Source of the DNA: Lingula anatina
Lineage: Eukaryota; Animalia; Brachiopoda
Reading direction: 5' to 3'
Assembly: GCA_051362555.1 (NCBI GenBank)
Contig: CM120643.1
Coordinates: 26,354,848 to 26,418,847 of the forward strand
Length of the DNA: 64,000 bases
Made by a program: the position numbers and the translations under genes
The notes under the pieces: model-generated
Database searches by the model: none
Told to the model about the DNA's origin: nothing
The model's input: only the letters and a program-made list of their open reading frames with translations
Shown here: one piece after another, positions 1-64,000 of the stretch
Layout: each line of letters opens with the position of its first letter
Position numbering within the stretch: the first letter of the stretch is position 1

Positions 1-289
1 AATCGATCGCCAATTCTAAACTATTCGGGATTTTTAAGCAAAAGGTAATTTGCTCGGACACACGAGAGTTTGCATTCGTTTTCGGGGCCAGCTGATTCTT
101 GTGGTGAACTGACATGCGTCATCTGGGATTTGAACTCGTGACTTGTAGTTGTCATGGTTTGCTGATGGCTTATATTTTTTTGCAACCAAGCACGCTGCCG
201 ACTACACCGTGACTGACCCACCCACCCGCCGTATGTACGAGTTTCCTCTTATAGTAACCAAACGCAATTTTTCGAGCGACAAAAAATAA

Positions 290-372
290 CATTGGAAATC
301 TCAGGATTCGAGCTTACACATCCGTGTCTACCTGTGCCCAAGTCGGCGACGTTACCACGGAGCCACAGACGC
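290..372 (-). mobile_element. Possible tRNA-derived SINE head
   Basis: Minus strand reads gtggctccgtggtaacg...gctcgaatcctgag, resembling Pol III A and B boxes; no complete cloverleaf seen. Confidence 0.35.
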
Positions 373-619
373 TTCGTTGGTTAGTTGTGGATCAAATGGA
401 AACTTTCTACTTTCTCACAGAGAGGGCCAGTTGGGCTGTACAGGTATGTATCTGCCATAACAATCAATAGGCCGTGAACAGCACTATGTATTTCATCCCG
501 CGCACCGCCAGTTTGTGAAATTGTTATCATCAACAACGTTAAAATTCATCATGTTCACGAGCACTTATTTGAAAAGCCGAAACGGAGGGTTCCTAGATAG
601 ATTACTTTTTTTACTATGA

Positions 620-909
620 CAGGCGCGGATCCAGGATTTTTGAAGGGGGGAGAGAATCCGCGAATGCGAAGTCGACCTCCCCCCCCCCCCCCCCCCCCCC
701 CCCCCCGTGGATTGGGGTCCGCTGAAGGGTCTAGAAAAATATTGGTATTTTTGAGTTCGAACGGTGGCACTTGGTACGGTTTAGAACTATATATGATTCA
801 GCTAGTCAAAATTCTAATTTCAAGAGGAGACCATTGTTGTGATATTTTTCAGAAATCGAAGGGGGGGGTCAGCCCCCCCCCCCCCCGACACCCCCTAAAT
901 TCGCCACTG
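620..909. mobile_element. Non-autonomous DNA transposon (MITE) with CAGgcGCGGAT...TCGCCACTG ends
   Basis: Imperfect TIRs caggcgcggat / aattcgccactg; related G/C-run-rich copies end at about 1129 and 2194 (aatccgccactg) and lie at about 15746-16043. Confidence 0.55.
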
Positions 910-1155
910 TTTGCCGTGTCACTTTACCGGGTTGCCCTTGTGGTGGGGTTTGGGGCCTGCTAAAAGGCCTCAAAATATTTTGGTGTCTTGTAGGTCATTT
1001 GGACCTGTTAAGAATTATAAATCAGCTAATTTAAACTCTTATTTCGAGAGGGGAATATTAGTGTTATTTTTTTCAGAAACCGCAGGGGGGGGGTCAGGAC
1101 CCCCCTGACCCCCTCTAAATCCGCCACTGCACACTCACTCACACACACACACATA

Positions 1156-1196
<41 letters not shown>

Positions 1197-3395
1197 AAAG
1201 TTACGCCACTTATTCAAAAATTTCCTCCAAAAGTTTGATATTCTGTGCTTACTTTATATTACACGTACAGAATACATAAATGTCTGTGTGTTATATATCA
1301 ACAAAGGTGGAAATGTGAATTAATGACATCATCCAAGTTATCTCCATGGAAGTTATTTTTTAACCTTAAATGAAAGGGGGAGGGTATAAACAGATAAATG
1401 ATGAGCATTTTTTTTTAGGTGTGCCTCATTTATTGCCGGACTTTTCGTAGAAGTCAACCCGCTTATCTTAAATACACACCTTCGCAGAAAAGAGATTGAG
1501 ATTAAATCGACACCGTCTCTATTGCATGTAGTCGATAACGAGAGCTTTTGAAATTAACTTTTGTTGTTCACCGCCGCATAGGCCAGCATATGTAGACAGC
1601 CAGTGGCTGGGTTCACAGGGTTAAATTCCCTTCCTAAGCCTTGGATGTACCCTTTCTACCCCCACCCCACCCCCACAAAAAAACATAACAACTGTAACAG
1701 GTGGTTATTCATAGCCATTTAGGTTAGCTCTCATTGGCAGACGACCTCAAGAGTTTACGTGTACCTACACAAGTTTCAAGTTATAATCTTCCTTATCCTT
1801 CAACTGGAGTCGCAGAGAGATTTTTTACTTGTTACCCACACGCATTTCTCTGGCTATTTACTAGCTATGGGCATTTCTGGCCGACGAGGGGTTTACTACT
1901 ATATTATCACTGGTCCCAGATCCAAGAATATCTGAAGTCTACAGATGCAAAGCCGACCCGCCCCCCCTCCGTTGGCGTGGGGTACGGGGCCCTCTGAAGG
2001 GCCCAGAAATATTTGGGTATTTTAGAACTCGAACGAAGCCATTTGGTATGGTTTAGAACTACAAATCAGCTAGTCAAAATTCTAATTCCAATAGGGGGAA
2101 AATCAGATTGATTTTTTTAAATCAAAGACTGAAAGTGTGTGGGGGGATTTTCAGGACCCCCTGCCCCCCCCCCCCCCCTCTTAATCCGCCACTGCTGGTG
2201 AAGAGTGTGAGGTGATGATGGGGGAAGGGGGGGATTACCGACCTGAATTTCCGCGGCACGAGCTGTAGCACTGCGTTCAGCTATACTACGATCTTTACCT
2301 CAGAGAGCTAGGGGTTGGTTCTTTTGATTTAACAGAAGAGAGTCAGGCATGATAATAATAACCCTATGGCGTAAGGTAGGGTACCACAGGTAGAATAAAC
2401 CAAACACCGTATGGACGACAATGTCATTCCCATGGTTACTGCCACAGGGAGCAGTAATACACCTTTGCTTCATTACGTCTTAAAATTTAGTTTTAGAAAA
2501 TAACTCCAAAGACATAAAGATTTTCTATACATGTAAGTTATGAAAACGAAATCACTTATTCGAACGGCAGTGAATCAAATATACGGACTGAATATGCAGT
2601 GTCCCGGTAGTGCAGCGCGCCTGATATTTTTAAAAACTATGTGCAGCACAACAAATGTGATTACATATTATTACTCAACATCAACTCAAAGACGATTAAA
2701 TCTATTCGTTGTCATACAAGGGGTGTTGACGGATATAGACAAGAAACAGACTGGGGTTAATCCACTTGAAGGTCATTTATTTCATTATCATATCCGGGAA
2801 AATGTTTATTTCGTTTCACCTGGGCTATGCCGGTGTGGCGTGATAGACCCGTGCCGTGACGAAACCGTTCTGCACATGCGCATTGAGGGTAGATTGAAAG
2901 AAGTTACTTCCAGTATGACGATGTCGTCCTAAGTAGGCGCTATGTTTGCACTGAACTTGGACCTAAGGTCCAAGCACTGAACTATGATTTTCCAATTCAT
3001 AATTTTGTGGTTTTCGTCATGAGAGAGTATGTATTTGATAATCTTATTACTACAGTATACGGGGGAATGTTGGAAGTGAGCTTTTGATCGTGACTGAACT
3101 GTTTTGCTCTGTGTAAAAAACGTGGCAGATCTAAGACTCGTAGTATAAATCTTTTCACTCTACAATGTTCTTTCAATTCAGAGTTCAGTCATTTTCATTA
3201 AAAATAAATTATGTGTTTGATAATACTACAACTTTCTCTACGGGGAAATGATGGAAATGCATGTGCAGCTACATACTGTAAGTCAACAGACTGCTACCCC
3301 GCGTGAATAATCCGCCAGAACGGTTTATTCACGACGACGGTTTCTTCGCGTGACACCGGCCACAGACAAAAAAATCTCTCAATAAAGCCAGGAAA

Positions 3396-3546
3396 TGAAT
3401 CACAAACACACGAAGGACTGTTGTGCGTGAATCACCGCCCGCCCCACTTCCTCGTATTTCCAGCGTCGCTCCCATAATTTATTAAGCGGCGCACTGTCAG
3501 ATGGGATTTCCCTACCCGGATGTTAATAGAGGGATTTTAATATAAT
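3396..3546 (+). promoter_or_regulatory. Candidate promoter of the RHS gene with kappaB, AP-1-like, GC-box, ETS-like and TATA-like motifs
   Basis: GGGATTTCCC at 3503-3512 (NF-kB consensus GGGRNWYYCC); TGAATCA at 3396 and 3428; CCGCCC at 3435; ACTTCC at 3446; TATAAT at 3541; CpG-rich patch. Confidence 0.45.
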
Positions 3547-3569
3547 GTCCTGTTTACACAATAGCATCC

Positions 3570-3723
3570 CAGTGTGTGCGAGACGCTGACAAGTGAACTT
3601 TAACTTAGACCCTTTTAGTGGCCGTTAAGAGAGCGCTGGGACATATTTTCGGAAAGAGAACGTGCAACAGTGACTGGTTGACGTGGTGAACGTGCTGCCG
3701 AGGATCGATCAGTATTATCAAAG
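3570..3723 (+). other. Candidate non-coding first exon of the RHS gene (start approximate)
   Basis: Strong donor AAG|GTGAGT at 3723/3724 downstream of the motif cluster; pairs naturally with the acceptor at 5878-5879. Confidence 0.5.
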
Positions 3724-5151
3724 GTGAGTTAAAAGGCATCGCGAGACTTGGACATAACTGGGCAGTCCAGCAATAAAGTGTATGGGTAATTCAGCCTTAT
3801 TTTAGTGCACGGAATTTCAGTGATTTATTATGGCGGGATTTTACTTATAAAGCTTGGATTTTGAAACTGTGTCTCATCTGTTTTATCTCATATTTTGTTC
3901 ATAATGTCGCTCATTTTTTGTATATGTCTTGCGCATGAGACATGAGAAATGACAGAATCAATGTCGCCGAAGTGCTCTTGGTTCATTATAAGTGTCTATG
4001 TCGGATGTAGTATTTTGGAGGAGGGGGAGGGGAGGGGAGAGAGACAGAGGGAGAGAGAGAGTCGTTTGCATGTATATCAAATATACTGGGGTAGTTAAGG
4101 GCAATTTTACCACAACATACAGAGCACGGGGATGTAGAAATCGCTTGGTGTAGTCTTGCAGTGTTTAATATACTTTTTACAGAGAATAAGAAGATACGGG
4201 AGAAGGAGGAGGGCTCAAAGGCAAGTGCTCCCCCCCTTTCCCAGGATGTGCCAAATTTGTTTTCATTGACACGTTACTGATATCTGAACGATGTTTATAA
4301 GTGATCATTGAAGTTATTCAAATGTGATCCATAAATGTTGCTGTTTTTTTAATAAAATAATTTAAATATCGAAATTTATCATCAACAGGTGTACGCGTTT
4401 TAGGCTTCCGTTTATGCCACATGTTATGTGCATATGCAAAGGGAAGCGCTTTCCGCATTAGGTTACATTGAAGTAAACAGACTGTAACAGATTAATCACT
4501 GGTAGAATTAAATGCATGCAGTATGCCATGTAAAAGCATTGAAATGTACATAAATATATCTCTTCGTGCGTGGTTATGTTTACTGAACTAAAACATTGTT
4601 GACACACGTATTATTTTGTATTATTGCCTGTGATTGGTCCTGTGCCATTAGTAGGGTTGGGCAAAATTTATGCCCTCCCCCTTTAAATATTCCGTGTCGC
4701 CGCCATATTTATTGTTAATTTATAAGACAAATCAGCTGGCTTACGAGCAGCAATTCAACATATGATGTATAACGGGCATAGCGGTTTAATTTAAACGTCT
4801 CTTTTTTAAATTTTTTAAAATAAATTTTCTTTTATTAGCATTTTTAAAATACTTTTTTCAACTTGTATTGTAAAGTCTACTGAACAAATTTGGATTTTAG
4901 ACTCAAAACAAATATAATATTATTATTCGGATAATTGGGGAAATTATAAAAAAGGAAGAAATTTCAAATCAACATTGCTGGCAAATTTTTAGGCTAGACG
5001 CATCAGCATCGTTTCAGAGGTCATTGGTAACTTTTTTCACAGTCACCAAATCAGTACCCAGTGCATTTTTTTCCATTTGGAAAAAAGATAGGTCCAAAAA
5101 AATCTAATTTACCTGAAGATTGGGGTCTGTGTCGCTCTTTAGCCAGCTTAT

Positions 5152-5348
5152 TCTTCTTCTTCATGTGCCATCACCGATTCGGTGTTTGACGAACGATAAT
5201 ATTCTGCCAAAGGGTTCTATTTCTCGCCCATGACCAAAGGTGTCTTGTTGGTAATTCAAAATTGTCAAGAAGGGACTTTCGATGTCTGCCTCGGGCACTT
5301 TTACCAGGTATTCTACCGCTCAGGCTAAGATCTTCTAATCCCTCTTTA
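5152..5348 (-). mobile_element. 5'-truncated RTE-clade LINE fragment with 27-bp TSD
   Basis: Direct repeat gtctgtgtcgctctttagccagcttat at 5125-5151 and 5349-5375; (GAA)n tail; minus-strand translation EGLEDLSLSGRIPGKSARGRHRKSLLDNF...ARNRTLW resembles the RTE ORF C-terminus. Confidence 0.7.
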
Positions 5349-5400
5349 GTCTGTGTCGCTCTTTAGCCAGCTTATATCTAATGATAAATGATGACCGTAT

Positions 5401-5447
<47 letters not shown>

Positions 5448-5899
5448 TGAACTTCTTTCTGGATAAATCGAGACCGTTCTAATATTGAAACGTGCTTAAA
5501 GTTACTGCTACAAACAAGCATATCTAAATGACACATTATTAGATGATTAAAAAGATAAATATAAAGGTAAAAAAATTAAACAGTCTGTACAGTAATGAGG
5601 AAAATGCTAAGAGAAAATATGTTACAATATGTAACATTTTCACATCATTATAACACTTGAGAAAAAAAAACTATTCATGTTTCAGAATCATCCACTTGCA
5701 TCCCATGTTATAGAAAGCAAATTCTGTTTTAAGAAGAAAATGCGGTTATTAAAACTCCTTAATCACACAATAAATTATTTTTAATCGATTTATCGATCTA
5801 AGTGATTTAGTTTGTATTTTGTTTGTCAAAAAACCTAACGGAGACATATGTACAATAATCTTATTTTCTGTTCTTCTAGATCCACCTCAACCAGCAACC

Positions 5900-8800
5900 A
5901 TGGCAAACAGAATCACTGCCCTGCTTTCGCTGCTGGTGTTCTCCTCTGGTGGAGGAGCCGAATATCTCGTTGGGAATCTTGAGGGAGAGTTGAATGTTGA
6001 TAAAGGCGAGGTCCACTACAAAATCCCGTTAGATTTGCCGCCAGGACCCAATAACATCCAACCAGATCTAGCTATGACCTACAGTAGCGGCGCTGGCAAC
6101 GGTCCTCTTGGTATTGGGTGGGGCTTGTCTTTGGACACCGCCATTGCCAGATGTGGGCTGACGATTGCTCAAGATGGTGAAATTCGTGGCATCCAAAACG
6201 ATCTGACGGATCGTTTCTGCTTGGACGGTCAGCGACTTGTACTTGTGTCAGGGACATATGGTTTAACTGACTCTGAATACAGGACGGAGGTGGACAGTTA
6301 CAGTAAAGTTGTAGCAAAAGGACATCACGGGTTGGGTCCCGACAAATTCATCGTCCACACCAAAGATGGACGGAAACTGACTTTTGGATCGTCCTTCGGC
6401 TCTAAATTGATCGGCAATGGGCAGCAGTGTGTTCATAAATGGTCGATCAGCAGAATTGAAGATAGATTTGGCAATGGAGTGGACATAACATACTCTCAAC
6501 CCGAGACCGAGGCAGGAGTTCTCCACCACATCAGATACGGCACTTCCGTTGTTGAGTTCCAGTACGAACTACGACCAGATAAAACCACCGCTTACCTTCA
6601 AGGAAATATTTTATTTTCACTCACCAAACGCTTAAAGGTGATCAAAGTTTTCAACCAGAACAATCTCATACGGTCTTATAAATATACATATCATCCGACC
6701 GGTTATGGCGGATCGAAACAGTCTGTTCTTACCGCGTTGCACATGTGCGATAGCCAAGACAAATGTTTGAAGCCTCTATCGTTCAATTATGGCAATACCT
6801 TGAACCTTGACTATACCTTTGAAAGGAGTACCCATAAACTGTACAAATACGGCAAAAATTACGGTTGGGAAACAAGCAAACATCCCCGTTTCATTCGAGA
6901 CATGGACGGCGACGGGTTTGCTGACATAGTTGGGTTTCCAAACTACGGGGTCTTCGTCTCACTGAACGATGGCAATGGAGGCTTTAAAACTCCTACGTAT
7001 TGGTCACAAGAGTTCGGTTACACCTCTGGTTGGCGGGTAGAGAACCACCCAAGACATCTGGCGGATGTTGATGGTGACGGTTTGCTAGATGTAGTTGGTT
7101 TTGCAAACGGTGGTGTATATGTGTCATTTAACACTGGTAAAGGACTTAAAAGTTCTAGACACATGACAAGTGCCTTTGGGTATTCAAGGGGCTGGAGGGT
7201 TTCTAACCACCCAAGATTTGTCATGGACATCAACAATGATGGGCGAGCGGACATTGTCGGATTTGCCAACGATGGGGTCTACGTTTCATTGAGCCAAGGA
7301 GATAATTTTGATAGTCCAAAGCTTTGGTCAAATCAGTTTGGTTACACCGCAGGAGGATGGAGAGTTGAAAATCACCCACGATTTCTTCGAGATGTGAACG
7401 GAGACAAGCTTCTAGATGTTGTCGGCTTTGCAGCCGATGGAGTTTACGTTGCACTTAATCTAGGATCATCCTTTGGTCCTGCGCAGAAATGGATAGGACA
7501 GTATGGGTACACAGCAGGCGGATGGAGAACCCAGCAGCATCCACTCTTTGTAGAAGACATCAATGGTGACGGGTTGGCTGATATCATCGGTATGGCTAGC
7601 GATGGCGTTTACGTTTCCTTCAGCACTGGAAAGTATTTTACAACCTCTCGCAAATGGATTGCCGATTACGGCGTGTCCGCCGGAGGTTGGTCAGTAACCG
7701 ATCACCCTCGGTTTCTAAGAGATGTTACAGGGGACGGTCTTTTGGACATCGTAGGGTTCGCCAGCAATGGGATATATGTATCTGAGAACACAGGCGCCAG
7801 TTTTGCTCAGAAAAGACTTTGGATATCGGCTTATGGAAAAACTGCCGGTGGTTGGACAACTGCAGACCACCCGAGACGAGTCGTAGATATAAATGGGGAC
7901 GGTCTTCCAGATATAGTTGGTTTTGCCAACCATGGCGTTTATACGTCCGTAAATAAAAATATGCTCCCCGCTGTGCACGGCATTCAAGACTCTTTGAACA
8001 ACAAAATAAAGATAGAATATTCTCCACTAGGGAAGGCTTTAATGGATGGGGCCTATAAGAGAGACTCTGATGCCGTCTATCCCCAACAAGACGTTGTTTT
8101 GTCCCGTCCTATAGTTAGAAGAGTTCTCAGAGATGATGGAATTGGTGGAGAGGCCAAGAACGTCACCACGTACAAATATGGCGGCTACAAAGTTGACCTC
8201 AGTGGAAGAGGCAGCCTTGGCTACCGCTGGATAGAAGAAACAAATACCAACAGCAAGATACAGTATAACGAATATGAACAATCCTTCCCTCTCACTGGCA
8301 TGCTGAAATCTTCCCGTTTAGATATAGCTGTTAGCAGCGGTGACGTACGGAAAGTGAAGTTAGCCACGTATTCAAATAATGTCACCATATTGTCCTCTGG
8401 TTCCCCTGCAAGACTGGGCGTCTTCCCCTGGACGCAGACCACAGAAAACTGGGACTTAAACTTGAAGTTGGTATCAACGGACGCAACGAGATACGAGAAT
8501 GCAGATGCTTTTGGTAACATCCGTTCAATATTAAGAACAATATCTGGAGACGGAGATGTTTTCGAACAAAAGACAGAAAATGCCTACAATAATAATGCGG
8601 CACATTGGTTAATTGGTCAGTTGATGGAGTCCTCCGTCACCCACTCAACACCAAGTTACTGTGACATGACCAGAAGGACGAAATTCGAGTATGACCAAAA
8701 CAGAGGACAGCTTATCAGAATAAGAAGGGAACCTGACCATGCATTAGAGCTTATGACTGAGTATACATATGATAAATATGGCAACCAGATTGCGCAGTCT

Positions 8801-11800
8801 GAGACTGCCGCCGAGTCCCCGCAACAGAAAAGGACAACGAGGAAGATGTACCAGAGCACTGGTATCTTCCCTGTTGCCACAATCAATGCTATGGGCCACA
8901 ATGAAACCTATGTGTACGATGCTTTTGGTAATCTGGAACGACTGGTTGGTGCAAACGGTCTCATCACCAGCTGGGAATATGACTCACTTGGAAGAAAAGT
9001 ACGTGAAAACCGTGCTGATGGCACATCTACGACCTGGCAGTATTTGTGGGCATCATCTCCCGTGAACGCAGCCTATAAAGTTACCAAACAAGTCAGCGGC
9101 CATGCTCCTGAAACTAAAATATTCGATGCCTTTGACAGAGAAATCCGCAAGGAGAGTCAAGGTTTTAACGGTACCATGATTTATGACGCTGTAGAGTATG
9201 CCTCCGATGGAAACTTGTACAGGGAATCTTTTCCTTACTTCTCTGTTTCTTCCCCAAAGTGGTCAGTATATAAGTATGATCTGTTAGACAGGGTTATCGA
9301 AAAGGAAGAGCCAGCGGGTGATAAGACAGCAATAACGCGGTATGAATATGATGCTCTTGTAACTAAAACCATAGATCCTCTGGGACATGCATCGAGTAAG
9401 AAAACCGATATCCTGGGCCGGGTTGTACAAGTGACTGACAACTTAGGAGGGATGGTCAAGCACCGCTACGATCCTCTGGACAGATTAGTGCAGACAGTAG
9501 ACCCCAATAACTATTCCATCGAAATGGGTTACGACATTTTAGGCTACAAAACATCCATGTCCGACCCAAATATGGGCTCCTGGGAATACCGCCACAATGC
9601 ATTTGGAGAACTGATCTGGCAGAAGGATGCTAACGGCAATGTCCTACAAGAGGAGTATGATTTACTGGGAAGACTGGTTAAGAGGACCGAGCCAGAGGGC
9701 GTGACGACATGGTCCTATGACACAAAGGAGAAAGGAATCGGGAAGCCAGGCCAAATTGACGGACCGGAAGGATTTCACCAGGAATGGGATTACGACGGGT
9801 ATGGTAGGGAAGTTTCCGTGTCGACAGTTTTGAATGGAACAACGCTAACAATGCGTACCACATACGATGCAGCCAGCCGTGTCAATAGCCAGACATATCC
9901 AAACGGAGCCAAGGTTTACCGTTGCTATAATTCAGTTGGCTTGCTTTCCAAGGTTAAGGAGGCTTCTTGCTCTTCAGCTGATACCACAGGGATGATATGG
10001 AAGGCTGTAAACTATGATGCCGCCGGTAGAATACTGGATGAAATTCATGGAAATGGCGTACAGACAAAGTATTCATATGACTCTGGAAACCGTTTGACAG
10101 AAATCCTTTCACGAAACAGACAAGCGCAGAAGATAAGACACAGCCAGTATGTATTTGATGAGAATGATAATTTAGTCAGCAGAAGTGACTTATCCCAAGG
10201 CACTACAAAATCTGAGACATTTTCGTACGACTCCCTTGATCGTCTTACTCGATCTTCTGTTCGTGATCCTGGCAACAGCTATGGCTTCTCCCAAAACTGG
10301 CAGTACGACGAGTCGGGAAATATACTTTCTAATGACGAGTTGGGACTTAACCACTTTCAGTATGACCCCTCAAGGCCGAACGCTGTCATCAGGGCGGGAA
10401 ACCACACCTATCAATACGATCAAAACGGCAACGTTATCAGGAAGGACGGGATTCACATCCGGTGGACTTCGTACAACAAACCAACTTCTTTTAACACAGC
10501 CTCTGGCCAGGTTGTGTTTAAATACGGTCCAGACAGAAGCAGATACCTCAAGATCAACCACGCCGGTGATAGAGTTGTCTATTTTGGAAAGCTTTACGAG
10601 CACCATACCGATTCGAAAGGCAGCAAGGCTGATGTTTTCGTTTACGGCCCAATGGGGAGATTATTGGCCATAAAGTCCACGAAGAAATTTAAAACTGGGG
10701 AAACCAACACCACCTCCTTTGTTCACAGTGACTATATGGGCTCCATAGATACACTGACGAGTCCTTCCGGGTCGGTGTTAGAACGTCTCAGCTACAACGC
10801 TTTTGGGAAACGGCGAGCGGGAGACTGGAGACAACGTCAGTCGGTGCGTCCTACCACTACCCAGCGAGGATACACGGGTCACGAGCACGTTGACGAACTG
10901 GGACTTATTCACATGAACGGGCGTGTCTATGACCCAGATGTTGGGCGTTTCTTAAGCCCTGACCCTCATATTCAGGACCCTTACGACACCCAGTCCTTCA
11001 ACAGGTACACATACGCGCGCAACAACCCCCTCAAGTACAAGGATCCAAGTGGTTTCTTTTTCAAAAAGATCTTTAGATCAGTTAAAAAGTTTGTTAAGAA
11101 GTACTGGCGTCCCATAGTAGCAGTTGCTGTATCCGCCTTAACATTTGGTGCTGCGACGCCGTACGCTGCTGCCTTTATTGCGGCTAATACAGCGTTGACC
11201 GGGACCGCAGCCGCCGTGGCCAGTGGTGTTCTCGCGGGAGCGGCATCTGGCTTCGTAGGAGGAGTGGTAAGCACGGGGAACGTAAAAGGCGGCCTGCAAG
11301 GAGTGGTCGGGGGCGCAATATTTGGAGGCGTGGGCGGCTACTTCGGGAGCACTTGGAACATACAAAGGGTGGCAAGTCAGGCGGTCGCCGGTGGAACCGT
11401 GAGTGAGTTAACCGGTGGTAAATTCGTGGACGGTTTTGTTATGGCAGGCGTAACCGCGACTTCGAGATATCTCTACAACAAGTGGGTTTCGTATGATGTG
11501 ACTTGGAAGAAAGGATCTCCATCTCGTTATAAGTGTGCAAGCTGCATGCCTGTTAAAGGGATGAACAACATCGGCACTCAGGGCGAAAAACCGGACACTT
11601 CGTGGTTTAAGGGGTGGAAGCCGAACTTTCAAGAGGGCGGCGGACTCAGTCGGGCCCTTAACAGGGTACCGGGTATCAACGCTGTCTCTGGACTACATGA
11701 CGTGTTCCAGGTTAAACTGGACCGCGTTCCGTTCTCCGTGGGAGGCGTGGGTGCACGTGACATTTTCAACGTTCCCGGCATGCCCGTTGCTGCTGTCATT

Positions 11801-11878
11801 ACGTACGCAGGGTTACTGGACGGTCCACAGTCGGCCGCTTTGATAATTGACGAGAGCAAGAAGAAGGAAGGTGGATAA
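5900..11878 (+). CDS. Secreted RHS/YD-repeat toxin-like protein (SpvB/TcB-like N-term, 7x FG-GAP/PVL-lectin repeats, TcdB midN-like region, RHS core, C-terminal cargo), 1992 aa
   Basis: Uninterrupted ORF; polypyrimidine+AG acceptor at 5878-5879 then Kozak gcaaccATGg at 5900; hydrophobic leader MANRITALLSLLVFSSGGGA; IPLDLPPG...YSSGAGNGPLGIGWGLS (SpvB-like); many YD..GR repeats; RHS core RGYTGHEH...HMNGRVYDPDVGRFLSPDP...NPLKYKDPSG. Confidence 0.93.
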   Translation: MANRITALLSLLVFSSGGGAEYLVGNLEGELNVDKGEVHYKIPLDLPPGPNNIQPDLAMTYSSGAGNGPLGIGWGLSLDTAIARCGLTIAQDGEIRGIQNDLTDRFCLDGQRLVLVSGTYGLTDSEYRTEVDSYSKVVAKGHHGLGPDKFIVHTKDGRKLTFGSSFGSKLIGNGQQCVHKWSISRIEDRFGNGVDITYSQPETEAGVLHHIRYGTSVVEFQYELRPDKTTAYLQGNILFSLTKRLKVIKVFNQNNLIRSYKYTYHPTGYGGSKQSVLTALHMCDSQDKCLKPLSFNYGNTLNLDYTFERSTHKLYKYGKNYGWETSKHPRFIRDMDGDGFADIVGFPNYGVFVSLNDGNGGFKTPTYWSQEFGYTSGWRVENHPRHLADVDGDGLLDVVGFANGGVYVSFNTGKGLKSSRHMTSAFGYSRGWRVSNHPRFVMDINNDGRADIVGFANDGVYVSLSQGDNFDSPKLWSNQFGYTAGGWRVENHPRFLRDVNGDKLLDVVGFAADGVYVALNLGSSFGPAQKWIGQYGYTAGGWRTQQHPLFVEDINGDGLADIIGMASDGVYVSFSTGKYFTTSRKWIADYGVSAGGWSVTDHPRFLRDVTGDGLLDIVGFASNGIYVSENTGASFAQKRLWISAYGKTAGGWTTADHPRRVVDINGDGLPDIVGFANHGVYTSVNKNMLPAVHGIQDSLNNKIKIEYSPLGKALMDGAYKRDSDAVYPQQDVVLSRPIVRRVLRDDGIGGEAKNVTTYKYGGYKVDLSGRGSLGYRWIEETNTNSKIQYNEYEQSFPLTGMLKSSRLDIAVSSGDVRKVKLATYSNNVTILSSGSPARLGVFPWTQTTENWDLNLKLVSTDATRYENADAFGNIRSILRTISGDGDVFEQKTENAYNNNAAHWLIGQLMESSVTHSTPSYCDMTRRTKFEYDQNRGQLIRIRREPDHALELMTEYTYDKYGNQIAQSETAAESPQQKRTTRKMYQSTGIFPVATINAMGHNETYVYDAFGNLERLVGANGLITSWEYDSLGRKVRENRADGTSTTWQYLWASSPVNAAYKVTKQVSGHAPETKIFDAFDREIRKESQGFNGTMIYDAVEYASDGNLYRESFPYFSVSSPKWSVYKYDLLDRVIEKEEPAGDKTAITRYEYDALVTKTIDPLGHASSKKTDILGRVVQVTDNLGGMVKHRYDPLDRLVQTVDPNNYSIEMGYDILGYKTSMSDPNMGSWEYRHNAFGELIWQKDANGNVLQEEYDLLGRLVKRTEPEGVTTWSYDTKEKGIGKPGQIDGPEGFHQEWDYDGYGREVSVSTVLNGTTLTMRTTYDAASRVNSQTYPNGAKVYRCYNSVGLLSKVKEASCSSADTTGMIWKAVNYDAAGRILDEIHGNGVQTKYSYDSGNRLTEILSRNRQAQKIRHSQYVFDENDNLVSRSDLSQGTTKSETFSYDSLDRLTRSSVRDPGNSYGFSQNWQYDESGNILSNDELGLNHFQYDPSRPNAVIRAGNHTYQYDQNGNVIRKDGIHIRWTSYNKPTSFNTASGQVVFKYGPDRSRYLKINHAGDRVVYFGKLYEHHTDSKGSKADVFVYGPMGRLLAIKSTKKFKTGETNTTSFVHSDYMGSIDTLTSPSGSVLERLSYNAFGKRRAGDWRQRQSVRPTTTQRGYTGHEHVDELGLIHMNGRVYDPDVGRFLSPDPHIQDPYDTQSFNRYTYARNNPLKYKDPSGFFFKKIFRSVKKFVKKYWRPIVAVAVSALTFGAATPYAAAFIAANTALTGTAAAVASGVLAGAASGFVGGVVSTGNVKGGLQGVVGGAIFGGVGGYFGSTWNIQRVASQAVAGGTVSELTGGKFVDGFVMAGVTATSRYLYNKWVSYDVTWKKGSPSRYKCASCMPVKGMNNIGTQGEKPDTSWFKGWKPNFQEGGGLSRALNRVPGINAVSGLHDVFQVKLDRVPFSVGGVGARDIFNVPGMPVAAVITYAGLLDGPQSAALIIDESKKKEGG
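6845..7960 (+). repeat. Seven ~55-aa protein repeats (beta-propeller, FG-GAP/VCBS-like, PVL-type)
   Basis: Consensus FGYxxGGWRVxxHPRFxxDxxGDGxxDIVGFAxxGVYVSxN counted seven times in the translation. Confidence 0.9.
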
Positions 11879-12002
11879 ATGAATGACCTTTTTTGTTTGT
11901 TATAGACACCTAAGGACGAGGAATACGATTCTGAAAAAGACAAGTCATTATTCAGAGGCGCAGTTGTGTTATTAACCGGGATTTCGTGTTTTATCATCAG
12001 TT

Positions 12003-12008
12003 AATAAA
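12003..12008 (+). terminator. Candidate polyadenylation signal of the RHS gene
   Basis: AATAAA 125 nt after the stop; further AATAAA at 12328 and 12334. Confidence 0.5.
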
Positions 12009-12367
12009 TCTGATTTCAATGGTGCTGTTAAACACTGTTAGTGCGCCTTTAGATTAGATTAGCATTTTTACACCTGTGGTGAATCTGAATGTGGACATAT
12101 CTATAAAAATCTAGATATATTTTCAAAAACACGGAGGCGGACTTACATTGTAATGTTAGCCTAAGCTAGTTTTGTCCTGAAACATAAAGAAACATTATCG
12201 GCTGAAACAATTCATTGTCCAGAAAGCCAAACTGTGTCAACATTCGGGATTTTTTCCCTTTGTCAACACCTGCTTATTCTGCCCTTAACGGCTTAGTTAT
12301 ATATGCGCCTTTGAAGTTAGTAAATGTAATAAAAATAAAGCATACATTAAGTGTGTTAATTTTTTAA

Positions 12368-12399
12368 TTACCTCCGCCAAGAAGGTTATGTTTTCACCC

Positions 12400-12432
<33 letters not shown>

Positions 12433-12560
12433 ATCAACATAACTCAAAAAGTTATGGGCCGATTTTGATGAAATTCTCAGGAACTGTCAGAAGTGGGCCA
12501 AGGAAGAGATGAATAGTTTTTGGTGTGATTCGGATCAATTATCAATCAATGATTAATAAT
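12368..12560 (+). mobile_element. Truncated Helentron-associated (HINE/DINE-1-like) element
   Basis: ttacctccgccaag start followed by a (GTCT)n microsatellite and ccgattttgatgaaatt core; 3' end not found. Confidence 0.5.
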
Positions 12561-12904
12561 AATAATAAATCGCTGCCTTCTTTCTTTTCAGCTTTCGATA
12601 AAAACACTTTAAACAGTAGAAGTACTCATAACACCACGACAAAACGTGGAATCGTGGAAATACTGTCTTCAAGATAGCAAAAAAATAATCATGAAATTGT
12701 CCTGGATTTAAATTATCTTTACGCTTTTCTGAGAAAATCTAACCTTGTATAAACAACGCTTTGTTAAACGGCAGCACAGCGCAAAAGATTGAAAATGGAG
12801 AGATTTGTTTCAAATATCGGTGCATCATAATTGAATTCGTGTAACAGGAGTACCCTCCGTAACAGGAATAGAAGTCCACTAGGAACCGTGTCCGCTTCTC
12901 ATTA

Positions 12905-13879
12905 GGCCACACTTTTTTATTTTTATGGATGACATCCTCTGGGTACCCCAAAATCGGTGCGAGAGGGCGAAAAAAAAAAACAGTCCAAAAAAAAAAAAAA
13001 ACTGCTTAAGTAAAGGAATGCTGTCAGTACACAGCTGGAAACACAAATTTAACCACAGAAACACGTATCAAACTAACAATATGTCTTTATCCATGCTCTC
13101 AAAATATTAAAGCACTGTGAATACTTCGTAGAAATGTTAAAAAAAAGTCATGAATTGATATACTTCATATTACCAAATCTATTTAAGGTTATTTCATGCA
13201 TTTATTTGGTATAGCAATCAATAAAACAAATATCAATCAAACAGTGTGTCTTTATTTGTATTCTCAGAATATTAAAACATTTTGAACACTTCACAGAAAT
13301 GTTTAAAAAATGATGCAAAGATATGCTTAATACTACCAAATCTATTAAAGGTCATTTCAGACGATGCCATTTTGTCAACTTCAACTCACACGAAGCAGCT
13401 AAACTGTCAGGTGGCCTGTCCGACCTTCAGTCCACCAAATACCTCGACGCCCCTTGTCGACCCTTTTTTCGCTACAGAAAACCTGGTATTAATGTGCTGC
13501 TTTAAACAGAATGTCACAGAAATGTTTCGGCCGCCGCCAGCCTTTCGCACAATTGTAAAAAGGTGATATCTCCATGCCCAATATCAACGGCATACCAATC
13601 CAAAACGATGGCGCCTGTTCTCTTTATGACTTTTATTGTTGTGTAATTTGAAAGTAATCCTAGAGATGAATTTGACAGCAAAGTGGCCGCATTTCCACGT
13701 TGCGAAAATACGCATGCGCAGAAAGCTCATTTCCTTGCAAATTCAATAACAACGTTTGCGACAACCGACTTCGTTGGGGGCTGGGGGGGGGCTTTTTTTT
13801 TTTTTTGTTTTTTTTTGGAGAACGGGCGAAAATCCATGCGCGCGCAGGATGTCATCCATAAAATTAAAAAAGTGTGGCC
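12905..13879. mobile_element. PIF/Harbinger-type non-autonomous element
   Basis: ~33-bp TIRs ggccacacttttttatttttatggatgacatcct / aggatgtcatccataaaattaaaaaagtgtggcc; TTA TSD at 12902-12904 and 13880-13882. Confidence 0.8.
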
Positions 13880-15144
13880 TTACTTCGTATAGGTGACATC
13901 TACCACCACCCCCCCCCCCAAAAAAAAAAGGGGGATTTAACGAGAGAAGCGAAAGAAAAATCGCGTGTAGAATCAATTGGTAATACCATCGTAGCATGAC
14001 GTCATCTAAATGCACACGCTTCGTCCTGACTATCTTTCTACGCCGAGGAAGGTGTCCTATGTCTTTGAGATAAGCCAGTATAGTCAATAATCCATAGCAC
14101 AGAGGACACAGAAATGATGACTTCAACTATCTATCTTAATTTCCAGGCGGTGTCCTGGTCAAAACTCAGGGTCTGGGCGCGTGATGCGGGGTGGAAAAAA
14201 CCCTTATGACACCGCGTCGATTAAAATGTACAAGTCAAGGAACAAACGATTATTCATTATTAGAGCAGGAGTCTCATCTGCGTGCCACTTGCTTCCTGGT
14301 TCGGAAAAAAGGGCAGTGCGTCTCTGAGACGTACGAACGTGCTCCTGCCCGCCGCCGGCACAAATCTCAGGTGAAACGATTTCAGCATTTTTGCCGAATT
14401 TTAGAATAACATTTTGAAAAAAAAATATCTACAAGGGACATGTTTCTTTTGCTGTGTGGAGATTGCGCTTACTTTTACATTATAAATATATTTGAGCAAA
14501 TTTGAAGACCAGTAGTCATTTACTATCTAGGGACAATGAATCTCGAATCGAATCTTTCAAAATTAAGTCTGCGGCAGAAATAAACCTCGGGGATTGTGGT
14601 AGTTGTGCTGGTTGCGCTGAGAAACACTCGGTCTAACCAGGGAATTATATCCGATATAATTCCCTGGTCTAACCAACGAGGTACAACAGATATACCTCTT
14701 TGGGCTAACACATTTACTTAGAAGACTAGATTAACGCATACATTGCCCGTTTGACCTATATGCATAGCCAAATAAATTTTCTTTGATATTTCACGATTTT
14801 TACTTTATCGCCAAGGCGTTTCCCCACACCCTAACTAAAACCAAAGTAGATGTGTTTAAAAAAAGATGAGTGCACAATTAGACAAATTGATGAATTCGGG
14901 TTAAAGGTTATCAGCTTTAAAACTACGACTATCCAGAAACTAGTTTAGTTATTGAACACGTCACCCACTCTAGGCGCCGTTATCTACAACTGATTTACTT
15001 ACCAGGGGCAGATGTGTCACGCACCTTGTAACGATATCTTTTTTTCATAGTGAAACAACCACAAGTATAACAATTAAATGGCATATATACAGGTAATTGA
15101 TGGTTAATTACATCTTTACAGTAGATCTTCATAAATGCATCAGT

Positions 15145-15745
15145 ATTATAACTTATCGATGATATCAAACTCGCTATGACAACGTAACAAAGAGGAATGT
15201 GCATTGTAGAAACATACGTGCGCGCATTTATAACGTCTCACGCACTCACATAGTTGCGCCGACGGACAACAAACAACGTACACAGCAACAACAATCAGAT
15301 ATCTACATGCAATTTGGTAACGTATGTTTCGGTAACGTATGTGTGTAGATTGTTGTTGTTGTTGATTACATTGTTATAGGCCTATAGTTGTCCGTCGGTG
15401 CAACTATGTGAGAGCGTGAGACGTCATACATGCGCTCACGTAGGTTTTTACAATACATATTTATTTCTCTTTGTTACATATATTGTTAACAAAATTAGGT
15501 GTTGGGTCACAAGAAGTTGGAGGCAGCTTACAATTATTAAAACCATAGGTAACGTATGTATCGATGGATATCAGACTCGGCATGGCAATGTAGCAAAGAG
15601 GAATGGACAACGTAGAAACATACAGTACGTGCCCGCATGCATGACGCCGAATGCACTCACATAATTGTGCCGACGGAGAGCAAACAACATAAACAACAAC
15701 AATTAACAATCTACATGCAATTCGGTAACGTACGTATCGGTAACG
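15145..15745. repeat. Three diverged ~150-190 bp units in forward/reverse/forward arrangement (fold-back repeat)
   Basis: cgcactcacatagttgcgccgacggacaac (15241) recurs inverted at about 15388-15418 and direct at about 15653-15685. Confidence 0.6.
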
Positions 15746-15874
15746 CAGTGGCGGTTTCTAAAAAATACGTATAGGCCTATATCGCACCAATATTCCCCTC
15801 TTGAAATTAGAATTCTGATTAACAAAATTATGGTTACCGTTGTAAACCGTAGAAAATGGCACTATTTGCTCTCC

Positions 15875-15924
<50 letters not shown>

Positions 15925-16810
15925 AAAATCAGGGTCATTCAGCAGGCCCCGAACCCCGCAACAAGGGGGCGATAGTCGGCTTCGCATCAGAAGCCAGTTG
16001 TTCCGCCCCTCCCCCCCCTACAAATAATCCTGGATCACCCCTGATCCAGGGTGACTCCACATTTTAGAGTCAGAGACTCGTGATTTCAAAAACAGAAAGT
16101 CCGCAGGACCCCTTGTTTTAAACGGACTCTGTGTTGTTGATACCTAGGAGATCTACAGTGGAGCATACTAGTAAGCCTACCCTAGTACCCGGTACATGTT
16201 GGCCTAAACAACTCCTTGCTGTTAAAAAGTGGTGTTTACCTTTTGTGCATTTTTAGATATCGTGGAATTCAAATGAAAAAAAATAATGATAAATGTAAAG
16301 AATTGAAAAAAAAAGTATACTATACCGTAAATACACACAGTAAGGTTGCTCAATTGGCGATAAATAACCTTACTTCCGTGTTTAATTTTAAGCGTCACTT
16401 GGCCTACCAATAATGGACCGCTCCACGTTCAAGGGGTGTGGGGCTATATAATGTCGAAAATATCTGTGTACCAGCTAAGAAAGATGGTAATTTTTTAACA
16501 CGGCTGGCTTTTAAAACATTTCGGTATTATTTTTATCGACATTCTGATACTAAAATCCACTCCTTTATAGATGAAAACTAATCACTTTTGAACCTGACAT
16601 CTCGTCTCTTGTAACCACACAGATTAAAGTGTTGCTCTCCGTTTCCCAACTGATATTGCATGTTAGAACAAGTTAGGAAATGAGTAAAGTTGTAAACTGT
16701 TTCCAGGTGTAATCTCAAGGAATGTAAACGTATTCAAAACACACTCGGTTGCCACCAGTCGACAAAGAGCGAAGGTCCCGCATAGGGGAAGACCTAGAGA
16801 AGAATTCAAG

Positions 16811-17006
16811 ATGGCGGCGCCCAGAAGCGGGGGCTCCCAGCTCTATGAGCGGACTATGATGACAACGTTGAAAACGCTGGAAAGGGGATTAGTGTTGACC
16901 AAATTATATCCGAAGAAGAAACCCGAAAGGCGGACTTTTCAAGTAAAGTTGGAGACCAGAGAGTTGGTCTGTGTTCGAGCACAGAACGCCAGGCCAGAAC
17001 AAACTT
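16811..17006 (+). CDS. PLCG1: PLC-gamma exon 1 (N-terminal PH)
   Basis: aagATGg start; MAAPRSGG...LERGLVLTKLYPKKKPERRTFQVKLETR; donor GTAAGT at 17007, phase 1. Confidence 0.93.
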
Positions 17007-18646
17007 GTAAGTATTCGCTGTCGCTGTCACTTGCGTCTGTCATGATTATGATTATTATGATATTGAAACCGGGGTCTTTCCATTGATGCCATTAAGTACT
17101 GTTACTACCACTCCATGTGCTGACATCTGTACGGCACTATATGTTTTAAGCCCCTTCCGATTATCACGGCACTTAAGTGGGACACACTATGGGAGAAATG
17201 TCGGTGGAATTCTTGGGTTTGGAAATATACTGTGAAGATTAACTAAAGCAAAGGTAAAGGTTGGGTTCATGGTCTGATGTTCTTAATAAACAAACGAAAA
17301 ATAAAAACAGTGTCCATGGTGCTCACAGTTTATTTCTTGTCTTTATCTATTTAACCCTGTCAACTACTGCACTGTTCAGCGACCTGTCAACTTTGGATCT
17401 GTGAACAGGAAGGAGTTCACAGGTGATTGGCTGGGCACTGTTCAGATCATTAGTAAAGCCCCCTTCACACTGGATGGCGTCCTTTCTGTGTCCTGTGGTA
17501 CGGCCCAGTTTGAGAGTTGAAAAAAGAAAAAAAACTTCATCTCACAGTGCCAGTTACATATGGTAGCACAAAGGACGCAGAATGGACGCCGCCCAGTTTT
17601 AAGAGAACTGAACGCATCCAGTACTTATTTGGCAAATTGGGATGAAGACATTAAAAATTCTCAACCGTCCTAGTCGTTTAACCAGGGACACTCGACAGCA
17701 CCATCCCTGTATTTGCATTTTGTTGTATTATTTTTTCCAGGGTTAAGTAAGGAGGTATTCAGTATTGTTTATTTGATGAGAGGAGTGATGCATTGTCAAC
17801 AGACTGATAAATACTGAAATGGTTATCACTGATGCCACCTAAATTTTAGGATATCTGTACATATGATATATGGCAGCTACATAAAGGACCAAGTCACTGA
17901 CTACAAAACCAGATATTTTGTTTTTTCAGAATTCAGTCTTCAAAAGAATTACCTTGATTGTTTCTCAGAGCACCTAAAATTTTTTTATTTCATTCCCTAT
18001 TTTATTGTACTAGCACAGAGCATTACTTTGCAATGAGAAGTGATCTTGATGACTTAACTCTTAGGTTACATAGCATTTTTTTAATGCGTTTACTTTCATG
18101 TTAGTCAGCAACACTGCCACGAAGCACCTGCTGATTTTCTAAATCTGCATGATATTGATTGTTGCCTGATGTACATTAGGCTATACAGCACTGGAGGGCT
18201 GTTTGATTGTGTATGATCATGTTAGATTGGTTTTAGAGTTATATTAAGGTCAGTTAGGGATAGAAAATAGAAAAAAGTAGATTAGAAAAGGGCTTTTTTT
18301 CTGTGGCACATGGATGGCAATGTTTTTTTCTTTATCACAAGGCAAGTTTGGTGATTTAAGTGCTATTTCCCCCAAAACTTTCTCCAAATTAGCAATCTAC
18401 TTGTTTTGTTTGGAATTATAAAGAGTCTTTTTGTGTTTTAAAACAGAAACTTCCAATGGATTTAGATGTATTATATGTCTTATAGAGCAGTTTTCTTCAG
18501 TTCACTTGGCAGAGTTCTATATAAATATGCAGTATTGAGTGGGTGCATGTGTGTTCAGCTCTTCAGACACCGAGCAAGCTCTTTGTTGAGACGTAATCTC
18601 TGTTATTCTGATATGCAGGATTACTGTTACAGGTTGCCATGCTAGG

Positions 18647-18720
<74 letters not shown>

Positions 18721-19837
18721 GCTTCAGTCGGTGGTTTAATTTTTATTTACTCTGAAACTATATAAAAGCCTGCATAACCACAAAAGAATGAGAAAAAAGA
18801 GAACTTCAGAGTCACATACGATCACAGCTTGCATTGCCCTTTCTTTTCAGTCATGTTATGTGAAGCACTCCACACTCAGACTGGATCTTGGAAATAATGT
18901 TAGGCACTCAGTGACATATTTATAGAAATGCTCAGTTAAATGGCAAAACCTGTGAAAATATGTTTTTTTATTTGAGTGAGAGAGAGAAAGTGTGGTCCAC
19001 ACATTTTGAAGGTCTATTTTATGGTGAGGTGGTGTGAAAAACACTCAAACTTGCACTAGTAGGAGTGAATGGGTGTCCCATGGTTTATTAAATCTAGAAT
19101 TAAGGGACAACATAATAGTTTCAGATTGGTTAATATATAGGAGGAGAGAAAACAAACACTTGCAATTGCAAGCACGCACATTTACACGCATTTTCTGTAT
19201 ATATAGGACTTCACACTAGTTGGGGAGGCTGTGTGATTGAATATCACAATGTAGGACAAGATTTAGTAAAAAGTAGCTGCCTTTTCCCCCCATTTCTCAG
19301 CTCAGTTCTTGATACAGTCCCAGCATGCAGAGGTGTGTTTATACAAAAATTGATATGGACCGAAAGTAGGGCCAAATGATGTTATCACCCTACCTGTCTA
19401 TAGAGCCACAGTTACAGTGCTCAGTGGGCATATAGATATGGGGTGATGTACACCTGAAATTGGTGGGAATTGATGATATGACATATAAATTATGAATGGA
19501 GTTGGCAACCTGACTGCCAGGTGAAATGTATTAAGAATGGTAAATATTGTAATATGAAATCTGGCCATGATGTGTGATATATACTTGATTCCCAGTCCAA
19601 AGATATATTTGTCTGAACTTTGGTATTCACACTAAGCTGGGGCTCAGTGCAAATACATGCTGAGTAAATGTTTTTCAAATCAAGTGCCAGCGCTTTTAAA
19701 ACACGGTGTTAATACAGTTGGCTCAGAAACCTAAAGATAAGAAAAAAGATTACAATGATTGTGTATTTATTTTCCTGGTCAAAACTCCCACCTTCGTGCT
19801 ATTGGGGCCTGTTACACACGCACGCACGCATGCGCGT

Positions 19838-19873
<36 letters not shown>

Positions 19874-20069
19874 TAAGTTTACCCAAAAATATGTCTTAAC
19901 TTTACCTCCTAAATTTTAGTTGACTTTGACCTAAGATATATCAATGTTGTATATTTATTTTACCTGTTTTGAAAAAAAAAAGACGTGTCTAATGTTCCAG
20001 ACCAATATTTACCTTCTTTTTACTTGTAAGTGGACTGTTAAAGATTGATATTGAATAGTTTCAATCTAT

Positions 20070-20467
20070 TAGGCCATTCACATTAGAACTTTTACCGCGG
20101 TCGAGTTTACTCCGATTAAACGGCGGTCAACCAAACCGCGTCCAAACCCCGTTCACACTGACACCGGCAGCAATCAGTAGCGGTAGAATCTTAGCAAGCC
20201 TATTTCCTGTCAAGCATGCGCTCTTACTAGAATCTGTGCAACATAGCAGGAGCTCAAATGACAATACACTTGTGCGCATGCACTTCATATGTAGACATCC
20301 TGTCTTGACCGCGGTCAGGAGTTTACTCCGATTATACCCACCTCCCGATCTGGGTTTATTTCGACCGCGGTCATGGCTACATCGTCCGTTCACATTAGAA
20401 AAGTTAACCATGATAGGACCGAGGTCAGGCCTTGACCGCGGTTAAAAGTGGTAGTGTGAATGGGGTA
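20070..20467. mobile_element. MITE with imperfect TIRs
   Basis: ccattcacattagaacttttaccgcggtc versus gaccgcggttaaaagtggtagtgtgaatgg; internal ccgcgg subrepeats. Confidence 0.6.
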
Positions 20468-21618
20468 TATATTTTTGGTCTAAAAGTTTTGACAAATTCC
20501 AGGCTAAAATTTTGTAGAAATTAATAAGAGTAATTGTGTTTGTATGTGGTGAACTGAGCATAATAAAGTTGGCCTGTCCAGCTTAGTGTACTGTTACAGT
20601 AGTAATTATATGCACGACAGGAGTCCACTATTTGTTCAGTATGCTTGCCAAGGGTTTGATGCATTTGTGGGCATGAATTCTGTCTGGGGTATCCATTCAA
20701 GAAAGAGATGTCTTACCACGCAATTAAGATTGTAATTGTAATTTATAAAAGTCGTGCAATGATCACCATAAAAAATCAGCATTTTTCCATAACCAAACAG
20801 GAATACCACATCTAAAAGTTAAAAAAACCATTGATAATATTCCATTTTTTCAAAAAAACTTTCACTGAGAACAAGGAGGATCTGATCTCTAGGATATTTC
20901 GGGGAAACTCCAGGCACTTGCTGCGTTAGGTACCTGAGATCAGGCAGATAAAGACAAGATTTGTGATAGTTTCTGAGGAGCTCACAGCTTGCCTCTTCAC
21001 TTTTCTACCTCACGGATCATGACTTTTACCTAGACATGAAAAGAATATAATAACTGTCTTTAAGAGACTCTAAGTGGGGCTTTTTATAAAGATAAATTAA
21101 GATGAATAAGTCTGACATCATATACCAGTGGGTGTTTTTCAGGTGGTAGACTGAACAAGACTTGAAATGTTGGGAAAAGAAAATTAATCACAGACGTGTA
21201 AAAGTACATGCAATTTCCAAGAGTGAGAAGTCAAGGCAAATAAACAAACCGAATGACACCAAGGTTATTTTAATTCCTCTGAATTCAAAATGTTGTTTCA
21301 ATGTTACTTTCTTCTTATTTAGATAGCGGATAAATGTGCATTCGCTCTCAGAAATTAGTGAATATGGTATCTGTTAATGAGTCCAATATTAAGTGGGAAC
21401 TTTGAGGTACTTCTGTAATGGGTGAAAAACTGATAGGAAATTTATGCTTCGATATAATTTTTCTGAGAGGCTCCAAGAGGCTGGCATTTATGTGAGGTCT
21501 TTGTACCAAAAGGTCAGCTTTGATATGAAACAAGCACTGAAAGGGTTCTGAATAGCTGGTGTTTTAAGTTCAAGAAATTAGTGCAGTTTATGAGAGGCTC
21601 TGAAGTGTCCAAAATTGT

Positions 21619-21657
<39 letters not shown>

Positions 21658-23462
21658 GGGGGGGGGAGTTTTGCAAAGAATTTTAGTTTCACAATTGGTC
21701 TAAAAATTTAAAAAAAAGATTGATGACAAATCTACTTTAAGTAAAAAATCCATATAGTAGTAGTTTGCTTAAATAAAAAAGGATGACTTCTAAATATCAG
21801 CAACACCACTCCTGTTATTTAAAAAACGTCACTGTTACTGTATATCATTCTATTGGATTATGTATGAATGATAAATATGTGTAAGATTTATCTCATTTCA
21901 AAGTGGGGAAAACTTTTGGGCTTAAGAATTTCAGACTAGTTTTTGTGCTATAAATCCTGATATGCCCATAATGATTTGTATAAAATTAAATCAAATTTGA
22001 TTTTAAGATTATTTTTTATTTTATTATTTGATAAAATTTTACAAAAGAAGAAAAAATAAACTGGGTGTTTTTCTGTTGAATGAACAAAAATCACCACTTG
22101 TAGTTTTGTTTGAATTTAAAGTTTCTGACTATGCAACCAGAGCGGCTCTGATTGTCAAAGAAAATACAAATACTGAGTTTTATTCAGACAAGTTTTCTTT
22201 GCCTTGGTGAGAAATTGGGTGATTGGCCACAGTAGGGAATTTTGTGTTAGACGCAATTTATAATGACAAATAAATACTTAACATGAAATTATAATTCAAG
22301 AATTTTCTCTTTTTGATGAAAATTCATCATCAGTCTGCATTAGAATAGACATTTGAGATGTATCTTTTTATGTATTTTTTGTAAGTAAATGCAACACAAA
22401 AATGGTGATCAATTACAATACAAATGGAGATTTTCAGAAAGTAATAGATAACTAGAGTAATAAACCTACTACAGGTTGTTTACAAACTATAAGAGAATTA
22501 TACTTGTAGATAACAATGATTCCAAGAAAACAGAGTTCAAGGATGTAAATTATCCTCTCAATCTCAGCGTGAATGAATAATTCCCCCATCCCCTTAAAAA
22601 TGTTGTATAAGTAATATTTGAAAATGTTGATCCATAACTTATGACATTTGGATGTATATTTAAAGGTGGTTGGATTGGTGTCAAAAATCAAATTGTTGTC
22701 ATTGCCAAAAAAGAGAAATCTGGAAAAAAAAAGTTATATAACAGAAAAAGTGAGGGCCTTTTGATACTTAACAGTAGTTACGGTACCATGAAAAGGATGT
22801 GATGTCAGATATTGCAGGCAGACACTTCAATTACGTCTAATCTTGGGAGGTTTTTAGAAGGAGAATGTGCAGTGCTCCAAGACTTTGGTGCATTTAGAGG
22901 GTTCAGAAATGGATTTTTTTGTCTTAGGTTTGGCATTAAGTCAGGTTTTGTGTTCCTCAGCCGAATAGAAACCGATAGATGACTATTTTGAGTGATTTGT
23001 TTGTACTTTAATTTGGACTTGATTTGGGACATTGCTAGTTACTGCCATCTCTCTCTCCTTTCTCTCTCTCTCTCTCTTTACACATTAAATGCATAACCAA
23101 AATCTGTTGGTAAGGCACCAACAAAACTCCTCAACTTTATCAAGATTTAGATATTTTGACATTCAAATATTTGGATTAGCCATCTGTTATAGATACAGTG
23201 TGCTTTCTAAGGATTAACAAGTTTATATTGCACCTGCCAATCTTTACCTGGTAAGTATCTGCAAGACTCCAGAACAAGTTGTTTCTTATCACTAAACTGA
23301 TACAGGTAGACAGATGGATCTGAGCACAAAAGTAGAATTTCAAGATCAGAAATTAAAAAAGAATTAAAGAGAAACTCTTTTATTCCTTGCTTCACGTCCC
23401 ATTCCACACAACCATTTGTATACCACTTTATATAACTGATAACGACCAATTTCAAATTGTAG

Positions 23463-23612
23463 TTGATCTGCGCGAAGTTAAGGAGATTCGTCCAGGGAAG
23501 AACTCGAAAGACTTTGAGAAATGGCCAGAGGAGGGCAAGAAGATGGACAAGGAGAGGTCATTTGTTATCCTGTATGGCATGGAGTTCCGCCTGAAGACGC
23601 TGTCCTTGGTTG
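23463..23612 (+). CDS. PLCG1: PLC-gamma exon 2 (PH)
   Basis: DLREVKEIRPGKNSKDFEKW...FVILYGMEFRLKTLSLV; AG/GTGAGT, 150 nt. Confidence 0.95.
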
Positions 23613-23985
23613 GTGAGTATTGCACTGTAGGGATTGCGGGCTGGCTTTTGAATAAAAAAAATTGACGAAATGTCAAAAACGAGTATAGAAACATCTGCTT
23701 GGAGAAATGAGTGAGTTTGAGAATATCTCAAGTAAAAATAAGTACTTTTGATTTCTAGTCTTGTTTTGATTTATTTAGCAGTTTTAAAATTATCTATTTT
23801 CATTTTCTTTTTTTTTTTCGTTGAACACAATTTCTATAAACAGTTGTTCCCTTGAAGATATTTGTTTGATTACAAAAATGAAAGACCTTTGACATGTGTG
23901 TATAAAAATTCAATTTCACCTAAAATATTTCAAGCTGGGGTTTCATGAATGCACATTGATATGTGTTCTTTTTTTCTTTTTCCAG

Positions 23986-24079
23986 CCAGCACACAGGAGG
24001 AGTACCGTATGATGGTAGACGGCCTCCGATACCTCAGTGAAGATACACAGTCAGGGCCCTATCCACTACAGGTTGAAAG
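23986..24079 (+). CDS. PLCG1: PLC-gamma exon 3
   Basis: ASTQEEYRMMVDGLRYLSEDTQSGPYPLQVER; acceptor tttccag, donor GTAAGG. Confidence 0.92.
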
Positions 24080-25160
24080 GTAAGGGTGGGGGTATAGTGA
24101 TTACCTCAGTCAGTACACACAGTCAGGGCCCTACCCACTACAGGTTGAAAGGTAAGGGTGGGGGTATAGTGATTACCTCAGTCAGTACACATAGTCAGGG
24201 CCCTATCCACTACAGGTTGAAAGGTAAGGGTGGGGGTATAGTGATTACCTCAGTCAGTACACATAGTCAGGGCCCTACCCACTACAGGTTGAAAGGTAAG
24301 AGTGGGGGTATAGTGATTACCTCAGTCAGTACACATAGTCAGGGCCCTACCCACTACAGGTTGAAAGGTAAGGGTGGGGGTATAGTGATTACCTCACTCA
24401 GTACACACAGTCAGGGCCCTACCCACTACAGGTTGAAAGGTAAGGGTGGGGGTATAGTGATTACCTCACTTAGTACACACAGTCAGGGCCCTATCCACTA
24501 CAGGTTGAAAGGTAAGAGTGGGGGTATAGTGATTACCTCAGTCAGTACACACAGTCAGGGCCCTACCCACTACAGGTTGAAAGGTAAGGGTGGGGGTATA
24601 GTGATTACCTCACTCAGTACACACAGTCAGGGCCCTACCCACTACAGGTTGAAAGGTAAGGGTGGGGGTATAGTGATTACCTCACTCAGTACACACAGTC
24701 AGGGCCCTACCCACTACAGGTTGAAAGGTAAGAGTGGGGGTATAGTGATTACCTCAGTCAGTACACACAGTCAGGGCCCTACCCACTACAGGTTGAAAGG
24801 TAAGGGTGGGGGTATAGTGGTTACCTCACTCAGTACACACAGTCAGGGCCCTACCCACTACAGGTTGAAAGGTAAGGGTGGGGGTATAGTGATTACCTCA
24901 CTCAGTACACACAGTCAGGGCCCTACCCACTACAGGTTGAAAGGTAAGGGTGGGGGTATAGTGATTACCTCAGTCAGTACACACAGTCAGGGCCCTACCC
25001 ACTATAGGTTGAAAGGTAAGGGTGGGGGTATAGTGATTACCTCAGTCAGTACACACAGTCAGGGCCCTACCCACTACAGGTTGAAAGGTAAGGGTGGGGG
25101 TATAGTGATTACCTCAGTCAGTACACACAGTCAGGGCCCTACCCACTACAGGTTGAAAGG
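24030..25160 (+). repeat. 72-bp minisatellite, ~16 copies, unit spans the exon 3 / intron junction
   Basis: Unit tacctcagtcagtacacacagtcagggccctacccactacaggttgaaag|gtaagggtgggggtatagtgat. Confidence 0.97.
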
Positions 25161-25286
25161 TATTGGTGTGGGTCTTACACAGGACAATTAAATCAAGATA
25201 ATTTTGCTGTAGCCCTCACACCTAGAATTCCAAGAAATATGTCTGTGTGGTTAATTAAAATTAGTTGTTTTTCTTTATTCTTCTAG

Positions 25287-25331
25287 GTGGCTGCGCAAAG
25301 AATTTTACACATTAGAAAACCGAAACCACAT
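25287..25331 (+). CDS. PLCG1: PLC-gamma exon 4
   Basis: WLRKEFYTLENRNH; 45 nt, phase 2-2. Confidence 0.9.
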
Positions 25332-27144
25332 GTAAGTAACCTGGCAAGCCTGAGAATTTTATTGAAGAAAAGGAAAAAATTAAAAGTCATAGAATATAAA
25401 TGCTGGCTTGAAATCATTGTACAGCCAGGTTGGACTGGCATTAGATTTGTAATTCCAATTCAGAGTTACGTTTAGAAATATACTTGTTTACTAATAGAAA
25501 GTTTAACTTATAAATAAACATAAATAGGCAGTTGTAAGGAAACAAAACTATTATCTGGCACTCTGGCATTGAATGTGATGCCTCTCAGTAGTCAATAAGA
25601 GATTAAGAACAAAAACCCAGGACATTTACTATTGTAGTATTTAACTTGTTTGAGTGCTTTTTGCCATTCAGAACAAAGTCATCATGGTAAATAGCGATAA
25701 ATCACACTCTGCCATCTCTCTGTGACAGTTGTGAACAATTGTGTTGATTTTCCACTCATTGGACTTGAGATGGAAAGGATTGTGGCTAATGCAACACTCT
25801 GTGTGGCCTGTGTGATTTCTGGCAGCGTGTTAAGACAAGGAAATCTTTGGACCGAATATTGGTCCAACTTCTGTTATGTTACAGTCAGGTTGATGTGGTG
25901 TAGATGTCTGGATTGTGAAATAAGTGCTGAAGGGTTCTGTGTGTACAGCAGTAGGGTGATAGCAGAGAGGTACCATTTCACCCAAATTGCTGATTTTTAT
26001 TTGAACTGGGACTTGTTCCAAATTATATTGGGTCCAAACTAGACAATATAGGTGGAGTTTTTGATTAAACCTCCCTGGTCCTGTATGTAATCCTGGATAC
26101 ACCCCAGTGGGGATGTTTTTCTGACACCTCATCTTGCTTACTGCCAATATACTTTCACCACACCAACTCTGCAGTGAGCACTCTGTAATACATGCAAAGT
26201 ATTTTTATAGTACTTACGACCTCTGAAAACTAAAAAGACTAAGCATTTTTGTATCTACGAGGCATGGCATTAAGATCCTTTTGATGAAGAACTTTGATAT
26301 GAAATGATTTTTTTATCATCATTAAACGAGAGATGATGAAAAAGCCTATTTTACCAAGATAATTAGTTTTGAAAAAATTCCTATTAGGACTTGTCCCATA
26401 TAGTCTAGTGGAGAGGGTTTAGGTAAGGTCTGCTGTGATCTGTAAATCATTTCATTATATTCAAGAGGTACATTGTCTTTCGGGACAGCTTCATTTGGTT
26501 AGCTGATACTGATAAGGGAACGATTTCGTGCATGCCTTTCATTGTCACTTGGGGTAAAAATGCCAATTTTGAGCAGTCTGTTAGCAAAATGAGAAACTTG
26601 CACAGAAATTCCATGTACTCTCTCTGTATCAGAAATAAAATGTGCCATTTTGAGCTCAGATCTTGCCAGAAAAAAATGCAACAAGTGTAATTAAGTCAAA
26701 TGGTTGTTTTCAAAAAAAAATTGTTGTCAAACATTGACGTGAATCAAGCTGGAGTTAATTCAAAATATTTAAAGTAAAAAAAAAAAAGGTGGTATTGACA
26801 CAGTCCTTTCTAAGTTCATTTTATTTTGTAATTTCCTCTTAGAAGTTAAGTTTATTTTATAATGTGTACATGTCTTCTGGCAGTGAAATTGATATTTCCA
26901 AGAAGGCCATGGATGCTTTAGTTTCCGATAACCCTGACTTAATGCACAAACAACTGATCTCAACTTGATGATTCCTAGAAGAGCTGACACCCTGCTCAAT
27001 TATCAGACGTCTGTGGTATTTTTCAAAACCATAATACAGATATTTTGGCAAGCCACTATCCCTCACTTCCTTTTCTGTATTTTTCTGTTGTAATTTTTTC
27101 CCAAAAAAGATATATAATTTATATATTTATTGGTTTTTTTCTAG

Positions 27145-27226
27145 GGTGTCTGTAAAGGATATCAAGTCATGGCTACCCAGAGTAAATTATAAAATATCTA
27201 ACACAAAGCTACGGGAACAATATCAG
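27145..27226 (+). CDS. PLCG1: PLC-gamma exon 5 (EF-hand)
   Basis: VSVKDIKSWLPRVNYKISNTKLREQYQ; AG/GTAAGA. Confidence 0.92.
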
Positions 27227-27471
27227 GTAAGATATTCCAGAACATATAAGTAGATTAAGTAAATCTGTTTGTGTCTGATCTTGTGTGTAATGAGGGGTAG
27301 GAAGATGATTTCTTAAGTGGAAGTGAAAAAATAAAGAAGATGAACGGCCTATTTCACCAATAAGTAAATAAATCAGTAAATAGAATTTAAAAGTAATAAA
27401 TTTATTAAACAGTGAAAAGGATTTAAAGAAAGACATTGGCTCAGACTTTTAAAGCTCTGATTAACTCGGCA

Positions 27472-30400
27472 TTATTGTACCACCAGCGTTAGCGCTGGCG
27501 GTACACATGGTTTTAGTCCCGTCCAGATCGTTCCGCCGGCTCCGCGAGCTCGTGCGGCTCCGCCGGATGGCTACCGTTACCGCTTCTCCTCCTAGACGGT
27601 AAGGGCCCCCGTAACCATCTCTTGGATTTAGGTCACCTATAATCTCAACTCGTTCCACGTAAAATTTGGGCTTTGTCGGTATTGGGGTCTAGGTGTGGCA
27701 CTCATTGCAATGCACCCTTGTCTAAAAATGGCAAAATTAAATGCTAATTATCTACCCTACGGATGGAATTATGGGAAAAATTTCTACAGACGGCTTTCCA
27801 AAAGTCATATGTGTAGATTTCAAATATGCCCTTGGATTTGACCTTTGACCTTTATTTCAAGGTCAAACGGGCCAAAATTTTCAAAAAAATTAATTTTTTT
27901 ACGAAAAAAAAATTATTTGCCCTGTTATTTAGACACCACACAGACTTAATCAATAATATTATTGGAAGTTGTTACCCTTCAGGTCATCTTTCATCTCCGT
28001 GAATTTGGGGTCAATCCGTGCATTTTCACAGGAGTAGCGGCCATAAGATACTGAAACTGTCTCTAATTCGGGAACCGTTTACGCTAGAGACCCATTCTTT
28101 TTTGCATTTTGTAGAGCATGTAAAGCCCAACACTGGAGGTGGTCTCCGTTTTTTTGTATTCCATACGGTTTTCGAGTTACGCTGTATCAAAAAGTACATA
28201 TTGGTGGTGAAAGCAAAATGTGCAGTACGGTAATGGATAATAAATTTTGAACTCCAGAAAAAAAAATATAAGGCTTGGCAAAGCAGACAACTTGTGGTCA
28301 AAAATGACATTATTTCATCAAATTTGAACTTCTGGAACTTCAGAGCACCTCCCATTTCAAGAATTTTGACCAAAATGACCTTTTCTTTATTTTAATTAAT
28401 TTTTTTCTGTAGGAAATTTATGGCACATTATGGTAACTCCAAAATTATAATATTTAGTCCCTTATATCTCCAAAACTGGCAGAGATAGGTCCATAGTTAC
28501 TATTGAAGTTGAATAGGAAGTCATATACTGGCAATCTTACTGTGACCTTGAAATTGACCTTTGACCTACTTTTCACCATGAACTGAACTTTGCAAATTTT
28601 GCTTCCCTTTTATCTCCAAAACTGGCAGAGATAGGTCCATAGTTACTATTGAACTTGAATAGGAAGTCATATACTGGCAATCTAAATGTGACCTTAAAAT
28701 TGACCTTTGACCTACTTTTCACCATGACTTTAACTTTGCAAATTTTGCTTCCCTTTTATCTCCAAAACTGGAAGAGATAGGTCCATAGTTTCTATTGAAC
28801 TTGAATAGGAAGTCATATACTGGCAATCTATATGTGACCTTGAAATTGACCTTTGACCTACTTTTCACCATGAACTGAACTTTGCAAATTTTGTTTCCCT
28901 TTTATCTCCAAAACTGGCAGAGATAGGTCCATAGTTACTATTGAACTTGAATAGGAAGTCATATACTGGCAATCTAAATGTGACCTTAAAATTGACCTTT
29001 GACCTACTTTTCACCATGAATTGAACTTTGCAAATTTTGCTTCCCTTTTATCTCCAAAACTGGAAGAGATAGGTCCATAGTTTCTATTGAACTTGAATAG
29101 GAAGTCATATACTGGCAATCTATATGTGACCTTGAAATTGACCTTTGACCTACTTTTCACCATGAACTGAACTCTGCAAATTTTGCTTCCCTTTTATCTC
29201 CAAACCTGGCAGAGGTAGGTCCATAGTTACTATTGAAGTTGAATAGGAAGTCATATACTGGCAATCTATATGTGACCTTGAAATTGACCTTTGACCTACT
29301 TTTCACCATGAATTGAACTTTGCAAATTTTGGTTCCCTTTTATCTCCAAAACTGGCAGAGATAGGTCCATAGTTGCTATTGAACTTGAATAGGAAGTCAT
29401 ATCCTGGCAATCTAAGTGTGATCTTGAAATTGACCTTTGACCTACTTATTATCATGAACTGAACTCTGCTAATTTCTTTCTCTTTTAACTCCAAACCTGG
29501 CAGAGGTAGGTCCATAGTTACTATTGAAGTTAAATATGAAGTCATATTCTGGCAATTTACTGTGACCTTGAAATTGACCTTTGACCTTCTTTTCACCATG
29601 AACTGAACTTTGCATATTTTGCTTCCCTTTTATCTTCAAAACTAGCAGAGATATTTCCATGGTTACTATTGAAGTTGAATAGGAAGTCATATACTGGCAA
29701 TCTTACTGTGAACTGGAAATTGACATTTGACCTACTTTTCACCATGAACTGAACTTTGCAAATTTTGCTTCCCTTTTATCTCCAAAACTGGCTGAGATAG
29801 GTCCATAATTACTGTAGAACTTGAATAGGAAGTCATATACTGGCAATCTAAATGTGACCTTAAAATTGACCTTTGACCTACTTTTCACCATGAACTGAAC
29901 TTTGCAAATTTTGCTTCCCTTTTATCTCCAAAGTTACGCTGTATCAAAAAGTACATTGGTGGTGAAAGCAAAATGTGCAGTACGGTAATGGATAATAAAT
30001 TTTGAACTCCAGAAAAATAAAACATAAGGCTTGGCAAAGCAGACAACTCGTGGTCAAAAATGACATTATATCATCAAATTTGAACATCTCGAACTTCAGA
30101 ACACCTCCCATTTCAAGAATTTTGACCAAAATGACCTTTTCTTTATTTTAATTAATTTTTTCTGTAGGAAATTTATGGCACATTATGGTAACTCCAAAAT
30201 TATAATATTTAGTCCCTTATATCTCCAAAACTGGCAGAGATAGGTCCATAGTTACTATTGAAGTTGAATAGGAAGTCATATACTGGCAATCTTACTGTGA
30301 CCTTGAAATTGACCTTTGACCTACTTTTCACCATGAACTGAACTTTGCAAATTTTGCTTCCCTTTTATCTCCAAAACTGGCAGAGATAGGTCCATAGTTA

Positions 30401-30829
30401 TTATTGAAGTTGAATAGGAAGTCATATACTGGCAATCTAAATGTGACCTTTAAATTGACCTTTGGCCTACTTTTCACCATGAACTGAACTTTGCGAATTT
30501 TGCTTCCCTTTTATCTCCAAAACTGGCAGAGATAGGTCCATAGTTACTATTAAACTTGAATAGGAAATCATATACTGGCAATTTACTGTGACCTTGAAAT
30601 TGACCTTTGACCTACCTTACGATGAATTCACTTTGATTGTACCATTTTAAGTTATATATATTTTTTGAATGTTTTGAAAATTGTTGTTGATTGCATTTTT
30701 ACAGCTTGTCAAGCACAAGACTGGTGGCTGTGTCCCTTACTTTGTGTATGTGGGGGTCTATACGAATGCGCTTGCTCCAGCTGGTGGTACAATATTCGGA
30801 GGCGGTATCGCCTCTCTGATCTTCTAGTT
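27472..30829 (+). mobile_element. Helentron-associated non-autonomous element (HINE-like) carrying a satellite array
   Basis: 15-bp subterminal IR tattgtaccaccagc (27473) / gctggtggtacaata (30780); 3' hairpin gaggcg-gtat-cgcctc (30799-30814); ctagtt end. Confidence 0.75.
28465..30615 (+). repeat. 146-bp satellite: ~10 copies, a duplicated ~290-bp leader, then ~2.7 more copies
   Basis: tccaaaactggcagagatagg recurs at 28469, 28615, 28761 etc.; 29933-30225 repeats 28176-28470. Confidence 0.95.
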
Positions 30830-32639
30830 ATTATTTATTTTGGCTTGATGTGCACTGTATTTACAAAATCCATTTCGCGGGTACAATGATATGCAATAAT
30901 TACAAAATTTCAACCTCAGAGTTGCAAATGCAAAAATAAGTATATATATATACAGATATGATAATTATTATTCTTGTTAATATAGTCTAAGTCTTTAGAC
31001 CTCATTTTGTGGAAGAGACCCTTGAAAGAGGTGTTTCTAAGACCCCATTCCCAGAGATTAGATCGATCCAAACTAGATCGACCTAACTCCCTGGGGGTTC
31101 ACGCCAATTAGCTGTCAGCGGGCACGAAAGTTAATTACCCCCTTACAGCTTGTTGAAGGCGGAAGGGACATTTAAGTCGGATTATCTGACAGTAATCTAG
31201 TGAGACTCCCCACAGGGATAGATCGATCTAAATGTCTGGGAATACACCCTAAATGTTCATATCTCGGTTGTAGAAGTGTTCTACCTCTGAAATGAGAGCA
31301 GCTGGCATGTCTGCTAGTAAAGCCATTCATTGTGTAAAGTACAACATTGCTAGTTATATTGATAAACAAAAAACGTATGAATTATTACTTGGAAAACTCA
31401 TTTATCAAATTAATCATAATTTCTCAGAAATACCAGCATTTCAAAAGTGGTATTGTGGGAAGAGAAAGGGTCAGAAGAAATGGATTATCTGAGAGATTTA
31501 TTCTGCTGAGGATTGGTGGTGATCAATATAAAAACCAGTTTGCACCTAAACTTTTCAGTGCACTTGTCTGTTGTACCACTAAATCTCACAAAACTGCAAA
31601 TCCGAAGTAATATTGACTAGTCGAAAGAACAAATTTTCTATAAGTCTGAGAGAAATTAGTACCTTTGTTTTTACCTGTTTAATGCTTTATTTACTAGTTA
31701 ATTGCCTCAAAATAGCTGCTGACATGGTACTGCTGTCAGGTGCAGTGAATTTAAATTTTTTTAGTTGCTTACATTGCATGCTATGGAGTAACCAATTAGT
31801 GAAGGAAATTAGAACTGAGGATAGCATTTCATGACAGATGTCAGTAGGGATTAAAGTTGCCATTTATGTGGAAGTGCTGCTAATTGAAAGTCATTTTGAC
31901 ACTCTTTTATAAAAACTGAATTGCGATGTGTTTTATTTATTGATCTCAGGGATGGTTTTTAAAAAAGTGTCCAATGTATGTATAAAGTTATTCTTCCTTG
32001 CTCTATATATTCCCTAAACACACACATACACACAAACAATACAGTTCAATATCTTGTATAAAATGCAGCTTAACTGGAGTTGATGACATGGGCAGTTATT
32101 AATTAGACGTGGAATCAGTGAACGGTCACTGGAGCAGATTAACAGTTTGGAATTACCACTGCTGGGCGGGAATAAGCTGATTGGTACAGTAATTGGTGTG
32201 AATTGAGAAATTCTGCAGAACACTGTTCTTGGGAAAAACAGGATGGATTCTGCAGTACATTGACACCACAGTACTGGTCATTACAGCCCATATTAACAAT
32301 AATAGATAATAAAAATAATAAAAATGTCTGTAATAATAGTAATAGTGACTTATAAGACTTATTAAATATATATGTAATTATTGATTTATGGCTTTTATTC
32401 TATGTAAAAGAGCCAAAGAATATACCAGTTATATCATTTTGTGATCATGGTCTTGAACATCAATATAATTATAATGGATAAAAAATGGATTCTAGCATAA
32501 ACACCGTTTTATGTTTTCAAATAAATAGTGTGATTTGACACAAATGTCAGTAACCAATTAGTGTCTGTATGTGATGCAGCCATGGTTTGAAAAAAAAAGT
32601 CTTTCATGTTCCTAATTCAAATTGTTTCTTGTTTGTCAG

Positions 32640-32717
32640 ATGATAGAGCCACAGCTGAAGGAAATAGGGTTTGAGCAATTTTCCATGCTATACCACAACC
32701 TCATCCATGTACATAGT
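32640..32717 (+). CDS. PLCG1: PLC-gamma exon 6 (EF-hand)
   Basis: MIEPQLKEIGFEQFSMLYHNLIHVHS; 78 nt, phase 0-0. Confidence 0.88.
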
Positions 32718-33304
32718 GTAAGTATACCACAACCTCATCCATGTACATAGTGTAAGTATACCACAACCTCATCCATGTACATAGTGTAAGTATACCACAA
32801 CCTCATCCATGTACATAGTGTAAGTATACCACAACCTCATCCATGTACATAGTGTAAGTATACCACAACCTCATCCATGTACATAGTGTAAGTATACCAC
32901 AACCTCATCCATGTACATAGTGTAAGTATACCACAACCTCATCCATGTACATAGTGTAAGTATACCACAACCTCATCCATGTACATAGTGTAAGTATACC
33001 ACAACCTCATCCATGTACATAGTGTAAGTATACCACAACCTCATCCATGTACATAGTGTAAGTATACCACAACCTCATCCATGTACATAGTGTAAGTATA
33101 CCACAACCTCATCCATGTACATAGCAGGGGCGGATTTAGGCCGTCTTCTGGGTCTTCCAGAAGACGGTCAGATTTTCAAGTTTACATTGACGGGTATCCA
33201 ATTTTTAATGTTGGAAGACGGTCAAAATTGGAGGATGAATCAACAAAGATAATTTGGAAGACTGTCAGTATATAGCTCTGGATCCGCCCCTGCATAGTGT
33301 AAGT
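32690..33304 (+). repeat. 34-bp minisatellite, 13 copies, unit = last 28 nt of exon 6 + GTAAGT; last copy split by a MITE
   Basis: ataccacaacctcatccatgtacatagt|gtaagt repeated identically. Confidence 0.97.
33125..33292. mobile_element. 168-bp MITE (hAT-like CAG...CTG ends)
   Basis: TIR caggggcggat / atccgcccctg; CATAG duplicated at 33120-33124 and 33293-33297; decayed relative at about 56088-56247. Confidence 0.85.
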
Positions 33305-34684
33305 ATTCAGCTAAAAAAAAACTGGCTGTCACTTTTTTCCCTTTTTAGAGGGTGAGAGATGAAAATAGAGAGAGAGAGAGAAGCTATTTCTTTTGTTGGA
33401 GGAGGAAATTGCATTTTTTTTTTTTTTTTTACAAAGCATCCATCTTACCTGGGATGTCATTGAATCTGTTTCTGGCCAATTATTCCTGTAATATGTGTCG
33501 TCCTTGAGGTCTAGTTTATTTCCGTTTTATGTGTGTTTATGAAACCATGCCGTCATGAATTTGTTTGCCAAAGTTTGGTATACACACTGAAAAATAAAAA
33601 ACACCCTTTTTTGTCTAAAAGATTAAAATAAAGTAGAATTGTTTAAAATGACCAAAAAAGGAATGCTTGTGGATATGTATGTATATATAAAGTTAATAGA
33701 AGACTTGGTTAATATTGGCTGATCTAAATCAAAATAACAAATACATTCTATGCTGAAATGAATGTTAAAAGCGAGCAGAAAAAAATGACAATCTAGTTAG
33801 ACTAGAAAGCTTTAAATTGCTTTCATTTCTGACAGATGAGACAAATAGTTATCATTACCCCAAATGAACTATTGAGCTTTCATTGTCCTATTGTGCATTG
33901 ATTTTTGATGACCTCAGGCCTGTTTTCTTGTCTGAAGTGTTAGATGGAAATTTGTCTGTTTTTTTGAGGCAAGGTAAATAATTAGTAATCAAATTGGAAA
34001 TTATTTTGCCCTTTTTATAACAAGATAGAAATGGCTGTTATTGTAGACCAGTAGCTATTTTAATTTACAAGACTGTGACAGAAGTGTTTCCTACACTGAA
34101 GTAATCTAAGGTATTGAGAGTAGGAATGAATTTAAAAAAAAACACACGTGCATTTATGCACTCCCATACAAAAATGCTTGGCTAAACAGATATTATTCAC
34201 ATTATTTCTTTAATGTTTGGTACCTTTGTTTGATTGTAATGGATGTCTGCAACCAGAAAATATTGATATTGGAAATAAAAGAAGCTACTATACTCTTTCT
34301 GATCACTCAGAAAATGCAGGTGCCACATTTACTCATAATTTGCCTAATAGGCCTCTACTGGTGAATAGTGGCACATGAAAAGTAAAATTTGACATAAAAC
34401 GCGACTGTAAACCGATAGTTTAATGCATTTTAGTCATGTTCTTTACATGGCTCTTGTTTCAGTTTCCTTTTTTGAGGAAGTTATGATTTCAGGGAATTTT
34501 TTCTGTTGTCTCCCTTTTTAGCCTAAACAGCATATGTGAAGTGAAAGGCATTTATGTTTACATGTTATACATATTGTTACTCTGTCCTTATGCTAGCATT
34601 ATTTTTATTTCTATGCTCATTTGTTTATTATTTTTTCATTTGTTTAGATATTTCATGTCTATTTAGCCATTATATGGCAAAAAC

Positions 34685-34719
<35 letters not shown>

Positions 34720-34883
34720 GTGTGTGTTTGCATGTTTGAGAGAGAGACTTCAATCAAAGCAAGGAAGACTGGATATTTTGTACATATTTTAGACAAAAGA
34801 TCATTACCAGCTCTGTTAACTCAGGTGTCAGACATGTCTTCCACAGGATATAATAATGACTCCATCTTTTCTTATGTTTACAG

Positions 34884-34921
34884 ATATTTACAGAGTATTT
34901 CCCAATGTATTCAAGAGATGG
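34884..34921 (+). CDS. PLCG1: PLC-gamma exon 7
   Basis: IFTEYFPMYSRDG; 38 nt, phase 0-2 needed to join exons 6 and 8. Confidence 0.75.
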
Positions 34922-35167
34922 GTATGTAGAAAAACTTTCTTTCAATTTTGATCGTCAGATATAAACATAGACATATATTTCCAAGAATTTAGATCTTAAT
35001 TGCCTGAAATAAACATCCTTTCCATTTTCAAAGGATGTAGATTTGTATGATTATGTTTCTTATACTGTAGTAGAGAAAATATTCTTATGCAAGTAAAATA
35101 TCATTACAATTTCCATTTTATACCATTTATGTATTTATTTATTTATTTATTTATTTATTTATTTTAG

Positions 35168-35219
35168 AGACAAGCTGACAGCAGAAGAATTTGAACAGTT
35201 TTTGATAGTTGAACAAAAG
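35168..35219 (+). CDS. PLCG1: PLC-gamma exon 8 (EF-hand)
   Basis: DKLTAEEFEQFLIVEQK; AG/GTATGT. Confidence 0.9.
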
Positions 35220-35559
35220 GTATGTTTTATAAAAATGAAAACAAGAAATGTATTTGTTAATATTATTGTTTGAAACATTTTAAACTGACTTTAAGGGTTT
35301 TAACATTAAAGGTAACACTCAAATGTGAATTGCAGAAAATGGTGATTTCATATGTATCCCTATTATGTAAAAATATCAGAAAAGGTTTTCACTTTTCAAG
35401 CATTGTATTTTATTAATATTAAAAAATCATAGCATGCAGTCATGGTTTTTCAAGACCTAAATCCTCGATGAAGCTGGACACAGAAACAGTTTTTTTATCG
35501 GTAATCTGTAGGAAGATTTTTTCTTGATTCTTTATTATTTTTATTACCATTTCTCATAG

Positions 35560-35664
35560 GATCCCTTAGGAAATGATTCGCAGAATGTCCTGTCTTTCAT
35601 GCGCCAAATCCTGGAGTCATCAGATCCCATACGTGCTGTCAAGCCTCACTTCACACATCACGAG
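35560..35664 (+). CDS. PLCG1: PLC-gamma exon 9
   Basis: DPLGNDSQNVLSFMRQILESSDPIRAVKPHFTHHE; 105 nt. Confidence 0.88.
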
Positions 35665-36118
35665 GTAAATAATTTGACAGTTTTTGATAGGCTGGAATAG
35701 GATAAGAAGTACAGATATCGTTTGATGTTGAAAATGATCAAAATGTAGAATAGGTCTGATTTATAGAAAATGGGGATAACGAGGTAGAGCAGATTTCAAT
35801 GGGATATTAAAAGTTAAAAGAAATAAGAATTAAACTGTATATTGTGTTCTTAGAATTATTTTATAATTTAGTTGATTTGAATTTTCGACTTGGTTTAACT
35901 ACTTTTTTGATTATGTTTTACTGTCTCTTTGATCATGGGTATTGCAAATTTTGACAAGTTACAATGACAGATTGATGTTCAGTGATACATGTTCATTCTT
36001 TGTACAAAGATTTATTAAATTACAAACACCACACAGATGAATCTGAAAAATTGCAATAGGTAATCATAAAGAGGTAAAATTTAACACCTACTGATGTCGC
36101 CGTTCCCCTCTGTTCCAG

Positions 36119-36234
36119 TTCCTAGACTATTTGTATTCAGACAAGAACACGATATGGGAGGAAGATCATGAGAAGGTCAATCAAGACATGACAAAGCCTC
36201 TCTCTCAGTTCTGGATAGCGTCATCACATAACAC
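36119..36234 (+). CDS. PLCG1: PLC-gamma exon 10 (start of X box)
   Basis: FLDYLYSDKNTIW...DMTKPLSQFWIASSHNT with catalytic His. Confidence 0.96.
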
Positions 36235-36435
36235 GTAGGCAGACTGATATATTAGTTCTGATGTGCTGTTGTCTTGGGGTGGATTAATAAGAAGAACAAT
36301 GATAATAGTAATGAAAATATTAAATATAAAATATATGTATTCGTTTGAATTGTGTTGTCACAAACTTAAATTATTGTAACTTTTGTGTGATTAAGAGAAG
36401 TATGTAAAGGCATCTTTATGGTGATAGGTTCTTGC

Positions 36436-37122
36436 TTGCTGGATGTGTTAGTTGTGACAGATTGCAACACAGTGTGTTAGTTGTGATAGCAGTGTGTTCT
36501 TGCTGGATGTATTAGTTGTGACAGATTGCAACACAGTGTGTTAGTTGTGATAGCAGTGTGTTCTTTGCTGGATGTATTAGTTGTGACAGATTGCAACACA
36601 GTGTGTTAGTTGTGATAGCAGTGTGTTCTTGCTGGATGTATTAGTTGTGACAGATTGCAACACAGTGTGTTAGTTGTGATAGCAGTGTGTTCTTGCTGGA
36701 TGTATTAGTTGTGACAGATTGCAACACAGTGTGTTAGTTGTGATAGCAGTGTGTTCTTGCTGGATGTATTAGTTGTGACAGATTGCAACACAGTGTGTTA
36801 GTTGTGATAGCAGTGTGTTCTTGCTGGATGTATTAGTTGTGACAGATTGCAACACAGTGTGTTAGTTGTGATAGCAGTGTGTTCTTGCTGGATGTGTTAG
36901 TTGTGACAGATTGCTACACAGTGTGTTAGTGGTGATAGCAGTGTGTTCTTGCTGGATGTGTTAGTTGTGACAGATTGCTAAACAGTGTGTTAGTTGTGAT
37001 AGCAGTGTGTTCTTGCTGGATGTGTTATCTGTGACAGATTGCTACACAGTGTGTTAGTTGTGACAGATTGCTACACAGTGTGTTAGTTGTGACAGATTGC
37101 TACACAGTGTGTTAGTTGTGAT
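36436..37122 (+). repeat. ~64-bp intronic minisatellite, ~10 copies, built from ~31-bp subunits
   Basis: ttgctggatgtattagttgtgacagattgcaacacagtgtgttagttgtgatagcagtgtgttc repeated. Confidence 0.95.
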
Positions 37123-37371
37123 GCCTTTGTGACTGCTTAATTTGGCACACTATGGTAGATATGTGATTGGTTCTTAGACGAGGTTTTAATTTTGATCCGC
37201 TTTTGATCGTTGTACTCTATGGTCACCATGTAAGGAGAGACAGACCCTTACATGAATTAATAGTATGTATGCTACTGTATAACTTGGAATTTGTTTCTTT
37301 TTTATTATTATTATAATTATTATTATTATTATTATATTTTATTGTGATAGTAAATAATTCTTTATTTACAG

Positions 37372-37457
37372 ATATCTCACTGGGGATCAGTTTTCCAGTG
37401 AGTCGTCCACGGAGGCATATGGAAGATGTCTACGTATGGGGGCACGCTGTATTGAAT
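37372..37457 (+). CDS. PLCG1: PLC-gamma exon 11 (X box)
   Basis: [28 protein letters not shown]. Confidence 0.97.
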
Positions 37458-37851
37458 GTAAGTGTATTAACTAGGTTAGACACAGGGGTGTCCAAAAGTA
37501 TTCACTAATTGTCATTCAAGTTGAAAGGCATGTTAACCTGATCATTGAAGTCTTCTAGAAGAGGTTAATTTGTAGTAGTTATATGAATGGAAGATGGGGG
37601 TTCAGAAATGATAGTGTTATTCATTTGTTAATGCTAATAATAATGAATAAGATTATTTACAATAATAGAGGAATGGTTAGTGTACTAAGATTGCAAAAAA
37701 AAAAAAAAGGATGAATTGACAACAGGAATGCTCTAGTTTTAAGAAAATTTGACTCCAAGAATACCATTATGCAGTGTCAGTAAATTGCTCAATTTTACCC
37801 CATTGAAAAGATGGAGGCATTATCTTAATAAAAACCAGCCTTTATTTCTAG

Positions 37852-37972
37852 TGGACTGCTGGGACGGGCCTGAAGGGATGCCCTATATCTACCACGGACA
37901 TACTCTAACCTCTAAGGTCAAATTTCTGGATGTCCTCAAGACTATAGCTGAAAATGCTTGGGTCACTTCAGA
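37852..37972 (+). CDS. PLCG1: PLC-gamma exon 12 (X box)
   Basis: [41 protein letters not shown]. Confidence 0.97.
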
Positions 37973-38266
37973 GTGAGTTTTTTTAACCTCGTTTTCTTTT
38001 TAAGTTCATTTCTTATGTTTGTTTTATTCTAATTTATTTTTTTTAATGTGTTCACTTTAAATATGCAGATTTAATAGCAGTTAAATAGCTGAATTAAAGA
38101 CACAAAATCAGCCTTAATAAATTTGTCTTTAAAATGAGTTTAAATTTTCAGCTTTTTTCTTCAATCAAATTAGGATTTGTTTTACATAATGCTTAATGCC
38201 CTATTCTGTTGTGCACCCAGTATGGATGTGCCTGAAATTTGATGAATAAAAATTTTGTTATTTCAG

Positions 38267-38352
38267 ATATCCTGTCATTTTGTCAATAGAAAATCACTGC
38301 AGTCTTCAACAACAGAGAAACATGGCCAATGGATTCAAGGAGGTGTTTGGAG
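38267..38352 (+). CDS. PLCG1: PLC-gamma exon 13 (X box)
   Basis: [28 protein letters not shown]. Confidence 0.97.
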
Positions 38353-38358
38353 GTAAAT

Positions 38359-38394
<36 letters not shown>

Positions 38395-38657
38395 ATGTTT
38401 ACTTATTTGTTATTCCTTTAAATTCCCTTTCAAAAAAATTGGGAATGTAGCTGACTTTAAAGTTTAACTTCAAGGTGTTTTCCTAGCCTGCTAAGATTTG
38501 TTGTTGTCATTGAATATTTTAAAAATGCTTTTTGAAACCTTTTTATGTTGACTTTTCCTAAGTTACTTTAGAATTTATATAGCCATCATATAAATTTGTA
38601 CTTCTGCAAAATATGTAATCGTCTTGAATACTATTGTAATTATTATTATTATTACAG

Positions 38658-38740
38658 ATCAACTACTGACAGAGCCTATAGACAAGGAAGCTACCCAGCT
38701 TCCATCTCCTGAGGCTTTGAAAAGAAAGTTTATATTAAAG
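38658..38740 (+). CDS. PLCG1: PLC-gamma exon 14 (end of X box)
   Basis: DQLLTEPIDKEATQLPSPEALKRKFILK. Confidence 0.97.
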
Positions 38741-40505
38741 GTAAGATGAGATTTTCACCAGACAAGGAGGACGTTTCTCTTCTCTACCATGTGACCCATA
38801 TCAGAGTTCTTACTAATTTTTCTGTGCTTAAAAAGAAACAGGATATAAGAAATTTGATGTTGCTTTTGAGGAAGTTTTATGTTAAACAATGGCAATATTT
38901 ATTCCTTTCTACGTCAAAAAGGAAAAGGAAAAAGTCACAAGTATGTAATAAAATATGTCAGCAAATATGTTAACATATTGCTTCTCTATCCAGGTTTAGA
39001 ATTCAGTATGCACTTGCACACGCATGCGCGTACATGTGCATGCTCACACACATTGAGGTTTGGAAGGGTTAAAGTGCCTTGGAAATGAACTGAATGTCTA
39101 AACCCTTCACTACCACTGCATTTTTAAAATTAAATTTTCAGATAGATGTCCTTTTCAGGACCACTTTTTGACCCTTTTTCCATTTGTGTCCATTTATTAT
39201 TCCATTATAGTGTTACAGTATGAATACAAGCTATGCTCTCAAAAAAGCACAATCACGACTTAATTTGGTGAGTCACTCCTTGCCATCGCACGGTTGTAGG
39301 GGCAGCCACCTGTTTAACAAAAATATCTCAAGCCATAGTTGGTCTTAACTTGATGACATTAAATTATTAGGACTTTGACTCAAGATAAATGAATAGTAGT
39401 TCACTGAAGTAAGAAGATAGTCCTGGTTTTGTTAAAGGGGAGAAATGGCTCGTGGTTGAGACTCTTACTTGTTAATTTTAGTGTGCTACTATAGATTTAT
39501 CATGATTGAAAGTGAACCAAATATTTTGTCTAAAAGTTAAGATCAGCTTTAGGCTGAGTTATGTGGAACATGCCTTAGTTAATAATAGGAGCCTGTTGAA
39601 GCTTTTAAATTACCTGATATTCAAGTTTTGGTTGGTGTTTGTGGCTTTTTTTGAAAGTGTTGTATCAGTTTTGTAGTTTGAGCCTTTTGAGAGCAGTAAA
39701 CCAGTATAAATTTGATTATGAAACGGCACTAAAGATGTCACTGTGATTAAAGGATCTACAGGCAGGATTGAATGATGGAACCATGACAGTTATAATCCTA
39801 GATATAACTTTTTGTAATGGTCTTTCATTATATTTTTCACAGGCACCCTGCATTTTTAGAATAGTAAAATAATCACTTCTATAACAGGAAAGGAGATGGT
39901 ATCGAGAGTTCATTTTAAAATGTTTTCCTTGATTTATATCTGTTAATATTCAATCCTGTGGCCTAGAAAGCTAAAACGAGAGAAGAAAATGGCTGTGTAA
40001 GTGACTTTTAAGCACTTTAAAATATATTAATAATTGTAATTATAATCATATAAGCATTGACATAACAGTCTTTCAATTATTTTGTCTGTACATATAGCAT
40101 CTGTCATCGCCGTCATCATCGCTGTGCACTTTCACCGATGACATGATAAGTGGATAACCCTTTTACTTTTTGGTTTGAAACTTACAGAACTGATGAATAT
40201 TCATAATATTTATTATTTATTATTGTATCAAAATTGACAAAATGACCTTTTTTCTGAATCTTCATTTTCTGCTTTTGTCTGTACATTTGAAAGCTTTGTT
40301 GCCTTTTTTTATTATTTATTTATTCATTTATTTTTTGTTTACATTTCCAAATTTGTAGTCCACCTGTATAGAAAATTCTAATTTTGCATTGTCATGATAA
40401 AATGAACTGAATGAGTGTAAATGGTTATTTCAGGGTAAAACGGAGTTAGTAATGTACAAGTAAGGTTCTCTCTTATCTGTTCTAGGTTTTTCTCTGGAAA
40501 CCTTG

Positions 40506-40543
<38 letters not shown>

Positions 40544-40814
40544 AGTTGCTGCCACTGGTGCAGCTTATTCTGGTTTAAAAATGGACAACACACAAACATC
40601 AGTTTTCTTCTTTTATTTTCTGAGACAATACAATGCACAAGTCACATCTGCTCTGAGACTGTTGAAGATAAAATATTTGTACATTGAAAGAGGCTGAGCG
40701 GCTGTATATTTATTTTTTTCCCATTACATTACATGTTCAGAAACTCGGAATGGAGCAAATTTGACATTTAAAATTGTTCTGTTGTATATGGATGGTGGTC
40801 AGTATGTTATTGCC

Positions 40815-41407
40815 CCTTGGGTAATCACTGGCTGAATTCAGAGCTATTAAGTCACTTGCCTGATTAACTTTCAAGTGTCCATTAAATGAGATTACATAAA
40901 ACACACGTTGAGATTTCCCTGTAAAGTCCCATAGGTTTAGCTCTCTTAAATGTGTCACATAATTAGGAATCAGTGATAATTATGCAGGTAAATATTGTTT
41001 AATATTGCTAATAAGTTAACAAAAGATAAAAGTTTGTGTAATGCCAACATTAATGCTATAGATGAATAACAGTGCCTTATTATTCTCAAACTCATTGGGG
41101 TTATTCATATCATGTTAATACAGCTAATTAAAAGTTTGAATAGCAGCTTTATTGGTATTTTTTGTTATGTTTTATCTTAATTTTTTTAAATTTTCTTTTC
41201 CAAACACTAGTGTCTTTAAGAAGCTCTGTGCATTTTCTGTATTTCCACATGAGCAATTGTATTGGTTTTTATGTCTTTAAACATAATGTAATATTATTTT
41301 ATGCACTGTCATTTTTTTTTCACATATTGAGATTTTCATTATGTGAATTTGAACTCTCACATATGGTCCTGAAACTGTAATCATATTGACCATGTTACCT
41401 GTTGTGC
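40815..41407 (+). repeat. Copy A of a ~600-bp diverged direct repeat; copy B is 46285-46369 joined to 55577-56272
   Basis: Shared blocks such as ttcagagctattaagtcacttgcct, tttgtgtaatgccaacattaatgctatagatgaataacagtgcctta and atgttacctgttgtgc. Confidence 0.85.
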
Positions 41408-42599
41408 TGTATATATATTTTTTCCCATTACAAACATGTTTGACAGGCAGGGACAGGTGGACAAACAGTTGACTGCCAACTCCTCCAGTAGACAATGCAA
41501 GCTCCTATGCTAGGTAAATCAATACAGATAACAAGCCATTCCTACTTAAATTTCAAAGTTCAACAGCACACTAGCTGAATGTAAACAAAATGCTATAGCT
41601 TACTACAGAAATTTTAGCCCTGAAATTAATGCTATGTAAAATTGTAACCTTAATCTGAATTTGTGGTGGATTTATGCCAAGCATAGATTTTTAGTTTGAT
41701 TTTTTCTTTGTATTGACTTTTAAAAAATTTGATAGCAAGGCTTTCCCAGAGAGAAGTCCAGCTGTCATTTGCACGGCCCTGACCTCAAATGAAGTGCTAC
41801 AATGTCCCAAACTGATGTCTGAGCAAACTCACTGCCAAATTTTGACAGAGGACACATTTAAATGGCAACAGAACAAAATACAAATTATAAAAAAAATATA
41901 TATATATACATAGACATTCTATTATTTGCAGTAACGGAGAAAGTCAACATGGTAAAATTAGATTAATGTCTTTTGACCATGCAGTTTTAAATTTGTTCGT
42001 GCCAAAGTCAGCAGCAAAAATTTTACAAATATACGTCATTCTTGTGTGGCATGATTTTACATAACATCCATTATTTGCATTCAAAAAAAAAAAAAAAAAA
42101 GTAAAATGCTCTCAAATACTCATACACTATAGGTAAAATTATCCATTGATTTCCCATGACTCTGAAGCCCTGACTTAATTTACACATTCTAAATTTAAAC
42201 TAGAACTTAACTAATTTGCATTGCATGCTTTTGCATCTAATTTGGCCAAAAAAATTATATGAATTTCCAAAGGGCCTCAAGCCAAGTTAACATTTTCTAC
42301 ATGTCTACTGTAACAGTACAGGACTGAAACTTGACTGTGAATTATGTTTTTTAGCTGTATGTATTTTTGCAAAAAAAAAAAAGAAAAGAAAGAAAGAAAG
42401 AGGAAAAAAGGAAAAAGTGGCCTTTCCTTATTAAATTGGTTTTCCCTTGTTTTCAGACTGTTTAAAGTTACTGCTTCTATCAGATTTCACATTTGTTATG
42501 TTCTGGTTCCTACAACCTATCCTCCTTATCATTGGTGACATGTGGTTTAACTAACACCAGCATTGTGATATATTTTCATCTGTTCAATATTATCAGTAG

Positions 42600-44687
42600 C
42601 TAGTGTAAGTACTGAAATGTCTTAACTTGGCCTTCCTGTTCTGCCACCACCAGCTGGCCAGCAGGGTTGATGGCTAATGCTTTCGGAGACTCTAACCCAT
42701 CATCCTTAGTGGCAATGTATCTGATAAAATGTCCGTGTGGACTCAGTGCCACTATCCTGTGGTTAAGAAGATCAGCAATGAAGATGTGGCCATAGCTGTC
42801 TGTACACACTCCATGAGGTGCACACAGCTGACCATCACCACTGCCATATCTGCCATACTGGTACAGCAGACCACCAGTAGGTGACAGCACATGTACACAA
42901 TGTCTGCTCAAATCTGATATTGCAATGTTATCATTCACACTGTTCACTGTGATGTACACTGGGTATTTACACATACTGAGTGGAATAGCGTCCAGGAGCT
43001 GTCCACTGTCTGCATGGAATGTTAAGAAAGATTTCTTTGAGCTGTCACAAACTATCACATTACCTTGTCTGTTCAGTGTAATACCACGTGGCTCATCCAG
43101 TTGACCCTGAACCATGGTTGTCACCTGCTGACCTCTGGTGGAGAACACTTGGACATATCTGTCAATCTGTGATGCAATATACAGGAGACCAGTCTGTGAC
43201 ACAGCCACATCAAACGGTCTGTTTACTATAATGCCATACTTGAAATTTCCAGCATGTGTGAACATCTTTGTTCTGTTTTCTCCTTGATACACAACAAACA
43301 CATGTCCTTCGTTTATGGCTAACCCAGTCAAGGACATTGTTCTGTCATCTTCTAGCTTGGTACTAAAAGAACGCACACACTTTGCCTTCTCTAAGAAAAT
43401 GGGAGGATGTGGTGCTGATCTTGGATTTGCTCGCTGTCCAGCTAATGGAGATTTTGTCTGTATTGTCACCTGCCCTAACATGGCTTCCTGTTCGGGAGGA
43501 TTTGGTGCTGATCTTGGATTCATTGCCTGTCTAGCTAACGGAGATTGTGACTGCACTGTTACCTGTCCTAACGTGGCTTCCTGTTCGGGAGGATTTGGTG
43601 CTGATCTTGGATTTATTGCCTGTCTAGCTAACGGAGGTTGTGACTGTACTGTCACCTGTCCTAACATGGCTTCTAGTCCAGGAGAACTTGGTGGTCTTGG
43701 ATTTGTTCCATGTCTCCCTAATGGAGGTTGTAACTGTACTGTCACCTGTCCTAACATGGCTTCTAGTCCAGGAGAACTTGGTAGTCTTGGATTTGTTCCA
43801 TGTCTCCCTAATGGAGGTTGTGACTGTACTGTCACTTGTCCTAACATGGCTTCCAGTCTGGCAGCAGATATCTTACCAGGGCTGTATGATATCTGTGCTG
43901 GTGTATCTAGAGTTGGGACAGGTGCTTTCTCCATCTCTGCCAGTCTTTCTATCAGAGGTTTTGTGTGAACCATGATATCAGAGTCAGTGCCATTTGTGAT
44001 CAGTTGAAAGGCAAAATCACAGGCGTTGTGTAACAAGACATGGTGGAGTGTATGGGTATATTTGTTTGCTCCCATCTGCCTCTGTCTGCTATCGCAAACA
44101 GAATTCACTTTTGATATCAGTGTCTCTTTCCTCTCATTGATCAGCCGGACAATTTGCTCAGCTTGGTTTTTAATCTCATTGATTGTGACAGTTCTGTTAT
44201 GAGAGTCCTCTGTGTCATTGGTTGTTTCCATGGCAGCTGCTTCTTTAAACCTGATCGACGTTTTCATAGTTTTTACAAGAGCAGTTTTAATTTTATCTCT
44301 GTTGCTATTTGCAAGTTGATCAACTAATGAAATACGATGTCGGCCATGTTCGGTTGCTATACACTGTCTACATATAGCGGTATCATCATCTTCACAGTAG
44401 TATTCTAATTCATTTTCATGGTGTTTCTTACAACTGATGGTCATTTGTGCATTGGCAAAATTATTTTTCAGTCGAGTAAATCCGCTAGCTTGAAACTGGG
44501 TCTCTTCTCTACAAATAGGACACAGAAATGTCTCACTTGGAGAGAGAAATCTTTGGGCATGGTCAGATATACAACCATTGCAAAAAGTATGGTAGCAAGG
44601 CAGTATACAGAGGTCCTTATACTCTTTCAGACAGATGCTACATGTTAAGAGATTATCTGTGAAAGCTGTTGCTAGTGCTTCTGCCAT
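42600..44687 (-). CDS. Intronless TRIM-NHL E3 ubiquitin ligase (TRIM2/3-like), 695 aa, nested antisense in PLC-gamma intron 14
   Basis: RING CSIC...LPCYHTFCNGC...CPIC; B-box CKKH...YYCEDDDTAICRQC...H; coiled coil; NHL repeats (GSGDGQLCAPHGVCTDSYGHIFIAD). Confidence 0.92.
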   Translation of the reverse strand: MAEALATAFTDNLLTCSICLKEYKDLCILPCYHTFCNGCISDHAQRFLSPSETFLCPICREETQFQASGFTRLKNNFANAQMTISCKKHHENELEYYCEDDDTAICRQCIATEHGRHRISLVDQLANSNRDKIKTALVKTMKTSIRFKEAAAMETTNDTEDSHNRTVTINEIKNQAEQIVRLINERKETLISKVNSVCDSRQRQMGANKYTHTLHHVLLHNACDFAFQLITNGTDSDIMVHTKPLIERLAEMEKAPVPTLDTPAQISYSPGKISAARLEAMLGQVTVQSQPPLGRHGTNPRLPSSPGLEAMLGQVTVQLQPPLGRHGTNPRPPSSPGLEAMLGQVTVQSQPPLARQAINPRSAPNPPEQEATLGQVTVQSQSPLARQAMNPRSAPNPPEQEAMLGQVTIQTKSPLAGQRANPRSAPHPPIFLEKAKCVRSFSTKLEDDRTMSLTGLAINEGHVFVVYQGENRTKMFTHAGNFKYGIIVNRPFDVAVSQTGLLYIASQIDRYVQVFSTRGQQVTTMVQGQLDEPRGITLNRQGNVIVCDSSKKSFLTFHADSGQLLDAIPLSMCKYPVYITVNSVNDNIAISDLSRHCVHVLSPTGGLLYQYGRYGSGDGQLCAPHGVCTDSYGHIFIADLLNHRIVALSPHGHFIRYIATKDDGLESPKALAINPAGQLVVAEQEGQVKTFQYLH
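43401..43856 (-). repeat. Five 30-31-aa coding repeats in the TRIM linker
   Basis: LEAMLGQVTVQSQPPLGRHGTNPRLPSSPG-like unit x5. Confidence 0.93.
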
Positions 44688-44759
44688 GTCTGAATGTCTT
44701 TTTGATTCTCGGTTCCCAATTTACTTTCCGGTGCTGCAGCTGATCAAAGTAACATGAAG

Positions 44760-44878
44760 TGAAGTTTTACTTCATTATTAGCATGTTTCTTGCAACTGAT
44801 GCTCATTTGTGCTTTTGCCGTGTTTGACTGTCTCTTTGTAAGTTTGCAATGAATGATTGAGCTAGTTTTGTGACTTTG
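44760..44878 (-). pseudogene. Degenerate TRIM post-RING/B-box fragment upstream of the TRIM ATG
   Basis: Minus strand gives KVTKLAQSFIANL, a frameshift, then AQMSISCKKHANNEVKL, paralogous to AQMTISCKKHHENELE in the intact gene. Confidence 0.55.
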
Positions 44879-45322
44879 GTATTGAATAACTTGGTCTAGA
44901 ATTCGTCAAAAAAGGTAAATATTCTCTCTACTTCACAATTCTGCAGCTTTGATCAACATAGATCACAATACTATGTTGCCACTTACTGTGTGAACTCTTT
45001 AACTGGCTTACTGATTTTTAAATAATCCATGAGTATGTCCCCTGTTTCTTCCTTTTCCTTTTAGAAGTGTGCAAAGGTAGAGAAAAATACGTCATCTTTT
45101 TATTTCTTGACGCTGACCTCAACATAGCAACATGGTGTATATGAAGACAAAAGCAGCTCCCATTGTGTGTTGGTTGGTGACATGGCTGTATTGTGTTTAC
45201 TCTTAAGCTCAGATTATTGATAGAGCCAGGAATGCAGGTATTTCTGTCTCGCTTCAGGTGACACAGTTGTAGCATATTTACCCTGAGCTCAGGTTAAACA
45301 AGTAGAACCATGTCTGCAGGTA

Positions 45323-45606
45323 TTTTTATGTACAGACACCAATGTGTCTAATGATATCCATTATTGGAGTTGCATATATATGCTGAAAAAAGTGAAAAAA
45401 AAACCAGCTTAACTTCCATAAAAATGACCTGATCATGCTGATTTTCGAGATTTACCTGCGTATTATGACTATTCATCAGTTCTGTAAGTTTCAAGCCAAA
45501 AGGTAAAATGGTTTTCCACTTATCATATTATCGGCACGGGGATGATGGCGACGACAGACGCAGGGGACGGCTATATGTACAGACACATCAGTGTCTGTAC
45601 ATAAAA
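45323..45606. mobile_element. Small inverted-repeat-bounded element; partial inverted relative at about 40081-40203
   Basis: ttttatgtacagacaccaatgtgtc / gacacatcagtgtctgtacataaaa. Confidence 0.65.
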
Positions 45607-47375
45607 AGTAGAAAATAACGGTGCACATATAGGAAACTGTCAATTCTATATCTTTCATGTATTGGCATTTTCAGTGTGGGACCTAGAATTCCCACAGGCA
45701 TGAAGCCCAGGGGTAGTCAAATTTTCTTAATGTCCATGTTTTTAATAATAGATAATTAAAAATTAATGATATTTATGTAGTTTACCATTATGTAATATTG
45801 CATCAGATTTGACAAAAAAAAACTAACTTTGTGCACTGCCACCATAACATTATGAAAAGAAAATTGTGTTGCTCATTTTTTTTTTAACTTTCAAGAATGA
45901 TTCTTAGGATTGACCTTCAGCTTAAATTAGAAAAGCAGCTCTACTGGATTATCATTTTTTTAAATTTATGCAATTTTTTGTGAAATTATCATTTTTCTCA
46001 TTCTGGCATTTGCTTAGTGTGAAATTGAACTCTCATGGGTCTGTAGCCTTATATGTTTTGACTGTCATCAGAATTACCTGTAAAATTTGATGTTGACTTT
46101 GCATTTTAGCTTAGCATTTTTCAGCATAATTATTGAATCAGAATAGAATATTTTGTGCATATTATTTTCTGCTTTTTGTCTGTACATTTGACAGCTTTGC
46201 TGCCTTATTTTAAGGTGTGACTTAGAAATTTCATGGGTCAGAAGACCTATGCTAGTCACATTTGGTGGTAGGTCTGTAATTTTCTCTTGGGTAATCGCTA
46301 GCCAAGTTCAGAGCTATTAAGTCACTTGCCTAATTAAATTTCAAGTGGCCATTAAATGAGATAACTTAACCCCATAGAGCCCGTCACCGCATATGTGCGG
46401 TTCAATTATCGCTTACCCCAAAAGCCCAGAACCGCATATGTGCGTATCTTGGAAAGATCGGCAATTGTATTCTTTTGTATCGTGAGTCATGAAATGATAT
46501 ATAGTTTAACATCCGGGCATGTTTCTTGTCTCTCATTGCCACCATTTTTAAAGACGATAGAAATATATATGAGCGAGAAATCGGCGATTTTCTAGACAGC
46601 TGGAGAAAGTAAAATCAAAATGGCGACTCCTCACTACGGAAGGGGCCTGCGAATAGATACTGTTATTGAAATGATTAAAAACTACGACACTGATAAGGTG
46701 TTTTCGAGTGACAGTGATATAGACAGTGGCGATGAAATTCCTTTATTTATGATATAAGTTTTGTAGATGTTTTTGTCATAGACGGTGTTGAAATTTGACT
46801 TCTACTCAGCTCTTCCCACAATTTTCAGGTGAGCTGAAAAGCTGGCTCAAGTATACCTGATAGCAAAACAAGCATAACTTGAAAACTAATGGAGGTAACT
46901 TGCTGAAGTTTCCTAGATTGAAAGTTACTATACTTGACATCATTTCTGTGAATTTTCAGGCAAATGTATGGAGAAATAAAAAATTAATGTGCATAAGATA
47001 AATCAACTTTGTTTTATTTCACCCATTACCAAATAAAAATGTGGTTTTTAACCGGCCATAATTCTTGATACTGCATGTTGAATTTAAATGTGATTCTACT
47101 TTCATTTAGCTTGAAATATTGGCTTTTTTAAAATGTATACTTTGTATGGGTAATAAAGGCAAACAAATAAATTATGGCCAATTTACTGAGGTGACCCGGA
47201 TTTTCAAGGCTAGGTCACAGAATTAACTGGGCACAGCAGAACTTTAAGTGTCAGCATTAACCGGATCCTATATACGCCTTGCATTATTCGTCTTGTTTTC
47301 GACATTGAGCGCAATGCATTGTGGGTAAAGTGGGACCTATCTTGCGTTGCCGCCATTTCTGTACACAGAAATAAA

Positions 47376-48144
47376 ATGCCTCTCGGCGGTTCTATGTGTT
47401 TTGTGCCTGTTTGTTTCAACAATACGAAGCAAAATCGAATTTTTTCATTTTATGCTTTCCCCAAGGACCCAAAAAAGAGAGGTATATGGATTGACAATAT
47501 TGGACGAGCAGGAAATGAAGGCAAATTTAGTAAGTTCGAGCCCGCCAAGCATCACCGTGTGTAGTGCTCATTTTGAAGAAGGGAATAAATCGTATTTGGG
47601 TGGTAGACCAACTATATTTCCACTAAAGGAATCGAAGATTTGTAAGCCCCGAAGAAAATTTATTAGACATTTAACTGTTTATAACTCTGAGACAAATTTT
47701 AGTGAACCTGGCACAAGTGGGAAGTTGAACAGCGAGGACGAAAATGGCTTCTCAAATACAGACCACAATGCCTAGTGCATTGTATCAGATGCAGGTTCAG
47801 ATGCGCTTTTAACGACAGTTAAGGAAAAACAACATATTTTCAGTATGGAACAGAAAATGCGATCTTTAGAAATTGAACTTTCGGAAACAAGAGTGGAATT
47901 ACAACGAGCAATAAAAAAAAAAAGATGCATAAAGATATAGTGTGACAGAGAAAAAATGCTGGAACAACTGTCCAAAGCATATGAGGAAGTTGACAAACAC
48001 ACTTTTAGCATAAAGTCTATGCACAACAAACCTGAAATGGTTAAATTTTACATCGGTCTTGAAACCTACGAGGAATTAAAAATTTTCATGACTTTTTATA
48101 CCCTGACATTAGGCCTACCTCAGTATAAAAAAAATGGCATGTGA
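47376..48144 (+). pseudogene. Disrupted THAP-domain transposase N-terminus
   Basis: MCFVPVC...FYAFPKDPKKRGIWIDNI...RV/CSAHFEE...PTIFP (THAP C2CH) with frameshift near 47560, stops downstream, then VKFYIGL (FYTG-like motif). Confidence 0.8.
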
Positions 48145-48698
48145 AACTTTGGTTTGATTTCACAGCAAAGTTAAAGCTGGTTTTAGTTTTACTTTGGTTT
48201 TAGAGTATTGTTATTGCCATTGCTTAGACCTGAGTAAAACCAAAACCAGGTTTAAACCTGACTGTGAAGGAGTATTGAATAGTATATTACTTATGCAAAT
48301 AACAAAAAAGAGAACAATTTTACCAAATATCTCATTTTTATTATCACAATGCACTTGAACATATCTAGGAAATGTTTAAAACATTGCATTTTAAAACATG
48401 GATCAGTGAAATATCGTAAGGTACCTTGGAAAGATATTTCCAAGGCAACGTCATTGATTATGCAAAATAACATTGTGAAACTTCAATCTGGTAGGCCTAC
48501 TACTAATATTTTCTGCCGTCTGGATCCAATATTTTGTTTCTCTCTCTATCCTCACTGTACAGTTTACACCTATAAAACAAGTAAAAAATAGTCATGAAAA
48601 TAATTATTAAAGTCATCATCAACACATCTATAACAGTGATTAATTTACATACATACATATTAGACTGATGACAAAACAGAAAACTGACATGCCTAGTC

Positions 48699-48748
<50 letters not shown>

Positions 48749-49120
48749 TGACACAATACTTCACAAATACAGCATATATGTAGTACAAAAAAGAAAACTA
48801 CAGTCACTCCCACTTTCACACTTAAGAGAAAATATACTATGTTATATTAATTAAATTTTTTATGGTACGTTAAACATTCAGGTTGATAAGGAATTGATAA
48901 CATTTGAAGTGTACCAGAGTGACTTATCTATTTTTATCACAATTTTTTAATTTTTATTTAAATAAAGGCTCCTGCACACACTCACACATACCCAACCTCA
49001 CACACACTAGCACGCACACCCTATTTATATACAAACAAATATATACAGATTTATATACATGTATAATTAGAAGTAAACTAATAAGTAATAAAAAGTAAAA
49101 AAGACAAACTGAAACAATAA

Positions 49121-52100
49121 CTATATGTTTTGATTTGCTATACTCATTAAAGTAGATTTAAGTTCCGGTTTAAGTAGCAATCTAGAATTTAATTTAGTAC
49201 TTTTGAAAATAAAAAATTTAGAATGAAGAATTACAAGGTTTTTAACTTTATCGCTACTTCCAAAAATGAGATCAGATGGCAGTATTTTGAAGACATTTCC
49301 TGTAATTTGGCTTAACCATAGTTCAACCTCTGTCCAGAAGAGCTTCACTAATTCACAGTCCATAAATAGATGCTTTATCGTTTCAGCCTGTTTGTTGCAC
49401 AAACTACAAAGAGGATTCTCGATCATATGGTATTTAAACAGCAACTCTTTGGTACCCAAAATTCTGTGGATTATTCTGAAATTAAACCATTTCAATCTTA
49501 TTTCTTTAACTTTAACCAGGGCATTGGTATATGTTAGTTGCCAGTCTATTTTGATACCTAACTCTTGTTCCCATTTTTCTTCACATTTTGGTCTCTGACC
49601 GAGACTTTTTATGCAAATGTCATATATGCTTCTACATCCTTTTTTATCGTTACATAATGTTTTAACTGGGTTAGAGATCTGCGGTAATGGCAACATAACG
49701 TTAGCATTCAGAAGTCTAAGCACAGGGTAGGCACCAAAGGTTGCTTGCCTTAATCCATAATACAGAGTAAAAGGAATCTGAATTTCAAACTCTTCTACAA
49801 AATAGTCAAATGATAGGAATTTCCCTTCGCTGTTAAATAAATCTTGGATAATATGGAAACCTTTGTCATACAAATTCTTATAAAAAATTCTTCTGCCATC
49901 TGATAATACAGCAGGATTATACCAGATTGGAGTTCTGAGAATGACATCGAGACTATTACTTGCCATTTTTTCTGAATATTCTGAAAAGTATATTAAGATT
50001 TCTCTCCAAAAAGAATTGCGAATTTTAGATATTTCCTTTGCATAAGTTGGTCCAAACTGAGTCAATCTCTGAACATCCGATCCAGTGGCTTCAGCAAAAA
50101 GTTTATTTGTTATTTTATCAGAGGTTATCAATCTGCGAATCCAGGAAATTTTTAGTGCCCTCACAAAGGATTCTAAATGTATCATACGGCAACCTCCCTG
50201 TTTATAGTCCTGAATAAGTGTTTTACGGGCAACTTTTTCTGTTTTACCGTGCCAAATAAATTTGAATAGCATATTTTGTAAATTTTGCAGCCACTCTTTG
50301 GTAGGGCTCGGAAGAGAGAGCAGTAGGTGTGTTATTTTTGAAATAATTAAAGACTTCACTACAGTAATCTTACCTAAAGTAGTAATATTTCTTTTTCCCC
50401 ACCGATACATTTCTAATTCTATTTGCTGAAGCTTGCTGGTATAATTCAACTCATTCATTTGTTCTAAATCAGCTGTGAAAACTATACCTAATATATTAAA
50501 AGGGTTGTTAGTCCATTTAAGATTGTTATCTTTACAGATAATTTCTCTACTGTTGGCCTTTGAACCAATCCATATGGCTTTAGTCTTACTAATATTGGGC
50601 TTAAGCCCTGAGTACTTGGAAAACTGAAACAGTAAGTCGAGTGCACTCTTTAAACTTTTCTCTGAGCCATCTAAAAAAAGCACTGTGTCATCTGCGTACT
50701 GAGATAGTTTTACTTCCACCCTCCCCAAGTTTATTCCTGTTATGTTATTGTTTTGTCTTATAAGAATAGCTAGGATCTCAACACATAAATTAAAAATGTA
50801 GGGTGATACAGGGTCTCCCTGTCTGCAGCCTCTGCCAATTTTAAAGAAATTAGAGAAAATACCATTTTGTATTACACATAATTCAGGATCATTATATAGA
50901 ACATTTATCCATTTTTTAAAGTCATCACCAAAATTAAAAAACGAGAGAGTTTTTTTCATAAAATCCCAAGATATGCTATCAAATGCTTTAAGGAAATCTA
51001 CTGAGAGTATCATTCCTGGGATTTTTTTATCTTTTGTAATTTGCAAAACATCATAAACAATTCTAGTATTCTCACCAATGAACCGTCCTTTCAAAAATCC
51101 CGTTTGATTTTCATGTATAAGCAAATGTAAAACTTTTTTTAATCTATTTGAAATACAAGCAGAGAGGATTTTATATGAGATGTTTAAGAGAGATATCGGC
51201 CTCCAATTTTCTAAAAATTCCCGTGGTTTATCCCCTTTGGGTAAAATTGAAATAACCCCTTGTTTCTGGGTAATGGACAAGTGACCTTTAGCAAACCCCT
51301 TATTATATGATCTCACAAGAAACGTTCCTATATCATTCCAGAAAAATTTAAAAAATTCGACAGAAAAACCGTCGGGGCCAGGTGATTTGTTGTTCTTCAT
51401 ACTTTTTAAGGCTATTAGAGCTTCCTGATAAGTAATTGTTCCCTCTAATTGCCTAGCCGTATTGTCATCTAATATGTTTATTTTGTCTTTATCGATTATA
51501 TTATTCCAATCAAAAATTTCAGAGTAGTTATCTTGTTTCGAGTAAAGATGGTTATAGAAATCTCTGATTTCTTTCAAAATTTCTGCTTGATCGGTAATAA
51601 TACGGCCTGGCTCCCTTATAATTTTCTTTACAGTTTTATTTACAAAATTTCTTTTTTCCAGGGATAAAAAATATTTAGTTGGTTTTTCCCCTTCCTCTGA
51701 CCATTTTACTTTGGTTCTTATATAGACCCCTCTAATATGTTCATGTCTCATTTCTTCTTCCTCTAGTTTCAGAGTCTGGAGCTGGTTTTCTAAATTCGAT
51801 GTGGGGTTATCTGTATACATGGAATATAATTTCTTAATTTTTTCAGCCAGGGTCTTCATTCTTATATTTTTCTCCTTTTTCTTTGCTGAACTATAGGCAA
51901 TGGTATAGCCTCTAACCTGTAATAATATCTGTTCAAAAAATGCTTGCTCATCCACAAGAAAGTCCAGATCATTGTCACTAATTTTACATAACTCTGCTTT
52001 GTTATATGGACTGGCACAATATTGATATTTTAGATCCTCTATTATTTTCTTTACTCCTCTTATATACTCAAAATCTTTTAGAAGGCTGTTATTCATTTTC

Positions 52101-52843
52101 CAGAAACCTTTCCCTTTTTTCTGCTCAGAGAGAGTAAGTTTCAGGTGTATCATTGCGTGGTCTGTTCGGTATCCATAAGTTATCTCAGTTTGATCAACAA
52201 GATTCATGAGTTCGTTAGAAATAAGGAAAAAGTCAAGCCTAGCTCTTTTTACAGGGTTATTAGAGGACCAAGTGAATTGTTTCCTCTGTTCATGTTGAGC
52301 TCTCCATGGGTCTATCAAATTGAATTTAGTTTTCAGCCGTAAGAGAGCATCTCTTGCTTGGGGATTATTAACACGTCTGTAATTATAATAATCTAAATCA
52401 CTATCTTGAACTAGGTTAAAGTCCCCCATCATTATCACAAAGTGACCCTCAAAATCTTCTATGATATTTCCGAGGTGAACAAAAAATTCCGGGTCATCTT
52501 TGTTTGGTCCATACAAATTAATAAGTAAAACAGAGTAATTATTTTCAACTTCAATTTCGATAATCAAATAATTTCCATCTTTTCCGAACAACGTTCTCAT
52601 TATTTTAAATTCAAAGTTATTGTTGAAAAGGATTGCGGTACCTCTTGAATTTGATTTGCCAGGGCTCAGAAGGGTTTTATATCCCCACAAGGAATGTACT
52701 TTTGATCTGTCCCTCTCTGTAAAGTGGGTATCTTGGATACAATATATTGAGTATTTCTGTTGTTTCAAATAGTTCAGGACGTCTCTTCTCTTTTGAGTAC
52801 CTCCAAGACCCCTACAATTCAAACTAACGATATGCAAACTCAT
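49121..52843 (-). CDS. LINE ORF2p: AP endonuclease, reverse transcriptase, C-terminal zinc finger (1240 aa)
   Basis: SLNCRGL, GDFN, RLDFFL, TDH; KSPGPDG, WRPISLLN, DFLKAFD, GCRQGDPVSP, YADD; CSLC...ETIKHLFMDC. Confidence 0.96.
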   Translation of the reverse strand: MSLHIVSLNCRGLGGTQKRRDVLNYLKQQKYSIYCIQDTHFTERDRSKVHSLWGYKTLLSPGKSNSRGTAILFNNNFEFKIMRTLFGKDGNYLIIEIEVENNYSVLLINLYGPNKDDPEFFVHLGNIIEDFEGHFVIMMGDFNLVQDSDLDYYNYRRVNNPQARDALLRLKTKFNLIDPWRAQHEQRKQFTWSSNNPVKRARLDFFLISNELMNLVDQTEITYGYRTDHAMIHLKLTLSEQKKGKGFWKMNNSLLKDFEYIRGVKKIIEDLKYQYCASPYNKAELCKISDNDLDFLVDEQAFFEQILLQVRGYTIAYSSAKKKEKNIRMKTLAEKIKKLYSMYTDNPTSNLENQLQTLKLEEEEMRHEHIRGVYIRTKVKWSEEGEKPTKYFLSLEKRNFVNKTVKKIIREPGRIITDQAEILKEIRDFYNHLYSKQDNYSEIFDWNNIIDKDKINILDDNTARQLEGTITYQEALIALKSMKNNKSPGPDGFSVEFFKFFWNDIGTFLVRSYNKGFAKGHLSITQKQGVISILPKGDKPREFLENWRPISLLNISYKILSACISNRLKKVLHLLIHENQTGFLKGRFIGENTRIVYDVLQITKDKKIPGMILSVDFLKAFDSISWDFMKKTLSFFNFGDDFKKWINVLYNDPELCVIQNGIFSNFFKIGRGCRQGDPVSPYIFNLCVEILAILIRQNNNITGINLGRVEVKLSQYADDTVLFLDGSEKSLKSALDLLFQFSKYSGLKPNISKTKAIWIGSKANSREIICKDNNLKWTNNPFNILGIVFTADLEQMNELNYTSKLQQIELEMYRWGKRNITTLGKITVVKSLIISKITHLLLSLPSPTKEWLQNLQNMLFKFIWHGKTEKVARKTLIQDYKQGGCRMIHLESFVRALKISWIRRLITSDKITNKLFAEATGSDVQRLTQFGPTYAKEISKIRNSFWREILIYFSEYSEKMASNSLDVILRTPIWYNPAVLSDGRRIFYKNLYDKGFHIIQDLFNSEGKFLSFDYFVEEFEIQIPFTLYYGLRQATFGAYPVLRLLNANVMLPLPQISNPVKTLCNDKKGCRSIYDICIKSLGQRPKCEEKWEQELGIKIDWQLTYTNALVKVKEIRLKWFNFRIIHRILGTKELLFKYHMIENPLCSLCNKQAETIKHLFMDCELVKLFWTEVELWLSQITGNVFKILPSDLIFGSSDKVKNLVILHSKFFIFKSTKLNSRLLLKPELKSTLMSIANQNI

Positions 52844-53722
52844 AGATTAAATAACATTTTTGTGAATTATAATACTTTCAAGTAATCCAGTACGCAGATG
52901 ACATCCATAGATTGTGTATATCTATGGAATATATGGCTCATTATATCGGTGTAAAATATTTTGTAGAGTAAGCAAGTCCACATCACAGTTATACATGCAG
53001 ATATCATGATAATATATTCATTCATATCTGGTGTAGTGCTCCAATTATGCATCACTTCACAAACATACAACCCCATACATACATTAACCCACATGTCATT
53101 TGACCCTAAACATTGCTTGATCAGGATGCTCTCACCTATGAGGTTTGCATACATCACACATTCATACACATGACACACACTCACATAGACAAAAATTTTG
53201 TTCGTAAAACAAAAAACAAAGTAAGATAACATAAATACAATCATCCCACACATTTCGAGTATCAGTACTTGCAGCATGTTCTGAAAATTGAGGTACCTAA
53301 TGATCCCACAGAATATCAAGTTGTAACATTGATAATATTTTGCATAATGTTAAGGATGAGCACCAATTCAAAAAATATTTTTACAACATTAATATTTGAA
53401 TGTTAGGGATCAGCACTCACCTTATCTTTATTGGTCTATGTAAAGGATATTCTGTACATACCAGTGAAAGCATTATGTGGGTTATTCTCCTTCCCAAAAA
53501 CAAGGTTTATTGGAAGATAAGAAGAACCTTATGATTATTTCTCTATTAATCGTAAAGCATGAGAAGTAGTAACAATTGGGATCTACATGTGTACCTAGAA
53601 AATATGGAAGAAGAAAGTTTATAAACATAAAGTGATAAAGATAACCAAGCAATTACATTGCATTATATCTAGGCACTCTAGGCTTTACATGTTAGAAAAC
53701 AAAACATTAGTCATTTTTTCTC

Positions 53723-54643
53723 CTAATTGGACCTTTTCTTTTGTTTCAGTTTCTCCTCCAAATTATCACATATGTCTACCTTTATTCTGTTTCCATTTTT
53801 TAACTGGCAGTATACATTGCAGTTAAAGAACCATGCACTTTCAACGTGCTCATGTTGTTTTAGTTTGTTCAAGAGAGTTAAGTTTTTTAATGTTATGTCA
53901 TCATACAGACGTGCACCAGATTTCAGTTCTCTCTTTTTCCGCATGATTGTTCTCTTGATATCTGTGTTTCTAAGTTTTATGATCACTGGTCTTGGGGATC
54001 CTTGTTTACCGGGTATGCGATGTATTGCCTGGATATCAGTAGGCTCAATATTCAGTTTGGCTTCTTTTTGCAGCATATCAATAAAGATTTCTCTCAGGTT
54101 TTCCTCCTTTTTTTCTATTATGTTCAAGGCCCTTATATTAGTTTTCCTTGAGTACTGTTCATTATGATTGCAAGAGCGCATGGTTTCTTTACTGTAGTAA
54201 TCATTTTGTTTTAGCAGTTCATTCATTTTTTTCATTTCTTGGTCTTTCTTTCTCATGACTTCTTTCAACTGCTCATTTTCCATCTGAAGACTATCCACCT
54301 GATCTTGCAGTTTTGCAGCACGGGTCTCAGATTCCATTTTTAGACAGTCGAATTTCTGCATAAATTTTGCATCCATTTCTGATACCATGTTATTAAGAAG
54401 TCTTTCAACCACCCTTGTTACTGTAATTTCCAAATCCTCTTTTCTAATAGTTTCTTTAATCTCATTTTTTATTTCAGACAGCTCATGCATGAGCATTTGT
54501 AATTCTTCTGCACTGGAGTTTGCCACCTCCGAATGAGGTCTTTTAGGTGCTGAAGTTATTGTTTGTGTTTTGCTCTTTGTATTGTTGCTTGTGAGAAACC
54601 TGGACATGGTCCTGTCATCAGCCCTGGTAGGTTTCTGGGCCAT
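53723..54643 (-). CDS. LINE ORF1p (coiled coil + L1-type RRM/CTD), 306 aa
   Basis: First ATG MAQKPTRADD; heptad region; EQYSRKTNIR, AIHRIPG...PRPVIIKL, LYDDIT motifs. Confidence 0.9.
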   Translation of the reverse strand: MAQKPTRADDRTMSRFLTSNNTKSKTQTITSAPKRPHSEVANSSAEELQMLMHELSEIKNEIKETIRKEDLEITVTRVVERLLNNMVSEMDAKFMQKFDCLKMESETRAAKLQDQVDSLQMENEQLKEVMRKKDQEMKKMNELLKQNDYYSKETMRSCNHNEQYSRKTNIRALNIIEKKEENLREIFIDMLQKEAKLNIEPTDIQAIHRIPGKQGSPRPVIIKLRNTDIKRTIMRKKRELKSGARLYDDITLKNLTLLNKLKQHEHVESAWFFNCNVYCQLKNGNRIKVDICDNLEEKLKQKKRSN

Positions 54644-55333
54644 GATAGCTTTGTAATCAGTAGGAGCTAGTGAGATGTCACAATAGTGCACAGTGTATAG
54701 AAAGGCCCATTACCTATATGACTGTTACAGCTTCAGGGGGCCAATTATGTCTTTGACAATGACTATTGCTGAGTAGCACTCTTTTATATAGCTACACTAG
54801 AGAACTGCTCAACCACCTAATTTCATGCATATACTTGCGTAAGTCCAAGCCTCCAGATTTAAAGTTCTTAGAAAATGTCACTTGCCTTTCATGATCTATA
54901 CCAGTGATGCCTACCACTACTTTCCAGAAACATTCATGAACATGTCTGCAAGACCTTAAATCTCAGGCATCTACATTTCTCACAATATTAGACACCAATG
55001 TGAGAGACTCTTTTCTTTTGCATGTCAGGTGTTACCTCGACCTTGACCTCCTCCGCCTAGTCATATTTTTAACCGAAATCTACCTGGATACACAACAGAA
55101 ATATAATGAAGAAGAAACAAATGATACATGTAGATTCACTGATATTGACAGTGAGCTTGTACTAATTACCTGTACAGTGCACTAGCCCACCTCGGAGATT
55201 GTATCAGATAATTGCCTGAACCAGGTGACAAATTTATCTCCCCAATAAATGACTCAGGTGAACATAATTACATAATGACCACATTAGGGTTTTGTATTTG
55301 GTCTTGTATTTAAGGAAATATCGTGTAACATAC

Positions 55334-55448
55334 CTTTTTATTAGCTCTTCTTTTTTGTTTGCTGTGTGGGCATCCTACATTTTAACCAACTTTTCAACTC
55401 CGGCACCTTTGTCGCCTCAAATGGCTTGTTTAATATCGCCCCCGGCAT
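55334..55448 (-). pseudogene. SAP-like first-exon relic of the second (YqaJ-type) gene of the ISL2EU-like element
   Basis: MPGAILNKPFEATKVPELKSWLKCR...(frameshift)KKEELIKR then GTATGT donor, just inside the right TIR. Confidence 0.5.
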
Positions 55449-58361
55449 GTCTTATGCTTCCATCATGTGTTCCTATCGCTGTCAACAACGCTTCCGGTAC
55501 TATTTTGACCCCTGCAGTGCACAATTCCGGTCATGCGCACATCGCACCTTTCGAATAATGCAAGTCGTATATGGGGTTAAAACACACATGTTGAGATTTC
55601 CCTGTTAACTTCCGTAGGTTAAGCTCTCTGCCAGATAACAGTCCAGAATAAGGAAGCAGTGATAATTATGTACATAAATGTTGTTTAATATTGCAAATAA
55701 GTTTTCAAAAAAATTATTTTGTGTAATGCCAACATTAATGCTATAGATGAATAACAGTGCCTTATAATTCTCAAACTCAAAGGGGTTATTCATATCATGT
55801 TAATACAGTAAGATTAAAAGTTTGATTAGCAGCTTTATTGGAATATTTTTGTTCTTTTCTTTTTAATTTTCTTTTCAAACACTGGCATTTTCAAGGTGTG
55901 ACTTTTAACTCCCATCCACTTAAAGCTCTGCACATTTTCTGTTTTTCCACATAAGCAATTGTATTGGTATTAATGTCTTTTAAACATTATGTAATATTGT
56001 TTTATGAATTGTCATCATTTTTTCAAATATTGGAATTTTCATTATGTGAATTTGAAGTCTCATGGTCTTGAAAATGTAATCTTCTTGCACGGGCAGATTG
56101 AGACCGTCTTTCAGAAGACCGTCAGATTTTAACGTTTTCATTGACAGGTATCTTTTTTTTTTTCTGTTGGAGGACCATCAAAAATGGAGGATGGATCAAC
56201 AAAGATAATTTGTAATAATGTCAGAAAATATCTCTGGATCTGCTCCTTTTATTGACGATGTTACCTGTTGTGCATGATTAAAATTCAGTGTTGATTAACT
56301 GTGCTATTATAAGCATTACAGTAAAAACTTGAAAATTCCGTCGCTTAAAATTAATGAATATTTTTAATTGCGTAAATCCGACAAATTTTTCAAAATTATG
56401 TCTCCCTTACTCCTGGGTATGATGAAATTTTCAAAACTCCGACCTTCGGGCTTTTATCCTTATCGGGTTTTATTTTGTCCCTCATATATTGTAGGATATT
56501 TATCACTACTTCCTGAGTCATTTTCTGGTGGTGAATAATAATCTATTTATAAGTGTATCTCAATTAAGTTATTTTAACTTACCAGAAGTTGAGAACTGTC
56601 TTTTCGGTAAGAAACATACCTCCTGGTAGAGGGGAGTTCCTCAGTGGCTGAATATGGCTGAAACAAGGAAAGTAGATGTACTCTTTACAGTTTTATTTTA
56701 CAATTCTACAAGAAGTAAGAGCTAGCTAGCACTGTTGTGGCTGCTTATGGATTTTTTAGAAGTAACTAGTATCAAAATACAAACAATTTTAACTCTTAGT
56801 GTAAACACCCTTTCACCTTGCATAGATTTTGTTTGTATATAAATCAAATTTGCAAATTTTGTAATAGGATTTAAAGTCATAATAACTCTTCGTTTTGGCC
56901 AAAATTTGGATTATCCTGGAGTAAACGGCAATTTTCCCATACTTACCAATGGTCAACGACCCCATTCCTGCATTCAAAGTTAGTCTAGGGTATTTTCCTA
57001 AATGCTTGGTTTTTTGTTAAAATCTCTTAAGAGATTTTAACTGACGGGGCCCTCTCTGACAGTGCATAGTCACGCGATATCGAGCGGGGTTTTCTGGTGA
57101 CCTACTTAAAACCGCAGGAAAAGCAGACAACAACAACACTTTATTACAATAAAATAAGATTCATACAATATAATGGTCTAATTGCTCAAAATGCATTTAT
57201 ATCTACAATGTGTGCAGTTCTGGGCATTTTGTTATCCGACACACTGTACAAAAACTCGCAACTTACGTCTGAGCATCATGCGCCTGCTATATCTTATCCC
57301 GCAAAATGTTATTTGGTCTCGAATGAACGTGAGAATCCGCGTGACACGCCAAAGTCCTTGGCAACGGATGTCTTGACGACCGGGAAGAAAGGCACTGAAA
57401 GCCCTATTGACAAGCACAGATTTTAGTTTTACTACAATAACAGCCGTTTTAGTGGTGAAATGCAATATAATATATTTCCATGCGTTGTTTAGAATGTATT
57501 TCTTGCGGAATTTTGAATCTCAAAGGAAGAGTTATTATTGCTTCACTTTGTTTCACTTTGGTTAAATGATACAAAAAGATGTTTGTGTGTAAAGCTATGA
57601 CAGCTCGCTTATTTGAATCTGCGTGCTATTACACTGATTGTGTTTTATTAGTTTTCTAGATGGGTAATTATATTTTGTTTGTAGTTCAAGCTTAATTTTC
57701 AACATTTTTTATTCTGGTAGAGGTTTTATATAACAGCTAGTGAGTGTTTTAATTATTCATTCATTTATTTACAGTTAGACCTAGGCTGTTTGAAGTGCAT
57801 ACCTGAACATTTTTTCTCACTCATTAGAGCACAACTTCCAAGTATTATATACTAAAACTTGCATGAACAGTTCAACAGGTCATCATGACACTCCCACCCC
57901 ACTCCCCACAGCTCCCTGCCCCCTTCCTACCCCAAGTCTCACAGTTTACTGCAAACTGCCATTCATTATCAGGGTGCTGCTGCTGTTCCCAGTTCTAGGC
58001 ATTCTGGTAGAAGGAGCCTGTTACCAGCAATCTCACAAACTCCAGATGTTACTGGTAATGGCAGAAGCATACTGAGATGATAGATCAGGTATTAGTTAGC
58101 TTTGCAACCCAAGGTGTCACTGGAAATGGCAGAAAAGAGATTAGTTACTAAACCCTGAAAATCAGGGTGGCTTCCTACAAGTACAAATAGTACTGATACA
58201 CAAATAGGCAACCAACTCCCTAATTATTAGTACAGATTTGTACTCAGGGAGATACACCTTGAGTTCCAAGGCTAACACACCCCAGGTTTGCTTATGCTGA
58301 GTGTAGGGTGATGTGCACTATGCTTTGATAATTATGACAAATTTTTCCCTTGTGTTTCCAG

Positions 58362-58428
58362 CACAAGAAGCTACCTGAAGGAGCATTAGGAGATGAGTGG
58401 AAATTTGCAGGGAATGTCGCAGAGGACA
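58362..58428 (+). CDS. PLCG1: PLC-gamma exon 15
   Basis: HKKLPEGALGDEWKFAGNVAED continues ILK|HKKL. Confidence 0.93.
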
Positions 58429-58791
58429 GTAAGTTGACTCTGCACAGTATGGCAAGCCGTTTAACTTTCTCAGTTTTCTGTTTTGCTTATTAATTTCTCT
58501 GCACTGCACTATGATTGTTAAAACATTTTATAACAGCAAGGTCTTCCACAGGAAGGTTAATGATAATTTTTTGATTGTTTTAATGATAAAAACCATAAAA
58601 ACAGAAATGCTACTGTATTTTTTTGGTGTAATTTTAAATCCATATTGAATGCGTCTACAGTTTTTAAACAATAACAAATTAACAGTTAAACAGTGAGATA
58701 TTCTGCAAAATGTGTGTTTTCAATCCATCTAGGCAAAATGACCGATATGTACATACCTTAATATAATATATATATATATATATAAATCCAG

Positions 58792-58862
58792 GTATGACAG
58801 AAGCAGATCTCAGCAGCTCTGTGAAGAATGGCATGTTATGGCTGGAGGACCCTGTGGACAAT
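58792..58862 (+). CDS. PLCG1: PLC-gamma exon 16 (split PH N-half)
   Basis: SMTEADLSSSVKNGMLWLEDPVDN. Confidence 0.93.
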
Positions 58863-59277
58863 GTAAGTGATATATAAATATTGTACCACCAGTGTATGGG
58901 CCAGAGGTACCTTGGAGTTAGCCTAATGTAAGTGATGTATGGGTATTGTACTGTAAGTGTATGGGCCAGAGGTACCTTGGGTTTGTCTAGGAACAGTAGC
59001 ATTTGTTCACAACAGTAAACATCCTCTGGATACAAAAACACGTTACTGCTACTGTAACTCTACATTCCCTTGTGAGATAGTAATGTTTTGCATATGGTTC
59101 CAAATTGAACCTGCCAGAATTTGGAGTCACTGAGTGAATTTTCAAGGGTGTTACATATTGTACCAGTCTAAACTTAAAGTAATATTGTGCCCATTTTAGA
59201 TAGTGAAGTAAAATGACTGAAAGTCCAGGTCATGGAGTGACTCTTTAACTGGGTGTTATATTCCATCTGTTATATAG

Positions 59278-59397
59278 GAGTGGTATCCACATTACTTTGT
59301 CCTGACTGCTACACGCCTTCACTACACAGAGGAAACCAGTGTACAGCAGGCGGATGATGAGGAGGAAGAGGTCCCTGACATGAATGGCCATGTTGAG
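59278..59397 (+). CDS. PLCG1: PLC-gamma exon 17 (split PH N-half)
   Basis: EWYPHYFVLTATRLHYTEETSVQQADDEEEE...HVE; 120 nt, phase 0-0. Confidence 0.95.
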
Positions 59398-60367
59398 GTG
59401 AGATTAACGCTACTTCTCTCCTACCATCCCTACTCAGGTTTTTTACTCCCTTTATAATTGATTACTTGTGGATAGACAATATTGATGTAAGAGATTCATT
59501 TGTATGAACAAAGTATTTCTTTATTTCATTTTTATTTATTTATTAAAGTGCTTGTACATTTGCTATGACTTGACCCAACAAATATTATGTACATGTATAA
59601 CAAAAACAGATTATGAATTTATATATTATAATGAAAAAAATGATGTGGCAAACTTGGAATTAAATTTTGATGGTTTATTGAATTATTTTTTTGGGAATGC
59701 AGACTCTTAAATACTGATATTGTTGATAAACTGAACATAACATTTTTGTGTTAAGATGATTACCGATCTTAGATTCAATGTTATACTTTGTTTGGTGTTT
59801 TGCCTTGCCTTAAAGGGTTAGTTTCTGGGTATGTGGGAGACAATTTTGGGCATGTTGTGGTTGAAAATTAATCACAAGGGATATGGTTTTCAGCTTTACA
59901 TGTTTGGTAAATTATAGTACAAGATTCTGAATTCATACTAGCAGATAATTTGTTTGTCATTGAATAGAGATTATTCATTTTTGCAAAGGGGGAAAGGCCA
60001 AAGTTTATTTTGCTGAATATTTTAACTGTTTATATGGAGCAAAAATAATACTAGCCAAAGCTTTGTTGGGTTGATTATAGATAATTTATAAAATGTTCTC
60101 CAAATCAGTATGGTAAAAGCTTTATTTTTTTCTTATTTCATTGAACCATTATAATTGTAAAGCATCATTACCGTAAGTCAGAAATACAGATTCTGCAAGT
60201 GTGAGTTCAGAATTGTTTTATTTGTCAAACAAAATTGTGTTTTGTGTTCAAAAATGAGATAATACTATAATCGTTTTCCAATGTGCTAATATTTTTCTCT
60301 GTTTTTCTCTTTCTGTGGTTATGGAATACATTGTATTGCCTTTTCTATTTCATGGTTTATGTTTTAG

Positions 60368-60379
60368 CCCAGGGAGGAG
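60368..60379 (+). CDS. PLCG1: Candidate 12-nt microexon (PREE)
   Basis: gttttag|CCCAGGGAGGAG|gtaact; long upstream pyrimidine tract; frame-preserving at phase 0. Confidence 0.6.
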
Positions 60380-61970
60380 GTAACTAATGGAATGCTGGGA
60401 AGCATGATTCCTTAGAACATGTTCATGTTGTTTTTAAAGTATTTTTTGTATGTTATATAATTTTTGATCCCTTGTTGATTCTTGAATGGTGTCACGTAGA
60501 CAGGTGATTGTTTTGAATGCTGTTCCCAGGTTTCAAATGTAAAGAATGATGTAACATTTTGTACACCCTGGCTCAAGGTTTTATAAGTGCTGTTAGCTTT
60601 CTATCACTATTTGTGGTCTTGTTTAACATTGTGGTAAGTTGTCATATTACAATGAAGATGTTCTAATGAAAAAAAGTCGAGGGATTACACCCACTCTTGA
60701 ACACTGAAATTGAATAACTTTTGTCCAGAGTTTACAAGATCAGTCTTTTGATTTTTATATTTGTCTGAATAGATTGAATGCCATCAGTTGTATCGTGTTT
60801 AGTGTCCTTAGATGTGTTTGCACTTAAGATATGATTGTCACCCTACAAGAATTTCCTGGCTTTGGATTATTTTCACTCTTTTTATATATTGATAATGAAA
60901 ATTAGTTTAACTACTGCAATTTTTTATCAGTACACAGTCAGCACTCATTGTGTAATTACTGTCTTCCCTTTGAAAATCATATTTAAGAGTGTTCTGGTTG
61001 TGTTTTCTCCCCAAACGAAGGTATGCTAGCACCTTTTGAAAGACCCATCTCCACTGTGTTATCAAACTTACACACTTATTAGTCCATCAAGACCTGCCAC
61101 CATATAAAAAAAAGCACAATTATCAGTGTATGCAAACCTGCCACCAGCTAATTATCAAAATCACAGTGACCACTTTCTGAGGACTCTGTGTGTCACCACT
61201 GCTTGAAGTGAGAATGAATGTCACCAGAAGAAAAGATAGAATTGTGTTCTATTTCACCGAGTCACACTCACTTTTTCTGGTTCACTTTTGTTCTTCAAAG
61301 TACTTGCTTTTAAATTTCATATGGTGTAATTTGTACATCTTGATCCGTAGTTTGTTCTGTATATCAATCTCAAAATTGCATATAAAATTTTGCTTATTTG
61401 TTGGCTTGCTTGTCCGTTTCTTTGTTTGCTTGTTTGTTTTCAGTTTACCTCTAGTTTCTTTTTTATATATATGTATGTTTGCTTGGTGTCTAATTGTGTT
61501 GTTTTGTTTTATGTATTTGTTTTAGGGATTATGTTTTTAATATTCCATGATGGATCTGTTTTCAGTGGTGAATGCTTAAACTGGTGTACATATCTAGATT
61601 CCATAGTGTTGGCCGGGATACTAGAACCCCTTTCTAACAGAAAAGCTTAATTTTGAATTTGGCAATAGCATTGCCCCATACCTCGAAATTTTTATTTTTG
61701 ATTGGAAACTTTTTCAATGAGTGAAAATACCTTATTTGTTACGTGTCGTGGGGCAGGGATTCCTCTACAATGATAATTTTAACATTTCATATAGCTTTCT
61801 GAAATACTTTGCCCCTCCAGAACTGCATGTTTTTCTGTGTCTCTTTGTTATCAAGATAATATGATGTGTGGATATATAGATAGATCTACATATATTTCTG
61901 TCTTTGATCAGTTATATTTTTCTATCTAGGTTGATCTCAATCAAAATACTCCCCAATCTTCTTACTTTAG

Positions 61971-62140
61971 GGAGTATCAAATGAAGAGTTGCACTTCAGT
62001 GAAAAGTGGTTTCATGGGAAGCTTGAGGGTGGGCGACGTAGAGCGGAGGAGCTATTGAACGAGTACGCAGTCCTCGGCGACGGCACATTCCTAGTTCGAG
62101 AAAGCGACACATTTGTCGGTGATTTTTCCCTCTCCTTTTG
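61971..62140 (+). CDS. PLCG1: PLC-gamma exon 18a (N-SH2 first half, canonical)
   Basis: [57 protein letters not shown]; 170 nt, phase 0-2. Confidence 0.96.
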
Positions 62141-62222
62141 GTAAGTCCCAGCGCCCTCGTTGTCTCCCCTTTCTTCCTAGCATGGCATGGAGTTTGACAC
62201 TGTGTATTAATGTTACCCTTAG

Positions 62223-62392
62223 GTTAGGGAATTGCATTTTTCCGAAGAGTGGTACCATGACTATATTCGAGGAAACGGGTCACGCCAGACCGCTGAGAGC
62301 CTCTTGATTCAGTGGGGACCTGCTAAAGGCGACGGAACTTTCTTGGTCCGCCATAGCAAGGAGTTTGTGGGTAGTTTTACTCTGTCGTTTTG
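62223..62392 (+). CDS. PLCG1: PLC-gamma exon 18b (alternative N-SH2 first half, mutually exclusive candidate)
   Basis: [57 protein letters not shown]; cccttag acceptor, GTATGT donor, 170 nt, phase 0-2, no stops. Confidence 0.85.
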
Positions 62393-63430
62393 GTATGTAT
62401 AGGCGTTTGATTGCATGGTGAATTTGATGAAGTGAGTTATTTAGAAAGTTAGATGACACTTTATTGCTTGCACCATTTGGTGAGTCCGGATTTAGAGTGG
62501 AATGTGTCAGTCACTGTGTGCTGCACTCTTTTTAAAGACCACTTAATATAGCTGTCTTGTATGCCGTAGTTTAATATATTGACTGAAAACTTGTTTTGTA
62601 GTCCATGTATTACATTTTGTTTTGTTTTTGTTTTTAATTTTTGAAGTGCTGTGTCCACTTCACACACTGATGTATTGTTTGTTTCATGAAACACCATGTG
62701 ACAAAAGAGCACAATTTAATTGTTTACTTACATATTGATATTGGTTTTTGTTTAAAGTAAAAGACTCTAATCTGCTTATTGCTTCTTGTTAGATATAATC
62801 TAAGTAAGTTGCTCATGTGTACTGTGTGTGATCTTATATGAAGTAACAGTCTGAATGTAAGAATTATAACCTACAATAATCACTCATGTTTCTGAAGTCG
62901 CCTATTTTAAGTTGTAAATTATAAAAAGAAATGTAGTTGCAAAAAGTTTTTGGCTCACCTGTCAGGAATAACTAACAAAAATTAATTAACCTTAAATTAT
63001 CGGCCTTGTTCAAGCTTATATTAGTGAGTTATTTTTATAATCTAGGGCTTTTGTAATCAAACAGCTGTCATCTTATGATTTATGCTTTCATAAATGAAGA
63101 ATTATGGCAAATAAAAATTATCTCTGTAACACTGTTCACTTCTAAGATTTATACTTTGTTAAGAATCTATACCTGTTAACATCAACTGATAGCTGAGCTT
63201 TAGCTTACTCCACTTAATATTATTGCTATTACCTATTTTATCAATAAATTACCTACTTACATTCTTTGCTGTGTATTTGAGGTATTTCTTGTAATTTATC
63301 TGCTTGTCTTGTATACATTAGTCTTTTTCAATATTTCCTCGAAAAAACTATGGCAGTGTTTCTCTCATTTCTCTTCATCTGATTAACACAAGATGATCAG
63401 TAAAAAGTTCACTAATAATTTCTTCCTCAG

Positions 63431-63631
63431 GCGTCAGGGGAAAGTGAACCACTGTCGTATCAAGTCCCGTCAAGAGCGCGGCGAGATCCGCTACTACTTG
63501 ATAGACAACGTGCTGTTTGAAAGCTTGTACAGTCTGGTCACATTCTACCGTAATAACCCCCTGCGAAGTCAGGACTTTGAAATGATCCTGGGGGACCCGG
63601 TTCCTCAGCCCCAGAGTCACAAAGGACAGAA
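63431..63631 (+). CDS. PLCG1: PLC-gamma exon 19 (N-SH2 second half)
   Basis: RQGKVNHCRIKSRQERGEIRYYLIDNVLFESLYSLVTFYRNNPLRSQDFEMILGDPVPQP. Confidence 0.96.
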
Positions 63632-64000
63632 GTAAGTTTGCTGTGTAGTATCATAGTTATTTTAATGGTGTTATTGTAATGAGGTAAATGAACCTTTCAG
63701 AGCTAGATTTTCTTGGATTAAAGAGCATTTATTAAAAATTGATTGAATTTTTTAAAAGTCAGATTAATTGTTACTTTTATAAGTTATGCCTGCTTAAGTT
63801 TAAAAATGCGTATTTTGAAAATGATTTTGATAATTGCAATTATGGTTACGTTCACGGGTAGTCATCGGAAGATGGAAAAGAAGATTTACCTGACTAATGA
63901 TGCCATGAAACTTCATAATGTGTATACGTTCTATTTTTCAGGCAGCACCATGAAGGCATTCTTTAAATTTTTTCTGTAGCATATTCTATACACCCTGTAT

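Follow-up and report, generated by a model that had tools for sequence, protein, structure and literature searches.

Does the 6-kb reading frame with a bacterial-type toxin layout in the genome of Lingula anatina belong to the animal, and what could its product do there? The ORF lies in a window of 64,000 nucleotides, the whole stretch of DNA analysed here, and runs from ATG at 5900 to TAA at 11878 on the forward (+) strand, which also carries the other gene features given below. It encodes 1992 aa without an internal stop, and its product is 99% identical to L. anatina XP_013381439.

Gene structure and transcription

The initial annotation described the ORF as intronless. This holds for the coding sequence (5900..11878), a single exon that was covered by RNA end to end, with no joints in four RNA runs, but not for the whole gene, which has a GT..AG intron of 2156 nt in its 5′ UTR (3724..5879). 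Loose RNA read ends at 5878/5880 matched positions 3692-3721, after which comes AG and, across the joint, GTGAGT; the 3′ end of non-coding exon 1 is thus at 3692..3723. The splice acceptor predicted from the sequence is in use (AG at 5878-5879), since five reads of run X15 and four of run X16 continue from it into 3692-3721. In X16, the splice consensus deviates by two letters at this joint. RNA depth inside the intron was almost nil. The start codon has a Kozak context, with A at -3 and G at +4 of ATG 5900, and the polyA signals AATAAA are found at 12003, 12328, and 12334 in the 3′ UTR (12003..12339). RNA depth persisted beyond 12,100 in runs X15 and X16 and dropped near 11,950 in X19. The ORF is indeed richer in GC, with 47.7% (GC3 48.7%) versus 34-36% in the flanking kilobases and a GC3 of 36% in the TRIM gene. 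For the PLC-gamma gene, which had been taken as its neighbour, exons were confirmed at 36.1, 37.7, and 62.0 kb, at a distance of at least 24 kb from the ORF.

The ORF is a genuine, spliced, and transcribed brachiopod gene. Raw reads on it were found in four of the six RNA runs examined; the polyA runs X12 and X13 (12.4 million records each) gave none, which tissue, stage, or absence of the gene in those animals could each explain. A bacterial contaminant contig joined into the assembly would account for the intronless, GC-richer coding region, and the span between the ORF and PLC-gamma was not bridged by any contig or long read. Such an artefact is contradicted by the canonical splice from the upstream exon and by sense-strand RNA reads and reads from oligo-dT libraries, the latter covering the ORF and speaking for a polyA+ transcript. 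DNA depth was host-like, with 81-91 on the ORF versus 48-84 on flanking unique pieces, and the gene was present in 10 DNA runs from 4 studies under a single organism label. Moreover, an earlier RefSeq annotation places it on a scaffold of 883 kb, and its relatives sit on 27- and 37-Mb sequences. Contamination is refuted by the splice junction and the depth, and we regard its probability as negligible. The ORF is under purifying selection (pN/pS ~0.1).

Domain architecture and comparison with known systems

The protein starts with a predicted signal peptide of about residues 1-20 (5900..5959), as the initial annotation had stated; the prediction is one from hydrophobicity (peak of 2.4 in an 11-residue window), and five full-length relatives have a hydrophobic N-terminus as well. 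The domain families named earlier were all recovered: the SpvB-like N-terminal domain (residues 35-208; 6002..6523; PF03534, E 1.7e-11), FG-GAP_3 (E 3.7e-25), TcdB_toxin_midN (residues 628-791; 7781..8272; PF12256, E 5.5e-10), and RHS_repeat (E 2.4e-38). The propeller is present, but it is not of the generic FG-GAP type. It consists of seven ~55-aa repeats at about residues 310-692 (6827..7975) and is of the type known from the lectins PVL and AAL2 (E 4e-90 to 7e-83; 4tqj 4e-90, 5mb4 9e-89, 2bwm 2e-88). It shares with the fungal lectins PVL, AAL2, and PAL (2bwm, 4tqj, 5mb4) the seven repeats and an acetyl pocket with Gly-Trp and His in 7/7 repeats; an acidic loop motif is also found in 7/7. 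In contrast to these lectins, it is embedded in a 1992-aa protein and has the Asn/Asp essential in AAL2 in 1/7 repeats. Named relatives with seven matched repeats have this residue in 0-2/7. As reported in PMC4483166, AAL2 requires the Asn/Asp for GlcNAc binding, and it bonds O3/O4 of GlcNAc in six sites.

The YD/RHS repeat shell occupies about residues 850-1630 (8447..10789; PF05593, TIGR01643) and matches solved Rhs, TLP, and Tc shells at E 3e-23 to 7e-11. It contains a cysteine pair, C1342/C1357 (9923..9970), which is predicted to form a disulfide and is private to the eukaryotic clade (23/26 clade rows vs 0/185 other rows). The RHS core follows at 10793..11053 (TIGR03696), with an Rhs_assc_core match at residues 1632-1718 (E 8e-20). 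Its autoprotease residues R1675, D1688, and D1715 were placed by mapping to R2103/D2116/D2140 of BiTLP, as given in PMC13018210. This Arg-Asp-Asp triad was intact in 18/18 clade members checked, and a cut is predicted directly past the DPSG motif. The core likely cuts itself, freeing the cargo.

As initially proposed, the SpvB domain, propeller, YD shell, core, and cargo of a bacterial Rhs architecture are fused in one expressed animal gene. Polymorphic toxins of the TcdB/TcaC class are described in PMC3482391 as signal peptide, SpvB, integrin-like propeller, and RHS. The Lingula protein has this layout, with the signal peptide judged from hydrophobicity, and it shares with the class the whole layout, the protease motif, the helical pre-toxin module, and the tip. 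It differs in that the gene is spliced, the cargo is fixed across the clade, and there is an extra cysteine pair; the variable tips among close relatives that are typical of the class were not found in the eukaryotic clade. With the B-C cocoon of Tc/ABC toxins (TcdB2-TccC3, YenB/YenC) it has in common the SpvB-like N-terminus, propeller, midN, shell, and aspartyl autoprotease, but the match is weak (6sup E 2e-14; YenB at residues 9-80 only), and the Lingula protein has a predicted signal peptide and another cargo. No TcA partner was found among window ORFs of at least 150 aa.

The separation from teneurins made in the initial annotation was borne out. There is no TM helix and no EGF, FN-plug, NHL, or Tox-GHH Pfam match (E 0.01), the N-terminal part carries the lectin propeller, and the 23 PDB matches of the Lingula protein include no animal teneurin. 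Teneurins, like the Lingula protein, have a bacterially derived YD shell in an animal, and TLP shells gave matches with E 9e-20 and 5e-17; the protease motif, reported to be lost in teneurins (PMC13018210, PMC9935623), is kept here. Mosquito SGS1 is a precedent for an RHS cage in an animal protein (PMC9935623). SGS1 and SGS4 (PMC9935623; PDB 9on3) also have a bacterial-origin Rhs/YD cage, propellers, and an Arg-Asp-Asp autoprotease, and the SGS cargo is described as predicted membrane helices. The SGS match is restricted to Lingula core residues 1657-1721 (E 2e-5). SGS1 differs in that it has 3364 aa, is described in PMC9935623 as lacking a classical signal peptide, and has an arthropod-specific Tox-SGS end, while the Lingula protein keeps a bacterial tip, in which no Pfam match to Tox-SGS was found. 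The Lingula protein belongs neither to the teneurins nor to the SGS proteins.

The cargo and its possible function

The cargo after the core comprises ~273 aa. Its first part (residues 1719-1856; 11054..11467) consists of a cationic amphipathic helix and Gly/Ala-rich helical hairpins, with a net charge of +7, a hydrophobic moment of 0.71, and 35% Gly+Ala in the Lingula protein; the model is helical (pLDDT 79). In 7/7 proteins examined, the cargo starts with an amphipathic helix of +4 to +7, followed by 31-41% Gly+Ala. The second part, the tip domain (residues 1857-1992; 11468..11875), has a conserved H1933-D1934 pair. The His is present in 154/154 and the Asp in 153/154 aligned tips, and two distant bacterial tips have Asp instead of the conserved His. 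No match to the tip was found in Pfam, NCBIfam, or PDB. A ribose-5-phosphate isomerase (E 0.5-0.9) and a PepSY protein (E 1.6) from the tip and lipoprotein family searches were rejected as chance matches. A phospholipase A2-like toxin with a PLA2 fold around the His-Asp pair was considered as a lead. The fold and profile lists contained no PLA2, but matches to the long first helix took up the fold lists, and the single-sequence model of the tip by itself had a pLDDT of 36. The fold search with the cargo model in PDB and viral libraries gave nothing at E 0.001. In a wide fold search, the best weak neighbours were membrane proteins with a glycine zipper, namely SlyB (Z 6.5 over 46 residues, a value within the range of common helical arrangements) and Tim22/23 (Z 5.8). 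The ESM Atlas matches, bacterial toxin-tail clusters with scores of 0.76-0.81, are at chance level and serve as leads only. The tip was compared with a 1.8-billion library by a single-sequence search, which may miss very distant relatives, and no tip sequences were found in the viral contigs or plasmids searched.

The cargo is the same in every eukaryotic member with a complete end, and its identity to named animals is 54-63% versus 38-39% in the shell, whereas the cargo of bacterial relatives varies. In bacteria, the helical module is joined to other tails (70 tails in 9 clusters), so the tip occupies a variable toxin slot. Among the intact bacterial ORFs that carry the tip, 10 of 13 (8 genomes or contigs) are followed by a gene of a small lipoprotein family, and the other 3/13 are without it. 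Five members of the family built the first profile and five were found later (E 3e-27, 1e-10, 3e-6, 1e-5, and 0.011); the final profile had no further match among 24,569 ORFs, including 195 Rhs cores. A rule-based lipobox count gave 4/7 vs 16/141 by ORF (Fisher p 0.007) and 5/11 vs 15/137 by locus, although the rule overlooked two later-proven family members. The family had no Pfam, NCBIfam, or PDB match. A tip followed by this family is the arrangement expected of a toxin and its immunity protein whose site of action is outside the cytoplasm. We infer that the lipoprotein is an immunity protein and that the target would be on the periplasmic side. The lipoprotein partner is not proof of an envelope target, because the lipoprotein Imm65 is paired in PMC3482391 with Tox-JAB-1, listed there among nucleic-acid toxins. 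A complex prediction for a bacterial tip and its lipoprotein, made without alignments, gave a score of 0.00, which carries no verdict on the pairing. The tips of the bacterial pairs studied here are remote relatives of the animal tip. An adjacent immunity gene, another trait of the TcdB/TcaC class, was absent from the 64-kb window, where the lipoprotein profile had no match and no spare cassette was present.

Our best reading, to which we give about half of our confidence, is that the gene encodes a secreted, lectin-tipped antibacterial capsule domesticated from a bacterial Rhs toxin gene. The brachiopod would secrete the capsule, the lectin-type propeller may dock it on N-acetylated sugars, and the YD shell would shield the cargo. 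Self-cleavage in the RHS core would free the cargo, which would likely insert into a bacterial cell envelope and damage it. The animal would need no immunity gene because the target is presumably bacterial. The host gene, the toxin-class layout, the intact triad, the amphipathic helix, the tip in the toxin slot, and the lipoprotein pairing argue for this reading. Against it, the cargo is conserved beyond the shell and the pN/pS ratio is not the signature of an arms race, the GlcNAc-binding Asn/Asp is sparse, the two distant tips are without His, and the cargo would have to leave the shell without a TcA-type injector. Dae4 in Nematostella (PMC8713801) and Dae2 in ticks (bioRxiv 2020.04.10.036376) are reported precedents for domesticated antibacterial toxins. 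The likeness is one of function, as interbacterial toxins adopted by eukaryotes for antibacterial defence; both are small single enzymes with tested activity and without cage, lectin, or self-cleavage.

The strong conservation of the cargo across phyla and the low pN/pS ratio would also suit a protein repurposed along the path taken by teneurins (PMC13018210), that is, a secreted protein without toxicity that acts as a lectin, in the matrix, or in signalling, and in which cage and cargo are structural or a released signal. A single copy per named species and expression in some libraries only point in the same direction. We consider this unlikely, as the triad lost in teneurins is kept here, the tip retains residues common with bacterial tips, and no animal-type domain was added; the patchy spread in unrelated marine eukaryotes would suit an optional defence gene over a developmental one. 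Somewhat less probable still is a toxin used as venom or for defence and aimed at predators, prey, or eukaryotic parasites; its propeller would bind GlcNAc or sialic acid on the surface of animal cells, and its helical cargo would form pores. Sea anemones and nemerteans, groups with venoms or toxins, are among the carriers, but so are Lingula and Owenia, which are suspension or deposit feeders, and the amoeba Paulinella, and these lifestyles argue against it. PVL is reported to bind animal cell glycans (PMC4456360), and SGS1, secreted in saliva, has predicted membrane helices in its cage (PMC9935623). On the other side, the cognate lipoprotein in bacteria suggests that the producing bacterium is itself a target, and paralogue expansion was not seen in the searches. 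The venom system put forward in the initial annotation found no support, the bacterial gene context of the cargo indicating a bacterial target.

Relatives and origin

Besides Lingula, homologues were found in the nemertean Tubulanus, the annelid Owenia, the sea anemones Exaiptasia and Actinostola, and two species of the amoeba Paulinella; the searches gave one copy for each named species. The eukaryotic members form a single clade inside bacteria (support 100/99), and the ORF protein is not inside any described animal family. The proposed independent transfer into the Lingula lineage was not supported, because the nemertean, annelid, two sea anemone, and two Paulinella homologues share its clade. 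Bacterial relatives are 30-37% identical across most of the length, and the nearest sampled bacterial shells are those of Desulfobacterales and Chromatiales MAGs.

We favour, with a confidence a little short of even, one transfer from a bacterium to a eukaryote and later movement between eukaryotes, e.g., cnidarian/annelid and animal/Paulinella. The single clade with its private cysteine pair is consistent with this. Owenia was grouped with the sea anemones at 100/100, and its shell is 62% identical to that of Actinostola versus 38% to that of Lingula. Lophotrochozoan monophyly was rejected (p-AU 0.00017), the grouping of animals without Paulinella was weakly rejected (p-AU 0.026), and the eukaryotic rows stayed together in the cargo tree (support 84). 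This origin is weakened by the small number of named eukaryote species (only seven), by the long Paulinella branches, and by the lack of a mobile-element vector both around the gene, which no terminal repeats enclose, and among the viral contigs searched. An even chance is left to an ancient acquisition with early duplication and many losses, or to repeated separate transfers, all from the same unsampled donor group, prokaryotic or viral, in which the cysteine pair was already present. The identity of 38-45% inside the clade argues for great age, and the bacterial scans covered 13/64 and 15/64 parts, so a closer donor may be unsampled. Such an origin requires that most animals and most eukaryotes have lost the gene and that change between Owenia and the anemones was unusually slow; no bacterial sequence was found inside the clade among 185 other rows, nor among 289 blastp hits above the first 21.

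No published description of this family was found. No mention of Rhs was found in the main text of PMC4595640 (Lingula genome), PMC7826189 (Paulinella genome), and PMC8713801, and gene-transfer lists in supplements may include such genes. It is possible, although rather doubtful in its entirety, that eukaryotes acquired the whole bacterial weapon a single time, with its lectin seeker, cage, self-cutting protease, and undescribed envelope toxin, that it later moved sideways among brachiopod, nemertean, annelid, sea anemones, and amoeba, and that it is still an innate antibacterial device. Teneurins and SGS would then be joined by a third domesticated RHS/YD cage, the only one of them to have kept its original payload. 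Teneurins and SGS are animal YD cages with a changed job, the teneurin protease and nuclease having decayed and the SGS toxin having been replaced, whereas in the present family purifying selection has kept the complete device, together with a cargo of bacterial type, in a protist and in several marine phyla. The gene would offer a tractable model for the stage preceding repurposing, with Exaiptasia as a carrier, as well as a candidate new innate-immune effector and an undescribed candidate toxin-immunity pair. It is also a strong candidate for gene transfer among distantly related eukaryotes. Two further candidates, L144 (61% over a short stretch) and L021, proved to be ordinary bacterial Rhs.

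The Rhs-type ORF is a host gene

The ORF of 1992 aa runs from the ATG at 5900 to the TAA at 11878. Its product gave Pfam and NCBIfam matches to SpvB (residues 35-208), FG-GAP repeats, TcdB_toxin_midN, RHS/YD repeats and the Rhs-associated core (residues 1632-1718), which agrees with the 6-kb layout described in the initial annotation. The more balanced base composition noted there was also found (47.7% GC versus 34-36% in the adjoining kilobases). A Lingula anatina protein annotated as uncharacterised, XP_013381439, is 99% identical to the window protein.

Reads of seven runs, six of RNA and one of DNA, were mapped to the window. The ORF was transcribed in four of the six RNA runs, from two of three studies; X12 and X13 gave zero reads on it. 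In X15 and X16, RNA covered the whole ORF with first mates nearly all on the minus strand, which denotes sense RNA in most stranded libraries. The oligo-dT runs X18 and X19 likewise covered it, as expected of a polyA+ transcript. Rough expression was 14, 5 and 18 reads per kb per million in X15, X16 and X19, respectively. Because reads departing at 5878-5880 (five in X15, four in X16) continue into the sequence of 3692-3721, which sits before AG|GTGAGT, the gene has a 5' UTR intron of 2156 nt. No joint was seen inside the coding region among the RNA reads, so the description of the ORF as intronless holds for the coding part of the gene and does not extend to its 5' UTR.

The depth of the DNA contigs was 81-91 over the ORF, similar to the flanking unique pieces (48-84), which argues against a chimeric contig, and the stretch was present in 10 DNA runs from 4 studies. 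None of the contigs or long reads spanned the distance from the ORF to PLC-gamma, whose exons were confirmed at 36.1, 37.7 and 62.0 kb. Among the best-supported 40 of about 400 coding variants, 30 were synonymous and 10 nonsynonymous (pN/pS about 0.10). The ORF is a host gene, and contamination is hardly credible.

Relatives and history of the gene

The search with the window protein gave 823 matches. Among the 120 listed, the top 11 (41-99% identity) include Tubulanus polymorphus, Actinostola sp., Owenia fusiformis and Exaiptasia diaphana; those below have at most 37% identity and are bacterial where named. With the cargo (the C-terminal ~273 aa) as query, 969 representatives were found at E 0.001, proteins of Paulinella chromatophora and P. 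micropora among them. The animals grouped together in trees of the YD shell with 71 rows (FastTree support 1.0) and 26 rows (99/100). A 211-row shell tree, made from 289 blastp hits of 316 candidates after dropping those with <600 aligned residues, contained a 26-row clade (support 0.994) that takes in both Paulinella proteins and one further record, the eukaryotic status of many of its rows being an assumption. The cysteine pair 1342/1357 was observed in 23 of these 26 rows versus 0 of the 185 others. With IQ-TREE (21 rows), the eukaryotic clade of animals and Paulinella was recovered at 100/99, and the nearest of the sampled proteins came from Desulfobacterales and Chromatiales MAGs (100/99); the scans of bacterial collections covered 13 of 64 and 15 of 64 parts. 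An independent transfer into the Lingula lineage, as initially proposed, was not supported, since nemertean, annelid, anemone and Paulinella homologues form one clade with the window protein.

The shell tree disagrees with animal phylogeny. Owenia and the sea anemones were grouped at 100/100, and the Owenia shell is 62% identical to that of Actinostola, 58% to Exaiptasia, 43% to Tubulanus and 38% to Lingula. Forcing the monophyly of Lingula, Tubulanus and Owenia, the species-tree expectation, cost 102 log-likelihood units (p-AU 0.00017, 12 rows) in a test set up after the tree had been seen. Monophyly of the animals without Paulinella was weakly rejected (p-AU 0.026) in a quick tree with long branches. 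In a 60-row cargo tree, the eukaryotic rows and one outside row shared one branch (support 84). Of the individual explanations, lateral movement of the gene among eukaryotes is the most economical, and it is held at slightly under even confidence; the two alternatives, old paralogues followed by numerous losses and recurrent transfers out of a donor group not yet sampled, jointly have about an even chance.

Several relatives deserve comment. Two Exaiptasia gene annotations, P0009 and P0144, diverge upstream of one same residue, at which P0006 begins; this pattern suggests that genes of that subclade have a coding intron which Lingula lacks. The Actinostola model P0004 lacks ~45 shell residues and continues into an unrelated PF05721 domain, probably through gene-model error. 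The Paulinella proteins P0169 and P0183 keep the protease triad and the tip, but their propellers have diverged and SpvB gave no match in them; one of the two carries a DUF7495 insert. A viral-collection contig (L163:2466-8459) encodes an Rhs protein of 1998 aa that was placed outside the eukaryotic clade and whose propeller is of the PVL type (E 3e-107).

The window protein descends from Rhs toxins of the TcdB/TcaC class and is predicted to work alike. From this class, as defined in PMC3482391, it differs in that the cargo is fixed within its clade and no adjacent immunity gene is present in the 64-kb window. Teneurin, already dismissed in the initial annotation, and SGS protein were both rejected as its identity. 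Domesticated YD cages are known from teneurin (PMC13018210) and SGS (PMC9935623), and domesticated antibacterial toxins from Dae2 (bioRxiv 2020.04.10.036376) and Dae4 (PMC8713801). No prior description of the family was found in the literature searched, mostly the main texts of open-access papers.

Predicted function and the bacterial tip genes

Among solved structures, the propeller is closest to those of the fungal lectins AAL2, PAL and PVL (E 4e-90 to 7e-83). GlcNAc is contacted in AAL2 by Asn104, Trp112, His117 and main-chain atoms (PMC4483166). The window propeller keeps the Trp and His in 7/7 repeats, whereas an Asn/Asp occurs in 1/7; an acetyl pocket is therefore plausible, with N-acetylated sugars as candidate ligands. 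Propellers of the PVL/AAL2 type occur in bacterial Rhs proteins too, so the lectin arrived together with the gene.

The core residues R1675, D1688 and D1715 correspond to the Arg-Asp-Asp catalytic residues of BiTLP and SGS1 (PMC13018210, PMC9935623), and all three were present in 18/18 clade members checked. By homology, a cut is predicted right behind DPSG, which would free ~273 aa. At the start of the cargo is a cationic amphipathic helix (net +7, moment 0.71); helical hairpins rich in Gly and Ala follow, and the last ~135 aa form the tip. The cargo is 54-63% identical to the named animals, versus 38-39% for the shell. In 315 proteins chosen for similarity to the window tip, 162 hits were found and 154 tips were aligned; H1933 was present in all 154 and D1934 in 153. 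In two more distant bacterial tips, Asp replaces His. The tip had zero matches among the Pfam, NCBIfam and PDB families and folds searched.

A tip profile was run against 193 sources (loci and the window). Besides the window it matched 14 bacterial ORFs, of which 13 are intact and one is degenerate. Directly downstream of 10 of the 13 (8 genomes or contigs) lies a gene of one family, encoding ~90-130-aa proteins whose hydrophobic leader ends in Cys. The first lipoprotein profile, built from five of these members, found the other five (E 3e-27, 1e-10, 3e-6, 1e-5 and 0.011) and one weak match elsewhere (L156, E 0.007). The final profile had no other match among 24,569 ORFs (195 with Rhs cores) and zero matches in the window. 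Two of the remaining three tips precede unrelated lipoprotein-like genes and one a different secreted-looking gene. One genome has two tip-lipoprotein pairs in tandem, resembling toxin cassettes. Lipid-anchored immunity proteins usually protect from toxins working in the periplasm or on membranes. PMC3482391 echoes this rule for L,D-peptidase toxins and also lists an exception, the pair of Imm65 and Tox-JAB-1. Immunity to an Rhs tip is typically encoded by a small cognate gene placed after it (PMC3417536).

The analysis demonstrates the gene's host status, its domain layout, the conserved residues, the phylogeny and the gene pairing in bacteria. On these we propose, at even confidence, a secreted, lectin-docking, self-cutting capsule whose cargo damages the bacterial envelope, and we infer all of its functional steps. 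The protein would be secreted, its propeller would dock on N-acetylated sugars, and it would cut itself and free the cargo without an injector; the helical part might then enter the bacterial membrane and the tip damage the envelope. With a bacterial target, the animal itself would not require an immunity gene. It is unlikely that the protein was repurposed into a lectin, matrix component or signalling molecule without toxicity, and slightly less likely still that it is a toxin against eukaryotes. The interpretation originally offered, a domesticated bacterial toxin serving secreted defence or venom, is supported in part.

The unannotated tip-lipoprotein pair was observed at L113, L082, L093, L094, L037, L167, L173 and L196-L198. 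These loci come from several groups of bacteria, and some of the records are named Ca. Sororendozoicomonas or Ca. Porisulfidus, which are coral and sponge associates. The pair merits description of its own.

Other features of the window

Directly downstream of the Rhs-type gene lies a MITE-like, high-copy element (12904-13880) flanked by 35-bp terminal inverted repeats that are 97% complementary. A 72-bp minisatellite of 16 copies occupies 24030-25173, and a 384-aa ORF across it is likely spurious. Between the PLC-gamma exons, on the opposite strand, is a single-ORF RING/B-box/NHL (TRIM-NHL) gene of 695 aa (42600-44687, minus strand) with a 93-bp tandem repeat. An intact LINE-like ORF of 1240 aa (endonuclease, reverse transcriptase and zf-RVT; 49121-52843, minus strand) also lies between these exons. 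Two adjoining SH2-like, exon-sized PLC-gamma ORFs at 61971-62399 (plus strand) are similar in sequence and may be alternative exons.
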